Assembly (NCBI GenBank): GCA_022842645.1
Contig: JALHPE010000001.1
Coordinates: 264,178-328,177 of the forward strand
DNA from: Minisyncoccota bacterium
GTDB lineage: Bacteria > Patescibacteriota > Minisyncoccia > Phycocordibacterales > UBA2100
Reading direction: 5' to 3'
DNA: 64,000 nt
Position numbers and translations under genes: made by a program
Part shown: positions 1 through 64,000 of the stretch, piece after piece
Layout: each line of letters starts with the position of its first letter
Position numbering within the stretch: position 1 is the stretch's first letter
The notes under the pieces: generated by a model
Seen by the model: the letters and a program-made list of their open reading frames with translations, nothing else
Databases searched by the model: none
What the model was told of the DNA's origin: nothing

Positions 1-314
1 ATACGCCATCGCGTTGGGGATGATTATTGTCGCCACCGTGAGTCCCGCAACCACATCATCACGCACCACCTTTCGTGAGAGTGTGCGAAATAGAAGCGCA
101 CGTGGTGTCAGCACTTTCCGCACATGCGTACCCAGATCAAGTGAGAGCTCTGTTCCTGTCTGTAGTGCCGTAGTGAATGCCTTCATCATGCGCCAAGGTG
201 TATGTGCGCATGCTAACACAGACGAATCGTGCAAAACGGTTTTGATTTTTTAATCATCGCTGTTAGTCTGAATCAAGAGCAATCGCTCTTTCATTGTAAA
301 TAAGGAGAATACAA

Positions 315-689
315 ATGTCAGCATGCACATTCAGCGATGTTGAGTTGCGAGGTCAGGTAGCTGAGATTGCCCAACGGATATGGGACATCAGAGGCGCGGC
401 AGCGTCTAACGATGTCTTTCCACTCAAAATCGAGATTTGGCGCCATCCCAGCAAAGGATCAGACAACAGGGCTGTGTTGGAAGTCGTTTTCCACATACTT
501 TCCAACTACATCGAAAAAATCAACACCCCTGAAAAACTGATTGCATTTGTGGCTCAAAAAAGAGAGTGTCATGAAGAGCTTCAAAAGCTCTTTAAAGAAG
601 CTTACGATGGTGTGCCTCTAGAAAAACGTGATGGTGAGTACGATGAACATCGTGCATATCTGAAGGAAAATTTTTTCCCAGCTCTCTAG
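315..689 (+). CDS. hypothetical protein (124 aa)
   Basis: Intact ORF. AAGGAG SD about 8 nt upstream of the ATG. No recognisable domain. Confidence 0.45.
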   Translation: MSACTFSDVELRGQVAEIAQRIWDIRGAAASNDVFPLKIEIWRHPSKGSDNRAVLEVVFHILSNYIEKINTPEKLIAFVAQKRECHEELQKLFKEAYDGVPLEKRDGEYDEHRAYLKENFFPAL

Positions 690-739
690 ATCACGCAGAC
701 CCCGACTCTCCTCAAAGGCGAGTTGGGGTTTCTGTTTGC

Positions 740-1408
740 TTACCATTCAATCTCCTTCTCCCGTCTACCCTTCAAATACTCATTCGTCTTCGAAAACGGC
801 TTTGAACCAAAGAAGCCGTTATGCGCTGAAAACGGTGAGGGGTGGGGGCTTTCGATCACACAGTGTTTCGTGCGGTCAATGTGCGCACCTTTTGCCTTCG
901 CGTAATTGCCCCAGAGAATAAACACCAATCCCCCTCGCTCATCGTTGAGTTTCTTGATAACAGCGTCGGTAAATTGTTCCCATCCTTTTCCTTGGTGCGA
1001 ACCTGCGCTTCCGGCACGCACGGTAAGCGTCGCATTTAATAAGAGGACCCCCTGCCGCGCCCAGCGCGATAGATCAGTGTCATGACTTACTTCGTGTCCT
1101 AAATCATCTTCAATCTCCTTAAAAATGTTCTGAAGTGAAGGCGGCGGGCGCACGCCAGGATTAACGGCAAAACAGAGACCATTTGCTTGCCCCGCACCGT
1201 GATACGGATCTTGCCCGAGAATAACGACTTTAACCTCATCAACCGGTGCCAAATCGAACGCCCGGAAAATATTCTTAGGATCGGGAAAGATTGTCGCTTT
1301 CGTATATTCCTCCCGCACAAAATCGGTGAGCTCCTTGAAGTATGGCTCGCCAAACTGGTCTTTCAATTTCTCCTTCCATCCCCCGCCGATTTTTACCTCT
1401 TTTGCCAT
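740..1408 (-). CDS. ung: uracil-DNA glycosylase (family 1)
   Basis: GQDPYHGAGQANGLCFAV motif and overall UDG family 1 similarity. Start moved to internal Met (MAKEVKIGGGW) because the upstream extension is not UDG-like. Confidence 0.85.
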   Translation of the reverse strand: MAKEVKIGGGWKEKLKDQFGEPYFKELTDFVREEYTKATIFPDPKNIFRAFDLAPVDEVKVVILGQDPYHGAGQANGLCFAVNPGVRPPPSLQNIFKEIEDDLGHEVSHDTDLSRWARQGVLLLNATLTVRAGSAGSHQGKGWEQFTDAVIKKLNDERGGLVFILWGNYAKAKGAHIDRTKHCVIESPHPSPFSAHNGFFGSKPFSKTNEYLKGRREKEIEW

Positions 1409-1534
1409 GTATACATGGTACCCGCATAGAAACGAAAAACAATCGGATCGAATCATGTCTCATCCGTATGTAATTTGCTTTAGACGCACACGCATGTACT
1501 CTACCCGACAGTGTAGATCATTTAGGAGACATAT

Positions 1535-2219
1535 GATGGGATTCTATACAGCACTACTCATTCTCTCCCCTTCAAAACATCCACAGACACCCGAAGATTG
1601 TGTGGTTTGGCGTGTCAGCGAGCTACTCAACATAGGATACTCTGTTCGTGATCTCCCCCAACTCTCGCATGTACAGATCTCGCATGTGTCTGACCGAGGG
1701 CAACCACATGCACGGGCAGGGGTAGTGACGTTTAGCTGGATATATCCACATCTCGTGCGTCGCTTAGGGACAGCTAGGAAAGGTTGTGTTTTTGCTCCAC
1801 CATTCTTAGTAACCGAAGAAGACATGCGGCGAAGAAATGTCGTATTCGCACGTACTGAAAGTCAGATGCTCGAAATGAAGCCTGGTTCGGATTGTATTCT
1901 CCCGTTCTATGCCTTACATGACTTTTTCCCGGGAATATGGAGTATGCAGAGACATAATAAGGCGCTTGCCTCCATGACGAGTGAAAAAGACGAGCGCGCG
2001 AAACACTCTATCATCATGTGCGAGCCGTGTATTTGGGTTCCGTGTCGCGTCGTTGCCGGATGGCTTCACGATCTTCTAAGCGCAGGTAGTTCTCGTGAAC
2101 AACTGCGATTCGATAGAGAAGCTCGAGCACGGGTTGAAGGATGGTATGGACAACTACAAGCATATGCAAAAATCCACGCCCGGGTCTTGTTCGTTTTTGA
2201 TCCAGTAACGTGGCCCTAA
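1535..2219 (+). CDS. hypothetical protein (start uncertain; ORF extends to 1326)
   Basis: Long ORF with odd Trp/Cys/Arg-rich composition and no recognisable domain. Supported only by a strong downstream intrinsic terminator. Confidence 0.3.
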
Positions 2220-2224
2220 CGCAC

Positions 2225-2258
2225 AGAGCCAGCCATCTTTGGCTGGCTCTTCTTGCTT
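2225..2258 (+). terminator. rho-independent terminator
   Basis: 10-bp perfect stem AGAGCCAGCC/GGCTGGCTCT with a 6-nt loop, followed by TCTTGCTT. Lies 6 nt after the stop at 2219. Confidence 0.55.
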
Positions 2259-2658
2259 GTAAAAATGACTTTGTAGTTCTCCATGCAAAAGCAAAACACC
2301 CTGCTGTTTACCGTACGAGGTGTCATCTCTCTATTCATAGACTTGGTCACATCCTCAGACTTCATGGTAAGCTCGCGGCAGCGAGGATACGCAGATGAAC
2401 ATCTATTTCTGGTTTAGATTCTGGTTTAGACCCAGATTACTCGAGAGGCGAATCGAAAGATCGCTCAAGAGAATACGAGAGTACACTAAATCCGCTGGAC
2501 AGAGAATCGACCGAGCGGAAGAAGGTATTGCCGAGATACGAGAACATTGCGGAAGGCTGTTCCAGCTTCCAAAGTTGCCACATAAAGAGTCTCGGTAATA
2601 TAGGAAACGAAGCGGCGCGCCCACAAGGCGCGCCCCGAAACTATTTATAGAAACAAAA

Positions 2659-3120
2659 TTACCACGCGAAGTGCGCGAATGCTTTATTGGCTTCTGCCAT
2701 GCGGTGCGTTGTTTCTTTCTTGGTGACTGCAGCGCCTTCACCTTTGTGAGCAGCTTTTATTTCGTTGAGGAGGGATTCGTGCATTGGCTTCCCCTTCGTG
2801 CCTTCTGCAGCATCTACCATCCAGCGCAGCCCGAGTGCAAGACGGCGTTCTGGACGAACTTCACGCGGCACTTGGTAATTCGCTCCGCCAACGCGACGTG
2901 AGCGTACTTCCACTGAAGGCGCGGCATTTTCAAGCGCCTGCTCAAAGAATGCGACTGGGTCGCCCTCCTTCTTAAGCTCATCGAATACCTTGTAGACGAT
3001 CTTGCGCGCCGTGTCCTTCTTGCCGCGCTCCATCACATAGTTGATGAGTTTAGAAACCTTAACCGAACCGTACACTTCGTCGGGTGAAGGCATGTTTCTG
3101 TTTTTGACAGGGCGGCGCAT
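2659..3120 (-). CDS. rpsG: 30S ribosomal protein S7
   Basis: Full-length S7 similarity (KFDELKKEGDPVAFFEQALENAAP, VGGANYQVP). Confidence 0.95.
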   Translation of the reverse strand: MRRPVKNRNMPSPDEVYGSVKVSKLINYVMERGKKDTARKIVYKVFDELKKEGDPVAFFEQALENAAPSVEVRSRRVGGANYQVPREVRPERRLALGLRWMVDAAEGTKGKPMHESLLNEIKAAHKGEGAAVTKKETTHRMAEANKAFAHFAW

Positions 3121-3160
3121 AAAATTAGGTTCTAGGTGTTAGGGGCTAGGTTTTAGGGAA
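3121..3160 (-). promoter_or_regulatory. conserved G-poor CCTAAAACC-TAGCCCCTAACACC leader motif (rpsL-rpsG intergenic)
   Basis: mRNA-sense TTCCCTAAAACCTAGCCCCTAACACCTAGAACCTAATTTT-ATG. The same about 30-nt motif recurs upstream of nusA and ppa. Confidence 0.5.
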
Positions 3161-3577
3161 TTACTTTGCTGCTTTTGGCTTCTTAGCTCCGTAGAGCGAG
3201 CGGCCGCGGCGGCGTTTTTCAATTCCAGCCGTATCAAGCTTACCGCGGACGATAGTGTAGCGAACGCCAATGTCCTTCACACGACCACCACGCACGAGAA
3301 CCACTGAGTGTTCCTGGAGATTGTGCCCCTCGCCCGGAATATACGCAGTAATTTCAACGCCGTTTGAAAGGCGCACACGAGCAATCTTACGAATAGCTGA
3401 GTTTGGCTTACGAGGGGTCTTTGTGGTGACACGAGTGCAGACGCCACGCTTGAATGGTGAATTGAAATAGGTGGGGCGATTTTCGAGTGTATTGAAACCA
3501 CGACCGAGCGCTCCGGTCTTGGATTTGTAGATGCGCTTACCGCGCCCCTTACGTACAAGCTGATTGATTGTTGACAT
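3161..3577 (-). CDS. rpsL: 30S ribosomal protein S12 (with short basic C-terminal extension)
   Basis: Canonical S12 sequence ([26 protein letters not shown]) plus about 14 extra basic C-terminal residues. Confidence 0.95.
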
Positions 3578-3762
3578 GCTTCTTAAGAAAAACGCGCTTC
3601 GCCAGGCGGCGAATCAGCGCCCCACGAGTGTACTACGCCTCTTCAAGTATTGCAAGAATAAAGAAAAGCGGGCTCGAACACGAACCCGCTTCTGCCGTAT
3701 CTGCAGAGCAGGCCTGAGACCTGGCAAGATGCGGACTTTGCTCCCGCATGATACCACCAGCC

Positions 3763-4392
3763 CTAAACCCCGGCAAGAAGTCGCGCTGCGCCATAGATAA
3801 TGCTCCCGAAGGCATTTCCGGCGACGAGAATAAAGAGAATGACGATTCCGAAACCAAGGAACGGATTGTTTTCAAGCTGCATGCGCCACACGTCGTACCC
3901 TCTTCGAAGCGCACCTGGCAGTAGTGCTGAAAGCACTTTTGAGCCGTCGAGGGGCGGAATGGGGAGAAGATTGAAAATACCGAGCATGACGTTGATCGCA
4001 AGGACGAGAAAGAGAATAGCGCTCATCTCTGCGGGGAACACCTCTGCACGAATAATGAGTGCCATTACGAGCGCGATTGCAAAGTTGGACGCTGGCCCCG
4101 CAAACGCCACAATTGCCTCACCCCACTTCCCGCCCGTCCTAAAATTAAAGGGGTTGTAGGGCACGGGCTTAGCCCACCCAAGGAGAAACGGAGAACCAGA
4201 AAGTCCAAGGAGTAATGGGAGAAAAATCGAGCCAAAAGGATCGATGTGCGGAACGGGGTTCAGAGTAAGTCTCCCCTGATAACGGGCTGTAGGGTCGCCA
4301 AGCTTATCCGCCGCAACGCCGTGCGCCACCTCGTGAATCACGGCGCTAAACATGACGATTGCGATCTGAAAGACGATAAAAATTGGATCCAT
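3763..4392 (-). CDS. site-2 protease family (peptidase M50) membrane protein
   Basis: HEVAHG zinc-binding motif, multiple TM segments, LLPIPPLDG motif. Confidence 0.8.
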   Translation of the reverse strand: MDPIFIVFQIAIVMFSAVIHEVAHGVAADKLGDPTARYQGRLTLNPVPHIDPFGSIFLPLLLGLSGSPFLLGWAKPVPYNPFNFRTGGKWGEAIVAFAGPASNFAIALVMALIIRAEVFPAEMSAILFLVLAINVMLGIFNLLPIPPLDGSKVLSALLPGALRRGYDVWRMQLENNPFLGFGIVILFILVAGNAFGSIIYGAARLLAGV

Positions 4393-4482
4393 TGCGAGAT
4401 TTTAACATGTCTTGTTATTTGTTCCTCAAAGCGGTATACATTAGCTCGGTTCAGGCTTACTTGGTTCAAGGTGAAACTAGAT

Positions 4483-4507
4483 GCGGGTTCGAATCCTGCG
4501 CCAGAGG
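4483..4507 (+). other. orphan tRNA-like T-arm plus 3' acceptor fragment (GCGGG-TTCGAAT-CCTGC-GCCAGAG-G)
   Basis: Perfect T-loop consensus GGTTCGAATCC with a 5-bp stem, then a 7-nt acceptor-like strand. No matching 5' acceptor strand (CTCTGGC), D arm or anticodon arm within 120 nt upstream. Confidence 0.3.
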
Positions 4508-4585
4508 ACAGATCGCGGATCGTGTAATTGAAGTTTACGTCGGGGTAGGAGGTCACCTAATGACTGTGGATCATCCCCCTTCAGC

Positions 4586-4630
4586 CCGGTGCCGGCGGTT
4601 GCCTGAACCGCCTTTCTCTTTGCTTTTTTA
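4586..4630 (+). terminator. rho-independent terminator
   Basis: GC-rich hairpin (CCGGTGCCGG / GGCGG-TTGCCTGAA-CCGCC) followed by TTTCTCTTTGCTTTTTTA. Closes the 266-nt noncoding region upstream of rpmB. Confidence 0.5.
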
Positions 4631-4658
4631 TACGAAATATCGTAGGATACGCCAACTT

Positions 4659-4904
4659 ATGGCACGTGAATGCGTTATCACAGGCAAGCGAAGTCGCGTC
4701 GGGGGCGGCTATTCTAACCGCACGCGTGCGACCAAATTCAACCCTACCGGCTCTAAGCGAAACCTGGTGAATATCCAAAAGAAGACGGTTTTTGTTCCCG
4801 AGCTCAACAAGAAGGTGAATATTCGTGTTTCTGCAAAAGGGCTCAAAACCATGAAGAAGCGGGGTGTGTATCAGACTCTCAGGAAAGCAGGACTCGTTAA
4901 GTAA
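4659..4904 (+). CDS. rpmB: 50S ribosomal protein L28
   Basis: MARECVITGKRSRVGGGYSNRTRATKFNPTGSKRNLVNIQKK is canonical L28. The ORF in the track starts far upstream; true start placed at this Met. Confidence 0.9.
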   Translation: MARECVITGKRSRVGGGYSNRTRATKFNPTGSKRNLVNIQKKTVFVPELNKKVNIRVSAKGLKTMKKRGVYQTLRKAGLVK

Positions 4905-5146
4905 GCTCGCCCCCAAAGACAAAGCCGCCCAGGAATAAGTGGGCGGCTCGTCGTTTTGTTATCGCATGGGCACAAGGCCGAGTGCGAATGCCGCGATCGT
5001 AACGACCAAGAGGATGGCAGTAATGAGTGAGAGCGTGGGCTTCAGATCCGGATACCCTTCAAACATGTTGTTTCCTCGCGTTTCCTTGCGGGCAGTGTTT
5101 CCTACCCTTCCTCTTCGCATGCTACGCCTCCTCTCAAAAAGCACAA

Positions 5147-5998
5147 CTACTGACGCACCACCGAAATTCCATTTGAAACAAAAGTTACCGTTCCCTCGTT
5201 ACACGTATCAAGCGTGTCGACGCCAAGTGTTGAAAATGTTTCTTGCACTTCTGCGTGTGGATGACCATACGTGTTGTCGCATCCCCGTGAGTAGATAGCA
5301 TATTCAGGATCCACCATACCAACAAAGAGTGGTGATGATGATGTGCGCGAGCCATGATGCCCCGCTTTAAGTACATCCGCGCGCAATTCTTCGCCATCGA
5401 GTTGCACGAGGTACTTTTCGATTGAATCTGGTGCGTCTCCGGTGAGCATGAACGACGTCTCGCCATAGACGAGTTTTGCAATGATTGATGCAGTATTCGT
5501 TTCGAGCCCCCCAGGATCACGATCAGGGAAAAGAATTTCGAGATATGCCCCGCCCCCAATATCGATTATCTGGCCACGTCGTGCGAGGAGATGCTTCGCT
5601 CCTTCGTTTGCAACACTTTTCAACATTGATTCCGCTTGAGGTGTGTCGGCCGCAACGCCTGACTCAACAATGAGCGAGACGCGATATCTCTGAAGCACAT
5701 CAACAAGTCCCGTTACATGATCAGCGTCGGGATGTGTGGCAATCACCACATCAACTGAACGATCGTACCAAGGGATCACACGCGCAAGCTCTCGAAGCAC
5801 TGCGCGATTAGGGCCACCGTCAATCAGCACCTGCTTCCCCGTAGGAGATTCGATAAAAATTGCATCACCCTGACCGACGTCGAGGAAGGAAACGGTGAGG
5901 CCGCCGCGCGCTTCGCGCGCGGCGGCCTGAAACACAACTACATTTACCACACAAAGTACGAATATCGTCGCACCGAATAGACTCGCCCTTCGTGACAT
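5147..5998 (-). CDS. MBL-fold metallo-hydrolase, ComEC C-terminal-domain-like (stand-alone)
   Basis: HPDADHVTG and GHHGS motifs of the metallo-beta-lactamase fold. N-terminal signal/TM segment. Confidence 0.8.
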   Translation of the reverse strand: MSRRASLFGATIFVLCVVNVVVFQAAAREARGGLTVSFLDVGQGDAIFIESPTGKQVLIDGGPNRAVLRELARVIPWYDRSVDVVIATHPDADHVTGLVDVLQRYRVSLIVESGVAADTPQAESMLKSVANEGAKHLLARRGQIIDIGGGAYLEILFPDRDPGGLETNTASIIAKLVYGETSFMLTGDAPDSIEKYLVQLDGEELRADVLKAGHHGSRTSSSPLFVGMVDPEYAIYSRGCDNTYGHPHAEVQETFSTLGVDTLDTCNEGTVTFVSNGISVVRQ

Positions 5999-6074
5999 CC
6001 GAAAATTCTAGCACTTGATTGCATAGAGAATGTAAGGTATAAAACGAAGCCGCGGTAACCAAAAGGAGGAGCAC

Positions 6075-6365
6075 GTGAACATAGCTGTCAACAAAGATCA
6101 TACTGAGGCATATGCCTACCTAAAGGCTGTGGCCGACAAGCTGGATACGAGGTTCAAGAAACTGGATACCCTCTGCGGTCGATGCGCCGATGATGTTATC
6201 AAGTCGGTCGCTCGGCAGTGCTGTAGAGAATGGGACGAGGCGGTTGTGAAAGCAATCGACTCCGACTACCCCACCGAGGACATTCGAGCCGCTATATGTC
6301 GCCTCAAGAACGGCAAAAAGTGGCTCAACTACGTAGAGCTCATCGAAAAATCGAAAGCGGCGTAG
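6075..6365 (+). CDS. hypothetical protein (96 aa)
   Basis: ORF followed 24 nt later by a strong intrinsic terminator. Confidence 0.5.
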   Translation: MNIAVNKDHTEAYAYLKAVADKLDTRFKKLDTLCGRCADDVIKSVARQCCREWDEAVVKAIDSDYPTEDIRAAICRLKNGKKWLNYVELIEKSKAA

Positions 6366-6388
6366 GTTACGCTCCTAAGAGCACGTAC

Positions 6389-6421
6389 AATCGGCGTCCC
6401 AATGGGACGCCGATTTTTTAT
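6389..6421 (+). terminator. rho-independent terminator
   Basis: AATCGGCGTCCC-AAT-GGGACGCCGATT perfect 12-bp stem followed by TTTTTA. Confidence 0.7.
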
Positions 6422-6470
6422 TTAGTATTTATACGGCATACAAGATACTCGATACGGTATACTTATTGGC

Positions 6471-7067
6471 ATGCACACCTACACACCCCGCATATTTTCC
6501 ATTCCATCCCTCGATGGCATTTCTGAAAAATCCATTGTTGACCACATTGGTCTCTACGAAGGCTACGTCAAAAACTTCAACACCATTTCTCAAAAACTGA
6601 GCGAGTATGCCCGCGAAGACAGTGAGAAACATGCGCACGCGCTCTCCGAGCTCATTCGCCGTCGCTCTTTTGAATTTGACGGCATGCGCCTCCATGAACT
6701 TTATTTTGAACAATTTGAGGGTGGTGCTTCACAGCTTACAGACACAGACTCTCTCGCAGAAACACTCAAGCGTGAATATCAAGGCTATTTTGAACAGTAT
6801 TTCAAATCAATCGCACTCATGCGCGGTCCCGGTTGGGCACTCCTCTATTACGACCCTGTCGCAAAGGAACTTCTTGCCGGATTTGCGGGCGAACAACACC
6901 AAGGGCACTTTGCGACACTTCCCATTATTCTTGCACTCGATGTCTGGGAGCACGCGTTTCTTCTTGATCATGGAGCGCAGGGTAAGAAGGCCTACGTCGA
7001 TGCATTTTTCAAAAATCTCAATTGGGGTGTGATTGAGAAACGATTTTCCACAGTGGTGAATATTTGA
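6471..7067 (+). CDS. sodA: Fe/Mn superoxide dismutase
   Basis: Full-length Fe/Mn SOD similarity (HHxKHH-type N-term, DVWEHAFLLDHG C-terminal motif). Confidence 0.9.
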   Translation: MHTYTPRIFSIPSLDGISEKSIVDHIGLYEGYVKNFNTISQKLSEYAREDSEKHAHALSELIRRRSFEFDGMRLHELYFEQFEGGASQLTDTDSLAETLKREYQGYFEQYFKSIALMRGPGWALLYYDPVAKELLAGFAGEQHQGHFATLPIILALDVWEHAFLLDHGAQGKKAYVDAFFKNLNWGVIEKRFSTVVNI

Positions 7068-7142
7068 GCCACGACGCGACGCGTGCTATTCTTACATTAC
7101 CTTCGGTAGAAGGTAGTACAACTGAATAGGAGTTACTACGAA

Positions 7143-7427
7143 ATGGCGACCTCACGATCTGAGCAAGATCTACTCTCACGCCTTCGGACATCCCACCTTC
7201 GTGGTGGACGTGATGTCTTTTTGGTTGATCTTGCCGACATCCGCACATCTCGTATCATGATCAATCACGATGACATATTTAATCATGTGATGCGGAGAGC
7301 GCGTGCATTAAGTATGCAACATCATGATGTTGTACGAAAAACACGCCGACACATTGCAAACGAACGCTTGAAACTGAGAAAAGCAGTCGGTTTTGCAAGC
7401 GGAAACGGTCACGCGGTCGTGCGTTAA
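7143..7427 (+). CDS. hypothetical protein (94 aa)
   Basis: ORF only. Basic, no domain recognised. Confidence 0.25.
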   Translation: MATSRSEQDLLSRLRTSHLRGGRDVFLVDLADIRTSRIMINHDDIFNHVMRRARALSMQHHDVVRKTRRHIANERLKLRKAVGFASGNGHAVVR

Positions 7428-8935
7428 GGCGACTTCTCATGCGCGGCGGAACCTCCAGGTTCCGCCGCTTCTTTTTGCATAACAACCCACGCGAAGAGTG
7501 CTGCGTAACACCCCGCAAGCACCAATCCACTAAACGCGGGGATACTCAGCGTTCCAAAAGGAATCGCAGACAATAATTGTGCGGTCGTAATAATATACGA
7601 AAGCAGTGCGAGTGCTGGAAAACCAAATAAAGGTGCGAGAATGCCTGTAAAGAGCCCGAGGAGTGCCGCGAGCGCGGAAAAAAGCATGGCAAACGGAAGT
7701 GCAACAAGTACTAGGATATTCGCGGGGAGCGCGACGACGCTGAGCATTCCTGTCTGATAAAGCAGCAGTGGTAGAACGGCAATTTGGGTTCCAAGCGTGC
7801 CTGCTGCAATTTCTCGCACACCAAAGCGCGACGTGATCCATGAAAGATGCGTCTCAAAAAGCGGTGCGACAACGACAAGCCCGAGTGTGGCAATCACCGA
7901 AAGCTGAAAACCGGGATCATAGAGAAGTACGTAGGGGTTCCAGAAGATCATCCCCACCGCAACGAGAGCAAGTGCTCGCACAGCAAGATACGTGCGTCCG
8001 GTTGCCTTCCCTGCAATTGCGATTGTTGCCATAAGCGCCGCACGCGTCGACGCTGATGCAAATCCCGTAATCGCCGCAAAGAACAGTGCGACGAATGCGC
8101 CGAGCCCCAAACGCACTAATTGCGGTGCACGCGAGAGGGTGCGTAAGAGCGCATCCACTACGACCATAATGTTGTAGCCGGAGAGCACGACAATGTGCGT
8201 GAGACCCACGATGCGAAACGTTTCAGAAAGCTCTTCGCCGAGACCGCGCTTATCGCCCACCGTAATTCCGCCCGCGAGTCCAGCGTATGGCTCAGGAAGT
8301 GCGAGCGAAAGTCCTTCCAGAAACTTTTGCTTGAGCCAAATGGCACTGGCTTTCAAACGATTCCCCGTGCCACTTTCAATCACTTCTACGTGTGCAAACG
8401 ACATCTGATAGAGAATGCGATCTTTCGCAAGAAAGCCTGGGTAATCAAAGTATCTTCCCTCTCCTGTTTCAAAAGCTTCTGGGATGCGGAGCTCTCCCTC
8501 GACACGCACCCGATCGCCATACGTGCCGGGCGAGTGGAGTGGTGCGCTCACAATCACAGAAAGCGCACTCAATACTGTTGTTGAGCCCACACTCTCAATA
8601 CGCATGGTAAGCCGCACGTTTTTCTCTCGCACATCCGGCTCTGCTACAATCACTCCCTCGAACGAAACTTTTTCTCCCACGTAGACATCGATAAGGGGAT
8701 CACTCGTACGTGTCGCGCCCTGCATCCGCGCCATACCTCCAGCGCATGCGCAAAGGAGAAGTGCCGCAACTAATGCGACACGCCACTCTACCTGCGCAAC
8801 ACTGCTGGCGAGCAACAACATTCCTGCAAGCGCAATGAGCCACCCAAGAGTTACAACACCGAACGGAAAAAGACTTTGCACAAAAACTCCAACACTAAAA
8901 CCAATTACTAGTGTCCAAAATATTCGCACTGCCAT
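7424..8935 (-). CDS. comEC: ComEC/Rec2 competence membrane channel domain (no MBL domain)
   Basis: Polytopic membrane protein with a ComEC competence-domain signature. Start moved to internal ATG (MAVRIFW) because the TTG at 8983 overlaps the upstream terminator hairpin. Confidence 0.8.
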   Translation of the reverse strand: MAVRIFWTLVIGFSVGVFVQSLFPFGVVTLGWLIALAGMLLLASSVAQVEWRVALVAALLLCACAGGMARMQGATRTSDPLIDVYVGEKVSFEGVIVAEPDVREKNVRLTMRIESVGSTTVLSALSVIVSAPLHSPGTYGDRVRVEGELRIPEAFETGEGRYFDYPGFLAKDRILYQMSFAHVEVIESGTGNRLKASAIWLKQKFLEGLSLALPEPYAGLAGGITVGDKRGLGEELSETFRIVGLTHIVVLSGYNIMVVVDALLRTLSRAPQLVRLGLGAFVALFFAAITGFASASTRAALMATIAIAGKATGRTYLAVRALALVAVGMIFWNPYVLLYDPGFQLSVIATLGLVVVAPLFETHLSWITSRFGVREIAAGTLGTQIAVLPLLLYQTGMLSVVALPANILVLVALPFAMLFSALAALLGLFTGILAPLFGFPALALLSYIITTAQLLSAIPFGTLSIPAFSGLVLAGCYAALFAWVVMQKEAAEPGGSAAHEKSP

Positions 8936-8953
8936 CCCAGTAGCATAGCAATA

Positions 8954-8979
8954 CAAAAGCGGCACTCTTTCGAGTGCCG
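8954..8979 (-). terminator. rho-independent terminator (minus strand)
   Basis: CGGCACTC-GAAA-GAGTGCCG hairpin followed by CTTTTGTATT in minus sense. Lies between the 48-aa ORF stop and comEC. Confidence 0.55.
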
Positions 8980-9009
8980 CCAATTAGTTATGTCTTCGCG
9001 ACAGGCATT

Positions 9010-9156
9010 CTAGCCGTCAACGTACTTCCGAGTACGAGGATCATCCGCCGGACGATCGCGACGAGCCGGCGGTGCTCCCGCCCCACCAAATGTGGCGGGA
9101 GGAGCCGAAGTAACCGTCGCACCACTTGCAGTTGCAGCTTGCATGCCACTAGTCAT
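9010..9156 (-). CDS. small peptide ORF (48 aa, Ala/Thr/Gly/Pro-rich, basic C-terminus ending YVDG)
   Basis: AAGGAG SD 8 nt upstream of the ATG. Sits between the E1-like gene and a terminator. Sequence MTSGMQAATASGATVTSAPPATFGGAGAPPARRDRPADDPRTRKYVDG. Confidence 0.4.
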   Translation of the reverse strand: MTSGMQAATASGATVTSAPPATFGGAGAPPARRDRPADDPRTRKYVDG

Positions 9157-9271
9157 TTTAAGACTCCTTCTTGCCAAAGGTCCGCTTCTACAAACACGCT
9201 CTGGTTGCGGACACACCGAGCTCATTTGAATATACACAGAATAAGGCCGGGCGACAAGCTCGGCCTTATAG

Positions 9272-10000
9272 TTACTCTTCAGCATCTCCCCCAATTTCAT
9301 CTTCGTCCCAGTATTCATGGGCTTCTGCATATGTGGGAACATACTGCCACGCGAGCATATTAAGGTAGGGGTCTGGACATCCTTGTTCAAGGTGCAGCCA
9401 ACGATTGAGACGCCAGAGCATCTCGGCCGCTACACGATCGGAATTCTCGGGCATCGGAAACTCCGTTTTGCATCCTCCGTGTAAGTTTTCGGGGTCAGGA
9501 TGGTTATGGATCGGAGACTCAATGTCTGGCTCCTCGTAACATTCCAGGTGCCACGGATTGGCCGGATTGAATCCGAAAGCTTTGCCGCCATCCATGCCTA
9601 CCCTGCCATCTGCACAAAACGAAACCTTGCCACTTTGTTTGATGGATGGCAACACATCGTGATAACGAGATTTGTTTGAGTCCACTGCCATGAGCACAAT
9701 GCCACGCAGGAGAGTGTCTTTAGTTACCCTCTCGGCATGAGTGACAATGGTCGTATCGGATGCTGGATAGATGGTGCGCGCAATGCGCGCCAGACCCTCC
9801 ACTTTCAATGTGCCGACATCTGCATCGAAATACGGCTGGTTAAAGAGATTTCTTTCTTCTAGCACATCGGCATCCCACACATGGAGATTGGGTACGCGTT
9901 TGCGAAACAAATTTAAGAAAAGCTTCGCCCCCAGCGTCCCAGCCCCCACAACGTGTACTGGTCGTTCTTTCAAAAAACTGACATTGAAGAGAGTTTCCAC
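9272..10000 (-). CDS. E1-like enzyme, ThiF/MoeB/HesA superfamily
   Basis: Rossmann motif VHVVGAGTLGAKL, then NLHVWDADVLEERNLFNQ and ILMAVDSNKSR. GTG start with AAGGAGA SD 6 nt upstream. No CxxC zinc motifs. Confidence 0.8.
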   Translation of the reverse strand: METLFNVSFLKERPVHVVGAGTLGAKLFLNLFRKRVPNLHVWDADVLEERNLFNQPYFDADVGTLKVEGLARIARTIYPASDTTIVTHAERVTKDTLLRGIVLMAVDSNKSRYHDVLPSIKQSGKVSFCADGRVGMDGGKAFGFNPANPWHLECYEEPDIESPIHNHPDPENLHGGCKTEFPMPENSDRVAAEMLWRLNRWLHLEQGCPDPYLNMLAWQYVPTYAEAHEYWDEDEIGGDAEE

Positions 10001-10093
10001 GATGGTTCTCCTTGTATGCTTTGTTCACTCTGAGCACACCCTAACGCAAGTTGCGGAAAAAGAACAGGCGCATCTTCCGATGCGCCTGTATTT

Positions 10094-10789
10094 TTATCTC
10101 CCAAAGGTCTGAATGTACCATTCAGGCACATCATCAGGAGACACCTGTGGCCACAAGCGCAAATTATCGTGTTGACCACTACACTCCGCATAGCGAACGG
10201 CAATTTCTACTAGCTGCACATGATCATGTCGTTTGAAAGCATCGATAAGCGGTGGTCCCGCATTCCCTATGCAGCCGACAGCCCCTGATAACTGAACACC
10301 GGCGGGTGCTTGCATGTCTTTTACAGCACCTTCCAGATTGATCCAGTGCATCTGATTTCGATCACCCGAGAGCAATATACTGATGAGGAAAGGGCCGACG
10401 CGATGCCACTGAGAGTCAGTGCTCTTACCAAACAGCGGATGTGTCAGTATAACAAGACTCTTACCCCGAAACTGTATACTTTCTACTTGCGGCACATTGT
10501 GGATACGATGCCATTGATCTTTATACATCTCCCGCGCTAATGCCTGAGATGCATCTTCGGCTTCGACCCGATTGAGCAAACCGTGCAAACGTGTTAGCTC
10601 TGTCTTATTTCTCCCAATGCGTTTGCGAATTTTTTTCGTCGACGAATGCCCTAGATCTCCTTTAATGCGGATTTCTATATTCTGAATGTGAGTGCGCAAA
10701 AGATTTGCTTCCTTGAGAAGTTGGTCCTGGGACTTCCCCAAATAACACATACAGAACTCAACATACTCACGTTCACAGATTGGATGCAT
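10094..10789 (-). CDS. hypothetical protein (231 aa), partner of E1-like gene
   Basis: GAGGAG SD 9 nt upstream. Charged/helical N-terminal half. C-terminal half contains HDH(x13)SGQHD, which is not a canonical JAMM motif. No confident domain call. Confidence 0.55.
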   Translation of the reverse strand: MHPICEREYVEFCMCYLGKSQDQLLKEANLLRTHIQNIEIRIKGDLGHSSTKKIRKRIGRNKTELTRLHGLLNRVEAEDASQALAREMYKDQWHRIHNVPQVESIQFRGKSLVILTHPLFGKSTDSQWHRVGPFLISILLSGDRNQMHWINLEGAVKDMQAPAGVQLSGAVGCIGNAGPPLIDAFKRHDHVQLVEIAVRYAECSGQHDNLRLWPQVSPDDVPEWYIQTFGR

Positions 10790-10851
10790 CTGGTATTCTC
10801 CTCTCTTGCCTTTGGTGTGTATACCGTGTCTTTACGAAACGGTCAACACTA

Positions 10852-11154
10852 TTACTCCTTCGGCTTATCGAGCTTGTCGAAGCCGAGACCTTTCACAATA
10901 AAGTAGACCACTGCCGCGATGATGAGGAAATCGATCAAGACCGTAATGAAATCACCCAGAAGAATGGGGCCGAGTGTCATGCCCTTCAAGCCATCGGTCG
11001 AACCGAGAGCGAGACCAATAATGGGGTTTACGATATCGTTCACCAAAGCCGAGACCACTTTCGAAACCGCGCCGCCGAGAATAAAACCGACTGCAAGCCC
11101 AACAACTCCCTGTGTGCGAATAAAATCTATGAAACCTGCAAGCTGTGTATTCAT
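10852..11154 (-). CDS. mscL: large-conductance mechanosensitive channel
   Basis: Full-length MscL similarity (FIDFIRTQGVVGLAVGFILG, two TM helices). Confidence 0.9.
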   Translation of the reverse strand: MNTQLAGFIDFIRTQGVVGLAVGFILGGAVSKVVSALVNDIVNPIIGLALGSTDGLKGMTLGPILLGDFITVLIDFLIIAAVVYFIVKGLGFDKLDKPKE

Positions 11155-11188
11155 GCCGCCATCCTAGCATCCGCGCAAGGGCACGCAA

Positions 11189-11593
11189 CTAGGCGTTGTC
11201 GATAGCATTATTTACCAATGTATCAGCCTCTTTATTCTCTTCACGTGGGATATGAGTGAAGGTGACTTTCCCAAAATCCTTCAGAAGTCCTTGCACCTTC
11301 TCCACCTGCAACTTCAGTGCAGGTTCTTTTATCTTCCAATTCCCTTTAATCTGCTCCACCACGAGTTGGGAGTCGAGTTTGAATTGAATGTCACGATCGC
11401 GTAGCCCCATTTCCAAAAGTTTCCCGAGCGCAATTACGACCGCCTCATATTCTGCCCAATTGTTTGTTTGTTTCTCCCCTAAAAAATGAGCCATCTCGAC
11501 TTTCTTTTCCCCATCTTCGTAGATAACAACTCCGGCACCAGCTGGTCCCGGGTTGTTTCTCGCACCGCCGTCAGTGAAGACAACAATGCTCAT
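11189..11593 (-). CDS. rnhA: ribonuclease HI
   Basis: VFTDGGARNNPGPAGAGVV and NNWAEYEAVVIAL motifs. Catalytic DEDD pattern. Confidence 0.9.
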   Translation of the reverse strand: MSIVVFTDGGARNNPGPAGAGVVIYEDGEKKVEMAHFLGEKQTNNWAEYEAVVIALGKLLEMGLRDRDIQFKLDSQLVVEQIKGNWKIKEPALKLQVEKVQGLLKDFGKVTFTHIPREENKEADTLVNNAIDNA

Positions 11594-12213
11594 TATGCAT
11601 TCGCCGGAGCGTCAGAATGAGGAGTAGTGGAGAGTGCGCGGTATGTGTGTGCGATCGCAAGAAGAGAAACCGGAACAGAGATGAGAAGTCCGATACCAAG
11701 CGCGAGGACACCAAGAATATTGATACCGATGAGAGCAAGCATGAGCATGAAAAGCGCCCACTTGTGCCCTTTTGTGATGCGCGCGCTTTCTTTTAGCGCC
11801 TCAATAGGGCCCTTGCCCGTATCCACAACAAGATAGGTTGCAAAGAGGAATGTTAAGGCGACGATAATGCCTGGCACAATAAGGAGTACTAGGCCGATGA
11901 GAACCGCAATCGTGGTCATAATCTTTACCGCAAGATACGGAAGAAACGCCTTTGGATACCACAAATCGGCAATCTTAACCTGAGTCACATCATCATGTGC
12001 CTTAAGAATGAACGCAATAAGACCAAGTTCTATCAAAACATTTATCACAAGTGCCGCGAGCACGAGAATTATTGACCCATCTTCCCCAGGAAGTGCGTTC
12101 ACAATACTCGAAAGAATAAGAACGAGAAGAATGCTGCCCACCAGAAACAAGGGGCGCTTCAGAAACGTCTCCCACGCTGCTTTGATAGTCGGCACAACCA
12201 TGATGGTTTGCAT
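11593..12213 (-). CDS. hypothetical membrane protein
   Basis: Multiple TM helices. Start trimmed to internal Met (MQTIMVV); the upstream ORF extension is low-complexity. Confidence 0.5.
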   Translation of the reverse strand: MQTIMVVPTIKAAWETFLKRPLFLVGSILLVLILSSIVNALPGEDGSIILVLAALVINVLIELGLIAFILKAHDDVTQVKIADLWYPKAFLPYLAVKIMTTIAVLIGLVLLIVPGIIVALTFLFATYLVVDTGKGPIEALKESARITKGHKWALFMLMLALIGINILGVLALGIGLLISVPVSLLAIAHTYRALSTTPHSDAPANA

Positions 12214-12244
12214 GCAGGAAGTATACCAAAACCCACTATCCGAG

Positions 12245-13921
12245 CTACCGCGGGGTGAGGATATCCTGCAAACGAAGCGCAAGCGCCCCCTGCCCGCGAA
12301 ACACATCCCGTTCAATGGTTGCAAGTATGTCTGCAGAGAGACCCGGCGAAGGGAGGAGTGAAAAATCGGTTGGTGTCTTGAAAAACTGAAATGCGCGGCG
12401 CGAAACTCCCGACTGTGTGCATACAAGAGTCACTTCAGTATGGTTCATGTCCTTACCAAACTGTCTCGCAAAGGTGATGCGGGTTTCGCGCACTCGAAAC
12501 ACCGGCTTCGGATTCCCTATGCCAAATGGCGCAAGACGCTCGAGCTCGCGCAGAAAATCTGGCGACACTTCTCTCAGAAGAATGTCAATATAATCGCTTT
12601 CGTTTGGCGCATTCGTGCGGGCCTCAGATGCACACGACGTGGCTGCTTCGGCGAGCATTTCAGGAAGCGTATGTATGCTTTCTCGAGAAACGGAAAAACC
12701 GCCGGACGCATGGTGGCCCCCAAACTCAATCAGATGCTCTTTGGCATTCGTAAATACTTCAACCACCGAGTGTGCGCCATCCGAACGACACGAACCTTTC
12801 AAGCGGCCGAGAGCATCCTCTCCCCACACGCACACCATCCCACCGCGCTCTTCCATAACAGCGTTTGCAACGAGACCGCACAGACTCGGTTTCCACGTCG
12901 TATCGCCAAGTACGGTTACTAATTCCCCGCCCTGGTAACGCGCACGAGCGCGTGCCTTTGCCTCGCGCGTCATCGCCGCAACGGTGCCGCGACGCTTACG
13001 ATTGAGTGACTCCAGCTCTCGCGCAAGTTTCTCTGCCTCTTCGTCGCTCTCTGTGGTGAGAAGACGAAATGCGAGCTCGGGCACATCCATACGCGAGGCA
13101 GCATTGATGCGCGGCGCGATGGTAAAACCAATGTCACCCTCCGTCATCTCGGAAAGGCGCACTCGCGCGCTCGTCGCGAGTGCACGAAGCCCAGGTCGTC
13201 GTGATTTGCGGAGCACGGTCAGCCCGAAGTGTACGAGCGCACGATTCTCCCCCACAAGCGGAACAAGATCTGCCACCGTTGCAATCGCAACCAAATCCAA
13301 GAGCCATTTCTCCCACCCCTCCGGCACTGCCGCAAAAGAGGCTTCGCCTCTTGTGCGGCCTTCGATGAGTAGCGCTGATGCCAATTTCCACGCAACTCCG
13401 GCACCGCAGAGATCGCGAAACGGATAATCGCCGCGTTTTGGATTAATCACAATGGCATCAGGGAGCGTTTCTTTGAGTTCGTGGTGGTCCGTCACAATTA
13501 CATCAATTCCGAGACTGCGCGCATGCGCGACACCATCAAACGCCACCGTTCCCACATCAACCGTGATAATAAGAGAAACACCCTTCTCTTTGAGAGAATC
13601 GATTGCTTCCGCGTGAAAACCGTATCCCTCCCTGTCGCGGTGCGGAATGTAGACCTCAGCATTCTCGTAGCCAATCTTTTTAAACGTCTCAAATAACACA
13701 GCGGAGCCAGGAATGCCATCGCAGTCAAAATCGCCATACACAGCAATCTTCTCGTTCGCGTGCATGGCTGCAAACACCCGCGCAACCGCCACGTCCATAT
13801 CGGTAAGCAAAAAAGGATCGTGCGTATCCCGCGCAAAATCCGGCTTCAAAAAACGTTCCTGTTCTGCTGGATCCGTAATACCACGTTTATGAAGAAGCAT
13901 CTCAACCAGATCCGAAGTCAT
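12245..13921 (-). CDS. recJ: single-stranded-DNA-specific exonuclease RecJ
   Basis: DHH (VYGDFDCDGIPG, DHH) and DHHA1 domains, full length. Confidence 0.9.
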   Translation of the reverse strand: MTSDLVEMLLHKRGITDPAEQERFLKPDFARDTHDPFLLTDMDVAVARVFAAMHANEKIAVYGDFDCDGIPGSAVLFETFKKIGYENAEVYIPHRDREGYGFHAEAIDSLKEKGVSLIITVDVGTVAFDGVAHARSLGIDVIVTDHHELKETLPDAIVINPKRGDYPFRDLCGAGVAWKLASALLIEGRTRGEASFAAVPEGWEKWLLDLVAIATVADLVPLVGENRALVHFGLTVLRKSRRPGLRALATSARVRLSEMTEGDIGFTIAPRINAASRMDVPELAFRLLTTESDEEAEKLARELESLNRKRRGTVAAMTREAKARARARYQGGELVTVLGDTTWKPSLCGLVANAVMEERGGMVCVWGEDALGRLKGSCRSDGAHSVVEVFTNAKEHLIEFGGHHASGGFSVSRESIHTLPEMLAEAATSCASEARTNAPNESDYIDILLREVSPDFLRELERLAPFGIGNPKPVFRVRETRITFARQFGKDMNHTEVTLVCTQSGVSRRAFQFFKTPTDFSLLPSPGLSADILATIERDVFRGQGALALRLQDILTPR

Positions 13922-13986
13922 CAGACGATTCTACCATTTTTCGTATTTTCTCTTTGGGAGCATCTGCATTTTGCTATACTCTACAC

Positions 13987-14397
13987 ATGCCGGAGTGCAT
14001 TTTTTGCAAAATCGTTGCGGGCACAATTCCTGCCGAGCGAGTGTATGAAGACGAAAAAACACTTGCCTTTCTTGATATCACCCCGGTAAATCCTGGGCAC
14101 ACATTGGTCATCCCTAAGAAACACGCCGCGGATGTGTTTGAAATTGAAGAAGACGAGTGGAAAGCAGTGATGCATGCAGCGCGTACGGTGGCACACATGC
14201 TTGAAAAATCCCTCGGCGCGCATGGCGTGAACGTTACTACCAACAACCGCCCCGCAGCAGGGCAAATCGTTTTTCATTCACACGTGCACGTCATCCCCCG
14301 TTTCGATGGCGACGGTTTTCAGAATTGGAAAGGAACGCCTTATGTACAAGGCGAAGCACAAAAGATGGCAGAAAAAATCAGAAACGCCAATGCCTAA
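13987..14397 (+). CDS. HIT family hydrolase
   Basis: CIFCKI and HxHxHxx (HSHVHVIP) histidine-triad motifs. Start placed at MPECIFCKIV. Confidence 0.85.
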   Translation: MPECIFCKIVAGTIPAERVYEDEKTLAFLDITPVNPGHTLVIPKKHAADVFEIEEDEWKAVMHAARTVAHMLEKSLGAHGVNVTTNNRPAAGQIVFHSHVHVIPRFDGDGFQNWKGTPYVQGEAQKMAEKIRNANA

Positions 14398-16037
14398 AAC
14401 CACGAATCAAGTTGCACCAGTGCGTCTTTCAAGATCGCCTCGAGCGCGGAAAGCGCTGTGGCGAGCTGTGAATCAGAAGGAGCGAGAGATGTAGGAGGAT
14501 TTACGCTACATGCACCGTATTGAAATGTTGCGGTGCCTGAGAGCTTTCCATTGGTGCACGCGCGCGTTTGTGCCTTACTGCTGCATGTCGTACCAAAGGC
14601 GACTGTGCGCTCACTATAGAATGTTGCTGAATTTCCGTGCGCGACGGTTACGCCATCAAGTGCACAGGATGCAGTATCGGTACATGACGAACGATTGAAT
14701 GTTGCAGTTCCTGAGAATGTGCCGTTTGTGCACGTACGAGCCTGGCGAATTGAAGCGCATGATGCACCCGCAGGTGCAGCTGAAGCTGAATAGAACATTG
14801 CGGAAGCGCCTGGCGCAACAACAATGTTGTCGAGCGCGCACGAACCACCTGCAACCGGCGCACACGTACGATACATATATGACGCATTTCCTGAGAGCAC
14901 TCCTGAAGAACACGAGCGTGTTTGCGCATATGATGCACACTGCTCGGTCGCAGGGACATTCTGAGCAAGATAGAAGGTTGTTGAAGAACCACTTGGAACC
15001 GTCACGCCATCAAGCATACAACCTCCTATACTGCATGATGGCTTGTTGAAATCGCTTGAACCTGAGAGAACCCCGTCGTCACATGTGCGTGTTTGCGCAT
15101 ATGATGCACACGAATTGGTGCTCGTGGCGGCATCGTATCTATAGAAAGTGCGCGACTGCCCATGAGGAACTGTCACACCACCTGCCGAGCATGAATCTGA
15201 AATATCCACCTTGCACGACAAATATCTAAACTCGTTTGATCCAGAAAGAACACCATTCGAGCACGAGCGCGTTTGCGCAAACTGCGAACAGCTCTCTCCC
15301 GAGGTCGTTACTCTGCGCTTTGAGAAAAAGGTAAACGATGTCCCATGCGCCACCCGCTCCCCCTCTGCAACACACGAGGCGGCCTCGCTCTCAACGCACG
15401 AACGATATTGAAAGGCAGCATTCCCTGAGAATGAACCGTTCACACACTGACGCACAGCAGAAAATGCGGCACATGTTGAATTAAGAGGAGCCTGTGTTGT
15501 TGAATAAAACGTCTGAGTCGCACCGGAAGCGACTGTGACGCCCCCAAGCGTACAAGTGAGACTTGGATTTATTTGTGGTGCGCTTGTGCGAGAACATAGT
15601 GCGAGGATGGTCGCGCGTGTCGCCGGCCCCACTGCGCCGTATCCATTTGAATCGGGAGAACCGCCATTTACAATCCCGTGCTTAGCCTGGAACCGTTGTA
15701 TTGCCATCTGAGTCAAAGGGCCAAAGAATCCTGTCACGCTTCCGTCTTGGTAAATCGCTTTATCTAATGCAAGAAACGCTTGGAGTGCAGAAACATCTGG
15801 CCCCGACATCCCCTGACGCAGCGTGCGGGACAGAGATGGACACTGCGATGCCGAACTGGGCGCCGTACTTACTGGTGCCAACGGCGCTCCTCCCCCGCCT
15901 CCCTGAAGCTGTGCTTGAAGTGCGGCAAGCTGGGCTAGGAGAGCATTCAATTCTGCCTGTAAATTTGGAGTGCTTTGTGCGTACGCTACCGGAGTCATTA
16001 AGAAAAACGCAACAAACACAGCAATCCATGTATGCAT
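14394..16037 (-). CDS. secreted protein: signal peptide, coiled coil, peptidoglycan-binding (PG_binding_1-like) domain, 8 tandem about-55-aa Cys-containing repeats
   Basis: Signal peptide MHTWIAVFVAFFLMTPVAYAQ. PGBD-like segment LSRTLRQGMSGPDVSALQAFL...GFFGPLTQMAIQRFQAKHGI. Repeats share C..GGVTV.HG.S.TFY...C..AQTR.C..G.LSG..F.Y..C. Confidence 0.7.
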   Translation of the reverse strand: MHTWIAVFVAFFLMTPVAYAQSTPNLQAELNALLAQLAALQAQLQGGGGGAPLAPVSTAPSSASQCPSLSRTLRQGMSGPDVSALQAFLALDKAIYQDGSVTGFFGPLTQMAIQRFQAKHGIVNGGSPDSNGYGAVGPATRATILALCSRTSAPQINPSLTCTLGGVTVASGATQTFYSTTQAPLNSTCAAFSAVRQCVNGSFSGNAAFQYRSCVESEAASCVAEGERVAHGTSFTFFSKRRVTTSGESCSQFAQTRSCSNGVLSGSNEFRYLSCKVDISDSCSAGGVTVPHGQSRTFYRYDAATSTNSCASYAQTRTCDDGVLSGSSDFNKPSCSIGGCMLDGVTVPSGSSTTFYLAQNVPATEQCASYAQTRSCSSGVLSGNASYMYRTCAPVAGGSCALDNIVVAPGASAMFYSASAAPAGASCASIRQARTCTNGTFSGTATFNRSSCTDTASCALDGVTVAHGNSATFYSERTVAFGTTCSSKAQTRACTNGKLSGTATFQYGACSVNPPTSLAPSDSQLATALSALEAILKDALVQLDSWF

Positions 16038-16113
16038 CTGAAAAGTATAGCAAGAGGGCGAGTCTAGAAACCCGCCCTCCTGTGTATTACTTGGTATTAC
16101 TCGAAGCTCGTCT

Positions 16114-17688
16114 TTATCGTCCGCACGCCCCCGCATAGAGATACTCGGCTCCTGCGGCATTAAGCAGACACTTATTTGAATATGTTTTGGGATCATGGAG
16201 TTTGCATTCAAGCGTGCAATACATTCCTTCCCGGCATGTATTCGCGCATCCTGCCGGACGACCACAGACGGGGTCATACTGCGCAGTGCACGCCACTGGA
16301 TCGCTTGAAACTTTGACGGTGATAGAAACCTTTGCCTCCTTTCCATCAAGATCGCGCGCAACAACGCTCACCACATAGGTTCCCGGCGTGCTGTACGAAT
16401 GCGTAAAGGAGCTCGTTTGAGTAAAGACGGGAAGACTGGTAGAGATACCCGAGGCGTACTGTAGCTCATCCCCCCATGACACGTAGTAACTCAATTGCTG
16501 CCCCTCTGGGTCTGAGGCTTTTACCGTCCATGTTCCAGTTTCGTCTACGCGCAAGGTCGTTGGCCCTGAAAATCCTGAGATAGAAGGCGCTTTGCTGTTG
16601 TCGCCAAAATATCCGGTGCAGTACGGCTTCTGCATTGCTTCTGGCATACATGCCTTAAGCGTACACATTGCAGGGCCGTTCGGCTCAGAGCGCGAACATG
16701 AATTACATCCATCAAACCATTGCTTGCATCGCAAGTCTGTTGAGGGGTCGGTGTTTGTATCTCGACACGAACCCTCGTACAGCACTGTCGCGCCCTCGGC
16801 TCCAGCCACGCAGCGGTTGCTGTAGGTTTGCTGAATTGGATTACACGGAGTGGTGACACATACAATTGGCTTTGAGGCGCAGACTGGTTTGTATTCTTTC
16901 GTGCACGCTACTGGCCCAACAACAACCTGAATCTTACCGACCACTTCGTTCTGCACCGCTGCTAGGCAGCGCGGTGTGAGTGGATTTCCATCGTCGGGGC
17001 ATGGATCGGTAACCTTATTCAAGGTTGCTGTGTACGTGCCATTCCTGGTGTAGACATGCGTGTTTTGTCCGGGAGCGGTGCACGCATCTGCTGGTGCCAA
17101 ACAATCGGCTGCACGAGCACTCGAGCCGTCACCAAAGTCGATGGTATACGAAACGCCTGGTGCACGAAAACCGGAAAGCCACGTTTCAAAGGTGACCATG
17201 AGCGGCGCTTCGCCGCGCTCCGGGACTGCACTAAAACGCTCAGACGAATGGCCCCAACCCCCTCCGCACCACCCTCTAATGCGATCACGCGTCTTGGGGC
17301 CAATCACACCAATCGCATCAATTCCCTGTGCGGCCTGCCATTTGCGTACCGCTTCGCTCGTGAGCGCACCAAAATAGCCGCTCGCCTCTGCACTTAAATA
17401 GCCTTCTTGTTTCAAAAACTCTTGGAGTCCTTTTACATCCTCTCCACGAAAGCCGGGCAAAAGATTGCGCTCGAGAAGTGTGCACACACTATGCTTCCCC
17501 CCGGCAGGGAACGAAGCGACTTCAGGAATAGCTACTTGTGCCTGGAGGGATTTAATCTGTGCAGTGAGTCCAGAAATCTGCGCGAGAAGTGCTTGTATTT
17601 TTTCCTGCACCTCACTCGTCGAGAGCGCAGATGTTAAGACCGGCACGCATAGTACTACCATTAAAAGCCCGAGCGTCATTTTTTTCAT
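16114..17688 (-). CDS. secreted protein: signal peptide, coiled coil, PG-binding-like domain, two PKD-like domains and two Kazal-like Cys modules
   Basis: PGBD-like segment (GEDVKGLQEFLKQEGYL...GYFGALTSEAVRKWQAAQGI). PKD-like segments (DFGDGS...THVYTRNGTYTATL; WGDE...HSYSTPGTYVVSV). Kazal-like C..EYKPVC...TYSNRC...C and C.AQYDPVCG...KTYSNKC...AC. Confidence 0.7.
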   Translation of the reverse strand: MKKMTLGLLMVVLCVPVLTSALSTSEVQEKIQALLAQISGLTAQIKSLQAQVAIPEVASFPAGGKHSVCTLLERNLLPGFRGEDVKGLQEFLKQEGYLSAEASGYFGALTSEAVRKWQAAQGIDAIGVIGPKTRDRIRGWCGGGWGHSSERFSAVPERGEAPLMVTFETWLSGFRAPGVSYTIDFGDGSSARAADCLAPADACTAPGQNTHVYTRNGTYTATLNKVTDPCPDDGNPLTPRCLAAVQNEVVGKIQVVVGPVACTKEYKPVCASKPIVCVTTPCNPIQQTYSNRCVAGAEGATVLYEGSCRDTNTDPSTDLRCKQWFDGCNSCSRSEPNGPAMCTLKACMPEAMQKPYCTGYFGDNSKAPSISGFSGPTTLRVDETGTWTVKASDPEGQQLSYYVSWGDELQYASGISTSLPVFTQTSSFTHSYSTPGTYVVSVVARDLDGKEAKVSITVKVSSDPVACTAQYDPVCGRPAGCANTCREGMYCTLECKLHDPKTYSNKCLLNAAGAEYLYAGACGR

Positions 17689-17707
17689 ACTCTTTTTATA
17701 CATACTA

Positions 17708-19000
17708 TTAATATGCTTTGTAATCAGACCAACCCCCATCGGTACAGGTGAGCGTTACCGCACGCGCTTCAGTCGTCACTGAACACGAGAGCCACTGGCA
17801 TAATTGCGTACCTGGCGGAACGGTCACTGTTTTCGTAGAACCTTTTCCACTGCACGGCGTGCCAATAACGTTTGCATACCCCTGCAAGGCACCTTGGGGG
17901 GTAGACGTCGCAACTGTGTATTTCTGACAATCGGCACCAATCGATGAGCATTTGAGCCATTCCCCGTTCTCACATTTCACGATGGGCGATGATGTTGCGG
18001 GGAAATACGCGCCCTCTGTAAAAAACGGTTGCCAAAAGGAGGCTTGGCCATGCGCGATCACTTGCGCCCCCCAGGGAGTCACACAACTTTTCTGTACGGC
18101 GGTTGTGGCAATTGGAGGAACGAACGAAAAGGCGGGCGAGCTTGAACCACTCGCCTGACTGCGAACAGAAATCGCGTGGGTTGCAGAGGAGATCGCACCC
18201 AGCGTATCTTTCACATCCACGCGCAAGGTGTAATTCCCTGCTTTTGCATAGGCATGCGAGAGAAGTGAGGATTGCGTAAAAGAAGTTCCGATGCCAGCGA
18301 GTGAGCGAAGTATTTCTTCGACACTTTCATCGCCCCAGGTAACAGCGTACGAAAGAGCACTCCCTTCGGGATCTTGTGCGACGATGCGCCACGACGCGCT
18401 CTCGCCAACAAGAAGCGTGCTCGGTCCTTCAATGGCGTCGATCACCGGAGGCTTGTTGCCGGTATTTGAAAGTACGCAGCGCCATCCGGTGTGACATGCG
18501 CCGCTCTGCAGTTTTTGCCATACACCTGCGCAAGGAATGACTGGGGCTCCCGGAGCGACCGGGCACGTGGCCGCTCCTGGAGTCACGGTTTGCGCACCTC
18601 CGCAGCGTGCGGCGATCGCCGCGCGCGTCTTCACGCCCATCACGCCAAATCCTGTGCTCGCGGCATTTCCTGAAGAAACAACTCCCTCTGCTGCTTGAAA
18701 CGCACGCAGCGCTGCTTCAGTGAGAGAGCCAAAGTAGCCCGTCGCCTCACTCTGCAGAAGTCCGCGCGAGCGCAAGAATTCCTGGAGTGAGCGCACATCC
18801 TCGCCGCGTGCCCCAAGAGCGAGCGTGCGCGAGAGTGCGGGACACGCCGAAAGGCCTGAAACAGGTGGCGGCGCAGACTGCGGCGGCGCCGCCTGAATCT
18901 GCGCCATAAGCGCAGCAATCCGCGCCTGCAATTCTTCAATTGTTTGGGCGGAAAGCGAGAGTGGGAGTAGTACAAGGAGGATCAATGCGACACGAGCCAT
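17708..19000 (-). CDS. secreted protein: signal peptide, coiled coil, PG-binding-like domain, PKD-like domain
   Basis: Signal peptide MARVALILLVLLPLSLSAQT. PGBD-like segment LSRTLALGARGEDVRSLQEFLRSRGLL...GYFGSLTEAALRAF. PKD-like WGDE...SHAYAKAGNYTLRVDV. Confidence 0.7.
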   Translation of the reverse strand: MARVALILLVLLPLSLSAQTIEELQARIAALMAQIQAAPPQSAPPPVSGLSACPALSRTLALGARGEDVRSLQEFLRSRGLLQSEATGYFGSLTEAALRAFQAAEGVVSSGNAASTGFGVMGVKTRAAIAARCGGAQTVTPGAATCPVAPGAPVIPCAGVWQKLQSGACHTGWRCVLSNTGNKPPVIDAIEGPSTLLVGESASWRIVAQDPEGSALSYAVTWGDESVEEILRSLAGIGTSFTQSSLLSHAYAKAGNYTLRVDVKDTLGAISSATHAISVRSQASGSSSPAFSFVPPIATTAVQKSCVTPWGAQVIAHGQASFWQPFFTEGAYFPATSSPIVKCENGEWLKCSSIGADCQKYTVATSTPQGALQGYANVIGTPCSGKGSTKTVTVPPGTQLCQWLSCSVTTEARAVTLTCTDGGWSDYKAY

Positions 19001-19027
19001 GCACCCATTATGAGTGCCCCCTGCGAT

Positions 19028-19726
19028 TCATTTAGTCGCAAGTGTGGATAGCAACGTTTCCGCACGCGCAAGGTCTTCCGGTGCTTTTATCTCAATCCAC
19101 ATTGTTGCGCGAACGATATGAATTGGAATTGCATGTGCAAGTTTTAGCATCGTTTGCGGTAAGCCCAATTCACTTGAACCGACGGCCTTAGGAACAGGGA
19201 CGACGTCAAATATGCGCATGTCGAGTACATAGAGCCCCGTGTTTGCGAACCCTTTTTCACCCCCATGATCATCATTTTCAGCAATATCAGTAATGCGATC
19301 TTTTTGATCTACTACCACACGCCCGGTTCTAATACGGTCTTTCTCTTGCACCAAAACGGCCCAATTAGTAGTGTGTGTACACGTTGATATATCTGCTGAG
19401 GCGTAAATATTGTCCCCATTCATCACAAGAAAACGATCACGAAGGTGCGGTCGTGCAAGCCATAACGCTTGTGCAGTGCCTCCCGTTGGATTTTCTTGCA
19501 CAACATAAATAAGCTTCTTGCCGTTGTACGAATCTCCAAAGCGCTCAATGATTCTCTCTTTCAAGTAGCCAACAACAAGCACAATCTCGTGCACCTCCTC
19601 TGGAAGCGCATCAAATTTGTGCTCAAGAAGCGTCTTTCCGAATACAGAGAGCATCGGCTTCGGGAGCATGTGGGTCAGAAGTCCCATGCGAGTCCCCCTC
19701 CCCGCGGCTAAAATCACTGCTTGCAT
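19028..19726 (-). CDS. sugar-phosphate nucleotidyltransferase (NTP_transferase family)
   Basis: MQAVILAAGRGTRMG...LPKPMLSV G-rich motif. Start placed at Met34 because NTP-transferases begin at this motif. Confidence 0.8.
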   Translation of the reverse strand: MQAVILAAGRGTRMGLLTHMLPKPMLSVFGKTLLEHKFDALPEEVHEIVLVVGYLKERIIERFGDSYNGKKLIYVVQENPTGGTAQALWLARPHLRDRFLVMNGDNIYASADISTCTHTTNWAVLVQEKDRIRTGRVVVDQKDRITDIAENDDHGGEKGFANTGLYVLDMRIFDVVPVPKAVGSSELGLPQTMLKLAHAIPIHIVRATMWIEIKAPEDLARAETLLSTLATK

Positions 19727-19731
19727 AGATA

Positions 19732-19759
19732 GCTTGTAGAGTACAGCTTGTAGCTTGTA
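19732..19759 (-). repeat. TACAAGC heptamer repeats (2 tandem plus 1 after a degenerate unit) immediately upstream of the nucleotidyltransferase start
   Basis: mRNA-sense CACTACAAGCTACAAGCTGTACTCTACAAGCTATCT-ATG. Same heptamer family as in the pilin leaders. Confidence 0.6.
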
Positions 19760-19845
19760 GTGGGAAGCCCTGGTTGAATCTAAATTCGTGTACATAAAAA
19801 AGACCCGCCAGAGGTCCGAGAACATGGCGGGTCAGACGTGAAGTC

Positions 19846-20436
19846 TTAGATTTCTATCGCGGCCGTAAGACGGTGATGCGAATTAATGGGTTCAGTGTGG
19901 CAGTACCACCCACGATCCGGATCACGATGTTCATAGCCTAAACACAGTCCAAACTCCGATTTTGCACACCGCGTCCCCTCAAAACGAATTCTTAAGTAAC
20001 TAGTACCCCCACTATCCAGCTTCTTCCACGCCAAAGGAAGAGCCTGCTGATTTGCGAGGAGGACCGAAAGTGCATGCGCGCCAAGTGGAAGATATTTGCC
20101 ATCCCAATTGGCGATTTGGGCTTTATCCTTATCGAGGTGCAGAATCTTCACCTTGCTCAGATCCAGTTCAGTCAGGGAACGAGTACGGCAATCGTGCTCA
20201 ATATGCTCGACATCCATTGGATGTAATGTTTCCAAGCTAAAATCCTGCGGGACTGAAAGGATGCGCGTCCCCGGCTTGAACAGCACCTCTCGCATGAGCA
20301 TGCTGAGCTGTTGTGTGTTACGAGACCAGTATTCAATACTCTCTGACGGAAGATCTCGTGGGATGGCCGTAAGAAGACGGCCGCCGAAAGTAGCAAACTG
20401 ATCAACGGTCAGGGGTGTTCCACGTTTACGAAACAT
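19846..20436 (-). CDS. hypothetical protein
   Basis: ORF only. Start uncertain (track ORF begins at 20520). Confidence 0.4.
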   Translation of the reverse strand: MFRKRGTPLTVDQFATFGGRLLTAIPRDLPSESIEYWSRNTQQLSMLMREVLFKPGTRILSVPQDFSLETLHPMDVEHIEHDCRTRSLTELDLSKVKILHLDKDKAQIANWDGKYLPLGAHALSVLLANQQALPLAWKKLDSGGTSYLRIRFEGTRCAKSEFGLCLGYEHRDPDRGWYCHTEPINSHHRLTAAIEI

Positions 20437-20613
20437 GGGGTGTTCCTTTCTCAAAGATCGCTTCTCGGCACTATGCCGAAGAAGAAGCCCCATAGTGCAG
20501 TTGCCACAACGTTTCTGCAAGCTCGGGAATATCTAGCAGGCGTGAGCCAAGCTGTGGCCAATTTGGCGCCAAATGAGCCAGTCCTTGGCTCATGCCTGCT
20601 GGCGTGAGCCAAG

Positions 20614-20853
20614 CTAAAGAGGCTGATAGCGAGCTGCCGCGCGAATGCCAACCCGCTTCAAGCGGTCAGCTTTCACGAGTTCAGAAAGGTAGCGTGTTGC
20701 TGTTGCATCGGTCACGTGGACAAGGAGTTCGACGTCGTTGTTCCTGATAGAGCCCTTCTGCGCGGCAAGAGCAATGATTTTCTCCAATCGCTCACGTTTC
20801 TTCGCGCGAGCTTTCTCAACAGATGGCTGAAGGCGGGTGACAGGAGACGACAT
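20614..20853 (-). CDS. hypothetical small protein (79 aa) with winged-helix-like C-terminus
   Basis: ATRYLSELVKADRLKRVG resembles a wHTH recognition segment. Weak call. Confidence 0.35.
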   Translation of the reverse strand: MSSPVTRLQPSVEKARAKKRERLEKIIALAAQKGSIRNNDVELLVHVTDATATRYLSELVKADRLKRVGIRAAARYQPL

Positions 20854-20948
20854 GTATCTATTGTATACGAAAGCCCCGCTCGCATCTGTGCGAGCGGGGC
20901 AAAGTTCTAAGGATCTAAGGACAAGTGCAAAGACTCAAGCGCCAAGTA

Positions 20949-21503
20949 CTAACTTGCGAGCGCATATACAAAGCCCCCGTCCCGGTCGTTGCCAAGCCAG
21001 CCGTAGCCCCAGCGCCACATCTCGCCGTCCCAGCTGAGGGACAGCGAACACCGGCCATCGAGCGGACTCCGCAGCTCATCCCCGTCGAAGAGGATGATTT
21101 TGCCACGAAGTTCCACGGGGAGGTTGTCGCGGTCGTTCCAACACTTCCAGAACGCCTCGACGCCTGCAAGAGGTTCTCCTGCAAGACGTTTTTTAGCCTC
21201 GTCGCCAGAGATGTATGACTCGCCCTTCTTGAGGGGGGTTGGCACAACCCTTAGCTTCCGCGGATCGAAGCTCTTGGACAGAGCTTTACGGTCACCAATG
21301 ATCTTCCACCCCTTGCCGATGAAGGTGGCGGGGTCGAAGAGGCCGGGCGTTTTTGGGTCAAGCAACGTTCTCCATTCACGATTAAACCGATTGAGCGCTG
21401 TGAGATACTGTGCTCCATCCTCGCTTGCGAGATTGTCATAGACGGTCGCTACCGGTCCCCGCACTGCGGAAAGCGATAGCTTCCCAAGCATGCCTTTCGA
21501 CAT
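20949..21503 (-). CDS. hypothetical protein (184 aa)
   Basis: ORF only, Trp-rich C-terminus. Confidence 0.45.
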   Translation of the reverse strand: MSKGMLGKLSLSAVRGPVATVYDNLASEDGAQYLTALNRFNREWRTLLDPKTPGLFDPATFIGKGWKIIGDRKALSKSFDPRKLRVVPTPLKKGESYISGDEAKKRLAGEPLAGVEAFWKCWNDRDNLPVELRGKIILFDGDELRSPLDGRCSLSLSWDGEMWRWGYGWLGNDRDGGFVYALAS

Positions 21504-21575
21504 GGTTGTTCTCCTTCTTTAGTTTTAGGCACTATTGCCTAAGGCGAGCCTAGCGCACCGTAACAGAGTACGCAA

Positions 21576-22097
21576 CTAAAACGTAATTCCACTCGGAAGC
21601 GCAAATTTACTCGCATCAACTGACCATGGGCGGCACGAGAAATCGTAGTCTTGGTTTATTTGCGCCGCGACTTCTGCACTCACCTCCGCTTCGCCCTCCG
21701 ACTGTGCGATCGGGAATTTGAAACCCTGATTCATCATGCTTGTCCATGAGTAGGCCAAACCGTCACGCACTATCATATAGCTTTGGATGTTCCCCACTTG
21801 TGGAATGTTTGATGAAAAATCCGAGCGCACCATCCCGTTTGCGACATACGTCGTACCGCTTGAGGTAATGCCACCAGCGGTACTCGTCACATCACATGTC
21901 CACGAGCCGCCGCGCGCCATAAGCTCCTGCATAGAGCCACTAAAATTCTGTGACTCGTTTGTGGGAGTGTTTGTTTGTGTGTTTTGAGAAGGTGAGTCTT
22001 GAGAGGCCTCAGGCACAGCTCCACCCTGCATCTGCGTGGCATACCACGCTCCTCCCCCGAGAACCGCGAGCCCAATAACTGCGTACAGAATTTTCAT
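21576..22097 (-). CDS. hypothetical secreted protein (173 aa)
   Basis: N-terminal signal peptide MKILYAVIGLAVLGGGAWYA, Ser/Thr/Gln-rich linker. Confidence 0.5.
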   Translation of the reverse strand: MKILYAVIGLAVLGGGAWYATQMQGGAVPEASQDSPSQNTQTNTPTNESQNFSGSMQELMARGGSWTCDVTSTAGGITSSGTTYVANGMVRSDFSSNIPQVGNIQSYMIVRDGLAYSWTSMMNQGFKFPIAQSEGEAEVSAEVAAQINQDYDFSCRPWSVDASKFALPSGITF

Positions 22098-22130
22098 AGC
22101 ATGAGAATAGAAAGCGAATATGTTCGCATC

Positions 22131-23270
22131 CTACTCTAACGCTGTGATACCAGGCAAGCTGCCCTCTAAAAGATACTCAAGCATCGCCCCCCCACCGGTC
22201 GAGAGAAAACCGAGCTTTTCCTCGGGAATGCCGCTCTCCTTGAGAGCCGCGATGGTGTCTCCTCCACCAATCACGACACTCGCCCCTGCTTCAACGCGGC
22301 GCGCAAGAATTTCCCCAATTGCATGTGTGTAGGAAGTGAACCCATCTTCGTAGAGACCTGTGGGGCCATTCCAAAGAATGAATGCCGCCTTTTCAAGATG
22401 CGGTGTGATTAATTGAATGGAATCAGGGCCGATGTCGACGATCTTATCGTCCGCCTCCACCGCCTCAGGCTTTTTAGTAAACGCGTGGCCATCACTACGC
22501 TGTGCCGTCACATCAACCGGCGCAAGAAAGTGTGGGTGGTGCAGAATGTACGGCGTCGGCATTTCGTCGGAAATACGCGAACGCCCTACGGGGTGACCTT
22601 GAGCGCGAAACACGTCGTTCGCAAGTGCACCGGTGACAAACAAATGATCGTAGGAGCCGAGGAGTGTCTTTATAAGCGGCGCTTTTGTTTCAAATTTTGC
22701 GCCGCCGAGAATGGCAAATGAGGGACGCGCGGGGACGCGCGCACGCTGCAATTGCATAATCTCATCGCGCAAGAGGAGCCCCGCGTAATGAGGGAGTAGT
22801 TTCGGAAGCGCTGTAATCGAGGCGTGCGCACGATGCGCCGCAGAAAACGCATCTCCGACATACATTTCTCCGAGCGCAGCAAGTTCGCGTGCGAATGCTT
22901 CATCATTTTCTGTTTCGCGCGGGTCAGCGCGGAGGTTTTCGAGAAGGAGCACGTCCCCATTGCGCATGGCGCGTACGGCGTCATGTGCGTGTGCACCAAG
23001 TAAGTCAGGCACATAATGATGCGACACCTCGCGCACCAGTGCGCGCGAGACGGGCGCGTTCGTCTCCTTCGGATCACGCCCAATGTGCGAGAGCACAATC
23101 ACACGTGCGCCACGCTCAGAAAGAAAACGGAGCGTCTCCGCCGATCTCTTCACGCGAAAAAAGTCAGAGACTTCGCCCTTCTCATCGAGTGGAAGATCAA
23201 ACCCTGCACGCACAAGTATGCGCTTGCCGCGAACTTCCTCTCTAGGAATCTCATCAATAGAGCGAAACAT
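22131..23270 (-). CDS. pgk: phosphoglycerate kinase
   Basis: Full-length PGK similarity (RVDFN-like RAGFDLPL, hinge and C-terminal GGGA...AL motifs). Start placed at Met6 to avoid overlap with tpiA. Confidence 0.9.
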   Translation of the reverse strand: MFRSIDEIPREEVRGKRILVRAGFDLPLDEKGEVSDFFRVKRSAETLRFLSERGARVIVLSHIGRDPKETNAPVSRALVREVSHHYVPDLLGAHAHDAVRAMRNGDVLLLENLRADPRETENDEAFARELAALGEMYVGDAFSAAHRAHASITALPKLLPHYAGLLLRDEIMQLQRARVPARPSFAILGGAKFETKAPLIKTLLGSYDHLFVTGALANDVFRAQGHPVGRSRISDEMPTPYILHHPHFLAPVDVTAQRSDGHAFTKKPEAVEADDKIVDIGPDSIQLITPHLEKAAFILWNGPTGLYEDGFTSYTHAIGEILARRVEAGASVVIGGGDTIAALKESGIPEEKLGFLSTGGGAMLEYLLEGSLPGITALE

Positions 23271-23277
23271 AGCTCCA

Positions 23278-24030
23278 TTATGCATCCTTCATGACTCGAA
23301 GGAGCTCGGCAAGCCGCTTGGCGTCCACACTTGCGCGGCCCACAAGAAATCCTTTCACACCGCCATGCTCAAGCATCGTGCCCACATTAGTTCCATCAAC
23401 CGCACCTCCGTAGAGAATCATGAGCTTGTGTCCCACCTCACCATATTTCTCTACAAGCGCTTTACGAATATAAATACTCATTTCGTGCATGTCGTGCGGA
23501 CGCATGGGCTCTGCCGCACCAATTGCCCACACGGGCTCATAGGCAATAATAACTTTTGCAATTTTCTGCTGCGGCACATCACGAAGTGCGGTGAGAAGTT
23601 GCTCACGCACAAACGTAAAATGCGACCCTTCGTCATCGCGGACATGCTCACCAATGCAAATGATGGGCGTCATCTCAAGCGCAAGGAGTGCCGCAACTTT
23701 CTTTCGCACATCATCATCCGTTTCTCCCATAGCGCGACGCTCCGCGTGCCCCACAAGCGCATAGTTGGCTTTCGCATCTTTCGCCTGCAGTGCTGAAACC
23801 TCGCCCGTAAAAGAGCCGCTCTGTTCAAAATGAACATTCTGCGCGGCAAGCCCAATCTTTCCACGTCGAAGCCCTCCTATGTCGCGCAAAAAAATAGGGG
23901 GAGCTGCAACAATCACCGACACCTTGAGGAGTCCACTCATCCGTTTCGTCTCTTCAAAAAGCTTCTTGGCTTCCTTCCAGGAAATAGGATTCATCTTCCA
24001 ATTCGCAACAACAAGCGCCTTCATGGGCAA
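23278..24030 (-). CDS. tpiA: triosephosphate isomerase
   Basis: Full-length TIM similarity (ANWKMN, AYEPVWAIG, GGAV). TACAAT hexamer 9 nt upstream of the ATG. Confidence 0.9.
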   Translation of the reverse strand: MPMKALVVANWKMNPISWKEAKKLFEETKRMSGLLKVSVIVAAPPIFLRDIGGLRRGKIGLAAQNVHFEQSGSFTGEVSALQAKDAKANYALVGHAERRAMGETDDDVRKKVAALLALEMTPIICIGEHVRDDEGSHFTFVREQLLTALRDVPQQKIAKVIIAYEPVWAIGAAEPMRPHDMHEMSIYIRKALVEKYGEVGHKLMILYGGAVDGTNVGTMLEHGGVKGFLVGRASVDAKRLAELLRVMKDA

Positions 24031-24089
24031 GATTGTAGCATGGTGGTGTGCATGATACCGTGTGTCATATGTAGATCAGGAGAGGTGAC

Positions 24090-24323
24090 ATGACTACGAT
24101 AGTAGATGCAACCGCAGCAAAAGACGATCTTTGGAAAGCACATCGAGAAAAACCGTGGGGAGCGTACGTTGTTGCAATGGGGGTCCGCCATGAAAACGGG
24201 GCTTGGTACATTCTTCTTATGCACGGAAAGAATCTCCCTGCCGACATAACTATTCCCACTGAGCACAAGGGGGTGCAAATTAAAAAAACACGCCTCACTT
24301 CCCTTTGTCGCACTTTAGTGTGA
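24090..24323 (+). CDS. hypothetical small protein (77 aa)
   Basis: GGAGAGGTGA SD before the ATG. Strong terminator 5 nt after the stop. Confidence 0.5.
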   Translation: MTTIVDATAAKDDLWKAHREKPWGAYVVAMGVRHENGAWYILLMHGKNLPADITIPTEHKGVQIKKTRLTSLCRTLV

Positions 24324-24327
24324 AAGC

Positions 24328-24361
24328 ATTGGCGCGATTCATTCGCGCCAATTTCTTTTAT
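24328..24361 (+). terminator. rho-independent terminator
   Basis: ATTGGCGCG-ATTCATT-CGCGCCAAT perfect 9-bp stem followed by TTCTTTTAT. Confidence 0.7.
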
Positions 24362-24498
24362 GGCTCTCAGCGAGACGGCACTCACAAAATGCTTTCCTCG
24401 GGTCGCTGTCTGGGCGTGCTCGCCCAGCGCTCAGTCTCGCGCCCGTCGGCGCTGCGAAGACCCTCGGAAAGCATTCTTGCGAGTGTCACGAGCACTCT

Positions 24499-26001
24499 CT
24501 ACTGTTCACGCCACAACACCAACTTATAATCCGGCGAAGCCGCAGGTGTAAACGGTGGTGGGTCGAACGCAAGCAAGCGATCATAGGTGTCGACGCGCGT
24601 GTTGTAGCCCGAACAGAATGAGCCGCTACAATTCCACTTCGTGCCCACGCGATTGTTTGAAACTACACTTCCGATCGTCGTAAGCGACGACTGTGTCACA
24701 AAGGAGTTATACGCAGACGGGACGCCGTTACTTCCTCCTTGTTGATATAAATTGCGCCCCAGGTAGCCATTCTGTGCAACGAAGACGCCGCGTATGGTCA
24801 TTACATCGGGCGAATTGAGTGGTATCAAAACCGAACGCTCAGCGACAGCCGTGAGCCCCGAAGCGCCCGAAGCAGAAGCGTAGGTAATGTTGTTCGAGAG
24901 AATAATGTCTGGTGAAAAACTTCCGGTGTCTGCCGCAACAATCGTCACTTTTCCGCCCACAACTCCCTCAATCCACACTTTCGCGCGTGCAAAAATTACT
25001 GGGCAATCTGACGGAATCGTGTAGCGTCCGTGATACGTCTGGTTGGAAATAATGTGGTAGTCCGTCACCCACGTACCGATGTTGTCGATACGTTGCGCAA
25101 AGACTCCCGTCGTTCCGGTGACGCGATAAATATCGACGGTGTTGTCGCCGCGAAGCACGATGCGGAATCCGCGCTGGTCGCTGCCGCCGACTGAAGAGAA
25201 CGTGCTTCCCTGTTGAACGCCGTCAACCCGCACCGTTGTTGTGTTGAGCATGATGCCGTCATTCGTCGCATACGTTTGAAGCGCAGGAAAATCGCTCGAG
25301 ATGCCGGCAAAATTAAATGACGCCGCGGGAAACTGCCAGAGCGCAGAGCCACTTCCCGCACCAAAAACGCCCGGGCGATTCTGCGTCGGAGAACATCCAA
25401 ACGATGATGTGCAACTCCATGTGGCAACCGAACTCGAGACAATAGAGTTATTCGTGCCATCCATGCGAATGCCGCCGTTCGAGTGATACGCACCCGTAAT
25501 ATTTCTGTCGGCCCCCGCCCACACGTTCGCATTAATGATATTGGAATATTCAGCGACCGAGGGGCGCATGTAACGTGCCTCCAGTGTACGACGAAAGACG
25601 GTATTCAAATCTGAAACACCTTCAGATACAAGATCCGCTGATTGCACAACACCACATGCAGTATTTAACGTCGCGCTCACTTGAGCGTCTCCCAGTGTTC
25701 CACCCTCGGGATCAACTACTTCATATGACGCGGGGGAAACGAGCCCCGTGCCGTCCACCATAATTTGAGGGTTGTGCGCGAGGAACCATCGATAAAATTC
25801 GAGTCCGCTTTCGGCGACATTCACCGCCTGCTCACGCGCATACAAAGCTCGCCCATAGCGCCCTTGCGTGAGCGTGTAACTTAAAATGGTGCCGAGGAGA
25901 AAGAGGAAGATACCCATGAAGGTGAGAACCAGGATCACGGTCACGCCCCGTTCTGCATGAGAGTTTGTAGTTTGTAGTTTGTAGTTTGTAGTTACATGCA
26001 T
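24499..26001 (-). CDS. large type IV pilin-like / pseudopilin protein (500 aa) with repeat-containing leader peptide
   Basis: Leader MHVTTNYKLQTTNSHAERG, then hydrophobic VTVILVLTFMGIFLFLLG typical of a prepilin N-terminal helix. Leader encoded by CTACAAA x4. Confidence 0.65.
   Translation of the reverse strand: MHVTTNYKLQTTNSHAERGVTVILVLTFMGIFLFLLGTILSYTLTQGRYGRALYAREQAVNVAESGLEFYRWFLAHNPQIMVDGTGLVSPASYEVVDPEGGTLGDAQVSATLNTACGVVQSADLVSEGVSDLNTVFRRTLEARYMRPSVAEYSNIINANVWAGADRNITGAYHSNGGIRMDGTNNSIVSSSVATWSCTSSFGCSPTQNRPGVFGAGSGSALWQFPAASFNFAGISSDFPALQTYATNDGIMLNTTTVRVDGVQQGSTFSSVGGSDQRGFRIVLRGDNTVDIYRVTGTTGVFAQRIDNIGTWVTDYHIISNQTYHGRYTIPSDCPVIFARAKVWIEGVVGGKVTIVAADTGSFSPDIILSNNITYASASGASGLTAVAERSVLIPLNSPDVMTIRGVFVAQNGYLGRNLYQQGGSNGVPSAYNSFVTQSSLTTIGSVVSNNRVGTKWNCSGSFCSGYNTRVDTYDRLLAFDPPPFTPAASPDYKLVLWREQ
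25964..25991 (-). repeat. heptanucleotide tandem repeat CTACAAA x4 (coding sense) inside pilin leader-peptide codons 4-13
   Basis: Plus strand TTTGTAG x4 at 25964-25991. 28 nt is not a multiple of 3, so a one-unit change shifts the frame. Confidence 0.85.
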
Positions 26002-26019
26002 AGGATTAAGAGTTACAAA

Positions 26020-26640
26020 CTACCTGAGGTTCCTAAGAGCAGCTGTGGATCTCAGAGTAAATTGATTCGGCATACGATTCGGATTGATGTTGACTATCAC
26101 CGTTGTTTCGACGAAACGCAGTTCAGTAATATCAGAAAGGTCGGTCATGAGGTTGCCATTCAAATCATAATACTTAAAGACATCTGTCGCTTGCTCGACG
26201 TTGCGTACATATTCTGAAAGCTGCGAGATCGTTTCTGGATTGGTATAAACCGGCGGATCGCCCGATGGATCGATGAGTCCGCGATAAAGTGCCCCACCTT
26301 GGATAAAAAATCGCAGTCGCTCGATGAAAGGATCGTCATCGATATCGGCGTAGAACGACATGGAACTCGTGGCAAGCGAAATGATGGGGTATGCGCCGTC
26401 AGAGGCATATGAGGCTTCACGAATTGTTTTCACCATGCCTTCAATACCACGCTGTGCTGATGTAATCGCTGCTGCCTGCTCAACCGTGTACGAGTTTGTG
26501 CGATAAAAATATTGCACCGACGTGGTGATCGCGAGCATGGCCGAGAGTGTGATCGCCACCCACACACTCGCCTCAATTAATGTCATGCCGCGGTTGGCAC
26601 AGTGTGTAGTGTGTAGTGTGTAGTGTGTAGTTTTATGCAT
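26020..26640 (-). CDS. type IV pilin-like protein with repeat-containing leader peptide
   Basis: Leader MHKTTHYTLHTTHCANRG followed by MTLIEASVWVAITLSAML (prepilin cleavage/methylation-type N-terminus). Alternative GTG start at 26667. Confidence 0.7.
   Translation of the reverse strand: MHKTTHYTLHTTHCANRGMTLIEASVWVAITLSAMLAITTSVQYFYRTNSYTVEQAAAITSAQRGIEGMVKTIREASYASDGAYPIISLATSSMSFYADIDDDPFIERLRFFIQGGALYRGLIDPSGDPPVYTNPETISQLSEYVRNVEQATDVFKYYDLNGNLMTDLSDITELRFVETTVIVNINPNRMPNQFTLRSTAALRNLR
26603..26630 (-). repeat. heptanucleotide tandem repeat CTACACA x4 (coding sense) inside pilin leader-peptide codons
   Basis: Plus strand TGTGTAG x4 at 26603-26630. Paralogous to the 25964-25991 repeat; both genes start ATGCAT..AA then heptamers. 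Confidence 0.85.
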
Positions 26641-26666
26641 AAAAGATTTTGAGCGCGCGAGTTTCA

Positions 26667-26687
26667 CTACAAACTACAGTCTACAGA
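26667..26687 (+). repeat. three CTACAxx heptamers in opposite orientation in the pseudopilin-pilin intergenic region (inverted relative to the leader repeats)
   Basis: Plus strand CTACAAA-CTACAGT-CTACAGA at 26667-26687. Forms an imperfect inverted repeat with 26603-26630 flanking the ATG at 26638-26640. Confidence 0.6.
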
Positions 26688-28438
26688 CTGTTGAGTATGA
26701 TTGATAACCTCGATGTTCCCGACACATTCACTTCAGTCGAATTAAATGTTTGATAGCCGCTTGCCGATGCTTCAATAGTGTATGCGTTTCCTCCACCAAC
26801 ACTTCCCGCACTGAGACTGCTCCAAAAAGCGTTGCCGCAGGTGTCGCTCGTACGCGTCACATCAAAGCCGCCGCGCGTAAGGCGCACCGATGCGTTCGGT
26901 ATTACTACCCCCGCACTTGTCTTCACATCAACAAGAAGAGAATTCGTCGTCTGCGGAGAAAGAATGATTCGCGTTGTCTGCGCCGAGTTCGGCGTGAGTG
27001 TTTCCGGCTGCGGTGCACATGCTGAAGAAATATCATATCCACTGGTGTCGGGCACGATCACCGTGTACGCGTCCCACTCAAGATTCTGAATGAGGAGAGA
27101 TCCGGATGCGCCACTCGAATGAGTCGAATCATACTTATAGATGAGCGCCCCGCCAGCGGTGGTGCCGATTGTTTTTGCACCGCGCAGTGTAAACGAAACA
27201 TTCGGAAGCGGATGCGGGCCAGAATCATACGAGAGTCTCCAAGCGTCCACTGACGGCGTCGTCGATGCATTCCCTGTTGTGAGACGCCCGCGCACGACGA
27301 GTCCGGGATAGGTTGACGTTGAAACACCACTCACATTAATCGGTGACATGGTGAACCCGCCACTGTTTCCCGGGAGCTGCGAATCAGAAACGAGCGTTGT
27401 GCCAGAGCTGTCATACAGTTGTATATAGAGAGCGGTGCCACTCGGCGTATTTGCATCCCACGAAAGTGTTTTCCACGCGACAAGCGTCGAGGTTGAAACG
27501 ACGTTTGAAAAGAATGTACCTTCAAAGGGGTATTCGCCCGCCGTCTCGGTGAGCGCCACAATGCCTCCTGCAATCGTGACGTTTGATGTCGATGCAGTTC
27601 CTGCACCACCTGAAAATGTTTCCGTTGTCGTTGCGGTTGTGACCGGCGTGTATGTTTCAATGCGCTTTTCTGAAACGCGATCAATCGCAAAGGTTCCCGC
27701 AGTCGTGGTATCGAGCGCGACGGCAAGATGCGCAGGGATAGGATTCGTATTCGTTGCGTTTGCGGCATAGGTACGCGCAGTGGAGTAACCAGTTTTCGTA
27801 ACAGTAATCTGATAGCCGGCTCCTGGAGGCACACCTAAAATAGTTGCCTTGCCGTTTTCGTCAGTGAAACGCGTGAGATCAATCGTGGGAACGAGCGTGG
27901 TATTCACGACTTCCACCTCTGCGTTTGAAACAGGAAGAAGTGCGGCGTCCACCACTTCAATTGCAAGAACACCGCCCGGCACCGAGGCTTCAATTCCCGG
28001 AGGAGAAACGCGTGTGAGGAGTTCAATAGTGTGCACACCATCGCGCCCATTCCACGAAACTTGCGACTTCACCGCTTTGTAATCCGTTTCAATGCCATTT
28101 TCATCTGCACCACCAAGTCCATCCGCCGGATCATCTTCGTAGGAAATAAAAGTTCGGCGCGTGTAGGGCACATCATTGAGTTCGATACTTTCAACTTGTG
28201 CGAGCGCACCCGCAGGAATGCCACCAGCAGTCCCGACCGCGTTATAAGAAAGTGAACGAATGAATTCGAGTCGCTCGTTTGCAAGTGCAATCGCTCCCGC
28301 CCGCGCCTTGTTATTCCCCACCGCCATCACAGTCAAACGAAATGCGCCGGCAATACCGACAAACACCACAAGCATGAGCGCAGTGCCCACCACCGCATCA
28401 AGTAGCGTCGAACCTCGTTCCCCGCGAGGAAACCACAT
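26681..28438 (-). CDS. large pseudopilin-like protein (about 586 aa)
   Basis: Short leader MWFPRGERG then STLLDAVVGTALMLVVFVGIAG hydrophobic helix. Start placed at Met19, which leaves the 28455-28482 terminator hairpin outside the gene. TACAAT 8 nt upstream of this ATG. Confidence 0.65.
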   Translation of the reverse strand: MWFPRGERGSTLLDAVVGTALMLVVFVGIAGAFRLTVMAVGNNKARAGAIALANERLEFIRSLSYNAVGTAGGIPAGALAQVESIELNDVPYTRRTFISYEDDPADGLGGADENGIETDYKAVKSQVSWNGRDGVHTIELLTRVSPPGIEASVPGGVLAIEVVDAALLPVSNAEVEVVNTTLVPTIDLTRFTDENGKATILGVPPGAGYQITVTKTGYSTARTYAANATNTNPIPAHLAVALDTTTAGTFAIDRVSEKRIETYTPVTTATTTETFSGGAGTASTSNVTIAGGIVALTETAGEYPFEGTFFSNVVSTSTLVAWKTLSWDANTPSGTALYIQLYDSSGTTLVSDSQLPGNSGGFTMSPINVSGVSTSTYPGLVVRGRLTTGNASTTPSVDAWRLSYDSGPHPLPNVSFTLRGAKTIGTTAGGALIYKYDSTHSSGASGSLLIQNLEWDAYTVIVPDTSGYDISSACAPQPETLTPNSAQTTRIILSPQTTNSLLVDVKTSAGVVIPNASVRLTRGGFDVTRTSDTCGNAFWSSLSAGSVGGGNAYTIEASASGYQTFNSTEVNVSGTSRLSIILNSL

Positions 28439-28454
28439 ATAACTATTGTAGCGT

Positions 28455-28482
28455 GAAAAAGCGACCGAGTTTCCCCGGTCGC
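28455..28482 (-). terminator. rho-independent terminator (minus strand)
   Basis: GCGACCG-GGGAAACT-CGGTCGC hairpin followed by TTTTTC in minus sense. Confidence 0.55.
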
Positions 28483-28500
28483 TTGCTTGCACCCTACCAC

Positions 28501-28866
28501 TTACATCTGCACATCCCGCGCTTCAGTGAGCAGTTTGATGATGTCGCCTTTGGAAACCCAGGAGCGGTCATTGTAGTCGCCCGCATTTTCACATTGGCCT
28601 CGTGTCTTCTTTCGCACTAACGCATCTAGCTCAAGGTCACACGATTCCACTACATCAAAAGGCGCGCGGATGCTCCCGCCACCGCCATAGACAGCGCCCA
28701 GGGCGCAACAACACACAACATGAGAACGATTGTTGTACAGATCATCCCTGTCTAACAGCCATCCTGTTGCATCTCGTCCGTAACTTTCTTTCAAAAGCTT
28801 ACGCTGTTGAAGATACTGAATAGCAGCATCAAAGATGCGCCATTTCGTCGAACGTTTTTTTGTCAT
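28501..28866 (-). CDS. hypothetical protein (121 aa)
   Basis: ORF with CCCALGAVYGGGGS segment. No domain recognised. Confidence 0.45.
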   Translation of the reverse strand: MTKKRSTKWRIFDAAIQYLQQRKLLKESYGRDATGWLLDRDDLYNNRSHVVCCCALGAVYGGGGSIRAPFDVVESCDLELDALVRKKTRGQCENAGDYNDRSWVSKGDIIKLLTEARDVQM

Positions 28867-29078
28867 TCTGTCCTCCTGTGGCAGATGATTGTAGGCTCAT
28901 TTCCGCTCACACCCTACCCCAAGACTTCTACTTTTCCAACCCCACCAACCTAAGCGAGACGAGTTGTGAAAATGTACTTTTGACGGGGCCCCGCAGGCGA
29001 CGGCCGAGGATTTTGAGGTATTTTTCCAGCAGGAAAAATCCGTGCCCGTCAAAAGTACATTTTCACAACTCGCGAGCC

Positions 29079-30296
29079 CTAAATATTCTCCGAAAGCTGA
29101 TAGATCGGCGAGATCATCGCAACTGCGAAGAAGCCCACAGCGCCGCCAATTGCGATCATGAGAAACGGCTCAATCACCGTCGACATATCTTTCGTCTTTC
29201 GGTCCACCTCATCTTCGTAAAAGATAGCGAGTTTTTTCATCATGTCGGTAAGCTGCCCTGTTTCTTCTCCCACCGCCATCATCTCCCCCACAAACGCCGG
29301 ATAGAGGTGTTCGTTCCGCACAAAGGCAGCAGAGAGTGGCTCGCCCTTCCCCACATTCTCACGCGCCTCCACGACCACTGCCTTGAAATAACTGTTCTGC
29401 ACCACATCCGTCACAATCTCAAGCGAAGTAATCACATCCACGCCGGAAGAAAGGAGTGACGAGAGTGTGCGCGAAGCACGCGCCGCGTTCACTTCTTTCA
29501 CAATAGGACTAATAAGCGGGATGTGGAGGAATATAAAATCACGCACCCGAGACCCCGTCGCCGTTTTCACAAACGCAAAGATGCCACCAAAGAAAAGTAC
29601 AACCGCCGAAAATGCGACCACCGTGTAAGAGACTAGAAAATTAGAAACCGCGATGATTGCTTTTGTGGAAGCGGGAAGCTCCGCATCCATTTCCGCAAAG
29701 GTCTGTGCCAGGGTTGGCACCACGTTGATCATCATGAAAGCACCAATACCAATGATCGCAAACACTATAATGGCGGGATACAGGAGCGCGCCGCGAATCT
29801 TCTTCTTCAAAACATACATGCGCTCCATTTGTTCTGAAACAACCACAAGTGACTGCGAGAGCTGCCCGCCTTCCTCACCCGCACGAGTCATCGCGATAAA
29901 CAGTTTTGAAAAGATGCGCGGAAACTTCGCGAGTGCGGAGTGAAGCGTCTCGCCGCGGCGCACTGCGCCTGAAAGTTCGGTCACCACTTCAGCAAGGCGC
30001 GCATTCTTTGTCTGTCGCTCAATCACCGCAAGCGCACGCGCAAGCGAGAGCCCCGCAGAAAGCATCGCACCAAGGTTTCGCGCAAAGAGCACTTTGTCAT
30101 ACTCCGGGACGCTTGAAATCTTTGCATTCCAGTGCGCGAGTGAAAACCAAGACTTCGCCCCATCTTCCTCAACCGAAAGAATGCGACCACCCTCGTGGCG
30201 AACAATTTCATAAAGCGCAAAACGATCTTTCGCATCTGCGGTTCCCTTGTACACTTCCCCTCCCGCTTTCTCAGCAGTGTAAGTAAATTTCGCCAC
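29079..30296 (-). CDS. pilC: type IV pilus assembly / type II secretion platform protein PilC/GspF
   Basis: Two GspF repeats, about 406 aa from a GTG start (VAKFTYTAEKAGGEVYKG). The 132-aa upstream extension in the track is not PilC-like and overlaps a terminator and the 108-aa gene. TATAAT hexamer 6 nt upstream of the GTG. Confidence 0.85.
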   Translation of the reverse strand: MAKFTYTAEKAGGEVYKGTADAKDRFALYEIVRHEGGRILSVEEDGAKSWFSLAHWNAKISSVPEYDKVLFARNLGAMLSAGLSLARALAVIERQTKNARLAEVVTELSGAVRRGETLHSALAKFPRIFSKLFIAMTRAGEEGGQLSQSLVVVSEQMERMYVLKKKIRGALLYPAIIVFAIIGIGAFMMINVVPTLAQTFAEMDAELPASTKAIIAVSNFLVSYTVVAFSAVVLFFGGIFAFVKTATGSRVRDFIFLHIPLISPIVKEVNAARASRTLSSLLSSGVDVITSLEIVTDVVQNSYFKAVVVEARENVGKGEPLSAAFVRNEHLYPAFVGEMMAVGEETGQLTDMMKKLAIFYEDEVDRKTKDMSTVIEPFLMIAIGGAVGFFAVAMISPIYQLSENI

Positions 30297-30323
30297 ACAG
30301 TCATTATACCGTGCAAAAACATG

Positions 30324-30353
30324 CAAAAAAAAGAAGCGGGGGGTTCCCGCTTC
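30324..30353 (-). terminator. strong rho-independent terminator (minus strand)
   Basis: GAAGCGGG-AACCC-CCGCTTC followed by TTTTTTTTTGC in minus sense, directly after the 108-aa ORF stop. Confidence 0.75.
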
Positions 30354-30678
30354 AGTCACCTTCTTTAGATGATCTATTTCTAGCACTCTCGAGAGCTTCG
30401 AAGTGACCATCCACATGCACCCGAAACTCTTCCCATTGATTCCGTGACAGTTCGAGTGCCGCGGAAAAAACTCCCGTAGAGCACTCGACAAAAAGTGTTC
30501 GGACAAAATCTTCAGCTTTTGTATTTCCACCAAAACCACCAATAAAGAACTCGATATGTTTCTTGGTAAGCCGCAGATCGTGAAGAAGCGGCGGTCGATT
30601 ATGCACTTCGCGCCAAAACGAATCGAGTGTTTTCTCTTCGCGTAGCTTTTGTAGGTCGACAATGTTGTCTGTAGCCAT
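30352..30678 (-). CDS. hypothetical acidic protein (108 aa) between pilB and pilC
   Basis: Clean ORF in a different frame from the spurious PilC extension. Followed by a strong terminator. Confidence 0.5.
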   Translation of the reverse strand: MATDNIVDLQKLREEKTLDSFWREVHNRPPLLHDLRLTKKHIEFFIGGFGGNTKAEDFVRTLFVECSTGVFSAALELSRNQWEEFRVHVDGHFEALESARNRSSKEGD

Positions 30679-30737
30679 GTCTCACACCTCAAGGACGTTG
30701 CTGTTTTGAATATATCATCGGAGTCGTATCAAGCAAC

Positions 30738-32471
30738 CTATTCGGTAATCACCCTCAAAACCTCCTCTATTGTAGTAACCCCTTGCGATGCCTTAAAAAT
30801 TCCATCCTCAAGCATCGTAAGCATCCCCTCCTTTCGTGCCTGGTCGTGAATATCATCCGCCGTTGCATTCTTCATAACGAGCTCTTTTGTGGTCGCGCTC
30901 ACGGGAAGCACTTCGTAAATCCCCATACGCCCCGCAAAACCGTCACCCCCGCCATCAGTTTTCGGCTTCCAAAACGGCACGTTTTTCCACGTGGCATCCG
31001 GGGGAATAATTTTTTCCTCTTTCAGCGACTTAAGTACTATTCCCGCTTCAACTACGTGCTCAAGTTGTTTCTGTTCGTCGCGCGAGAGTTCATACTTCTC
31101 TTTCCCACCCGCAAGCTTACGCACGAGGCGTTGCCCGATCACCACCCGCAGCGTTGAAACCAAGAGAAACGGCTCAACACCCATGTCAAGAAGACGCGGA
31201 ATCGCACCCGCTGCGGAGTTTGTGTGAAGCGTTGAGAGCACTAAGTGCCCCGTAAGAGCCGCATTAATCGCAAGTGAGGCCGTTTCTTTATCACGAATCT
31301 CCCCCACCATGATGATGTCGGGATCCTGACGCACGAGTGAGCGAAGTCCATTTGCAAACGTGAATCCAATCTCTGGGCGCACCTGCGTCTGATTCACCCG
31401 CTTCATCTGATACTCAATCGGATCCTCAACGGTCGAAATATTTACGTCGGGCGTGTTCACCAGATCAAGGAGCGTGTAGAGCGTCGTTGATTTACCGGCG
31501 CCCGTCGGCCCCGTGGTGAGAATGAGTCCTGTCGTTTTCTTCATCGCCTCATGCATGTCTTCCAATGCTTTACCATGAAAACCAAGTGCCTCAAGCGAAA
31601 ATCCTGAGATGTTATCGCGGAGGAGTCGCATGACAATCTTCTCTCCATAGTAGGTAGGCAAAATGGAAACACGAAACGAAATTTTCTCGCCCCCTGCTTC
31701 AACACCAAAACGACCATCCTGGGGAAGACGCTTTTCATCAAGGCGCATGTTCGCCAACACTTTCACACGCGCGGTAATCGCAGGAGCCGCATGCTTAGGG
31801 AGCTCCATCGCGTCATGAAGGAGCCCATCGATGCGATACCGAATAAGAAGCGTCTCTTCTAGAGGCTCGATATGAATGTCTGAGGCGCCCTGCGCATTTG
31901 CGTGACGCAGAAGCGTGTCCACAATACGCACTGCGGGCACCCCTTCAGCCATCTTGCGCTCGTCATCCCCCGCGCCAGCACCCTCAGCGGCCAAGACATC
32001 CGTCTCGCGCTTGATGACATCTCCTAAATTATCTTTAAGCCCGCGCTGGTACTGCTTCAGCGCCGCTTTAATAGACGGAGCATCGGTGAGGCGCGGCAAG
32101 ACCTTCAGGCGCGTCTTCTTCTTAATGAAATCAATCGCTGCCAAGTCATCGGTATCGAGCATCGCCACTTCAAGCTCCTCGCCTTTGTGATTGTAGGCAA
32201 CGATGTTATTTCTGCGCGCGACAGGCTCAGGAATAAGAGAAAGCGTGTCAAAAGGAATCTTCTGTGTGGCAAGGGAAATAAAAGGAATGCCGAGAATGTA
32301 GGCATAGGTGCGACGAAGTTCGTCTTCGCCAATCAGTGCACGCCCAATTAAGATGTCGCCCACCGGCTGATTGCGCTCCTTAGCCTCCTGATCCGCTGCG
32401 TCAAAATCTTTCTGCGAAACCAAATTCGCATCAGAAAGAAATGTTTTTAGTTGCTGGTCAGAAATGTACAT
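30738..32471 (-). CDS. pilB: type IV pilus assembly ATPase PilB / GspE
   Basis: Walker A GPTGAGKST, Asp box, His box, GspE N-terminal domain. Start placed at MYISDQQLK. Confidence 0.9.
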   Translation of the reverse strand: MYISDQQLKTFLSDANLVSQKDFDAADQEAKERNQPVGDILIGRALIGEDELRRTYAYILGIPFISLATQKIPFDTLSLIPEPVARRNNIVAYNHKGEELEVAMLDTDDLAAIDFIKKKTRLKVLPRLTDAPSIKAALKQYQRGLKDNLGDVIKRETDVLAAEGAGAGDDERKMAEGVPAVRIVDTLLRHANAQGASDIHIEPLEETLLIRYRIDGLLHDAMELPKHAAPAITARVKVLANMRLDEKRLPQDGRFGVEAGGEKISFRVSILPTYYGEKIVMRLLRDNISGFSLEALGFHGKALEDMHEAMKKTTGLILTTGPTGAGKSTTLYTLLDLVNTPDVNISTVEDPIEYQMKRVNQTQVRPEIGFTFANGLRSLVRQDPDIIMVGEIRDKETASLAINAALTGHLVLSTLHTNSAAGAIPRLLDMGVEPFLLVSTLRVVIGQRLVRKLAGGKEKYELSRDEQKQLEHVVEAGIVLKSLKEEKIIPPDATWKNVPFWKPKTDGGGDGFAGRMGIYEVLPVSATTKELVMKNATADDIHDQARKEGMLTMLEDGIFKASQGVTTIEEVLRVITE

Positions 32472-32574
32472 ACGGTTTCCCTGCCGTGGATGCGTGCAGT
32501 ATAGCAAGAAAGCCCAGGACACTGCCCGGGCTTTCTGTACATTATTACCGTATCGGTCGTGCGCATCCTATCGG

Positions 32575-32736
32575 ATGCTCGTCGAGAAGTTTGCTGAGTC
32601 CTTCGTAATAGCAGTGTGCGCACACTTCGACGTCATCAACGCGATGATGTTCCCCATCGACACGAGGACCAAGTGGCGCACCACATGTACAGGTACGCGA
32701 TTCTGCGTCCACGCGAGACTCCTTTCACATACTTGA
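32575..32736 (+). CDS. possible small Cys/His-rich protein (53 aa)
   Basis: ORF MLVEKFAESFVIAVCAHFDV...CTGTRFCVHARL followed by terminator hairpin GTCCGGC-CGAAA-GCCGGAC plus TTTTTA at about 32792-32817. Weak call. Confidence 0.25.
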   Translation: MLVEKFAESFVIAVCAHFDVINAMMFPIDTRTKWRTTCTGTRFCVHARLLSHT

Positions 32737-32823
32737 CACAACGCCCCCCGCGAATATACTACCTCTATAGCTGAATACAGCAATGTAGTCAGTCCGGCCG
32801 AAAGCCGGACGTTTTTAATAAAT

Positions 32824-32861
32824 TACTAACACCTAAAACTTAGCCCCTAACACCTAATCCT
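32824..32861 (+). promoter_or_regulatory. conserved G-poor leader motif ACTAACACCTAAAACTTAGCCCCTAACACCTAATCCT before nusA ATG
   Basis: Shares CCTAAAAC and TAGCCCCTAACACCTA blocks with the rpsG and ppa upstream regions. No SD. Confidence 0.5.
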
Positions 32862-34100
32862 ATGGCTCTCTTCGACCTCAAAGTATTGAATAGCGCGCTC
32901 GACGAACTGCAGGCAGAAAAAGGCATCTCCCGCGACTCCGTCGTGGAAGCGATCGCAACCGCACTCGCCGCGGCCTATCGCCGTGAATACGGTAAGCGCG
33001 GGCAAATCATTCGCGCCACCTTCAACCCTGAAACGGGCGATCTTGAATTCCGTCAGGCAAAAATTGTTGTGGATGACACTCTTGTACGCAAAGAAGACGA
33101 AGAGCCAATTTCCGAGGAAGACCACCGATCCCGCTTTAACCCCGAGCAGCACATCATGCTCGAAGACGCCCGCCGCATAAAGAAAGACGCCGAACTCGAC
33201 GAAGAGATCTCGTTCCCGCTTGAAACCCAAGAAGAATTCGGCCGTATCGCCGCACAAGCCGCAAAGCAAGTGGTCATGCAGAAAATCCGCGAGGCAGAAC
33301 GTTCTTCTATCATCTCCGAATATGGCGAACGCGAAGGAGAGATTGTCACCGGCCACGTGCAGCGCTTTGAACGCGGCAATCTCTTCATTGACCTCGGCCG
33401 CGCAACCGCCATCCTTCCTTATGACGAACAGATTCCCGGCGAGAGATACCGCCAAGGCGAGCGTGTGCGCGCACTCCTCTTGCGAGTAGACGAGGGCGTC
33501 CGCGGCACCTTCATCCGCCTCTCCCGCTCCCACCCACGCTTCCTGACCAAGCTTTTTGAAGCTGAAGTGCCAGAAATGGCGCAAGGCATCGTTGAGGTGA
33601 AGGGTGTCGTCCGCGAGCCAGGCAGCCGCGCAAAGATTGCCGTATTCTCAAACGATGATCACATCGATCCTGTTGGATCTCTCGTCGGTCAGCGCGGCGT
33701 ACGTGTCGCCGTTGTCACGTCTGAACTCGGCGGTGAAAAAATCGATGTCGTCGAATGGTCGCAAAACACGGGAGATTTCGTGAAAGAAGCACTCAAGCCT
33801 GCGCAAGTTCTCGGCATTGAACTCACCGAAGAAGAAAACCGCGCGGTCGTTACTGTCACCGAAGATCAGCAATCACTCGCAATTGGTCGTGGTGGTCAAA
33901 ACGTCCGCCTCGCCGCCCGCCTCACTGGCTGGAAAATCGACATCCGCTCTATGGGCGGCGATCAGGTTGGTGGCGAAGAAGTGAAAGAGGAGAAAAAGGA
34001 AGTAGGACCTGAAGAGGTCGCCGAAGTTTCTGAGGAAGTTGTTGAAGAATCTCCTGCGGAGACATCTGCCGATGAATCTACACCTAAAGAAACCGCATAA
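32862..34100 (+). CDS. nusA: transcription termination/antitermination factor NusA
   Basis: N-terminal domain, S1 and two KH domains (GQRGVRV, IGRGGQNVRLA). Acidic C-terminal tail. Confidence 0.9.
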   Translation: MALFDLKVLNSALDELQAEKGISRDSVVEAIATALAAAYRREYGKRGQIIRATFNPETGDLEFRQAKIVVDDTLVRKEDEEPISEEDHRSRFNPEQHIMLEDARRIKKDAELDEEISFPLETQEEFGRIAAQAAKQVVMQKIREAERSSIISEYGEREGEIVTGHVQRFERGNLFIDLGRATAILPYDEQIPGERYRQGERVRALLLRVDEGVRGTFIRLSRSHPRFLTKLFEAEVPEMAQGIVEVKGVVREPGSRAKIAVFSNDDHIDPVGSLVGQRGVRVAVVTSELGGEKIDVVEWSQNTGDFVKEALKPAQVLGIELTEEENRAVVTVTEDQQSLAIGRGGQNVRLAARLTGWKIDIRSMGGDQVGGEEVKEEKKEVGPEEVAEVSEEVVEESPAETSADESTPKETA

Positions 34101-34141
34101 ATAATATCGGACGTGGCTGCGGTTCATGTATACTACGCATA

Positions 34142-34432
34142 ATGCGGGAATTTTTCCGTCGTCTTAGTAACAAACTGGATTCGGGCCTCGCAAATGCTCA
34201 GGAGGAAAAGCGTGTAGCTTTGGAGCAAAATCGCCAAGCTCAAATTGAGTTAGCAAACACAATAGAAGAAACTAACGAAAAGATAAGGCGTTATGAGGAG
34301 GACTTGCCCTCGATAATCGCCGAGGATGATCGTAGATTCAAAGAAGAACTAGCGGCTGAGAAGGCAGCGCGCGAGGCACGAAAAACACAGAGAGAGAAAC
34401 TACTCGATGAGGCGAAGAAAGGGAGAGAGTAG
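34142..34432 (+). CDS. hypothetical coiled-coil protein (96 aa)
   Basis: Highly charged heptad-like sequence. ORF only. Confidence 0.4.
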   Translation: MREFFRRLSNKLDSGLANAQEEKRVALEQNRQAQIELANTIEETNEKIRRYEEDLPSIIAEDDRRFKEELAAEKAAREARKTQREKLLDEAKKGRE

Positions 34433-34484
34433 GTCGTGCAGATACATATTTGGACACACATAAAACAGTACGCTACACTCCCCG

Positions 34485-34519
34485 CATTACCTAACACCTA
34501 GCCCCTAAAACCTCATTGT
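34485..34519 (+). promoter_or_regulatory. conserved G-poor leader motif CATTACCTAACACCTAGCCCCTAAAACCTCATTGT before ppa ATG
   Basis: Third copy of the CCTAACACC / TAGCCCCTAAAACC motif family. Confidence 0.5.
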
Positions 34520-35056
34520 ATGAACCTTTGGCACGACATTCCTCTCGGCGAAGACGCACCGAATGAAATTAACGTCATTGTTGAAGTGCCGAAAGGCTCT
34601 CCCAATAAATACGAAATAGACAAAGAGACCGGCATTATCAAGCTCGACCGCGCAAATTACTCTGCCGCCGCGTTTCCGTGCGATTACGGCTTTGCACCCC
34701 AAACGCTCTGGGAAGACGGGGATGCCCTAGACGTGGTCATCCTTGCCACATTCCCTATCCCGAGCGGGATACTCGTTAAAGTCCGTCCGGTTGCCGTTAT
34801 GGAAATGATTGATACGGGCGAGAGCGATTACAAGATCATCGCCGTTCCCGTTGACGACAAGCGCTGGGAAGACGTGCAAGACCTCGCCGACGTCAACAAA
34901 CATACACTCAAAGAAATTCAACACTTCTTCGAGACGTACAAAGCTCTAAAAGGAAAGCCGGCGGTAGTCGAAGTAAAAGGATTTAAGGGCAAATCCGAAG
35001 CAATTCCCGCGATTACAAAATCTGTCGAACTCTACAAAGCAAAATTTAGTAAGTAG
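34520..35056 (+). CDS. ppa: inorganic pyrophosphatase (family I)
   Basis: Full-length family I PPase similarity (EVPKGSPNKYEIDKETG, DGDALDVV). Confidence 0.95.
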   Translation: MNLWHDIPLGEDAPNEINVIVEVPKGSPNKYEIDKETGIIKLDRANYSAAAFPCDYGFAPQTLWEDGDALDVVILATFPIPSGILVKVRPVAVMEMIDTGESDYKIIAVPVDDKRWEDVQDLADVNKHTLKEIQHFFETYKALKGKPAVVEVKGFKGKSEAIPAITKSVELYKAKFSK

Positions 35057-35156
35057 TCGAAATTCGTATCTCTAAAGTTATCAACACGAGCGCCGTCCTA
35101 AAGGACGGCGCTCGGCGGTATGCTGAGTGTATCTACTCATTATCTATTCTAATACC

Positions 35157-35933
35157 ATGACACTTTCTCGCACATTCCTATTAGCAATCGCTCTTCCATT
35201 CCTCGCATATGGAATCGCACTTGCACAAGATACAGGAGTTGAAACTGAAACGTCGGTTGAAATGCAAGCTCCACCTCCTGCTGGCTCTCAACCACCGATG
35301 AAACCCATCGACGCCCTTCGTCGTGCAAAAGAAGCTCAGCAAGGGATCCGCACGGACGCGCGCGATGCGCGACAAGACTGGCGAGCAGAAACGAGAGCAG
35401 AATTGCAAGGCGCAGCGCCTGGAGAACGCCCCGGCATGATGCGAGAAGCTGGTTCCGAACGCATGCAAATCGCAAAAGATCGAATGGCAAGCACAACCGG
35501 ACTCCGCATGAAGATGAAGGCGGCCGTAGATCGACATGCAGGACTCATCCGTGAACGATTCTCAAACGCTATCACTCACCTTGAAAAACTTATGGCGCGC
35601 ATTGATTCGCGCATTACCAAACTCAAAGACGAAGGCGTCGATGTGAGCGCCGTCGTCGCCCTGCAGACTGATGCAGAAAGTGCCATCGTTTCGGCACAAG
35701 CTGACATTAAGGCTGTCCGCGACTACATGTCGAACGTCACTGACCAAAGCAACCGCGAAACAGTAAAAGCTGAAATCGAACCCCTTATTAAATCTGCGCA
35801 AGAAAGCATCCGCGAGGCACATAGCGCAGTACGCAACCTCGTAAAGAGTCTTGTTGATCTCAACAAAGCAAACAAATCTGCATCGGTTGAGGTCGAAGCC
35901 AGCGCCCCCGCTTCTCCAGAGACCACGGAATAA
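35157..35933 (+). CDS. hypothetical secreted coiled-coil protein
   Basis: Signal peptide MTLSRTFLLAIALPFLAYGIALAQ. Charged helical body. Confidence 0.5.
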   Translation: MTLSRTFLLAIALPFLAYGIALAQDTGVETETSVEMQAPPPAGSQPPMKPIDALRRAKEAQQGIRTDARDARQDWRAETRAELQGAAPGERPGMMREAGSERMQIAKDRMASTTGLRMKMKAAVDRHAGLIRERFSNAITHLEKLMARIDSRITKLKDEGVDVSAVVALQTDAESAIVSAQADIKAVRDYMSNVTDQSNRETVKAEIEPLIKSAQESIREAHSAVRNLVKSLVDLNKANKSASVEVEASAPASPETTE

Positions 35934-35979
35934 CGCCATCTATTTTCTAATATCTACCATCTAATATCTTCCCCTCCTT

Positions 35980-36366
35980 ATGGACCCCCTCACTCAAAAT
36001 CAAAACCCCATCACAACCGGTAGTCAGATGCCGCCGCAGATGCCAAGTTCAGAACCTGAGCGTTCTCCCATGGGCCCAGTTGCAGGCGCTGTGATTGTTA
36101 TCGTACTCCTCGTCGCAGGTGGCCTCTACTTCTATGGCGCAAAACTCAATCGAGAAACCATGATGAAAAACAACGCACCGTACATACCATCGGACACAAT
36201 GATGGAAGAAACATCGATAATGCCTACTGAAGCATCGATGGATACCATGGTCGGCCTTCCTTCACAAAGCAGTTCCGATGACGTCTCTTCCATTGAAGCA
36301 GATCTGAATGCAATGGATATGGGTGCAATCGAATCCTCAAACCAGGCTGAACTGAATAATCTCTAA
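35980..36366 (+). CDS. hypothetical membrane protein (128 aa)
   Basis: Pro/Ser-rich N-terminus, one TM helix (GAVIVIVLLVAGGLYFYG). Confidence 0.5.
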   Translation: MDPLTQNQNPITTGSQMPPQMPSSEPERSPMGPVAGAVIVIVLLVAGGLYFYGAKLNRETMMKNNAPYIPSDTMMEETSIMPTEASMDTMVGLPSQSSSDDVSSIEADLNAMDMGAIESSNQAELNNL

Positions 36367-36377
36367 AAAGCACGGCA

Positions 36378-36416
36378 AAGCCGCCGCCCGCCCCTAGCGG
36401 GCGGCGGCTTTTGCTT
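36378..36416 (+). terminator. rho-independent terminator
   Basis: AAAGCCGCCGCCCGC-CCCTAG-CGGGCGGCGGCTTT long GC stem followed by TTGCTT. Confidence 0.6.
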
Positions 36417-36429
36417 GTACACTCGCCGA

Positions 36430-37503
36430 ATGTCCAAAAAACCAAAAATTACTCGAGACGAAAAACGCTGGGAACTCATCCTCGAAGGCGAAATCGCACC
36501 AGAATCCATTGCTGAACACCGCGAACACGTGATTGCGGGCTTTGTGAAAGACGCCCACCTCCCTGGCTTCCGCCCCGGCAAAGCCCCTAAAGAACAAGTC
36601 TTAAAGCACGTCGGCGAAGCGGCCATCCTTCGCGAAACAATCCAGCATGCAATCCAGCACGAACTCCCAGAACTCCTCGCAAAAGAAGAAGCACATATCG
36701 TTGCGGCTCCACAGGTGACCGTCGAAAAAGCACCTGATTCGTTCCCCGCAACAGAGCCGATTGTCTTCACCGCTCGCGCACCTCTCGCACCTGAAGTGAA
36801 ACTCGGCGACTACACATCGATCGCAAAGAAACACAACGGAGATAAGAAAGAAGTTGAAGTAACCGACACCGAACACGCAGAAACGATGAATCACTTAAAG
36901 CGCGAACGCGCACGTATCACCAAAGTCGAGCTTGGTCTTACCCCCGCCGAAGCCGCAGAAGAAGCGCGTAAAATGGAAGAAAAAGATCTTCCCGCACTCG
37001 ACGATGAGTTCGTAAAATCTCTCGGCTACGAAAGTGCGGAGAAATTCTCCGAAACCGTTCGCACCAACATCAAGACAGAAAAAGAAATGAAAGAAACAGA
37101 AAAGCGCCGCGCGACCATGCTCGATGAAATCGTCAAAGATTCAAAAGTCTCCTACCCTGCCCTCCTTAAAGAATACGAACTCGACGACATGGAATCCCGC
37201 ATGAAAGACGACATCGAACGCATGGGCCTTTCTATGGAGAAATACCTTGCGGAAACAAAGAAATCGCTCGCCGACATCCGCAAAGAATGGGATGAACCAG
37301 CAGATAAGCGCGCCAAAATGCGCCTCGTTCTCGCGCACATCGCGCAGGCAGAAAAAATCGACGCCGACCCAGCGCGCGTGGAAAACGAATTCACCCACGC
37401 GAAAGCCCACTACAAAAACGCCAGCGAATCCGACCTCCGCACCCACATCGCCCACGCTCTTAGGAACGAAGCGGTCATCACGTGGCTCGAGCAACAAGTT
37501 TAG
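36430..37503 (+). CDS. tig: trigger factor
   Basis: Ribosome-binding N-domain (GFRPGKAPK motif) and C-terminal chaperone arms. Start placed at MSKKPKITRD (track ORF begins with TTG at 36415 inside the terminator T-run). Confidence 0.85.
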   Translation: MSKKPKITRDEKRWELILEGEIAPESIAEHREHVIAGFVKDAHLPGFRPGKAPKEQVLKHVGEAAILRETIQHAIQHELPELLAKEEAHIVAAPQVTVEKAPDSFPATEPIVFTARAPLAPEVKLGDYTSIAKKHNGDKKEVEVTDTEHAETMNHLKRERARITKVELGLTPAEAAEEARKMEEKDLPALDDEFVKSLGYESAEKFSETVRTNIKTEKEMKETEKRRATMLDEIVKDSKVSYPALLKEYELDDMESRMKDDIERMGLSMEKYLAETKKSLADIRKEWDEPADKRAKMRLVLAHIAQAEKIDADPARVENEFTHAKAHYKNASESDLRTHIAHALRNEAVITWLEQQV

Positions 37504-38213
37504 GTTACCTGCTCGAATTTTCCGATAATTCTCTCTATCCCTTCAGTGGAATTCCGGCACAGCGCTAGAACATCTACGTTTTCTCCCTCGAGAAAGAACG
37601 ATACTTTTATTTCAACTCTCGGCTTTAAATTAGTATCTATTTCTCCCTCGATTCCTTTGTTGGTTAGATAAAAATGATTGAAGGAATTCCCGTTATCATC
37701 AACATTTCTCATGGTAGTGGTTCCTGAGTGTAGAGTTAGCCTTAAAGCCTGTCCGAGAAATACAGTAGCGTCTTGCCTTCTACTTTGTGCCAATAATTTA
37801 CGATGCCCCAAATTCGAATACTTTCGTAGAAGAGAAATCCAAGCGTTCTCAGGATGATACGGCTGCGCTTCCTCAATAATTTTGAATGCTGCCAAATCTC
37901 GCCCCTTCAAATCATTCATACCAAATTGGCCAACCAAACTTCGCAATTCTTGTAGATTTTTACAGACTGGAAACTGAACCTTGTGTTTCTTCCCTTCAAA
38001 ATCTTGAAGGGTTAATTGTGATCGAATTTTATTATCAAAATAGTTAAAGATCACCTGATCAAGAAGGCGGTTTAACAGTGTTATTACAACTTGTGTCGTA
38101 TTTCTCGCTTCATCTGATACTAAAGTTTCGGTTTCTTTATGCTGGTTACATAAAGCAATAAGATTGAGTAATTGACGATTGATGTATTCGAGTTGGATTT
38201 TAATTTCGCTCAT
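37500..38213 (-). CDS. hypothetical protein, AT-rich, with RKYSNLGH (Rx6H) HEPN-like motif; candidate horizontally acquired gene
   Basis: Antisense ORF between tig and clpP. Its stop codon overlaps the tig stop codon. Visibly lower GC than flanks. No confident domain. Confidence 0.5.
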
Positions 38214-38304
38214 AGGATTCAGTTCGTGGGCATTAAAGTATAAGTTGCAGTCACACACACTTCAACATGGCATCCAAAAACTCCTCGTGCTACCATCCCC
38301 GCAT

Positions 38305-38904
38305 ATGAAAAACACACCCATAACCGCACAAATGTTAGTCCCGATGGTCGTTGAGAAAACCACCATGGGCGAGCGCGCCTATGACATCTACTCCCGCCTT
38401 CTGAAAGAGCGCATTGTCTTTCTTGGCGGCCCGATTGACGACCACGTGGCGAATCTCGTGATCGCTCAGCTCCTTTTCTTAGCAAGCGAAGATCCAAAGA
38501 AAGATATTTCTTTCTATATCAATTCCCCTGGTGGACACGTCTCGTCCGGCCTCGCGATCGTAGACACCATGAATCATATCCAGCCGGATGTCTCGACTGT
38601 GTGCGTTGGTATGGCGGCCTCCATGGGTGCGGTACTTCTCTCAGCGGGTAAAAAGGGCAAACGCTTCGCGCTTCCGAATGCCGAAGTGATGATTCACCAA
38701 CCTTCAGGCGGTGCAGAAGGCCAGGCGTCCGATATCGCGATAACCGCGAAGCACATACTTGCAACACGTGAGCGCTTGAACAAAATTCTTGCGAAAAATA
38801 CCGGACAGTCAGTTAAAAAGATCGAAACTGACGTCGATCGCGACTTCTTTATGACCGCCGACGAAGCAAAAACCTACGGCGTCATTGACAAAGTGCTCGA
38901 ATAG
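38305..38904 (+). CDS. clpP: ATP-dependent Clp protease proteolytic subunit
   Basis: [33 protein letters not shown] and catalytic Ser/His/Asp context ([11 protein letters not shown]). Start is either 38305 or 38332; the track start at 38179 overlaps the antisense gene. Confidence 0.9.
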
Positions 38905-39158
38905 TTGGACAGGTTACAGGTTTTAGGGTTTAGTTTTTAGAGGCTTTTGTTTTATGGCTTATATAAAGGTTATTCCCAGAACCTACCGCCCATTCCCTAC
39001 AACCTAGTGAGGTGCTATAGTGCATGTACACCTTACCATTTATGTCACTTTACACCGCGCACCTCTCTATCAAAGCGCACTCTAACCGTGTCTTTCTATC
39101 AATGAACTCTGTCACACGAATGCAGGCGTACTAGAGGCGCGTGGTTAAATCCACGCAT

Positions 39159-40688
39159 ATGTCATTAAAATTAATTCTCGTCCTCGTCGCTCTCTCGGGC
39201 GTTCTTGGAATTGCAGTCGGCTACTTCCTCCGCTGGATCATAAGCCTCGGAAAGCGCGGCTCGATGGAGCTTGAAATCAAGCAGATGCAATTAAACGCCG
39301 AAGAGCGTGCAAAGCAGATTCTTGAAGAAGCTGAAAAGTCGGCAAAAGAAAAAGCAACAACCCTCACCGGTGAATTTAAAGAGCGCGAACGCGAACTCAA
39401 GCAAACCGAAGAGCGCCTCGTCCGCAAAGAAGAGATGCTTGACCAACGCCAACAGAACGTTGATAACGAAAACGAATCTCTGAAGGCAAAAGCAGAGGAA
39501 GTACAAAAACAAAAAGAAAAAGCTGAGACACTGATCCGCGAACAACAGGAAAAGCTTGAGAAGGTCGCAAGCCTCTCGGCCGAAGAAGCCAAGCAGGCAC
39601 TCATCACCTCAATAGAAAAACGCTACGCAGACGATCTCGAAGGTCGCATGCGGAAACTCGAAATTTCTGGCAACGAAAGACTCGAGGCCCGCGCAAAAGA
39701 GATTCTCACCACCTCCGTTCACCGCCTTGGCAACTCTGTAGTTTCCGATGTCATCGCAACCACGATTTCTCTCCCGAACGACGAAATCAAGGGCAAAATC
39801 ATCGGTAAAGAGGGTCGCAATATCCGCACCTTCGAGAAAGTAACAGGCGTTGATGTGATCGTCGACGACACTCCGGGCACGATTACCCTCTCCTGCTACG
39901 ACCCGATCCGGCGCCAGATTGCTCGCATCGCACTCGAAAATCTCATTCTCGACGGACGCATCCAGCCCGCAAAGATTGAAGAGGCGGTACAGAAAGCTGA
40001 GGGCGAGATCAACAACATCATCAAGAAGAAAGGTGCTGAAGCGGCATACAACGCGAAGGTCACGAATCTTGATCCGAAGCTTCTTATGATTCTTGGTCGC
40101 CTCTACTTCCGCACCAGCTATGGTCAGAATGTGCTCGATCACTCAGTGGAAATGGCAAATCTTGCAGCAATGCTTGCCGAAGAACTTGGCGCTGATGTTC
40201 AAATCGCTCGTGCCGGTGCCCTCCTCCACGATATTGGCAAGGCGCTCGACCACGAAGTTCCGGGCACGCACGTCGAGATAGGCCGTCGCATCCTCCAAAA
40301 GTTTGGTGTCGATGAGCTCGTCGTGAAAGCAATGCAAGCACACCACGAAGAATATCCGTACGAAACACCTGAAAGCATGATTGTGCAGGTGGCAGACGCC
40401 ATTTCTGGTGGCCGCCCTGGCGCACGCCGTGATTCAGTTGAGAATTACATCAAACGTCTCGAAGACCTTGAGGCACTTGCGAATCAACACCCTGGGGTTG
40501 AAAAGAGCTTCGCCATCTCCGCCGGTCGTGAAGTCCGCGTCATCGTAAAACCAGAAGAAGTTACCGACCTCGAGGCGCGCAAACTCGCTCGCGACATCGC
40601 GGATTCGATTGAAAAAGAGATGCAATACCCAGGAGAGATCAAAGTGTCCGTGATGCGCGAGACGCGTGTCATCGAATACGCTCGGTAG
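39159..40688 (+). CDS. rny: ribonuclease Y
   Basis: N-terminal TM helix, coiled coil, KH domain (IGKEGRNIRTFE), HD domain (LLHDIGK...H). Confidence 0.9.
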   Translation: MSLKLILVLVALSGVLGIAVGYFLRWIISLGKRGSMELEIKQMQLNAEERAKQILEEAEKSAKEKATTLTGEFKERERELKQTEERLVRKEEMLDQRQQNVDNENESLKAKAEEVQKQKEKAETLIREQQEKLEKVASLSAEEAKQALITSIEKRYADDLEGRMRKLEISGNERLEARAKEILTTSVHRLGNSVVSDVIATTISLPNDEIKGKIIGKEGRNIRTFEKVTGVDVIVDDTPGTITLSCYDPIRRQIARIALENLILDGRIQPAKIEEAVQKAEGEINNIIKKKGAEAAYNAKVTNLDPKLLMILGRLYFRTSYGQNVLDHSVEMANLAAMLAEELGADVQIARAGALLHDIGKALDHEVPGTHVEIGRRILQKFGVDELVVKAMQAHHEEYPYETPESMIVQVADAISGGRPGARRDSVENYIKRLEDLEALANQHPGVEKSFAISAGREVRVIVKPEEVTDLEARKLARDIADSIEKEMQYPGEIKVSVMRETRVIEYAR

Positions 40689-40798
40689 GAGTTAGAATTA
40701 GGCATCAATTAGATGCCCTTTGCAACCTATTGACAGCCTGAAAATACGGCTCAAAATGGTCATTGATTAGGGTGTTATAAGCTAATCCACCTAAACAT

Positions 40799-41074
40799 AT
40801 GGCGAATAAAATGGATTTGGTTGATAAGGTGCACTCCACAATCGGCTGCACCAAGGCAGATGCGGAGCGTGCTGTCGAGGCGATCATCGACACGATTACT
40901 GATAATCTTAAGCGTGGTGAAGAGGTCTCTGTCGCAGGCTTGGGTATCTTTGAAGCAAAAACACGTGCAGGACGCACGGGTAGGAACCCACGCACCGGTG
41001 CGACCATCCAGATCAAATCAATGCGCGTACCCAAATTCCGCGCCTCCAAGACCCTGAAGGATGCAGTGAAATAA
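40799..41074 (+). CDS. hup: DNA-binding protein HU
   Basis: Canonical HU sequence (GFGKFE-like GLGIFEAKTRAGRTGRNPRTGATIQI). Confidence 0.9.
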   Translation: MANKMDLVDKVHSTIGCTKADAERAVEAIIDTITDNLKRGEEVSVAGLGIFEAKTRAGRTGRNPRTGATIQIKSMRVPKFRASKTLKDAVK

Positions 41075-41110
41075 GGCGCCAGGTTCAAGAGAAAAGGTTT
41101 TAGAACAAAA

Positions 41111-41135
41111 ATCCGCTTGAAGCGGATTTTTGTTT
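41111..41135 (+). terminator. rho-independent terminator after hup
   Basis: ATCCGCT-TGA-AGCGGAT followed by TTTTTGTTTG. Confidence 0.65.
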
Positions 41136-41164
41136 GCACCCGTATTCGTGTAGAGTATGCAGAC

Positions 41165-41235
41165 GCGGGATTCGTTCAATGGTAGGACATCAGTTTTCCA
41201 AACTGAGGACAGGGGTTCGATCCCCCTATCCCGCA
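41165..41235 (+). tRNA. tRNA-Gly (anticodon UCC)
   Basis: Manual fold: acceptor GCGGGAT/ATCCCGC, D arm GTTC-AATGGTA-GGAC, anticodon stem TCAGT/ACTGA with loop TTTCCAA, T arm AGGGG-TTCGATC-CCCCT. CCA not encoded. Confidence 0.85.
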
Positions 41236-41236
41236 C

Positions 41237-42331
41237 ATGTTCAGACTCCTTGGCTTTGCTTTCGTACTTGTGCTCGCCTTGTTTGTACTCTCCGCGGCGC
41301 CTGAAGTTGCTCACTCCCCCACATACACACGCGAACCAATACCGCCAACTGAGCTCTCTTCCTCAACCGAGTCCGTGCTCGAAAAATCCCCGCCGACAGA
41401 CGATACTGCGGAAGAACTACAGCTACCTCCCGAGCCCCAAACGGAAGTCGTGGCACCAGAAAAAGCAGTACCTCCACTACCCTCTCCTCTTGAAATTGCT
41501 CGGGCGAACGCCCAGAGAGCTGTTGTTAATATTCTCTGTGAGCCAAAGGCAAACGGCAGAATGGCAGTTTCCGGCACCGGAGTCATCATCGACCCCCGCG
41601 GGGTCATAATCACCAATGCCCACGTCGCACAGTATGTACTTCTCTCGGCACGGGAAGAAGTGAACCTGACATGCATTATCCGCACTGGCTCCCCTGCGGT
41701 AAAAACATGGAAAACCGATATTCTTTATATCCCCCGAGAGTGGGTGGATGAGCACGCAGAAGACATTATAAAAACAAGACCGTCAGGCACGGGCGAGGAT
41801 GATTACGCCTTCCTTATTGTGAGGGGTCTAAATGACGAAGCAGTAGGTCCCCTTCCCTTTCTCCCCATAGAAACTGCCATCGACACTAGTGTGGTTGGGA
41901 GCACCACCGTTCTTTCGGCTTACCCGGCCGAGTTCTCAGGATTAGCTGCAACTCAGCAATTCCTCCTCTCATCGGCAATACTGACCCCCGTACGCAACAT
42001 ACTCACATTCAACGCCAATACAATAGACGTGCTCTCCTTCGGCGCCGTAGCCCTCGCCCAAGGTGGCTCATCGGGCGGTGCGGTTGTAAATGGAGATGGC
42101 AAGCTTATAGCCATAATCTCCACAACAAGCGACAAGGAATTCATTGCTGAGCGCGATCTTCGGGGCGTTAGCCTCTCATACATAGATCGCGCATTAAAGG
42201 AGAGCTTGGGGATTGATTTATCCACCATGCTTGAAGGAGACGTATTTGCACAAAGCGCACAATTTAGATTAAACCAAGCCCCAGGACTGGCACAACAGAT
42301 AATTAACTTCCTCTCTCAGAAACAACAGTAG
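41237..42331 (+). CDS. secreted trypsin-like serine protease (S1 family)
   Basis: Signal peptide. GVIITNAHV His region. GGSSGG catalytic Ser motif. Starts 2 nt after the tRNA. Confidence 0.75.
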   Translation: MFRLLGFAFVLVLALFVLSAAPEVAHSPTYTREPIPPTELSSSTESVLEKSPPTDDTAEELQLPPEPQTEVVAPEKAVPPLPSPLEIARANAQRAVVNILCEPKANGRMAVSGTGVIIDPRGVIITNAHVAQYVLLSAREEVNLTCIIRTGSPAVKTWKTDILYIPREWVDEHAEDIIKTRPSGTGEDDYAFLIVRGLNDEAVGPLPFLPIETAIDTSVVGSTTVLSAYPAEFSGLAATQQFLLSSAILTPVRNILTFNANTIDVLSFGAVALAQGGSSGGAVVNGDGKLIAIISTTSDKEFIAERDLRGVSLSYIDRALKESLGIDLSTMLEGDVFAQSAQFRLNQAPGLAQQIINFLSQKQQ

Positions 42332-42344
42332 CTCTTATTTCGTA

Positions 42345-42415
42345 TCGGGGCGCCGAGAATCGAACTCGGTCTATCTGCTCCCAAAGCAGACGTACTACCG
42401 GTATACTACGCCCCG
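42345..42415 (-). tRNA. tRNA-Pro (anticodon UGG)
   Basis: Manual fold of the minus-strand sequence: acceptor CGGGGCG/CGCCCCG, anticodon stem TCTGC/GCAGA with loop TTTGGGA, T arm CCGAG-TTCGATT-CTCGG. Confidence 0.85.
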
Positions 42416-42574
42416 TAAACAGGAAGGATTCTAGCACCTTTTCATAAAAACGTCCGCTTCACTGATACCACCCTACTGTTTAGGGGGTTTGCGCCAGAGA
42501 ATCGTTTTTAAAAGCAAATACCACTGCCACTGCTTACCTTGTCATAAAGGACGAAATGCTTTTTATTTTGTCCT

Positions 42575-42958
42575 TTATAAAACCTGCTCGTAAAACCGAC
42601 ATCTCGCAATTCGATTTTGGGTATCAAGCACCACCGCCACGACATCGATCTGATATTCACGATTATCACCCTTCTCCTCCATGTAGAGACTAGCGGTTCT
42701 TGCGACTTTCCGAAGCTTTGAATCGTGAGCCATTTCTTCTGGTCGGTGATCAGACATTTCACGTGAACCGTCATCACGCAGAGTTTGTGACTTAACCTCA
42801 ACAAACCTAACCACCCCTCCCTTCTCAGCAATAATATCTATCTCTCCCCACTTCTTGCGAAAATTAGTTTCTAATATAGAAAAACCCTTATTTTCCAAGA
42901 ATTTACGTGCAATATCCTCACCAAGATTGCCGGTTATCTGTTTTGAGGTCTTTCCCAT
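42575..42958 (-). CDS. yraN: YraN family (UPF0102) endonuclease-like protein
   Basis: GNLGEDIARKFLENKGFSILETNFR...GEIDIIA...VRFVEVK motif pattern of UPF0102. Confidence 0.8.
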   Translation of the reverse strand: MGKTSKQITGNLGEDIARKFLENKGFSILETNFRKKWGEIDIIAEKGGVVRFVEVKSQTLRDDGSREMSDHRPEEMAHDSKLRKVARTASLYMEEKGDNREYQIDVVAVVLDTQNRIARCRFYEQVL

Positions 42959-43299
42959 GTGTTTTCACGTGAAATGTTAAACTTTGTGTAACTTAAGAAA
43001 CATTATCGTCAAAATACAGGATGTCTCTTATTTTATGGCTTAAAAGCTGAGTTTTAAGTATAAACCCCTAAAAACGGTATATGTCCTATATCCACATATC
43101 CCCAGAGTTGTCCACATATTGGTCATTGTTTTGGACAGAAGTCACAAAAACTCTCTTTACTTCGTTTCCTGGTACCGATACTCGCTATGCTCGTTTCCGT
43201 AGGTGGTCGAAATTAGTCTAATGCGGATACTTCATGTCCGTACGTCGTCGCTCGAAAGCAAAAGAGCCTTTCAGGCTCTTTTGCTTTACTCGCCCCTAG

Positions 43300-43370
43300 T
43301 GCGGATAAGGAGAATCGAACTCCTATTTTCTCGTTGGCAACGAGGCGTTTTACCACTAAACTATATCCGC
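43300..43370 (-). tRNA. tRNA-Gly (anticodon GCC)
   Basis: Manual fold: acceptor GCGGATA/TATCCGC, anticodon loop TTGCCAA, T arm AGGAG-TTCGATT-CTCCT. Followed in minus sense by terminator GAGCC-TGAAA-GGCTC plus TTTT (43261-43282). Confidence 0.85.
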
Positions 43371-43448
43371 TACATGTGCCTCAGGAGACCCCCGATGCAA
43401 CGCAGGGGATTATACAGCAAGAATAGGGGAGGGCAATTTTTATTTATT

Positions 43449-43576
43449 GGTCACGGATAACCCGACTGCCGTCGCAGTCGAGTTTCCGCGACCCCGCCTC
43501 GGCCGTTTCGCCTTTTGGAGAAACATGCCTCCGGCCAGCACCGGATCGAAAAAACCTGCCGCAGGGCAGGTTTTTT
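43449..43576 (+). ncRNA. candidate structured small RNA, copy A of a 3-member paralogous family (own terminator)
   Basis: GGTCACGGATAA head. Hairpin CGACT-GCCGTCGC-AGTCG. Conserved TTTCCGCGACCCCGCCTCGG. Hairpin GTTTCGCC-TTTT-GGAGAAAC. Terminator CCTGCC-GCAG-GGCAGG plus TTTTTT. About 75 percent identical to copies at 61408-61587 and 61588-61717. Confidence 0.55.
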
Positions 43577-43584
43577 CATATCGG

Positions 43585-43656
43585 TGCTCCCGCCAGGACT
43601 CGAACCTAGAATACGACGTCCGAAGCGTCGCGTGATATCCATTTCACCACGGGAGC
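43585..43656 (-). tRNA. tRNA-Arg (anticodon UCG)
   Basis: Manual fold: acceptor GCTCCCG/CGGGAGC, D arm GTGA-AATGGATA-TCAC, anticodon stem CGACG/CGTCG with loop CTTCGGA, T arm CTAGG-TTCGAGT-CCTGG. Confidence 0.85.
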
Positions 43657-43696
43657 GAGTCCCTATCATACAGCCAAACTGCTCTGTAATGCTAGA

Positions 43697-45166
43697 ATGC
43701 GTCTGATGAAGCTTGAAGTGCCTCAAATCGTACATGATGTGCACGCGCGCCTCAGAGAAGCTGGTTTTGAGGCATATCTAGTCGGTGGATGTGTGAGAGA
43801 CCTCCTACTCGGGCGCATTCCTAAAGATTGGGACATCACTACAAACGCAACTCCCGAACAAATTCAACCTTTGTATGATGAAACGTTTTACGAGAATGCG
43901 TATGGCACCGTGGGAGTTGTCACTGAGTCTGACGACCTAAAACTAAAAGTCGTAGAGATAACGCCATACCGAACCGAAGGGAAGTACTCAAACGCCCGAC
44001 ACCCTGACGAGGTGGCGTGGAGCACAAACCTCTCCGACGATCTAAAGAGGCGTGATTTCACCATAAACGCGATTGCATATGATCCCGTATCTGAAACTAT
44101 TGTCGATGAACATGGGGGAAAAGAAGATTTAGAGCGTAAAACACTAGTTGCCGTGGGAAATCCGGAGGATCGTTTTGCTGAAGACGCACTTCGAATGCTC
44201 CGCGCAGTGCGCCTTGCCGCGGAACTTGATTTTGCGCTCGATGGCGCTACCGCTGCAGGAATAGCCCTGCATGCGGGAAAACTCGCCGACATATCTCGAG
44301 AGCGCGTGCGCGATGAGTTTATACGAACACTCGAGAGTGACCGCCCAATGCAAGCGCTTTATGTGGCTCAAAAACTAGGTATTTTGAAGCACATCATTCC
44401 TGAACTGGAAGAGGGGATTGGGTGCGAACAAAATCAAGCGCACTCATTCGATGTGTTTGAGCACCTTCTGCGAGCCATGCAACATGCTGCAGATGAAAAA
44501 TGGCCGCTTGTGGTGAGACTTTCAGCACTCCTCCACGACGTTGGAAAACCCGCCACAAGAAAGTGGTCGGATGAAAAGAAAGATTGGACATTCCATGGAC
44601 ACGACGTCGTAAGCGCGCGTATGGCGCGAACAATACTTGCGGATCTACGTATATCCAAAGACCTCGCTCAAAAAGTGGAGTCCCTCGTGCGATGGCATAT
44701 GTTCTTCTCGGATCCCGACACCATCACACTTTCTGCGGTTCGCAGGGTCATAACGCGCGTAGGAACCGAGAATATCCAGGATCTTCTTAAGCTCAGGGTG
44801 TGTGACCGAATTGGCACAGGACGCCCTAAAGCACATCCATTCAGGCTTCGTAAGTACATGTCCATGGTAGATGAAGCAATGCGCGATCCGATATCCGTGA
44901 GCATGCTAAAAGTGAACGGGGAAGATATACAAAAAATGGGGGAGAAGCCTGGGCGTCGCATAGGATGGGTTCTTCATGCACTTCTTGAAGAAGTGCTCGA
45001 AGACCCTACAAAAAACACAGCCGAAGCCCTTACGGAGCGCGTACAGGTACTACTCTCACTCCCCGATAAAGAATTGCAGGATCTCGGGGAAGCGGGGAAA
45101 GACCGAAAAGAAGAGGAGGAGAAAGGGGTGGTAGCGGAACTGCGCAAGAAACATCACGTACGTTAA
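43697..45166 (+). CDS. cca: CCA tRNA nucleotidyltransferase with HD domain
   Basis: GGCVRDLLLGRIPKDWDITT polymerase head motif. HD domain (LLHDVGK). Full length. Confidence 0.9.
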   Translation: MRLMKLEVPQIVHDVHARLREAGFEAYLVGGCVRDLLLGRIPKDWDITTNATPEQIQPLYDETFYENAYGTVGVVTESDDLKLKVVEITPYRTEGKYSNARHPDEVAWSTNLSDDLKRRDFTINAIAYDPVSETIVDEHGGKEDLERKTLVAVGNPEDRFAEDALRMLRAVRLAAELDFALDGATAAGIALHAGKLADISRERVRDEFIRTLESDRPMQALYVAQKLGILKHIIPELEEGIGCEQNQAHSFDVFEHLLRAMQHAADEKWPLVVRLSALLHDVGKPATRKWSDEKKDWTFHGHDVVSARMARTILADLRISKDLAQKVESLVRWHMFFSDPDTITLSAVRRVITRVGTENIQDLLKLRVCDRIGTGRPKAHPFRLRKYMSMVDEAMRDPISVSMLKVNGEDIQKMGEKPGRRIGWVLHALLEEVLEDPTKNTAEALTERVQVLLSLPDKELQDLGEAGKDRKEEEEKGVVAELRKKHHVR

Positions 45167-45555
45167 GGCGGAAAAAATACCAAAGACAAAAGCCGTCCTG
45201 GTGTAATGTACGAAGACTTTCGTACGTCGCACCAAGACGGCTCTGCTTTCTCGCTCACGCAAATAGGTTTTTGTGGTTCAAAGTACTTTTTCCAAGGTGT
45301 AAGACCGCTCTGCTTGTCTCACTTATATGGGTGTACCTGTTTTTACCAACTTACCTCTAAAGAACACGGATGCGAGTCTACCAGGTACGCTGTACCTGAT
45401 TTTTTAGTCGATAGGCGAGAGATTTATTTCCCTGGTTACCTCTTCCTCCTTGTCGAACTATATGAGCACGAAGCTCACTAGGGGTAATAGTATATGTATA
45501 AAGGACGGTGTAAAGGACGCGCTGTGGATAACTATGTCCTTTACAAAATATGGCT

Positions 45556-46350
45556 CTAAACAAGCTCGATTGAGACAGGGCAGTGATCTGAGCCTAAAAT
45601 ATCGGGGTGTATTCGCGCGTGTTTTACTCGTTTCTTTAGAGTACTGCTCACGAAAAAGTAGTCTATTCTCCAACCAACATTTCTGGCGCGGGCATTTCCA
45701 AAATTACTCCACCAAGAATAGTGCCCGTTACCCTTGGTAAACATCCTGAACGTGTCCACAAACCCCGCATCAATAACTCTGTCGATACCGGCTCGTTCCT
45801 CTTTGGTAAAACCATGATCGCCTTCGTTGGCCTTGGGGTTAGCCAAATCTTCTGGGGTATGCGCGACGTTCAAATCCCCACAGAAAATGACCGGCTTTTT
45901 GCGCTCGAGCGCCTTGCAATATGTGAGGAATGCGGGATCCCAGCCCTTCTCCCTAAGGGGAAGTCGGCTAAGGTCCGGCTTTGCATTGGGAGTATAGACA
46001 TTCACGACAAAAAAATCTTTAAATTCAGCAGCTATAACCCTACCCTCGGCATCTGGATCGCCATAGCTATCAGTCAGCCGAAACTTCTGTCGTACGTCCT
46101 CTGGAAAACCAAAAAGTACCGATTGAGGCTCGTGTTTCGTGAAAATCGCAGTCCCGCTATAGCCCTTCTTTCGAGCTGAAGAATGCCAATACTCCTCATA
46201 GCCGGGAAGATCAATCTCAATCTGCCCCTTCTCTGCTTTTGTCTCCTGGAGGCAAAGAATGTCCGGTTTCAGGGTTTCAAGGGCAGGAGCAAGCAGGTTT
46301 TTCCTCACAACGGCTCGAATACCATTCACATTCCACGACACGAGTTTCAT
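45556..46350 (-). CDS. xth: exodeoxyribonuclease III
   Basis: Full-length ExoIII/APE similarity (MKLVSWNVNG, LQETK, GDLNVAH, SDHCPV). Confidence 0.9.
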   Translation of the reverse strand: MKLVSWNVNGIRAVVRKNLLAPALETLKPDILCLQETKAEKGQIEIDLPGYEEYWHSSARKKGYSGTAIFTKHEPQSVLFGFPEDVRQKFRLTDSYGDPDAEGRVIAAEFKDFFVVNVYTPNAKPDLSRLPLREKGWDPAFLTYCKALERKKPVIFCGDLNVAHTPEDLANPKANEGDHGFTKEERAGIDRVIDAGFVDTFRMFTKGNGHYSWWSNFGNARARNVGWRIDYFFVSSTLKKRVKHARIHPDILGSDHCPVSIELV

Positions 46351-46392
46351 GACCGCATCATATCAAATTGGGCGCTTTATCTTTTCTCTCAC

Positions 46393-47310
46393 TTACACTT
46401 TTCGCTTCCCATGGAAATTACGGTGGATCTCGCGGAGGTGTTTGTCGGTGACGTGGGTATAGACCTGGGTTGTTGCAATGTTTGCGTGCCCCAAAAGCGC
46501 CTGTACCGAGCGGAGATCGGCGCCATTTTCTAGAAGATCAGTTGCAAATGAGTGACGAATCGTGTGCGGCGTCACTTTGCGAGTAATACCTGCCTTCACT
46601 GCATATTGCTTCACAATGTATTGCACCGAGCGTGAGGTAAGACGCTTTTTGTCCGCCCCTTTTCCACTGGTGCCGCCGCGACCATATCCAACAAAGAGGG
46701 CCTCACCCATGTCTCCTCGTTTTTTGAGGTAGTCAGCCACCGCACTCTTCGCAGAGGGGGACAGAAACACCACACGCACCTTTTCCCCCTTCCCGCGCAC
46801 CGAAAACTCATCGCGTGAAAGGTCAATATCGGCGTTCAGGGAACAGAGCTCCGAGACGCGCAATCCTGTCGAAAAAAGAAGTTCGAGAATTGCTCTGTCA
46901 CGGAGGGCTTGTAGGGATTCTCCCGAAGGACCCTTCATGAGGCGGCCCAGTTCAGCGCTCGTAATAAGATCGAGGTCGCGCCCACCCACCTTCGCAAGCT
47001 CTATGCGCTCGGGGGAGAGGGATTCAATACCTTGCTTCCGCATGTATTTAAGAAAGGCGCGTAAGGCAATGAGGTAATAGTTCTGGGTCTTTTTCTTCAT
47101 AGAACCCGCCACCCCTGGCTCACGGTTGAGCCAAATGCGGAATTCACGGACGACGGGCTCCGTGAGCTGTGCAGGAGTTTTAACCTTGGTTCTCTCAAGA
47201 AATCGAGAAAGATACCGGTCATAATTTTCAACCGTTTTCACCGAACGCCCTTTTTCGATCTCACAGTATTCGAGAAACTGTGTTTTTAGGCTTTTGAGAT
47301 CTTGTGCCAT
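46393..47310 (-). CDS. xerC: tyrosine recombinase XerC/XerD family
   Basis: N-terminal SAM-like domain. Catalytic R...HxxR...Y pattern (ELLFSTGLRVSE, HTIRHSFAT, QVYTHV). Confidence 0.85.
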   Translation of the reverse strand: MAQDLKSLKTQFLEYCEIEKGRSVKTVENYDRYLSRFLERTKVKTPAQLTEPVVREFRIWLNREPGVAGSMKKKTQNYYLIALRAFLKYMRKQGIESLSPERIELAKVGGRDLDLITSAELGRLMKGPSGESLQALRDRAILELLFSTGLRVSELCSLNADIDLSRDEFSVRGKGEKVRVVFLSPSAKSAVADYLKKRGDMGEALFVGYGRGGTSGKGADKKRLTSRSVQYIVKQYAVKAGITRKVTPHTIRHSFATDLLENGADLRSVQALLGHANIATTQVYTHVTDKHLREIHRNFHGKRKV

Positions 47311-47346
47311 TGAAATAAATTATACCTTTCATTTCGCACAATATTT

Positions 47347-48102
47347 CTACACCAAAGGCCACAGGTTCTTGAATACCTCCCGTTGGTCGTTCGCAAGCGT
47401 CGCGTCATGGATTTCCACAAGATAGAAGGGGTGTTTGCGTGTATTTATCATACACACATAATCGCCAGTAACCCATGTAGTCGATAGGAAACTATCTGTT
47501 TTATCCCAAAATTTTATCGCACGTCTCGGATACTTGCCGCTTAGCTTGGTTTCCGCCTCCGAACGATTACTCAAGAGCTTGAGCGAGATATCAGTGGGCG
47601 CTTTTTTCCACTGCCAATCGATCCAATCGCGGAAATGTTCGACAAAGGTATGGTCCTGGAAACCGAACCATGAAGAATGCGTCGCGAGCATACTTTTCCA
47701 CCACAGCGGCGTCTGTTTAAAGAGGAACTGTTCGATCTTATCTTCCTCGATGAATCGGATCTGCGGAACCGGATATGTTTTTTGGGCAGTCGCGCGCGAG
47801 AGTTCGACAGAAAGTTCCTTGAACATATTCTCGCGCGCAGCAAATTTCATGCGCTCATCTGCAATAAGAGCATCAATCTCTTTCGGGGAAGCAAGCGAAA
47901 AAGTACGCGGTCGCTTTGTCGAATTCTCTACAAGCAATCCTTTCTCCGAAAGGGAGCGGGCGATGCTATAGGCGGTAGTACGCTTGATGCCGGTCATCTT
48001 TGAGAGGGCGACGGGCGTGACTTCGGGGACCTTGAGAAGAGCGCGATAAACTTTGAGCTCTCTCCCAGCGAGACCGAGGGAAGCGATAATCTTTTCGTTC
48101 AT
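47347..48102 (-). CDS. TrmB-family transcriptional regulator
   Basis: N-terminal wHTH (LGLAGRELKVYRALLKV...VALSKMTGIKRTTAYSIARSLSEKGLL) typical of TrmB-like regulators. Confidence 0.65.
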   Translation of the reverse strand: MNEKIIASLGLAGRELKVYRALLKVPEVTPVALSKMTGIKRTTAYSIARSLSEKGLLVENSTKRPRTFSLASPKEIDALIADERMKFAARENMFKELSVELSRATAQKTYPVPQIRFIEEDKIEQFLFKQTPLWWKSMLATHSSWFGFQDHTFVEHFRDWIDWQWKKAPTDISLKLLSNRSEAETKLSGKYPRRAIKFWDKTDSFLSTTWVTGDYVCMINTRKHPFYLVEIHDATLANDQREVFKNLWPLV

Positions 48103-48218
48103 GTGAACATCCTATCCTGTTGTCGAATACTTGTCAACATTTGTCCGTCAAATATTGACAAATAACTGATTCGCGCTACTATACAGCTAGTTGCAATCGA
48201 TTCAAGGGAGAGAATCTA

Positions 48219-48686
48219 ATGTCGGATCTATTTAAGCCATCGGAAGCAACGCCAGAAGCCCTTGGACGGCTCGTGCTGGAACGGGCGCTAATTAAATGGG
48301 GCACGTGCAATGTAGTGGCAATCGCGAAGCAGATCTGTATCTCTCCGACAACAATGAGCGGTATACTTGCGGGTCGCTTTCCGGGTGAGCCTTCGAAGAA
48401 TACGGCCCAGGCGCATCGCAAGTTTAAAGACGGACGTCTCGCAACTCTCACGAAGGTGTGCGACGCTCTCGAACTTGACTTGGATGCATGTATTGCCGCG
48501 TGCGGACTCGAGCGAGACGATCGCGTCATTCTGATAGCCAAAAACTCGACTGCACAGGGGCATTTTGTTCTTGTTCGCGCAGATCTTGAAATGCTGTTAG
48601 AGATCGTCGACAGGACAGGGTCGCTTCCGATCAATGTTGTCGTCCACCTTGTGAAACTGCTTCGCGACCACAAAGACGCGTCGTAA
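48219..48686 (+). CDS. XRE-family helix-turn-helix protein
   Basis: HTH segment VVAIAKQICISPTTMSGILAG. AAGGGAGAG SD upstream. Confidence 0.55.
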   Translation: MSDLFKPSEATPEALGRLVLERALIKWGTCNVVAIAKQICISPTTMSGILAGRFPGEPSKNTAQAHRKFKDGRLATLTKVCDALELDLDACIAACGLERDDRVILIAKNSTAQGHFVLVRADLEMLLEIVDRTGSLPINVVVHLVKLLRDHKDAS

Positions 48687-48761
48687 TGACTTGGGGGCAA
48701 TTTCGGTTGCCCCTCTTCTTCAGTCGCGAAATCATTTCGCGACTGAAATGGAGGAACGAAC

Positions 48762-49166
48762 ATGATGCAGTGCTTTGTGTTCAAGCCTGACTATCTTGCC
48801 ACCCACTACCATGCGGGTTCCGGCGACGCGCAGTGCTTCTACCTTCCACCATTCAATATTTCCGAACTCCACTCGGCGATTGCCAAGGATGGAGGAAGAA
48901 TGATTGCGCGACACGGCAGGATCGAGGTAACGAGTCAGGATGACGAACTGCATGCTCATCCAGGCCTGACGTTCGTAACGATCGTTGCTGGCTCCGGAGT
49001 GTTTAGGACCGCTGAGGGCGACCATAAAGTGCGAGCAGGCGACAAACTCATCATTCCGCCGAATGTGCTCCATCTGAGCGTCGCCGACACTCACACAACA
49101 ATGATCGAAGATATCGTCTACATTGGGGCTGAGTATGATGTGCAGTCTATGGTTCCTTTCGTGTAA
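48762..49166 (+). CDS. cupin domain protein
   Basis: Cupin motifs (HAHPGLTFVTIVAGSGVF...GDKLIIPPNVLH). GGAGGA SD upstream. Confidence 0.6.
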   Translation: MMQCFVFKPDYLATHYHAGSGDAQCFYLPPFNISELHSAIAKDGGRMIARHGRIEVTSQDDELHAHPGLTFVTIVAGSGVFRTAEGDHKVRAGDKLIIPPNVLHLSVADTHTTMIEDIVYIGAEYDVQSMVPFV

Positions 49167-49208
49167 ACGATGAAGTGTTTTGGGTCAACCTCAGGAGGTT
49201 GACCCAAT

Positions 49209-50354
49209 TTATTTCAAGTATTTCCTCCTCTTCAACTTCTCCGGCAGATAACTTTTGGTGTCATACATTTTGTACCCCTCACCGTATTTCAAATCTTTCA
49301 TTAGTTTCGTAGGGGCGTTACGAATGTGGAGCGGAATAGGGAGGTTCCCGTGTTTTTTTACGTCCTCGAGTGCGGCAAAGATCCCGTCATACGCGCGACG
49401 GTCTTTTTTACACTGTGCGAGATAGACGACGCCGTGCGCAAGGTTAATGGTAGCTTCGGGGTAGCCGATTGATCGCACTGCTTCAAAAACCGCATTCGCA
49501 ACGACAAGCGCCGTTGGTTGTGCGAGCCCCACATCCTCACTCGCAAAAATAACCATGCGCCGTGCAATGAATTTTGCGTCCTCCCCCGCATCCACCATTC
49601 GTGCCAAGTAATAAAGCGCGGCATCCACCTGCCCAGCGCGCATTGATTTAATAAATGCGGAAATGGTGTTGTAGTGCTCCTCACCCTTCTTGTCGTAGCG
49701 CAAATGCTTTGACTGCACCGCCTCTTTCAGAGTCTCAACAGAAATCTTCCCATAAAGCCTTTGCGCTGTTTCTAACACCGTTATTGCCTGTCGAGCATCT
49801 CCTCCAACCATCTGCAAAAGCCATGCCCGCGCATCTTTCGGCACTTTGAGCTTCGTGCGCACAATTATTTTCTCCATTTCGCTCTCAGAGAGTTCGTTCA
49901 ATACGAATACTCGACAGCGAGAGAGGAGGGGAGCAATAACCTCAAACGAAGGATTCTCGGTCGTCGCACCAATAAAGGTGACGTCGCCGCGCTCCACAAA
50001 GGGAAGAAGGTAGTCTTGCTGTACCTTATTGAACCTATGAATCTCATCAACAAAAAGGATGCGCGGCTTCTGTGAGAGAAGTCCACTCCGCCCGCCAACC
50101 ACCTTCCGCACATCATCCTTGCCCGCTTCCACTGCAGAAAGCTCGAAAAAATCCGCACTGAGGGCATGTGCGTAAATACGTGCGAGCGTCGTCTTTCCAC
50201 TCCCCGGAGGCCCCCACAAAATAAACGAGAAGAGTTCTTTCTTTTCTATCGCAACACGTATTGGTTTCCCCGCGCCGGTAAGATGCTCCTGCCCCACATA
50301 CTCACGGAGAAGTTGGGGGCGAATACGAGAGGCGAGAGGTTCGCTCATGCACAA
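49209..50354 (-). CDS. rarA: replication-associated recombination protein RarA/MgsA (AAA+)
   Basis: Walker A GPPGSGKTTLAR, Walker B FVDEIHRFNK, MgsA C-terminal helical domain. Confidence 0.9.
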   Translation of the reverse strand: MCMSEPLASRIRPQLLREYVGQEHLTGAGKPIRVAIEKKELFSFILWGPPGSGKTTLARIYAHALSADFFELSAVEAGKDDVRKVVGGRSGLLSQKPRILFVDEIHRFNKVQQDYLLPFVERGDVTFIGATTENPSFEVIAPLLSRCRVFVLNELSESEMEKIIVRTKLKVPKDARAWLLQMVGGDARQAITVLETAQRLYGKISVETLKEAVQSKHLRYDKKGEEHYNTISAFIKSMRAGQVDAALYYLARMVDAGEDAKFIARRMVIFASEDVGLAQPTALVVANAVFEAVRSIGYPEATINLAHGVVYLAQCKKDRRAYDGIFAALEDVKKHGNLPIPLHIRNAPTKLMKDLKYGEGYKMYDTKSYLPEKLKRRKYLK

Positions 50355-50416
50355 ATTATATGCTTCTCCCCAGGAAGTGCAGTTGCCAAAACAGTATGAG
50401 TGTGTACCCTTACGGA

Positions 50417-50944
50417 ATGCAGACTAAACTCATTGGCATAATCGTACTTATCATTCTTTTAGCAATCGGTGGTTATTTCGTGTGGGGATGGATGGCGCCA
50501 AGTGATACAACCACAGCATCAACAGACAACACAGGGACACCTAATCCAAATCTCCCACAAGTAGAGGGGCAAGATGTAACGGTAGGCACAGGCGCAGAAG
50601 CTACACCCGGCTCGATCGTCTCTATTCTCTATGTTGGTATGCTCGAGGACGGAACCGTCTTCGACAGCTCGGCAAACAATAACAATCAGCCTCTTGTGTT
50701 CCAACTCGGAGCAGAGGGCATCATCCCCGGGTTCCAGATTGGAGTAAACGGTATGAAAGAGGGTGGCGAGCGCCGTATCTCCATCCCATCCGAACTTGGG
50801 TATGGCGGTGAGGGCGTAAAGGACGCAGCTGGCACTCAAATCATCCCCGGAAATGCGAAACTTGTTTTCGATGTCCGCCTCGTGAAGGTTGAACCAGCTC
50901 CCGCAGGCACTCCTTCAGCACCAGGAGCCCCGGCAAGTAATTAG
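50417..50944 (+). CDS. membrane-anchored FKBP-type peptidyl-prolyl cis-trans isomerase
   Basis: N-terminal TM helix then FKBP domain (VTVGTGAEATPGSIVSILYVGMLEDGTVFDSS...GFQIGVNGMKEGGERRISIP). Confidence 0.8.
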   Translation: MQTKLIGIIVLIILLAIGGYFVWGWMAPSDTTTASTDNTGTPNPNLPQVEGQDVTVGTGAEATPGSIVSILYVGMLEDGTVFDSSANNNNQPLVFQLGAEGIIPGFQIGVNGMKEGGERRISIPSELGYGGEGVKDAAGTQIIPGNAKLVFDVRLVKVEPAPAGTPSAPGAPASN

Positions 50945-50980
50945 CTTGCTAGAAGCAAGGGAATGTGCTATCATTCCCGA

Positions 50981-51247
50981 ATGCTCACAAAGCGGAAGAA
51001 GCAGAATGAAATCTCAAAAGTTTCCCGTCACGATACCGATACGGGCTCTCCTGAGGTGCAGGTCGCTATCCTCACGCGCCGTATTGAGGAACTTTCCCAG
51101 CATTTGGACAAAAATCGCAAGGACAAGAGTTCGCGTCGAGGCCTTCTTGGCCTTGTTGCCGACCGCCGCAAGCACTTGAAGTATCTCGAGACGAACAATA
51201 AGCGCGCCTACAGCGCCCTTACGAAGAAGCTTGGGCTCAAGAAGTAA
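50981..51247 (+). CDS. rpsO: 30S ribosomal protein S15
   Basis: DTGSPEVQVAILT...HLDKNRKDKSSRRGLLGLV canonical S15. Hairpin GGGAAT-GTGCTATC-ATTCCC ends 3 nt before the ATG. Confidence 0.9.
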   Translation: MLTKRKKQNEISKVSRHDTDTGSPEVQVAILTRRIEELSQHLDKNRKDKSSRRGLLGLVADRRKHLKYLETNNKRAYSALTKKLGLKK

Positions 51248-51320
51248 CGCTTTTCTCCTTTGTTAGCTATACTAGGAACAGTCGGTTCCTTAGTTTTTAT
51301 ATTTGTTAGTTTATTTTTAT

Positions 51321-51908
51321 ATGTCTATTATCAAACATCCCGAACAGCGTGTTGCCGTTTTTATCGACACACAAAACCTCTATCACAGCGCAAAGAATCT
51401 TTATCATTCGCGCGTTAACTTTGGGAACGTCCTCAAGGACTCTGTAGCCGGGCGACGTCTCGTACGCGCCCGCGCCTACTCGGTCACCACAGAAAGCGGT
51501 GAAGAAAAAGCGTTTTTTGAAGCCCTCGGCAAGGTAGGAATCGAAATGATCACCAAGGACCTCCAGGTCTTCTACGGCGGCGCGAAGAAAGCCGACTGGG
51601 ATGTCGGGCTCGCAGTAGATGCGATTACTGCCGCTCCGAAAGTGGATACCATCGTGCTTGTGACCGGCGACGGCGACTTTGTGCCTCTTGTTGAATACTT
51701 GCAGATGCACAGCGGATGCCAGGTAGAAGTTGTTTCCTTCGGGCGATCAACCTCATCCAAACTCAAAGAAGCCACCGACGATTTCCTCGATCTCGACGAC
51801 GAACCCCGCCGCTACCTTCTTGGATTTCGTGGGGGACGACGCGGTTCCTTCAAACCGCAAGATTCTGATGGAAGCCAAGGAGAAGCAGAGACCGTAGAGC
51901 TCGAATAA
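51321..51908 (+). CDS. NYN domain (LabA-like) protein
   Basis: RVAVFIDTQNLYHSAKN and IVLVTGDGDFVPLVEYL motifs of the NYN/LabA nuclease-like fold. Confidence 0.8.
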   Translation: MSIIKHPEQRVAVFIDTQNLYHSAKNLYHSRVNFGNVLKDSVAGRRLVRARAYSVTTESGEEKAFFEALGKVGIEMITKDLQVFYGGAKKADWDVGLAVDAITAAPKVDTIVLVTGDGDFVPLVEYLQMHSGCQVEVVSFGRSTSSKLKEATDDFLDLDDEPRRYLLGFRGGRRGSFKPQDSDGSQGEAETVELE

Positions 51909-52043
51909 GAACAGCCCCACACGGGGCTGTTCTTACGCTGAAATACTGATATAGTCTTGGTATTATCATCATCGCCGGATAGGTAGTTCTCAAGAAGTGC
52001 TTGAGACCTAAAATCCGGAGGTGTAACAAATGTTCTCGACTAT

Positions 52044-54245
52044 ATGCAGAAAAAAGAATATGCAGTTGAGTTCGGCGGGAAAACATTGACCGCCGAGTTT
52101 AACGACTGGGCAAACCAGGCAAACGGATCGGTACTCGTCCGCTACGGCAACTCCGCCGTCCTCGCGACCGCCGTCATGGGTTCGAAAGAAACTAGCCTCG
52201 ATTATTTTCCTCTTTCCGTTGAATACGAGGAAAAGTTTTATGCCGCAGGAGCAATCCTCGGCTCACGCTTTATGCGCCGCGAAGGACGCCCTTCGGATGA
52301 GGCCGTGCTCTCGGGTCGCATCGTGGATCGCACCATTCGCCCACTCTTTCCTAAAGGCTTGAAGCGCGATGTACAAGTCATCATTAGCGTGCTCTCACTC
52401 GAAGAGTATGATCCCGATGTGCTCGGTGTTATTGCAGCATCTCTTGCACTCGGTACTTCAAACATTCCCTGGAATGGTCCGGCGTCTGCTGTTCGCATCG
52501 GACAAATCGATGGAAATGATGCATTTGGTGTGAACCCTACCTACGCCGAGCGCCAAGAAGAAGTCGCACCGAAAGCAAAACTCGACCTGCTTGCCTGCGG
52601 CAAAGATGGTCTCATCAACATGATTGAAGTGGGCGCACGCGAAGTTTCCGAAGAAACGCTGGAGAAAGCTTTCAAGCGCGCAACCGAGGAAATTGAAAAA
52701 GTACAAGCGTGGCAGAACTCAATCATCAAAGAGCGCGGCACCGCGAAGCATGTGCTTCCTATCGCCGTTGAAGACGATGGGCTTCGCGCGGCATTCGACG
52801 AAGTGGTTATAAAAGACTTTGCTACAAAAGCCGGCGTACTCACTAAACAAGATCTCGGCGCCGCACAATCGGCGTGGCGCGCGCATGTTGCAGAAAAATT
52901 CCCCGAAACACCTGCAAGTGCAGCAGATAGTTACTACGAACACCGTGTGGACGCGTATGTGCACGACCTTGCAATCAAAGAAGGTAAGCGTGTGGATGGA
53001 CGTCGTTTCGATGAGATTCGCCCTCTCTACGCACAGGCCGGCGGTATTTCACCCGTGATTCATGGCTCCGGCGTTTTCTACCGAGGTGAAACGCACGTGT
53101 TAGCCGCGCTCACACTTGGCGGTCCTGGCGATGCACAGCTCATCGACACTATCGAATATCAAGAAGCGAAGAAACGCTTCATGCTTCACTACAACTTCCC
53201 TCCGTTTAGCGTTGGCGAAACTGGTCGTATGGGCGGCGCAAACCGTCGCATGATTGGCCATGGCGCACTCGCTGAAAAGGCGCTTCGCGCTGTTCTTCCT
53301 GAAAAAGAAGTATTTCCGTACACAATCCGTATTGTCTCCGAATGTCTCGCATCAAACGGCTCGACCTCGCAGGCGACAGTGTGTGCGGGCACCCTCGCGC
53401 TCATGGATGCGGGCGTCCCCATCACAAAGCCCGTCGCAGGTATTGCAATGGGTATGATGTCTGATGCAAAAAACAACGTATATAAAGTCTTGACCGACAT
53501 TCAAGGACCAGAAGATCATCATGGCGACATGGATTTCAAGGTTGCTGGGACAAAAGACGGCGTCACTGCAGTTCAGATGGATGTGAAAGTTGAGGGAGTG
53601 CCCCTCGCGACTCTCGCAGAAGCATTTATGCAGGCAAAGAAAGCACGTCTTGAGATTCTTGATGTCATCACCAAGGAAATTGCTGCGCCACGCGCAGATA
53701 TCTCCCCACGCGCACCAAAGATCCTCACCCTTAAGGTAAAAGTTGATCAGATCGGTCTCGTCATCGGTCCGGGCGGAAAGACCATCAACGGCATCAAGGA
53801 GGCAACGAAAGCGGATGACATCACCATCGAAGAAGACGGTACCGTCTTCATCACCGGCAAGAACGGTGCAGCCGAGGCGGCATTCAAAGAAATTTCTGAT
53901 CTCACGCGCGATTATGAACCGGGGGAGCGCTTTGATGGCGTCGTCACTCGTCTCATGGACTTTGGCGCATTCGTAAAGATCGGCCCCAACACAGAAGGGT
54001 TGGTACATGTTTCCGAAGTTGCACCTTTTAGAATTGGCTCGATTGCAGACGCTGTACACGTCGGTGACACAGTCCCTGTGCTTCTGAAGGAAATTGATGA
54101 GAAGGGGCGGTATAATCTCTCTATCAAGGCAGCCGATCCGGAATGGGCTTCTCGCAAGGGACTCACACCGGAAAGTGGCGGTCATGAAAATCATGGGGAA
54201 CGACGCCATCATTCCGAACGACCAGAACGCCGAAGGCGCATCTAA
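52044..54245 (+). CDS. pnp: polynucleotide phosphorylase
   Basis: Two RNase PH domains, KH (GPGGKTINGIKE) and S1 domains. Basic C-terminal tail. Confidence 0.95.
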   Translation: MQKKEYAVEFGGKTLTAEFNDWANQANGSVLVRYGNSAVLATAVMGSKETSLDYFPLSVEYEEKFYAAGAILGSRFMRREGRPSDEAVLSGRIVDRTIRPLFPKGLKRDVQVIISVLSLEEYDPDVLGVIAASLALGTSNIPWNGPASAVRIGQIDGNDAFGVNPTYAERQEEVAPKAKLDLLACGKDGLINMIEVGAREVSEETLEKAFKRATEEIEKVQAWQNSIIKERGTAKHVLPIAVEDDGLRAAFDEVVIKDFATKAGVLTKQDLGAAQSAWRAHVAEKFPETPASAADSYYEHRVDAYVHDLAIKEGKRVDGRRFDEIRPLYAQAGGISPVIHGSGVFYRGETHVLAALTLGGPGDAQLIDTIEYQEAKKRFMLHYNFPPFSVGETGRMGGANRRMIGHGALAEKALRAVLPEKEVFPYTIRIVSECLASNGSTSQATVCAGTLALMDAGVPITKPVAGIAMGMMSDAKNNVYKVLTDIQGPEDHHGDMDFKVAGTKDGVTAVQMDVKVEGVPLATLAEAFMQAKKARLEILDVITKEIAAPRADISPRAPKILTLKVKVDQIGLVIGPGGKTINGIKEATKADDITIEEDGTVFITGKNGAAEAAFKEISDLTRDYEPGERFDGVVTRLMDFGAFVKIGPNTEGLVHVSEVAPFRIGSIADAVHVGDTVPVLLKEIDEKGRYNLSIKAADPEWASRKGLTPESGGHENHGERRHHSERPERRRRI

Positions 54246-55308
54246 GGCGCAGGTGCCGCAGGCAGGTTCAACACCAGCGCCCCTTGAGGCGGACATAGGC
54301 GATATTCTGAAGGGAGTAAAACTTCCCGAACGACGCATCGAAACATCCGCCCCTCAATCACAGTACGACACAACGCTTGCAGATCCAGAACGGGCGATGC
54401 CCAAACCTCTCCAATCACCCGAAGCAGCACCCTCCTCAAGTGAGGGAGGTATTGTTTCACTTCATACCCTTAAGGATGATCTGCAGCATGTTGTGCAGAC
54501 AAATAAAATATCCTACGTCCGCGCAGTGGCTCTTGAGGAGGAGCGGCGCCAAAAAAGAGAGGTTGTTGCTGCCCCCAAACGCGATCGCCGTTTACTGACA
54601 CGCTTTGTGCTCACCGGACTCCTTGTGGGGATAGGCGTACTTGCACTGCTCGCAGTTTTTTTCGTCCAACAAGAACGTTCAAATCCTCAGAGCGGAATCG
54701 TGCGTCAAGAAATTCTTTTTGCGGAGCAAACCGTGCAATTCCCAATAGATAATCAAGCGCCCGGAGATTTAAAACGCACCATCGCTTCGGCACGCACCGC
54801 GGGATCACTCACGCTCGGCGCTATTTTACAGATTATTCCTGTACGTAACGTAGAAACTGAAGAAGGAGAGGTTCCTGTGCCAGTAACATCAAGTGAATTT
54901 TTCGCGGCACTCGGCGCACGAGCCCCTGAGGGGCTCGTGCGCGCCCTTGGAGACTCCTTCTTTTTCGGCATTCACACCGTAGACGAAAATGCGCCGATTA
55001 TGATTATCCCCGTCGTTTCATACGAACGCGCGCTCGCGGGCATGCGCGACTGGGAAGAGCTTATGAATGCCGATCTTGAACCCATATTCACACAACTACC
55101 AACTCAAAAACTTGCGGAAAATCTCGTGACCGAACGCAGCTTCGACGACATGGTCATACGCAACTACGATGTGCGCGCCCTCAAGGATGATGCGGGAGTG
55201 GTACAGCTCTACTACTCATTTCCCACACGCAATGTTCTCATTATCGCCGAAAGCCAGTTTTCATTTGCCGAGATTTTGGGACGTCTTCGCGCGGATAGGC
55301 GCTTATAA
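54184..55308 (+). CDS. hypothetical membrane protein (start uncertain; overlaps pnp 3' end in another frame)
   Basis: Pro/Ser-rich N-terminal region, one TM helix (LLTRFVLTGLLVGIGVLALLAVFFV), large extracytoplasmic domain. Confidence 0.45.
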   Translation: MKIMGNDAIIPNDQNAEGASKAQVPQAGSTPAPLEADIGDILKGVKLPERRIETSAPQSQYDTTLADPERAMPKPLQSPEAAPSSSEGGIVSLHTLKDDLQHVVQTNKISYVRAVALEEERRQKREVVAAPKRDRRLLTRFVLTGLLVGIGVLALLAVFFVQQERSNPQSGIVRQEILFAEQTVQFPIDNQAPGDLKRTIASARTAGSLTLGAILQIIPVRNVETEEGEVPVPVTSSEFFAALGARAPEGLVRALGDSFFFGIHTVDENAPIMIIPVVSYERALAGMRDWEELMNADLEPIFTQLPTQKLAENLVTERSFDDMVIRNYDVRALKDDAGVVQLYYSFPTRNVLIIAESQFSFAEILGRLRADRRL

Positions 55309-55343
55309 GTTGCGGCGCGAGGAAGGATTGGTATCATACGCAC

Positions 55344-55691
55344 ATGGAACATCTTTCAACGGATGAGCGCGAGGAGTTGCGTGCAGCGCTCTATGCAGAA
55401 AAAGACTCGCTCGAGGAAGAGCTTGCCTCGTATGGCAAGAAAGTGGGTGGTGATTGGCAAGGAACTGCTGCAGGCTTTGAAGAAGAGGAGGCGGATGATG
55501 TAGACGCAGCGGATAAAATGGAAGAACTTACAGTCAATGTACCGCTTGTTGAGGAACTTGAATCGCGCCACAAAGAAATTGTTGCGGCACTGGCGCGCAT
55601 GGAAGATGGGACATATGGTCTCACTGAAAGCGGCGACCCTATTGACGTTAAACGTCTTCGTGCAAACCCCGCAGCCACCACATTGGTTTAA
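55344..55691 (+). CDS. DksA/TraR-family protein lacking zinc-finger cysteines
   Basis: Acidic coiled-coil N-terminus. C-terminal DGTYGLTESGDPIDVKRLRANPAATT aligns to the DksA C4 finger, but the Cys positions are T/E/S/D. Confidence 0.55.
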   Translation: MEHLSTDEREELRAALYAEKDSLEEELASYGKKVGGDWQGTAAGFEEEEADDVDAADKMEELTVNVPLVEELESRHKEIVAALARMEDGTYGLTESGDPIDVKRLRANPAATTLV

Positions 55692-55712
55692 TTTCCGCGT
55701 TACAATAGCGGC

Positions 55713-57245
55713 GTGGCAAAAAGCATTGAGTCCGGATTTGCACGAGTCTTTGGCGCGCAACCGGCGCTTCCTAGTGGAGTGATTGTGTCGGTTGAGTGCG
55801 ACATCGGCAAGGGACTCCATGCATTTTCGATCGTCGGACTTCCCGATAAGTCGGTCGAAGAAGCAAAAGATCGTATCTCCGCAGCAATCAAGAACAACAA
55901 CCTCGAATCCCCCAAACGTACTAATAAAAAAATTATTCTTTCTCTTGCGCCGGCCACTCTTAAGAAGGAGGGAGCGGTATTTGATATACCACTTGCACTC
56001 TCGTTTCTTCTCGCATCAAAGCAGGTAACATTTTTACCGGAGAAAAAACTGTTCGCTGGAGAACTCGCGCTCGATGGCGCAATCCGACCCATTCGCGGGG
56101 TTCTCGCGATTGCAAGCGCCGCACACAAATCTGGTTTTGAAGAACTATACGTACCCGAAGAAAATATAGAAGAAGCCGCGCTAGTAAACGGACTTCAGGT
56201 ATACGGCGTATCGTCTCTTAAAGAACTCATACACGCTTTGGAGAAAAAGCCTCGAGCAGCTACCCGTGTCACGAGATCCGCCACAACTGAAGAGGACACA
56301 TCTTTCGACGAAATCCGAGGGCAGGAAAGTGCAAAGCGCGCCCTCGTCATTGCACTTTCGGGGGGACATAATATTGCGCTCTATGGCCCGCCAGGCACCG
56401 GAAAAACCATGCTTGCGCGCGCGGCACGCTCGCTCCTTCCCGATCTTGAGGACGAAGAAATGATTGAAGTAACAACGATCCACTCGCTCGCGGGAGCACT
56501 TGAAACAAAAGCAGTGCGTCGCCCGCCACTGCGCTCACCGCACCACACCTCTTCCTACGCGTCTCTCATCGGCGGTGGCTCGGGCACGGTGCGCCCCGGC
56601 GAGGCAACACTTGCACATCGGGGCATCCTTTTTCTCGACGAGTTTCCTGAATTCCACCGCGACGTCATCCAGGCGCTCCGCGAACCCCTTGAAGACGGCG
56701 TTGTCTCCATCGCGCGTTCAAAAGCTTCCGCAGTATATCCGGCAAATTTCCTCTTGATTGCAGCCTTAAATCCGTGTCCGTGCGGTTTCTGGGGTAGCGG
56801 TAGATGCGAATGTATGCCACATGCAATTGAAAAATACCGCCGAAAGATTTCGGGGCCTATTGCCGACCGTATTGATATGTGGGTAACGGTCGGGCAGATG
56901 CCACTTTCAGCACTCGGGACAAAAGCCAAGCGCGCTTCAGGGGAAACGAAGGCGGCACGAGGCGCCATTGCAAACGCCCGCTCTCTTCAGAAAAATCGCT
57001 TCGGGGACTCGGAACGCTTGCGAACGAACGCCGACATGAAAGCTCGGGACATTGAAATGTACGCACTGCTTGAAGAAAACGCTGAGCGAGCGCTCCAAGA
57101 GGCTGCTGAACGCCTGAAGCTCTCCGCCCGCGGCTACCACCGCACCATAAAGCTCGCCCGCACGATTGCAGATCTCGCGCACACTGAAACTATTCAAACA
57201 CCCCACATGCTCGAAGCACTGCAGTACCGCGCTCGTGAAATTTAA
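55713..57245 (+). CDS. comM: YifB/ComM family Mg-chelatase-like AAA+ ATPase
   Basis: Lon-like N-domain, Walker A GPPGTGKTMLA, Walker B FLDEFPEF, Cys cluster CPCGFWGSGRCEC. Confidence 0.9.
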   Translation: MAKSIESGFARVFGAQPALPSGVIVSVECDIGKGLHAFSIVGLPDKSVEEAKDRISAAIKNNNLESPKRTNKKIILSLAPATLKKEGAVFDIPLALSFLLASKQVTFLPEKKLFAGELALDGAIRPIRGVLAIASAAHKSGFEELYVPEENIEEAALVNGLQVYGVSSLKELIHALEKKPRAATRVTRSATTEEDTSFDEIRGQESAKRALVIALSGGHNIALYGPPGTGKTMLARAARSLLPDLEDEEMIEVTTIHSLAGALETKAVRRPPLRSPHHTSSYASLIGGGSGTVRPGEATLAHRGILFLDEFPEFHRDVIQALREPLEDGVVSIARSKASAVYPANFLLIAALNPCPCGFWGSGRCECMPHAIEKYRRKISGPIADRIDMWVTVGQMPLSALGTKAKRASGETKAARGAIANARSLQKNRFGDSERLRTNADMKARDIEMYALLEENAERALQEAAERLKLSARGYHRTIKLARTIADLAHTETIQTPHMLEALQYRAREI

Positions 57246-57298
57246 ATAAAAAAACGGAGGGAAAGGATAATCTGTATGAAAAAAGGTGTGTTCATATC

Positions 57299-58321
57299 TT
57301 AAAAAGGATTGCGTGGACCGCCACGAATCTCAAAGTGGAGGTGGGCGCCAGTTGAGCGTCCACTGTTTCCTACGCGTGCAATTGTTTCACCCTGCGAAAC
57401 GTACTGCCCAACACCCACAAGTACCGCAGACGTGTGCGCATAAAGCGTTTGCGTACCATTCGGATGACGAATAACCACATACGAGCCGTACCCGCCGTTC
57501 CATCCACCTTGGCGCGCGACGATAACGTCTCCCGAAGCAGAAGCAACGATGGGCGTACCCACAGGTGCTGCAATATCTACGCCGTTATACCCATGGACTC
57601 CTTGTGTTCGTACACCAGTTGTCGGACGCATATAGTACCCAGCGTACGAAGGCGATGGAGCCCCCGGCGAAGCCTTGCGCACCGGAGCTGGAGCCACTAT
57701 TTCACCATTTGGAATGATGATTTCAGAGCCCACCGCGAGCTCTCCCTCGATAAGACCGTTGAATTGTGCAATTTCTTCAGCATCTCCCTGATAATTCTTC
57801 GCGATCGAGGCAAGGGTGTCGCCCTTTTTTACCGCATATTTAAGACCGCTCACCGGAAGGATAGTGAGGGTATCTCCTTTTTTAATAGCTGTAGCGCGCG
57901 GTAGATTGTTTGCCCAGAGTATAGTGTTGACCGAAACATCAAACATATCCGCCACCTGCGAGAGAGTGTCGCCTTCGCGTACCACATAGAGGCTAATAGT
58001 TGCGTTTTTAGGCTTTTCAATATCAGCAATCGTGCCAGAAGGGCCATCCTCAGCAACAACGGCGCTTTCATCGAGAATAGTAACCCCACCACCACCCTTT
58101 GCCGGAAGAGGGCCGGCACTCGCTTCTGCGAGAGCCATCGACTGAACTGTCGCTGGACGAGGTGACGATGATGCTTGTGCTTTAGAGCTAAAAAGTGCCT
58201 GAATTTCAAATGAAAATGCCCGCGCCGAAAGCGGGGCTACTGAAATGACTGAACCTAAGATGCAAAGAATCGACACAAATGCAAATACTCCGTTCTCCCG
58301 GAGTCGGCTTTTTTGTTTCAT
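57299..58321 (-). CDS. LysM-domain M23 family peptidase
   Basis: Two LysM repeats (YVVREGDTLSQVA; YAVKKGDTLASIA) and an M23 domain (HGYNGVDIA...GRSTGAHLHFEI). Confidence 0.85.
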   Translation of the reverse strand: MKQKSRLRENGVFAFVSILCILGSVISVAPLSARAFSFEIQALFSSKAQASSSPRPATVQSMALAEASAGPLPAKGGGGVTILDESAVVAEDGPSGTIADIEKPKNATISLYVVREGDTLSQVADMFDVSVNTILWANNLPRATAIKKGDTLTILPVSGLKYAVKKGDTLASIAKNYQGDAEEIAQFNGLIEGELAVGSEIIIPNGEIVAPAPVRKASPGAPSPSYAGYYMRPTTGVRTQGVHGYNGVDIAAPVGTPIVASASGDVIVARQGGWNGGYGSYVVIRHPNGTQTLYAHTSAVLVGVGQYVSQGETIARVGNSGRSTGAHLHFEIRGGPRNPF

Positions 58322-58580
58322 TTCCTGGGCTTTTTGGTGCTTCCCAGGAAAATCCTGTTTCTTCAGTAATATAAGCCAACGTGAACGACTTTCCCGCTTC
58401 AAGGACCGGAGAGGGGACTTTCCCTAAGTGCCTCTGGAAACTCGAGCTTTTAAGCCGTTTTTGGGTGGTAGCAGAGCGAGGTCAGAAGAATATGGCTCTA
58501 TACAAAGCTTTTTTAGAGAGCCGAATCGAGCGGTATGCCACCTCACAGGTAACGGTACCCGTTTCAGGGGTCACTCGTCA

Positions 58581-60566
58581 ATGATAAAAACATTCGAGGA
58601 GTGGATAGTGAATGTGTCAATTTTGGGTGACGTAGCGTGCTATAGTGCCCGCGTGAACTACCTTTCGGGACTCAACGAGCGGCAAAAGCAGGCCGCCGAA
58701 CATCTCGCAGGACCCCTTCTCATCATTGCTGGCGCGGGAGCTGGAAAAACCAAGACCATTACGCACCGTATCGCACACCTCATTGGAGGAGGGGCGCGCC
58801 CAGACTCTATTCTCGCCGTCACCTTCACCAATAAAGCTGCTGCTGAGATGCGGGCGCGGACACTCACACTCCTTGGCCTTGACCCGGGACTATCTCCCTT
58901 CTCGTCGCGCTCTCCAAGAATGACAACCTTCCATTCGCTCGGAGTACAAATTCTCCGGGAACATGCCGGGACCTTCGGAATACCCACATCTTTCAATATC
59001 TGGGATCGTGACGACAGTAGCCGCCTCATAAAGCGAATTCTTGCAGACCGAGGACTTGAACGCTTCACGCCACGCACGGTTTTGGGACGAATCTCACGTG
59101 AGAAGGGTAAGGCACAAACGGTCGATCATTTTGTGGCACAGACACACTCATTTGAGTCAGAAGAAATAGGAGAGGTGTGGCGTCGCTATGAGGAGGGACT
59201 TCGTAAAGAAGGGGCGCTCGATTTTGACGACCTTCTCCTGCGCACCCTTCTCCTCCTCCAGGAAGAGGCGCATGTGCGGCAAGCGCTGCAGGAGCGGTGG
59301 CATCACCTCACGATTGATGAGTATCAAGATACTAACCGTGTGCAGTATGAAATTGCACGCCTCCTTGCAGGAGAGCGCATGAATCTCTGCGCAGTTGGAG
59401 ATACCGATCAAAATATTTACAGCTGGCGTGGCGCAGATCCTCGTTATACGCTCTCGTTCGAGCGCGATTTTCCTAATGCAAAAGTAGTGCTTCTCGAAGA
59501 AAACTACCGCTCAACACAAACTATCCTTGCCGCCGCAAACAGTGTGATCGCGAAAAATACGAGGCGTTTTGATAAACGTCTTTTTACAGGGAATCCAACC
59601 GGAGAAGCCATCACGCTCTTTGCAGGGGCAAGCGATAGGGAGGAAGCGATGTTTGTAGCACGCACCGCACGCGAACTCCTTGGAAGTGGTGTGCCCGCAT
59701 CGGAGATTGCCGTTCTTTTTCGTGAAAACTTTCAATCGCGCGCACTCGAAGAGGCGTTCATCTGGGCAGGCCTTCCATATCGCGTGCTTGGTGTACGCTT
59801 TTTTGATCGCGCCGAAGTGAAAGATGTGCTCTCCTATGTGCGCGCAGCACTCAATCCTCATGCGTTTACCGATTTTGCGCGCGCCGCGGGCGTGCCATCG
59901 CGCGGCATCGGCAAACAAACCCTTGAAAAAATTGCCCGCGGAGAAGAGTCAGTGCTCAGTGGCGCGGCGCGTATCAAAATAGACTCGTTTCGGTCTCTTC
60001 TTAGGCGCGTACGAGAGGCTCTACTCCAGAAACCAGCATCCGAAGCACTGCGATTAGTGCTCGCCGAAAGTGGGTTGGAACGAATACTTGCCGAAGGAGA
60101 CGAAGAAGCGCGCGAGCGCCTCACAAACATTTTTGAACTCATTTCACACGCAATGCGGTATGACGAACTCTCTCCGCCGCATGGCATAGAGAAACTCTTG
60201 GAAGATGCAGCACTGATGGGTGAGCAAGATGCACTCCAAGATTCGCGCGAGCGCCCGATTTCACTTATGACTGTCCATGCTGCAAAAGGACTCGAGTTTG
60301 ATGCGGTATTTGTTACAGGCCTTGAACAAGGGCTTTTTCCCTCCGAGCGCGCGAACGACGAAGAGCGCGACAATGAGGAAGAACGTCGCCTTTTTTACGT
60401 CGCGCTCACTCGAGCAAAGAAGTTTTTATACCTCACACTTGCTGGCGTGCGTATACGCTATGGCGCTCGTGAACACACCATTCCCTCATCATTCCTTCAT
60501 GACATTGATGAGCGCCTCATTTCTTATGCCGACACTCGTATGTTTGAGCCAACTATAGAACTATGA
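58581..60566 (+). CDS. pcrA: ATP-dependent DNA helicase PcrA/UvrD
   Basis: Helicase motifs I (AGAGAGKT), II (IDEYQDTN), VI (TVHAAKGLEFD). Full-length UvrD-like. Confidence 0.9.
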   Translation: MIKTFEEWIVNVSILGDVACYSARVNYLSGLNERQKQAAEHLAGPLLIIAGAGAGKTKTITHRIAHLIGGGARPDSILAVTFTNKAAAEMRARTLTLLGLDPGLSPFSSRSPRMTTFHSLGVQILREHAGTFGIPTSFNIWDRDDSSRLIKRILADRGLERFTPRTVLGRISREKGKAQTVDHFVAQTHSFESEEIGEVWRRYEEGLRKEGALDFDDLLLRTLLLLQEEAHVRQALQERWHHLTIDEYQDTNRVQYEIARLLAGERMNLCAVGDTDQNIYSWRGADPRYTLSFERDFPNAKVVLLEENYRSTQTILAAANSVIAKNTRRFDKRLFTGNPTGEAITLFAGASDREEAMFVARTARELLGSGVPASEIAVLFRENFQSRALEEAFIWAGLPYRVLGVRFFDRAEVKDVLSYVRAALNPHAFTDFARAAGVPSRGIGKQTLEKIARGEESVLSGAARIKIDSFRSLLRRVREALLQKPASEALRLVLAESGLERILAEGDEEARERLTNIFELISHAMRYDELSPPHGIEKLLEDAALMGEQDALQDSRERPISLMTVHAAKGLEFDAVFVTGLEQGLFPSERANDEERDNEEERRLFYVALTRAKKFLYLTLAGVRIRYGAREHTIPSSFLHDIDERLISYADTRMFEPTIEL

Positions 60567-61342
60567 AGCATGGAGCTCGCCTCGGACAACACTTCCTCAA
60601 CGCCGACTGGGTTGCGCGCGATCTGACAAAAAGCGTGAACGTACGAGACGGCGAGACTATTCTCGAAATTGGTCCCGGCACTGGTGTGTTGACGCGCCAC
60701 CTTCTTAAAACAGGCGCCCCTGTTGTCGCCATTGAAAAAGACGAAGTCCTTGTTGCTCGCCTCCGCGAGACATTCGCAGAGGAAATCGCACAAGATACAC
60801 TCTCGCTCGTAGAAGGTGATGTGCGTGATGCTGCTCCAGAAAAACTGTTGCCCTCTAATTCGTATGTACTCGCCGCGAATATCCCGTACTACATTACGGG
60901 GGAAATCATTCGCCTCTTTCTCACCGCAAAAAAGCAACCGCGCGCGGCCGCACTTCTCATACAAAAAGAGGTTGCGGAACGCATCGTTGCCCGTGACGCG
61001 AAAGAAAGTATTCTTTCGCTCTCGGTAAAAGCCTATGGAACACCAAAAATAATCGCAAAAGTTCCTGCGGGATGTTTTAATCCGCCACCATCGGTAGACT
61101 CCGCAATCATTCTTATAGAGAACATTTCAAGAAACTTTTTTAGCACCACGAGCGAAGAGAATTTTTTTAAAGTGGTAAAAGCAGGATTTGCCTCAAAGCG
61201 TAAAATGCTGGCGGGGAACTTGAAAAAAATGTTTCCTGATGCAGCGGGAATGCTGCGAAGTCTTGGATTAGATGAGAAAGTGCGAGCCGAAGACGTGGCA
61301 CTTAAGGAGTGGAGGAGTATTGTGGAGAAACTCGAGTCTTGA
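60563..61342 (+). CDS. rsmA: 16S rRNA (adenine1518/1519-N6)-dimethyltransferase
   Basis: GQHFL, ILEIGPGTGVLT SAM motif, ANIPYYI motif. Confidence 0.9.
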   Translation: MKHGARLGQHFLNADWVARDLTKSVNVRDGETILEIGPGTGVLTRHLLKTGAPVVAIEKDEVLVARLRETFAEEIAQDTLSLVEGDVRDAAPEKLLPSNSYVLAANIPYYITGEIIRLFLTAKKQPRAAALLIQKEVAERIVARDAKESILSLSVKAYGTPKIIAKVPAGCFNPPPSVDSAIILIENISRNFFSTTSEENFFKVVKAGFASKRKMLAGNLKKMFPDAAGMLRSLGLDEKVRAEDVALKEWRSIVEKLES

Positions 61343-61350
61343 GAATATTG

Positions 61351-61587
61351 GCTCGGTCACAAGTCGTTTTGTTGCCCCGGGTCGGCAGACGACGCAGAAA
61401 AAGTTCGCGGTCACACATAATTTCCTGCTGGAAATTTGCGCGACCCCGCCTCAGCGCCAAGCGCTTCCGGCCTTGCGAAGCCACGCTTCGCTCGCTTCTC
61501 ACCCGGCTCGCCGTTTCGCCTACTGGCGAAACATGCCCGCGACCGAGTTCCCAAGAAAAAATCAGTGCTCAAGCACTGATTTTTATT
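61351..61587 (+). ncRNA. candidate structured small RNA, copy B1 (partial 5' head duplication, about 55-nt internal insertion, own terminator)
   Basis: GCTCGGTCACAAG head. Second head at 61408 CGGTCACACATAA. Hairpin AATTTCC-TGCT-GGAAATT. Conserved TTTGCGCGACCCCGCCTCAG. Hairpin GTTTCGCC-TACT-GGCGAAAC. Terminator TCAGTGC-TCAA-GCACTGA plus TTTTT. Confidence 0.55.
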
Positions 61588-61717
61588 GCTCGGTCACAGA
61601 TAATTCTTTTGCCGTCGCAAAAGAATTTCCGCGACCCCGGCTCGCGGTTTTGCCTTCTGGCAAAACATCGCTCCGCCCGTCGAGTCTGATGAAAAAGAGT
61701 GCGCAGGCACTCTTTTT
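61588..61717 (+). ncRNA. candidate structured small RNA, copy B2 (tandem to B1, own terminator)
   Basis: GCTCGGTCACAGATAA head. Hairpin AATTCTTTT-GCCGTCGC-AAAAGAATT. Conserved TTTCCGCGACCCCGGCTCG. Hairpin GTTTTGCC-TTCT-GGCAAAAC (compensatory change relative to A and B1). Terminator AGAGTGC-GCAG-GCACTCT plus TTTTT. Confidence 0.55.
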
Positions 61718-62043
61718 CACTGACTCGACCCCATCATGTCGATGTTGACGCCAGAATCGACTTGGATTGGCGCAAGAGACCAGACGCAATAATAGGGAGC
61801 ACTTGCAAGCCCGAGAAGCCACTGTCCTGTGCGTCGCGGTGGACCAAACTGATAGGTGCGTGTTGCGGGGGTCCAGATAAACGAACCGCCGCGCGGTCCC
61901 GAAAGATATACCTGAATCGCATTGTTGTAACAGGGGCGCACCATAGTGATTTGTCCTCCAAAGGGAAACGCGTAGGTTATGTTGGGAAGCGCGAGCGCAA
62001 AAAGAAGTCCCACTACGAGAAAACGCATGTGTACAGTGTACAA
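61717..62043 (-). CDS. hypothetical small secreted protein (108 aa)
   Basis: Signal peptide MRFLVVGLLFALALPNITYA. ORF only. Confidence 0.45.
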   Translation of the reverse strand: MYTVHMRFLVVGLLFALALPNITYAFPFGGQITMVRPCYNNAIQVYLSGPRGGSFIWTPATRTYQFGPPRRTGQWLLGLASAPYYCVWSLAPIQVDSGVNIDMMGSSQ

Positions 62044-62051
62044 CCACTCAC

Positions 62052-63029
62052 GTGGACACAGCTATACTTACGCACATGCTCCAGGCAGGTGGTAACTATA
62101 ATGACATGATCGGGACGGGAGATCCTACGCCCGTATCTGTAGAGCCGGCACAAGAAGCAAAGGAATCGTGGGTGCATCGCCATCCCTTGCTCGCAGGAAC
62201 AATCGCCCTAAGCGGACTCATTGTCCTCGGTGGAGCAATTGTGCTCCAGCGCATGGGCGTAACTCCTGCGCCACAAAGCGGATCGTGGGGTGGGGCAGGT
62301 GGGGCATTTTTTAGCACCGTCCGAAATGCCACCCCCGTTCGCCCCGCTTCAGGGAGCGCGCCAACCACACCAACCGAAGATTATGCAGTTATTCCCATAT
62401 TTGATACCACGATTTCTGAGGATACCACTGAGGTTCCCGAAGGCTTAAACGAGCTTCTTGCACTCCTTGTGCAACCAAAAACCGACGTCGACATAAACGC
62501 ACCGGAAACGCCCGATGCCTACTCATTTATTCCTCAAGGGCTCGTCAGTGCTGAAAAACCCGAAAAACCACGTACACAGACACAAAATTCCCTGCATTCT
62601 TTTGGAAACGCAGTTGGTACGCTCGTGAAGCCTTTCGAGGAAAGTGCACGCATAAACGCTCAAACACTGAAAAATCACGCCGAAGACCGTTCTGACCCAG
62701 AAAAAATGGCACAGGTAGAGGCCCTTGCATTTACACTTGCACAGCTCGGTGTGGATATTCTTGGCATCGCCGATATTCCCGAGAGCGCACGCGCAGCGCA
62801 TAAAGAATACGGCACCGCCTATCGCATTCTCGGCACACAACTTGCTGCACTTTCAAAAGCGAAGACCGATGAAGAATTCCTGAGTGCAATCGTCGACTAC
62901 AACACTGCCGTTGAGGAGCTCACCAAGAAGTTCCTTATGCTTGTTGCCATCTTTAATGCAAATAATGTCACGTTCTCATCGTCAGACCCAGGAAGTATTT
63001 TTATGTTTTCCGGCACTGCTGGTCTCTAG
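62052..63029 (+). CDS. hypothetical membrane/secreted protein (325 aa)
   Basis: One N-terminal TM helix (LLAGTIALSGLIVLGGAIVL), Pro/Thr-rich linker, C-terminal helical region. Confidence 0.5.
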   Translation: MDTAILTHMLQAGGNYNDMIGTGDPTPVSVEPAQEAKESWVHRHPLLAGTIALSGLIVLGGAIVLQRMGVTPAPQSGSWGGAGGAFFSTVRNATPVRPASGSAPTTPTEDYAVIPIFDTTISEDTTEVPEGLNELLALLVQPKTDVDINAPETPDAYSFIPQGLVSAEKPEKPRTQTQNSLHSFGNAVGTLVKPFEESARINAQTLKNHAEDRSDPEKMAQVEALAFTLAQLGVDILGIADIPESARAAHKEYGTAYRILGTQLAALSKAKTDEEFLSAIVDYNTAVEELTKKFLMLVAIFNANNVTFSSSDPGSIFMFSGTAGL

Positions 63030-63056
63030 AACCTTAGAGCGCGTTATACTAAGAAA

Positions 63057-63905
63057 ATGAACAAGCGTCTCTCGCGCGGTGCTTCTCCTATAGCCGTTGC
63101 GGCAGCTCTTTCTGTTGCGATGCTTATCGCCGCGCTTGGCTCAGAACTTGGAGAACGTATGCGCACAAAGCCTGTGCCTGAAACTCCCACACCCTCAGAG
63201 GCGCGCGAGTATGTACCCATCGCGGACGCCGACAAGGATGGTATAGCAGACTGGCAAGAAGAGCTTTTAGGAGAAACTGCTTCTTCTACGGGAACATCAT
63301 CTCCCTCAGCTCCGACTGACCCCGTAGAAAATTTTGGTGGCGCAGTCATGCAATCCCTCGTTTCGGGCTATCTTTCGCTCAAAGAGCACAATCAATATAC
63401 GCCCGAGAGGGGAGAGCTTCTTGCGGAACGCCTTGCAACACAGATAAAAGCACCTGTTATCTTCGTGCCGCACACCGAATCCGAACTCACCCTCGTTGTG
63501 GATACGGGCGAGGCGCAACTCCTACGCTACCGCTCCGATATGCGCGCAGCTCTTGCGCCGATGGTGGATCTTTCTGCCGAGCCAGAGTTCTCGCTCTACG
63601 CACGTTATATTGCGACAAACGACACAGCGTGGCTCGATCAACTGTCCGAAACTGCTGCACGCTATCGCACCGCCGAATCCGCTGTGCTTAAAGTGGAAGT
63701 TCCCATGAGTGCGAAAGACGTACATTTGCGCGCAGTGAATGCGCTCGGTAAATACACAGAAACCCTCGAGCGACTTGTCCGCTTTGCAAATGACCCAATC
63801 GCCTCCTTAGCACTTTTGAGAACGTATAATGAAGATGAGCGAGAATTCCTTCTCGCGTTTGATGCATTGGCGAAATTTTATGTTGCAAACATCAAGGGAA
63901 ACTAA
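63057..63905 (+). CDS. hypothetical secreted protein (282 aa)
   Basis: Signal/anchor sequence (IAVAAALSVAMLIAALG). ORF only. Confidence 0.5.
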   Translation: MNKRLSRGASPIAVAAALSVAMLIAALGSELGERMRTKPVPETPTPSEAREYVPIADADKDGIADWQEELLGETASSTGTSSPSAPTDPVENFGGAVMQSLVSGYLSLKEHNQYTPERGELLAERLATQIKAPVIFVPHTESELTLVVDTGEAQLLRYRSDMRAALAPMVDLSAEPEFSLYARYIATNDTAWLDQLSETAARYRTAESAVLKVEVPMSAKDVHLRAVNALGKYTETLERLVRFANDPIASLALLRTYNEDEREFLLAFDALAKFYVANIKGN

Positions 63906-64000
63906 TTTCTTTTTGTGCATTTTGCTTGTGTTTTTAACTTTAGTCTGTGTGCTTTCTGCCAGTCCGCGACAGGTAAATGCCCAAGTCACTGACAACGCCA

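What the first reader, a model, noticed from the sequence alone, without database searches (positions are those of the whole stretch)
43449..43576. Third paralog of the same RNA-like element embedded in a tRNA cluster, with a bidirectional terminator
Copy A sits between tRNA-Gly(GCC) and tRNA-Arg(UCG), both on the opposite strand. It ends in a CCTGCC-GCAG-GGCAGG hairpin flanked by an A-run and a T-run, so the hairpin can terminate both the element on the plus strand and tRNA-Arg on the minus strand. A TTG-initiated ORF called here (43447-43635) runs through the element and the tRNA and is implausible. Location next to tRNA genes is typical of independently transcribed small RNAs and of integration hotspots. 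The TATTTATTGG upstream of the head resembles the TATTTTATTGCT / GAATATTGGCT preceding the other two copies, which may be a shared -10-like element.
Basis: seen in the sequence. Interest (0 to 1): 0.65.

Follow-up and report, generated by a model that had tools for sequence, protein, structure and literature searches.

The report
Structured insertion element behind tRNA genes
The flagged segment is one copy of a widespread, apparently undescribed, ~90-nt structured element of Patescibacteria (CPR bacteria) that sits immediately after tRNA genes on the tRNA strand, flanked by copies of the tRNA's own 3' end, and behaves like a small mobile insertion, not a plus-strand small-RNA gene.

Summary

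The interpretation needs turning round.
- **Family.** It occurs in hundreds of Patescibacteria, and a few Elusimicrobia, genomes and metagenome contigs. No Rfam family matches.
- **Strand.** Wobble pairs show the folded strand is the minus (tRNA-sense) strand. One G.U pair is kept in 114 of 116 copies, and another pair shows G.U 55 times against 2 for the other strand.
- **Association.** About 80% of copies lie within 300 nt downstream of a same-strand tRNA gene.
- **Flanks.** The core's 3' end (GUGACC) joins a repeat of the tRNA 3' end, starting at T-loop position 57 or at the tRNA 3' end. An inverted copy of that sequence abuts the core's 5' side.
- **Turnover.** Close relatives of this genome have the same tRNA-Arg/tRNA-Gly site empty, filled or decayed. 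One contig carries 3.5 identical tandem units. One copy is an in-frame insert in uvrC.
- **Promoter.** The only promoter-like site nearby is the minus-strand tRNA-Gly promoter.

Best reading: a non-autonomous, strand-specific structured insertion element. The mechanism is unresolved.

The parts
43583..43656 (-). tRNA-Arg(tcg), the upstream host tRNA in tRNA sense. Its last 5-6 nt (GGTGCT on +) form the outer end of the palindrome.
   Evidence: ARAGORN; Rfam tRNA 59.8 bits; inverted repeat 43537-43588 seen by blastn.
43537..43588 (-). Palindrome X-loop-X*: tRNA end plus trailer (43577-43588), A-run, CCTGCC-GCAG-GGCAGG, T-run (43549-43576), then the inverted copy (43537-43548). The centre is a terminator-like hairpin readable in both directions.
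   Evidence: Sequence; fold; self-match 118-169 vs 43588-43537. The inverted copy X* ends 1 nt before helix P2 in 39 of the 40 tRNA-linked copies that carry an exact complement of 8 nt or more (64 copies examined).
43449..43535 (-). Core of copy A (87 nt), in tRNA sense: P2 5' strand GCC plus GGA (43529-43535), P3 hairpin (43501-43528), GA plus P2 3' strand (43496-43500), linker GG (43494-43495), and P1 hairpin GGUCGC...GUGACC with a bulged A and a conserved G.U (43449-43493).
   Evidence: Covariance-model hit 43445-43502 (-) at 58 bits, against 9.6 bits on +. P1 covariation. P2 covariation. Alignment.
43428..43448 (-). Degenerate second copy of the trailer. In tRNA sense it reads AAUAAAUAAAAAUUGCCCUCC, against GAUAUGAAAAAACCUGCCCUGC after tRNA-Arg. 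It overlaps the -35 box of the next promoter.
   Evidence: Direct comparison. The same relation holds in L122 and L017. Exact repeats occur in many other loci.
43409..43436 (-). Sigma-70-like promoter of tRNA-Gly (TTGCCC-16-TATAAT). It is present directly after tRNA-Arg in the empty sites of relatives.
   Evidence: 10/12 match; the empty-site sequences L123 and L126.
43299..43370 (-). tRNA-Gly(gcc), the next gene downstream in tRNA sense.
61592..61729 (-). Copy C: core 61592-61677 (long-P3 type) preceded, in tRNA sense, by a long palindrome at 61679-61729 with an A-run/T-run hairpin.
   Evidence: Covariance-model hit 61588-61645 (-) at 64 bits; sequence; fold.
61409..61587 (-). Copy B: core 61409-61471 (short-P3 type) with a 5' extension in tRNA sense, GUGA-P4-GCAAG (61472-61503). 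This is followed by a partial second P2/P3 module (61504-61552) and an A-run/T-run hairpin (61556-61584).
   Evidence: Covariance-model hit 61405-61454 (-) at 65 bits; sequence. The same extension occurs in L004, L005, L006, L040, L066, L073 and L109.
61355..61408 (-). Fragment of a further unit. It ends in ...ACGACUUGUGACC in tRNA sense, so only the 3' half of P1 is recognisable.
   Evidence: Sequence; not found by the model.

Best explanation
Copy A is one unit of a family of small (about 130-200 nt per unit), non-coding, strand-specific structured insertion elements of Patescibacteria.

**Shown**
- The conserved core is 62-99 nt and is a three-helix fold on the tRNA-sense strand: 5'-G-N'-C-R-N-A-[P3 hairpin]-G-A-G-N-C-GG-[P1: GGUCGC..AAA..loop..UU(A)U..GUGACC]-3'.
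- The core lies just downstream of a tRNA gene.
- Its 3' end (GUGACC) is joined to a second copy (X) of the sequence that follows a fixed point of the tRNA gene. That point is T-loop 56|57 in most copies and the tRNA 3' end in the rest.
- Its 5' side is joined, with a 1-nt spacer, to an inverted copy (X*) of the same sequence. X* reaches 3-5 nt further into the tRNA.
- The unit X-hairpin-X*-core can be absent, present, decayed or tandemly amplified at the DNA level.

**Inferred**
- The unit moves, or moved, as DNA by a site-specific, single-strand-dependent reaction. A trans-acting enzyme would recognise the folded core, and X* would pair with X to position the joint. Because the unit carries its own copy of the tRNA 3' end, the tRNA gene stays intact with or without the element.
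- In this window the palindrome doubles as the terminator of tRNA-Arg, and the element separates it from the tRNA-Gly promoter.
For: **Family and structure**
- More than 240 loci, almost all Patescibacteria.
- P1 is 98.2% paired, with 8 pairs changed on both sides and 0/500 shuffles reaching the observed value.
- P2 covaries through all four Watson-Crick types in 112/125 copies, against 8.5% for the control.

**Strand**
- G.U against A.C asymmetry.
- The model scores 58-65 bits on the minus strand against 10-15 on the plus strand.

**tRNA linkage**
- In 75/75 cases the neighbouring tRNA is on the folded strand.
- In the metagenome set, 78 of 96 copies have a same-strand tRNA within 300 nt upstream, against 1 opposite.
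- The repeat starts 17-20 nt before the tRNA 3' end in 33/37 and 38/44 loci.
- X* ends 1 nt before P2 in 39/40 copies.

**Turnover**
- Syntenic spacers are 66 and 74 nt (empty), 195 and 212 nt (filled) and 233 nt (decayed).
- L148 has three identical 134-nt tandem units plus a partial fourth that ends inside the core.
- L006 has an in-frame insertion of about 30 aa in uvrC that homologs lack.

**Other**
- No ORF fits within a unit.
- No plus-strand promoter.
- No Rfam family.
Against: - No enzyme has been identified and no circular or excised form has been seen.
- Copies within one genome are old and divergent: A and C are 77.6% identical over the 98 nt that align.
- The orthologous copies in the window and in L122 differ by two compensatory double substitutions in P1. 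So the fold is kept in place after insertion, which suits a resident functional RNA as well as a mobile element.
- Transcription status is unknown. In 24 of 80 tRNA-linked copies no T-run separates the tRNA from the core, so co-transcription with the tRNA is possible.
- The closing helix X*/X is only weakly above control in my crude test (6.2 against 4.6 pairs).
- How X and X* become matched to each different tRNA is not explained.
Confidence: 0.55

Rival explanations
1. A resident non-coding RNA of tRNA operons, on the tRNA-sense strand. It would be read through or co-transcribed with the upstream tRNA. The helix formed by X* and X copies the tRNA acceptor/T-arm duplex, so tRNA-processing enzymes (RNase P, RNase Z, CCA-adding enzyme) could release or mark the RNA. 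The core would bind a protein or act in tRNA metabolism. The match to the neighbouring tRNA would be kept by gene conversion.
For: - The folded strand is the tRNA strand.
- 17 of 80 copies lie between two same-strand tRNAs, and 24 of 80 have no T-run before the core.
- Orthologous copies show compensatory changes.
- A G.U pair, a bulged A and GA/GA-type loop bases are strictly conserved, as in protein-binding RNAs.
Against: - Close relatives do without it at the same site, and copies decay.
- Identical tandem arrays exist.
- Copies occur away from tRNAs, after protein genes and inside uvrC.
- In copy A a strong hairpin plus U-run precedes the core in tRNA sense, and a promoter follows it.
- The repeats extend into non-functional trailer sequence, up to 33 nt and about 70 nt in L148.
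Confidence: 0.22
2. An RNA-level mobile or replicating agent. This could be a small circular or retro-transposed RNA, with unit X-hairpin-X*-core, whose DNA copies are integrated as greater-than-unit-length concatemers next to tRNA genes. The joints would form at RNA ends made by tRNA processing: the RNase Z site and a T-loop cut.
For: - Terminal redundancy of the unit and perfect tandem multimers.
- Joints lie exactly at the tRNA 3' end or in the T loop.
- In a circle, X and X* would pair into one rod closed by the core (reading).
Against: - No reverse transcriptase, ribozyme or replicase signature was found (Rfam).
- Nothing was found in the viral contigs.
- Within-genome copies are divergent, not recent bursts.
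- At 130-200 nt it is smaller than any known autonomous circular RNA (own knowledge).
Confidence: 0.1
3. One reading: an independently transcribed trans-acting small RNA on the plus strand. It would start at GGUCAC and end at the bidirectional terminator.
For: - Each of the three window copies is followed on the plus strand by a hairpin with a T-run.
- The plus-strand fold is also very stable (z about -8), as it must be for any hairpin-rich DNA.
Against: - The wobble asymmetry points to the other strand.
- There is no plus-strand promoter.
- The upstream bases are locus-specific copies of tRNA 3' ends, not a conserved -10 box.
- Many copies have no T-run after the hairpin.
- The uvrC copy is sense to the gene on the other strand.
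Confidence: 0.06

Closest known systems
Integrative elements that target tRNA genes at the T-loop or 3'-end sublocation (own knowledge: Williams 2002, Nucleic Acids Res; not checked with the paper tools)
   Same: - A direct repeat of the tRNA 3' part starts in the T loop or at the extreme 3' end.
- The tRNA gene stays intact because the insert supplies a replacement 3' end.
- Related genomes differ in presence or absence.
   Different: - The whole insert is 130-200 nt with no integrase or any other gene.
- It carries a conserved three-helix fold with strand-specific wobble pairs.
- It has an inverted copy of the repeat abutting that fold.
- It also occurs as identical tandem units.
REP/REPIN elements mobilised by RAYT (HUH Y1) transposases, and IS200/IS605-type single-strand elements
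   Same: - Short, non-coding and extragenic, often just after genes or at terminators.
- Hairpins have a conserved foot, a mismatch or bulge, and a clear strand asymmetry, as expected for recognition of one folded strand.
   Different: - The core is a branched 62-99-nt fold, not a 20-40-nt palindrome.
- It is strongly tied to tRNA 3' ends.
- It is flanked by long locus-specific repeats, whereas IS200/IS605 insertion makes no duplication.
- No RAYT or TnpA was looked for or found.
Rickettsia palindromic elements and other bacterial MITEs (Correia/NEMIS, ERIC, RUP)
   Same: - Small non-autonomous repeats that fold as RNA and are co-transcribed with neighbours.
- They can sit in frame inside protein genes (uvrC copy) or in RNA-gene regions (5S-like copy).
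   Different: - There are no family-wide terminal inverted repeats and no short fixed target duplication.
- The inverted and direct repeats here are copies of the local tRNA sequence.
- The conserved part is internal.
Group IIC introns and rolling-circle elements (IS91, Helitron-like). Both comparisons rest on my own knowledge.
   Same: - Insertion lies just after a stem-loop or terminator.
- A hairpin sits at the element's 3' end directly before the joint.
- The 3' hairpin has a bulged A 9 nt from the end, reminiscent of intron domain VI.
- The class 1 joint follows GTTC, the IS91 target tetranucleotide.
- Tandem multimers occur.
   Different: - There is no domain V/VI match in Rfam.
- The size is far too small for a group II intron.
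- Class 2 joints do not follow GTTC.
- No transposase or reverse transcriptase was identified.

Membership tests
Any Rfam 15 family | Covariance-model score at or above the family's gathering threshold | tested here: not met
   Only the four tRNAs pass in the window. The best sub-threshold hits on 43380-43600 are terminator-like fragments (30 bits against a gathering score of 54). Nothing was found at the element in 11 other loci.
   The consensus scan finds no plus-strand site before 43449. The only site is on the minus strand at 43436->43409. This is a consensus scan only, and CPR promoters may differ.
   On the plus strand, A.C mismatches outnumber G.U 58 to 2 and 55 to 2. The conserved pair is A.C on plus and G.U on minus in 114/116 copies.
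Intrinsic (bidirectional) terminator | G+C-rich hairpin followed by a U-run, readable on both strands | tested here: met
   Read directly at 43549-43576: AAAAAA-CCTGCC-GCAG-GGCAGG-TTTTTT. The consensus scan does not list it, presumably because the A-run pairs with the T-run and extends the stem. Function was not tested.
tRNA-gene integrative element (T-loop or 3'-end sublocation) | Direct repeat of the tRNA 3' part flanking the insert | tested here: met
   The repeat starts 17-20 nt before the tRNA 3' end in 33/37 and 38/44 loci, and at 0-5 nt in the others. In the window copy the repeat is degenerate.
tRNA-gene integrative element (T-loop or 3'-end sublocation) | Element encodes its integrase and cargo | tested here: not met
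   Units are 130-200 nt, and 134 nt in L148. In the window only a spurious 62-aa ORF overlaps.
MITE | Family-wide terminal inverted repeats and a short fixed target-site duplication | tested here: not met
   Flanks differ from locus to locus and match the local tRNA. The repeat length runs from 12 to about 70 nt and can include part of the core.
REP/REPIN | Short extragenic palindrome with a conserved foot, linked to a RAYT gene | tested here: inconclusive
   The conserved hairpin foot GGUCGC/GUGACC and the extragenic position are present. The unit is a branched fold, and no RAYT was searched for.
Group II intron (class C) | Domain V and VI consensus; 5' GUGYG | tested here: not met
   There is no Intron_gpII hit even at E<=10. 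P2 is not the 34-nt domain V. Only the extended variants begin with GUGAG.
IS200/IS605-type single-strand element | Strand-specific subterminal hairpins; insertion without duplication; Y1 transposase | tested here: inconclusive
   A strand-specific hairpin at the 3' end is present. The flanking repeats argue against this family. The transposase was not tested.
tRNA or tRNA-like gene | Cloverleaf detected by ARAGORN or the Rfam tRNA model | tested here: not met
   Nothing is called at 43449-43576 or at the paralogs.

The most novel reading that the evidence does not exclude
The element is a new kind of guide-assisted, single-strand site-specific recombination unit. The conserved three-helix core would hold two joints at fixed geometry: GUGACC| at the foot of P1, and the tRNA T-loop or 3'-end site held in the X/X* duplex 3-5 bp from P2. 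Cutting and rejoining there would excise a roughly 130-200-nt circle and leave an intact tRNA gene, because the unit carries a spare tRNA 3' end. X* would act as a programmable target-recognition segment. The catalyst would be an unidentified CPR enzyme, or conceivably the fold itself.
Probability: 0.18. Interest if true: 0.88.

Novelty: new variant of a known kind. Interest (0 to 1): 0.72.

Why it matters
- **Annotation.** Patescibacteria have tiny genomes with few known mobile elements and few described non-coding RNAs. A conserved structured element at a sizeable share of tRNA loci across the phylum is currently invisible to Rfam-based annotation. Gene callers will go on producing spurious ORFs over it, as in this window.
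- **Mechanism.** The architecture is not what known MITEs, REPs or integrative elements look like: the core sits at the apex of a locus-specific inverted repeat, the joints lie at T-loop 56|57 or the tRNA 3' end, the unit has terminal redundancy, and one G.U pair is strictly kept. It points to an unknown single-strand recognition or recombination mechanism that could be sequence-programmable.
- **Practical use.** The strict strand, position and joint rules make the element easy to annotate. It could also serve as a marker of recent genome dynamics in uncultivated CPR lineages.

Tried and rejected
- **Known RNA family.** Rfam at gathering and at E<=10 gave nothing, on the window and on 11 loci.
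- **Phage origin.** A pattern scan of the viral contigs found nothing.
- **Self-cleaving ribozyme.** The precise 5' boundary at GGUCAC first suggested an HDV-like or hatchet ribozyme. The helix order does not fit (no P2/P1.1 arrangement) and Rfam is silent.
- **K-turn in P2.** The loop is 3x2 (R-N-A / G-A), not a 3-nt bulge followed by tandem G.A pairs.
- **dif/Xer site.** GGTCACGCATAA resembles the XerC arm GGTGCGCATAA (recalled from own knowledge). Two of those positions vary across the family, the arms are 15-27 nt apart, and the joint lies at the outer end of the arm.
- **Element inside a 5S gene (L003, L011).** Rfam shows an intact 5S upstream. The element sits in a second, divergent partial 5S-like copy.
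- **Target-site duplication as the origin of the direct repeat.** L148 shows the repeat can include the hairpin, X* and 15 nt of the core, so it is terminal redundancy of the unit.
- **Test of the closing helix X*/X.** It scored only weakly above control, and my boundary calls were noisy.
- **Wobble counts in P3.** Uninformative, because the long P3 has an internal asymmetric loop that my simple pairing misregisters.
- **Other ORF-spanning copies (L040, L053, L068, L086).** These are upstream of genes or in spurious frames. Only L006 is a convincing in-gene copy, and perhaps L073.
- **Literature.** Four full-text searches and one paper found no description of the element.

Full report
**1. Observation**

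The window is a housekeeping stretch of a Patescibacteria genome. The best hits to its CCA-adding enzyme are Kaiserbacteria and Parcubacteria.

- ARAGORN and Rfam place tRNA-Gly(gcc) at 43299-43370 and tRNA-Arg(tcg) at 43583-43656, both on the minus strand.
- Between them lies GGTCAC...(43449), ending in AAAAAA-CCTGCC-GCAG-GGCAGG-TTTTTT (43549-43576).
- The segment folds at -68.3 kcal/mol, z = -8.
- The TTG ORF 43447..43635 exists and is spurious.
- blastn, nhmmer and a covariance model find two paralogs (cores 61409-61471 and 61592-61677) and no others in the window. A fragment lies at 61355-61408.
- No Rfam family matches.

**2. A large family**

A degenerate pattern taken from the three paralogs hit more than 120 loci in species-representative genomes. 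These are overwhelmingly Saccharibacteria, Paceibacteria, Kaiser-, Adler- and Nomurabacteria and other Patescibacteria, plus several Elusimicrobia. A pattern with the key positions freed hit more than 120 metagenome contigs. A similar pattern found nothing in the viral contigs.

**3. Which strand folds**

Helix P1 reads GGUCAC/GCGACC on the plus strand, with an A.C mismatch. On the minus strand it reads GGUCGC/GUGACC, a perfect helix with one G.U pair.

- When that position was left free in the metagenome scan, 114 of 116 distinct copies kept it.
- The adjacent pair is G-C 41, A.C 55, A-T 11 and G.T 2 in plus-strand letters. That is 55 wobbles for the minus strand against 2 for the plus strand. 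The genome set gave 58 against 2.
- In minus-strand sense P1 is 98.2% paired. Eight pairs change on both sides, with 123 compensatory cells, and 0 of 500 shuffles reach this.
- Divergent copies found by nhmmer keep the pairing in that sense, for example GGUCGC/GUGGCC.

**4. The core**

In tRNA sense the core reads:

5'-G-N'-C-R-N-A-[P3 hairpin, 10-12 or 24-28 nt]-G-A-G-N-C-GG-[P1 hairpin, with AAA/UU(A)U above the GGUCGC/GUGACC foot]-3'

It is 62-99 nt long.

- P2 (G-N'-C with G-N-C) covaries through C-G 52, G-C 30, A-U 23 and U-A 7. It is found in 112 of 125 copies, against 8.5% for non-complementary controls.
- The pair closing P3 also covaries.
- A subset, including window copy B and all three Elusimicrobia copies that were read (L005, L073, L109), carries a 5' extension, GUGA-P4-GCAAG, with a covarying P4.

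**5. Link to tRNA genes**

- In the genome set, all 75 neighbouring tRNAs are on the folded strand.
- In the metagenome set, 78 of 96 copies have a same-strand tRNA within 300 nt upstream, against 1 on the other strand. Seventeen isotypes are represented.
- The 12 nt after GUGACC repeat, with at most 2 mismatches, a sequence that starts 17-20 nt before the tRNA 3' end. The joint is always ...GGUUC|GAAUCC..., T-loop 56|57. This holds in 33 of 37 and 38 of 44 loci. In most of the rest the repeat starts at the tRNA 3' end.
- Repeats run 12-33 nt, often into the trailer.
- In 39 of the 40 copies that carry an exact complement of at least 8 nt (64 tRNA-linked copies examined), this inverted copy (X*) of the same tRNA sequence ends exactly 1 nt before P2. 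It reaches 3-5 nt further into the tRNA than the direct repeat does.
- The general layout is tRNA(...X)-hairpin-X*-core-X.
- Copy A is a 3'-end-type unit. X* (43537-43548) pairs back to the trailer and to the last bases of tRNA-Arg, with the A-run/T-run hairpin at the centre. A degenerate X follows the core at 43448-43428.

**6. Turnover**

The neighbourhood UPF0102(-) ... tRNA-Gly(-) tRNA-Arg(-) CCA enzyme(+) is conserved in relatives. Identity below is CCA-enzyme amino-acid identity to the window.

| Source | Identity | Arg-to-Gly spacer | State |
|---|---|---|---|
| Window | - | 212 nt | element |
| L122 | 85% | 195 nt | element, P2 damaged |
| L124 | 79% | 233 nt | decayed pieces |
| L123 | 84% | 66 nt | empty |
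| L126 | 77% | 74 nt | empty |

- In the empty sites tRNA-Arg is followed at once by TTGCCC-N-TGTATAAT. This is the tRNA-Gly promoter, which the scan also finds in the window on the minus strand (43436->43409).
- No plus-strand promoter is found.
- L148 carries three identical 134-nt units after tRNA-Arg(tct), plus a partial fourth that stops 15 nt into the core. This shows recent DNA-level amplification. It also shows that the flanking repeat is terminal redundancy of the unit, not a classical target duplication.
- In L006 an extended-type copy is an in-frame, stop-free insertion of about 30 aa in uvrC, in the sense of the folded strand. Homologs lack it.
- In L003 and L011 a copy splits a second, partial 5S-like sequence downstream of an intact 5S gene.

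**7. Interpretation**

The data fit a non-autonomous, strand-specific structured insertion element that carries a replacement copy of the tRNA 3' end. Insertion or loss therefore leaves the tRNA gene intact. This is the logic of tRNA-targeting integrative elements, shrunk to 130-200 nt and built round a conserved fold.

The strict G.U pair, the bulged A, the fixed joints and X* abutting the core suggest that one folded strand is recognised by a trans-acting enzyme. They also suggest that X* helps position the joint. That part is inference.

Against a purely selfish reading:
- Copies within a genome are old and divergent.
- The orthologous copies in the window and L122 differ by two compensatory double substitutions in P1, so the fold is maintained in place.
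- A third of tRNA-linked copies have no T-run between tRNA and core, so a tRNA-sense RNA role remains a serious rival.

I give about 0.55 to the insertion-element reading and 0.22 to a resident tRNA-operon RNA. An RNA-level mobile agent gets 0.10, the plus-strand sRNA 0.06, and the remainder is left open.

**8. Comparison and novelty**

The closest known kinds are tRNA-targeting integrative elements, REP/REPIN and IS200/IS605-type single-strand elements, and Rickettsia palindromic elements and other MITEs. Group IIC and rolling-circle elements are more distant. Each shares some features and fails at least one defining feature (see the membership table).

Four literature searches found no description. 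I rate it a new variant of a known kind, with a real chance that the mechanism is new.

Noticed in passing
L006:2915-4249 (+), element near 3462-3560: A copy of the extended type is an in-frame, stop-free insertion of about 30 aa (VRRGRGPVARPERGGVRRGRANLQQQIMRD) in the Cys-rich linker of UvrC, between KCTPCE and QQRYCRPCF. Close homologs lack it. A Uhrbacteria UvrC (P0202) has a different long insert at the same place that also begins with VRRG.
   Followed up: partly
L148:9440-10120 (metagenome contig Ga0210057_1003498): tRNA-Arg(tct) is followed by three 100% identical 134-nt tandem units of the element, plus a partial fourth unit that breaks off 15 nt into the core.
   Followed up: partly
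L003:838-1100 and L011:3600-3892: Downstream of an intact 5S rRNA gene lies a second, divergent partial 5S-like sequence. It is split at ...GGTCACACCC|...|CTCATTCCGAAC by a copy of the element, whose folded strand is antisense to the 5S. The same arrangement occurs in two different Patescibacteria MAGs.
   Followed up: partly
L003:1-761: The 23S rRNA 3' region carries a 416-nt insertion near model position 2620. It was not examined further.
   Followed up: no
window 43409-43436 (-): A near-consensus promoter, TTGCCC-16-TATAAT, lies directly upstream of tRNA-Gly(gcc). It is conserved in relatives (TTGCCC...TGTATAAT). TTGCCC also follows the element in the unrelated locus L017.
   Followed up: partly
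window 46393-47310 (-): A tyrosine recombinase gene (Phage_integrase plus SAM-like N-terminal domain, 305 aa) lies 3 kb from copy A. It is in the same position in L122, which has the element. L123, whose site is empty, has a different gene there. This may be the housekeeping Xer, and no link is shown.
   Followed up: no
window 43583-43656 vs L123/L126: The tRNA-Arg(tcg) alleles differ in the T-stem and acceptor 3' half. The sequence is ...CCTGGCGGGAGCAC where the spacer is filled or decayed, and ...CCCTCCGGGCGCA where it is empty. So presence of the element tracks the tRNA allele.
   Followed up: no
L058:~1210-1290: ARAGORN calls a tRNA with anticodon UUA (labelled tRNA-Stop) next to a copy of the element in a Saccharibacteria MAG. 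It may be a suppressor-type or miscalled tRNA.
   Followed up: no
window 61355-61729: Copies B and C, a partial P2/P3 module and a P1 fragment form a tandem cluster. It lies in the convergent gap between rsmA/ksgA (60563-61342, +) and a 108-aa ORF (61717-62043, -), with no tRNA nearby.
   Followed up: partly
L124:1145-1379: The syntenic spacer of a 79%-identity relative holds two decayed pieces of the element. P2/P3 and the CGAGCGACGGCGAG apical motif are recognisable, but P1 is broken.
   Followed up: partly

Follow-up and report, generated by a model that had tools for sequence, protein, structure and literature searches.

Patescibacteria have very small genomes, in which few mobile elements or non-coding RNAs are recognised. 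The window analysed here, a 64,000-nt stretch of contig JALHPE010000001.1 from a Minisyncoccota bacterium, contains three related repeats, namely copy A behind a tRNA-Arg gene and copies B1 and B2, together with fragments of further units, next to rsmA. All matches of a covariance model (R1) built from homologues lie on the minus strand, which is the strand of the gene upstream of each repeat. Read on this strand, a unit consists of a hairpin (P4), an arm (a'), a three-way junction of two helices (P2 and P1) and a flank (a2). The features are:

43438..43550, minus: core of copy A (R1 101.3 bits, E 7e-28); parts read from the sequence are a' 43537-43543, P2 43496-43535, P1 43449-43493 and a2 43438-43448
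43549..43576, minus: P4 hairpin of copy A (sequence and fold)
43583..43656, minus: tRNA-Arg(tcg), the gene preceding copy A (ARAGORN and Rfam)
61351..61368, minus: P1 3'-end fragment (GGTCACAAGTCG on the plus strand) adjoining the rsmA stop codon (direct repeats D3 and D4)
61398..61485, minus: copy B1, a complete member of a short subfamily (R1 46 bits, E 1.6e-11)
61505..61543, minus: P2-only fragment of a further broken copy (R1 22 bits, model positions 16-54 only)
61557..61584, minus: hairpin AAAAATCAGTGCT-CA-AGCACTGATTTTT, the P4-type module of the broken unit (inverted repeat I4)
61581..61692, minus: core of copy B2 (R1 113.5 bits, E 1.6e-31), with a' 61681-61686, P2 61639-61677, P1 61592-61636 and a2 61581-61591
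61679..61729, minus: P4 hairpin of B2 and its enclosing outer stem (inverted repeats I2 and I3)
61717..62028, minus: gene for a small secreted-looking protein of 103-108 aa (ORF list; gene calls in L001-L009)

The P4 hairpin of copy A directly follows tRNA-Arg and is composed of A6-CCTGCC, a loop that reads CUGC on the minus strand, and GGCAGG-T6, which makes it terminator-like in both directions. Helix P1 of this copy has a GACG loop, a bulged A and a conserved G.U pair, and the fold of the whole copy is more stable on the minus strand (-74.2 kcal/mol) than on the plus strand (-64.3 kcal/mol). The last bases of tRNA-Arg plus one (43582-43588; AGCACCG on the minus strand) pair with arm a' of copy A (CGGUGCU). 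In copy B2, the arms of P4 (61690-61702 and 61707-61719) likewise enclose a CUGC loop on the minus strand, and the outer stem joins 61679-61686 (GTCGAGTC) to 61722-61729 (GACTCGAC). This outer stem overlaps the last codons and the stop codon of the small minus-strand gene and covaries with synonymous codons in L008, L012 and L019, three loci in which orthologues of B2 are present with compensated stems. The covariation of a' with synonymous codons of the upstream gene suggests that the stem at the rsmA site may be under selection in situ. A Pfam search with the product of the small gene returned no match; the 3' end of the gene occupies the place that is held elsewhere by a tRNA 3' end.

The region of copy B1 turned out to be a composite. 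It had initially been annotated as a single copy at 61351-61587 with a duplicated head and an insertion of 55 nt, which is wrong, as the R1 matches reveal a complete short-subfamily copy (61398-61485), a P2-only fragment (61505-61543) and a P1 3'-end fragment (~61351-61368). The complete copy comprises P1 at 61409-61445 (loop AGCA on the minus strand), a short P2 at 61448-61471 and the closing arms CUUCGC/GCGAAC, and members of the same short subfamily are located behind tRNAs in L052, L050 and L047. What had been described as a partial third head is present in the sequence and represents the P1 3'-end fragment at 61351..61368; this remnant also occurs in L008, where it is fused to TGATTTTTATTG by a deletion. 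A hairpin identical to the one at 61557..61584 is retained in L010. The long open reading frames called across the repeats are, as previously supposed, most likely artefacts: their openness is the sole support for them, and the same intergenic stretch is just 160 nt long in L008.

The three repeats are members of a large, undescribed family of three-way-junction elements of about 110-190 nt, which are found behind tRNA genes in Patescibacteria and number at least 160 copies in approximately 0.93 Mb of sampled DNA. The presence of three related copies in the window, initially deduced from shared motifs, is confirmed by the R1 matches, and the motif GCGACCCCGSCTC occurs exactly at 43488, 61440 and 61631 only. 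The shared sequence blocks and the stems that differ in sequence but stay paired are likewise real, as is the compensatory change GTTTTGCC/GGCAAAAC versus GTTTCGCC/GGCGAAAC, and both observations extend to 37 homologues from genomes and 126 distinct ones from metagenomes. Within a unit, P4 carries the loop CUGC, P2 contains an internal loop GNA/GA and an AU bulge, and P1 is a helix of 20 bp with G.U wobbles, a bulged A and the tip UGC-GACG-GCA or a variant of it. A K-turn was rejected by inspection for the internal loop of P2, which is too short (3 x 2 nt). The initial annotation correctly recognised a paired first hairpin but not its extent: P1 spans the sequence from GGTCAC to GCGACC, and the supposed head and half of the supposed invariant block are therefore the base strands of this helix. 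The loop GCCGTCGC and the GCGAC motif, which had been proposed to form a pseudoknot, are both located inside P1.

Covariation across the homologues strongly supports this structure. In the 37 genome copies, 91.3% of the cells are paired and double changes are present at 30 of the 41 pairs, values that were not reached by any of 500 shuffles, while slid controls were only 35-43% paired. The independent set of 126 distinct metagenome copies gave 92.1% pairing and double changes at 38 of the 41 pairs. The searches for homologues used patterns that required conserved motifs, and intact copies are consequently over-represented. The copies are diverse, with mean identities of 0.61-0.63 when loci are compared and a median of 0.58 among paralogues of one locus; old and diverse copies that are still 92% paired look more like a functional RNA family than like a recently active MITE. 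The element is novel as well as conserved: Rfam 15 at gathering thresholds detected only four tRNAs in the window and no confident family match for the copies, matches with E values up to 10 were only chance or terminator-like ones far below threshold, and a literature search found no description of such an element family. Known self-cleaving ribozymes (hammerhead, twister, twister-sister, hatchet, pistol and HDV-like) were rejected, as the search yielded only a chance match of 13 bits to Hammerhead_II (E 4.2), and the CUGAUGA of B2 that would recall a hammerhead is not conserved in other copies.

The strand that folds is the minus strand of the window, opposite to what had been assumed initially. 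When P1 is read on the plus strand, it contains 64 A.C cells and no G.U cell, and these A.C cells are G.U on the minus strand. The minus orientation is also the more stable one for P1 in 37 of 37 copies and for P2 in 33 of 37. On this strand, P4 precedes the core; it is an upstream module that also forms the end of the preceding gene. The loop CUGC is present in 57 of 144 hairpins upstream of copies, versus 3 of 56 hairpins after element-free tRNAs, and an equivalent hairpin without a T-run is found in L008, in L012 and in copies of the T-loop type such as L015. The GC hairpin with T-run that had been assigned to each copy is visible in the sequence, but a consensus terminator scan made no call on any of the GC hairpins with T-runs in the window, including P4 of copy A.

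The orientation of the copies relative to their upstream genes is strict. A co-oriented tRNA or tmRNA gene lies within 150 nt upstream of 104 of the 160 copies, an opposed one in no case, and 21 gene types are represented. The upstream gene is intact and the unit is located directly behind it. In 43 of the 104 copies, P1 is followed by a repeat of 12 nt or more from the tRNA 3' part, whereas shuffled controls average about 4.5 nt. Most of these repeats (41 of 43) begin immediately behind the GGTTC of the T-loop, with 17-20 nt left to the tRNA end, and the second copy of the tRNA 3' part is in many cases fused to the 3' end of P1 (GUGACC). In a smaller group with two clear cases, the repeat begins at what we read as the discriminator, about 2 nt ahead of the annotated tRNA 3' end; in this tRNA-3'-end group, to which copy A of the window belongs, the repeat is short or weak. 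Seven examples that were checked have exact repeats of 22-68 nt that extend into the trailer. Both the direct repeats and the intact tRNA expected of a tRNA-targeting integrative element are therefore found, and in L036 and L028 removal of the unit would restore the tRNA followed by its native hairpin. Since it is the genomic trailer, and not CCA, that is found in the repeats, retrovirus-like tRNA priming and retro-copying of a mature tRNA are rejected.

A stretch of 6-15 nt in the tRNA 3' segment is complementary to arm a', and the complements reach 15 nt (tRNA positions 57-71). The pairing is copy-specific: its mean contiguous length is 4.6 versus 2.0 with swapped partners, and at least 8 bp are formed in 18.8% versus 1.6% of cases. 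Where the tRNA and a2 differ in sequence, a' fits only the tRNA at 104 positions and only a2 at 23. Given this better fit of a' to the real tRNA and the drift of the a2 repeat, a closing helix between a' and a2 is not conserved in situ, and selection for such a helix is unsupported.

Units occur in tandem arrays, as fragments and in decayed form. Identical tandem units are present in L075 (three copies with a period of 134 nt), L055, L063 and L070, while nested and partial copies are found in L045, L042, L046 and at 61351-61543 of the window. The tRNA-Arg(tcg) site that adjoins the gene for the CCA-adding enzyme carries intact copies in the window and in L174 and decayed copies of another subtype in L173 and L176, and it is empty in L175, where a spacer of 66 nt contains just ACAA in place of the flanks of copy A. 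A target duplication of fixed length is rejected because of this empty site and of the variable lengths of the repeats. The content behind rsmA varies as well, with two copies and fragments in the window, one copy and a remnant in L008, one copy each in L012 and L019, neither of which has a downstream repeat, and one degenerate copy in L010. A BLAST search with flanking sequences for empty sites among the fetched loci retrieved only the rsmA group and one other pair.

A promoter scan of the window found no promoter-like site preceding the units; copies are situated either between convergent genes or in the interval that separates a tRNA from the next promoter-like site, and copy A is located on the folding strand between the hairpin and U-run of tRNA-Arg and a promoter-like site for tRNA-Gly. 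No regulated gene of the kind that a riboswitch or a cis-regulatory leader would require was found downstream of copies on either strand. All-against-all clustering of ORFs at 38 and at 158 loci detected no recombinase or transposase family that recurs near copies, and both sets revealed housekeeping neighbours only. The units are just 130-190 nt long and have no integrase beside them, and BLAST searches of phages and plasmids and scans of viral contigs gave no match to the element; as these searches found nothing and the ORF clusterings only housekeeping genes, an autonomous parent element was rejected. The only recombinase gene in the window (46393-47310) encodes an Xer-type tyrosine recombinase and is 15 kb away. 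The single Y1_Tnp gene seen among the fetched loci is in L012; its flanks carry unrelated repeats, and it probably belongs to an unrelated insertion. A MITE was rejected too, as the copies have no terminal inverted repeats, their repeats vary between 12 and 68 nt and the median identity of paralogues is 0.58.

The explanation that we prefer, although we are about evenly divided on it, is that these copies represent an undescribed, Patescibacteria-specific insertion element of tRNA gene ends that is non-autonomous and folds as a single strand. Such an element would enter by strand exchange just before the target segment, either between C56 and G57 in the T-loop or between C72 and A73 at the discriminator. 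It would carry its own copy of the tRNA 3' end and a terminator-like hairpin, so that the tRNA stays intact, and the displaced original 3' end would persist as the downstream repeat. Arm a' may pair with the target segment in the folded strand and stack under P1, thus serving as a homology check or splint, and the enzyme would act in trans rather than being encoded beside the copies, with the Xer-type recombinase of the window as a candidate only. We favour single-stranded DNA over RNA as the folded form, based on the position of copy A between a hairpin with U-run and the next promoter-like site. A DNA-level repeat, which had been named initially as the alternative to an RNA gene, comes close to the behaviour of the family, which is that of a repeat inserted site-specifically at the 3' ends of tRNA and tmRNA genes, but the covariation implies selection on a folded single strand, be it DNA or RNA. 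A bolder version, which we consider unlikely, is a guide-programmed mobile nucleic acid without any protein gene, in which a' of the folded strand (RNA or single-stranded DNA) would pair after tRNA nucleotide 56 or 72 and the three-way junction would set its own 3' end (GUGACC) at the target nucleotide for strand transfer; either a hitherto unknown ribozyme activity or a generic ligase or recombinase of the host could act as the catalyst.

It is possible, albeit rather doubtful, that the copies instead encode functional small RNAs, which would be expressed from the minus strand as transcription of the upstream tRNA or gene reads through into them. For copies of the T-loop class, a' and the repeated tRNA 3' part would form a minihelix resembling an acceptor/T-stem, and RNase P, RNase Z and the CCA-adding enzyme could mature an RNA of about 125 nt in which P2 and P1 replace the T-loop, the repeats and arrays being by-products of gene duplication. 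This would agree with the retention of structure across many old and divergent copies, with the conservation of a bulged A, a G.U and unpaired nucleotides that is seen in RNAs which bind proteins or other RNAs, with the strict co-orientation with the upstream transcription unit and with the compensatory changes between orthologous copies behind rsmA. In addition, a hairpin follows the repeat in L036, L028 and L095 (read as the native tRNA terminator in the first two), and a read-through RNA would therefore have a pre-tRNA-like 3' end. However, in A, B1, B2 and several other copies of the 3'-end type the core is located downstream of a hairpin with U-run, copy A is immediately followed by the next promoter-like site without a terminator of its own, and the 3'-end group is unable to form a tRNA-like minihelix. 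The lack of a conserved closing helix in situ (104 fits to the tRNA only versus 23 to a2 only) and the decay of about one third of the occurrences at the two orthologous sites studied, one of which also has an empty locus, likewise argue against it. The initial proposal of stand-alone plus-strand sRNA genes of about 130 nt, each with its own intrinsic terminator, is highly improbable. A GC hairpin with T-run does end each unit on the plus strand, and the plus-strand folds, too, are much more stable than those of shuffles (z about -6.6), but it is the minus strand that folds, and there the hairpin and T-run precede the core. The A.C cells of P1 on the plus strand (64, with no G.U), its lower stability in all 37 P1 helices and in 33 of the 37 P2 helices, the T-run that is missing from L008, L012 and copies of the T-loop type like L015 and the absence of a preceding promoter-like site all contradict a plus-strand transcript, which in addition would give no role to the repeats or to the strict tRNA orientation.

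Two further explanations account for parts of the data. One holds that the copies are attachment-site remnants (attL/attR or attP arms) of tRNA-using prophages or ordinary double-stranded integrative elements, in which the hairpins would be incidental. Such remnants would match the repeats of the tRNA 3' part from the T-loop or 3' end, the use of tmRNA genes and the tandem accretion, all of which are known from integrase islands. We nevertheless regard this explanation as quite unlikely, because the two repeats are always just about 130-190 nt apart, neither an integrase nor cargo adjoins the copies, viral contigs, phages and plasmids contain no matches, and variable but paired stems with a strand bias (G.U versus A.C) are unexpected for double-stranded protein-binding sites. 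Very unlikely, in our view, is also an immobile cis-acting module, such as a terminator, insulator or stabiliser, at the 3' end of highly expressed genes. The copies do always occur where a co-oriented gene ends, be it a tRNA, a tmRNA or a small gene, the a1/a' stem at the rsmA site encloses the stop codon and covaries with synonymous changes, and P4 resembles a bidirectional terminator in many copies. Such a module would leave unexplained, however, the precise junction of P1 with the T-loop segment, the repeats of 22-68 nt, the identical tandem units and the conserved loops of P1 and P2 beyond the terminator, and the orthologous tRNA-Arg site in L175 works without the element.

If the folded insertion element is indeed mobile, no smaller element would be known to integrate in tRNA genes and restore them at the same time. 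Its target-complementary arm would imply a nucleic-acid-guided choice of sites, a matter of interest to the study of recombination mechanisms and possibly to the development of tools. Should the reading without a protein gene be true, a new class of self-targeting elements that are reprogrammable via a' would emerge. If the copies are functional RNAs, an entire bacterial radiation would possess a major class of RNA that annotation has missed. In Patescibacteria genomes, both readings account for spurious ORF calls and for breaks in the assembly after tRNA genes, and the covariance model can be used to annotate the element there.

The element shares features with several known systems. Like MITEs, REP/REPIN sequences and IS200/IS605 palindromes, it is small, non-coding, repeated, hairpin-rich, intergenic and often near terminators, and the ends of IS200/IS605 elements use short guide-target pairing on single-stranded DNA. 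In contrast to these elements, it has neither terminal inverted repeats nor a short target duplication of fixed length, and its copies are only about 60% identical within one genome while displaying strong compensatory covariation. With tRNA-linked small RNAs, such as 3' external transcribed spacers and minihelices, it shares the location directly downstream of a tRNA on the same strand and, in the T-loop class, the ability to form a helix resembling an acceptor/T-stem; different from them, it lies behind a terminator-like hairpin and occurs at 21 tRNA types and tmRNA with repeats and arrays.

Islands mediated by integrases are classically recognised by direct repeats of the tRNA 3' part that start in the T-loop or at the 3' end, and Williams is said to have defined sublocation classes for integration in tRNA genes in 2002. 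The element resembles the tRNA and tmRNA islands and prophages of tyrosine integrases in these repeats, in the use of tmRNA genes, in tandem accretion and in the probable restoration of the tRNA by an element-borne copy. Unlike these islands, it is only about 130-190 nt long, without integrase or cargo, and has a strand-specific covarying structure with an internal target-complementary arm. CTXphi and other elements are, according to PMC3442271, integrated by host Xer recombinases as folded single-stranded DNA. Like CTXphi, the element would be non-autonomous for its recombinase, for which an Xer-type gene is present in the window, and its recombination duplex would arise by intramolecular pairing of one strand; unlike CTXphi, it is not a phage and its target is not dif, and Xer is a candidate only.

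Integron attC sites offer a further comparison. An attC assignment was rejected, as the core pair RYYYAAC/GTTRRRY is absent from the consensus, no IntI or attI is nearby, the neighbours are housekeeping genes and the would-be cassette holds no ORF. The element also differs from attC in targeting the T-loop or 3' end of tRNAs and in having a conserved three-way junction with conserved loops instead of a variable terminal structure. Nonetheless, strand-specific folding of a single strand, stems that vary but remain paired and tandem arrays are found in both, and both follow the same order of a core repeat, an inverse core inside the unit, a folded region and a second core repeat, with a crossover that in the element would likewise be positioned at the junction of the inner helix and the outer stem.

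All three related copies named in the initial annotation are present in the window and align with one another over their whole length, and each folds well below shuffled sequence (z about -6.5 to -7.3). The exact GCGACCCCGSCTC block occurs at 43488, 61440 and 61631 only. A covariance model of the repeat family (R1) places the copies, together with one fragment, as follows:

43438-43550, minus strand: copy A, 101.3 bits
61398-61485, minus strand: copy B1, 46 bits
61505-61543, minus strand: P2-only fragment of another copy
61581-61692, minus strand: copy B2, 113.5 bits

B1 is a complete copy belonging to a shorter subfamily, which is also found behind tRNAs in the homologous loci L052, L050 and L047. 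Its supposed 55-nt insertion corresponds in the R1 matches to its own P2 hairpin and closing arm followed by the P2-only fragment, and its supposed duplicated head is a fragment of a P1 3' end; behind rsmA, two units are thus intact and two or more are broken. The long ORFs that cross these units, or run antisense to a small gene (61272-61748 and 61309-61689, plus strand; L012 10811-11095), are most likely artefacts, as had been assumed for the two in the window; the one in L012 was predicted by a gene caller. In the window, four tRNAs are the sole Rfam matches at gathering thresholds, and only chance or terminator-like matches appear at E up to 10. By its RsmA homologues, the organism belongs among Kaiserbacteria-like Patescibacteria. 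Seven public contigs come from the same strain and have an identical intergenic sequence. In one public assembly of this strain (L006), the contig ends at 4557, 36 nt past rsmA and within the repeat region, which suggests that the units cause assembly breaks.

Copies are not confined to the window. When one genome per species was scanned with a strict pattern, 40 loci were obtained, 38 of them true matches and all in Patescibacteria, and a broader pattern returned at least 120 metagenome loci. R1 gave 53 matches in 41 genome loci and, among the matches listed, 130 in 100 metagenome loci. RNAalifold in both orientations and a hand-curated structure on an alignment of 37 genome copies define a closing helix P0, a composite hairpin P2 and a 20-bp hairpin P1. 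In this alignment 91.3% of cells are paired and double changes occur at 30 of 41 pairs; 0 of 500 shuffles match the observed values, and slid controls are 35-43% paired. An independent metagenome set, whose alignment was fitted to R1 and is hence biased to structure, gives 92.1% and 38 of 41.

The orientation first assigned to the unit has to be reversed. On the plus strand, P1 contains 0 G.U cells and 64 A.C cells, which are G.U on the minus strand; almost every copy has G.U at one P1 pair, and a second pair shows G.U, G-C and A-U in the proportion 16-17:16:4. Folds are also more stable on the minus strand (P1 in 37 of 37 copies, P2 in 33 of 37). Because of this asymmetry and the more stable folds, the folded strand is the minus strand of the window, and the hairpin previously described as the unit's own terminator, here P4, precedes the core instead of ending it. 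The P4 loop reads CUGC in 57 of 144 copies, compared with 3 of 56 hairpins behind element-free tRNAs, and P4 is therefore a module of the unit. A T-run is missing from P4 in L008 and L012 and in copies of the T-loop type, for example L015. A terminator scan of the window did not call P4, probably owing to pairing between its A-run and T-run.

A co-oriented tRNA or tmRNA gene lies within 150 nt upstream of 104 of 160 copies, an opposed one in no case; these genes are of 21 types, with spacings to the copy grouped around 31-33 nt and 50-55 nt. Protein genes in the neighbourhood have housekeeping functions, and no recurrent recombinase or transposase was found among the genes next to the collected loci. 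In the window, the gene for the CCA-adding enzyme (43697-45166, plus strand) adjoins the tRNA-Arg/copy A/tRNA-Gly cluster. Most tRNA genes in these loci do not encode the full CCA, and their trailers mostly begin with CAAA or similar.

Downstream of the P1 3' end (GUGACC), the 3' part of the upstream tRNA is repeated. The repeat has 12 nt or more in 43 of 104 copies, compared with a mean of about 4.5 nt in shuffled controls, and 41 of the 43 begin 17-20 nt before the tRNA end, directly past the T-loop GGTTC. Exact repeats of 22-68 nt reach into the trailer in seven checked examples; the source was therefore DNA or a primary transcript rather than mature tRNA. A second group, which includes copy A, has shorter repeats starting about 2 nt ahead of the annotated tRNA end, a point that we read as the discriminator. 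Without the unit, L036 and L028 would each regain a tRNA with a native hairpin behind it. Tandem units identical to one another are found in L075 (three copies, 134-nt period), L055, L063 and L070, and nested or partial copies in L045, L042 and L046.

In a variant group (L021 5910-6060 and 6427-6580; L047, L101, L125, L057, L114), an extra small hairpin, GCGTACTCGC or similar, separates the P1 3' end from a partial tRNA 3' fragment, and the junction is unlike that of either main group. A second recurrent motif, GAGCGAAGC, often lies within a small hairpin directly 3' of tRNA ends (L039 ~2700-2790; L047 ~980-1020; window ~61486-61500; tRNA trailers of L057, L063, L086, L102, L115 and L125), and the P2 loop of the L039 copy contains an inserted unit of ~38 nt, AATCTCTTGAGCGAAGCGATTAGAGATTGGAAGTACTC, which L047 has as well. 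These may represent another small repeat family.

The repeated tRNA segment begins with bases complementary to an internal arm (a') that lies directly 5' of P2. Contiguous pairing averages 4.6, compared with 2.0 for swapped partners, and reaches at least 8 bp in 18.8% versus 1.6%; complements to tRNA positions 57-71 extend up to 15 nt. At positions that distinguish the tRNA from the downstream repeat, a' matches only the former in 104 cases and only the latter in 23. The repeat is 79% identical to the tRNA, and a' fits the tRNA about equally well (77.5%). Repeat and arm may therefore both be traces of the insertion that are decaying, with the tRNA itself kept constant. In the 3'-end group, a' doubles as the descending strand of a hairpin beginning at the tRNA end. 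Behind rsmA it pairs with the last codons of a small minus-strand gene and tracks synonymous codon changes of that gene in L008, L012 and L019.

Copy number behind rsmA varies among syntenic relatives: L008 has one B2-type copy and a remnant, L012 one copy with fully compensated stems (CATTCATGC/GCATGAATG and GTCGCGCG/CGCGCGAC), and L010 one degenerate copy. At the orthologous site between tRNA-Arg(tcg) and tRNA-Gly(gcc), beside the CCA-enzyme gene, copies are intact in the window and L174 and degenerate in L176; the closest relative, L173, retains a 33-nt P1 remnant of another subtype, and L175 is empty, with a 66-nt spacer in which tRNA-Arg is followed by ACAA and then by the tRNA-Gly promoter-like site. 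The pattern is one of birth and death. Mean identity between loci is 0.61-0.63, paralogues within one locus have a median of 0.58, and near-identity is confined to exact tandem duplicates; the copies are old, which counts against a simple MITE picture. A promoter-like site for tRNA-Gly(gcc), TTGCCC-16-TATAAT (43409-43436, minus strand), lies directly past the flank of copy A and is conserved in L173-L176.

Several further features are recorded here. A small signal-peptide-like protein without Pfam match (61717-62043, minus strand; downstream stretch 62076-63905; L002/L008 13-20 kb) precedes a conserved cluster of unknown proteins, which is followed by PrgI-, TraC- and TraG-like type IV secretion genes. 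The UvrD/PcrA helicase orthologue of L012 (6987-10004) contains an intein (Hint, Intein_splicing) and has 1005 aa, compared with 661 aa in the window. In L010, a prophage-like insertion (1-6681) with genes for a DNA methylase, a Phage_rep_O-like protein and a large serine recombinase seems to cut short the Mg-chelatase-like ComM gene, of which the window and L008 have intact versions. In L012, an insertion of ~930 bp (17405-18347) with a 231-aa Y1_Tnp-like gene and AAGGGGAACCCTTGCTC repeats separates two genes of the type IV secretion cluster that are adjacent in relatives; it is unrelated to the repeat family.

The precise junction, the restored tRNA and the target-complementary arm under P1 together fit a strand exchange. 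The junction lies just before the repeated segment and is read as C56|G57 (T-loop) or C72|A73 (discriminator); the arm complementary to the bases 3' of it would stack under P1, and the folded single strand would offer its own 3' end beside the paired target segment, with the tRNA being restored at insertion. The main rival is a structured RNA that is expressed by read-through and carries a tRNA-like 3' minihelix. Such an RNA would better account for the long-term retention of structure, but it fits poorly with the position of the terminator, with the drifting downstream repeat and with decayed and empty sites. We favour DNA over RNA as the folded form, because copy A, on the folding strand, sits between a hairpin with U-run and the tRNA-Gly promoter-like site.

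The only recombinase seen in the window is of the Xer type (46393-47310, minus strand; Phage_integrase and SAM-like N-terminal domains) and is syntenic in L174, L176 and L177. The window also encodes a ComEC competence channel, together with ATPase and platform genes of the type IV pilus/T2SS (7424-8935 and 29079-32471, minus strand), a DNA-uptake machinery that would supply single-stranded DNA. Nothing ties the Xer-type gene or ComEC to the element.

Viral contigs, phage and plasmid collections and Rfam gave no match to the family, and a full-text literature search found no description of it. Small non-autonomous structured repeats and tRNA-integrating elements are known as general kinds. To our knowledge, the combination of a conserved three-way junction, strand-specific covariation, a T-loop or 3'-end insertion junction that restores the tRNA, a target-complementary internal arm and no element-encoded enzyme is new. 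For the proposed exchange of a folded strand, integron attC sites and Xer-dependent CTXphi provide partial precedents.
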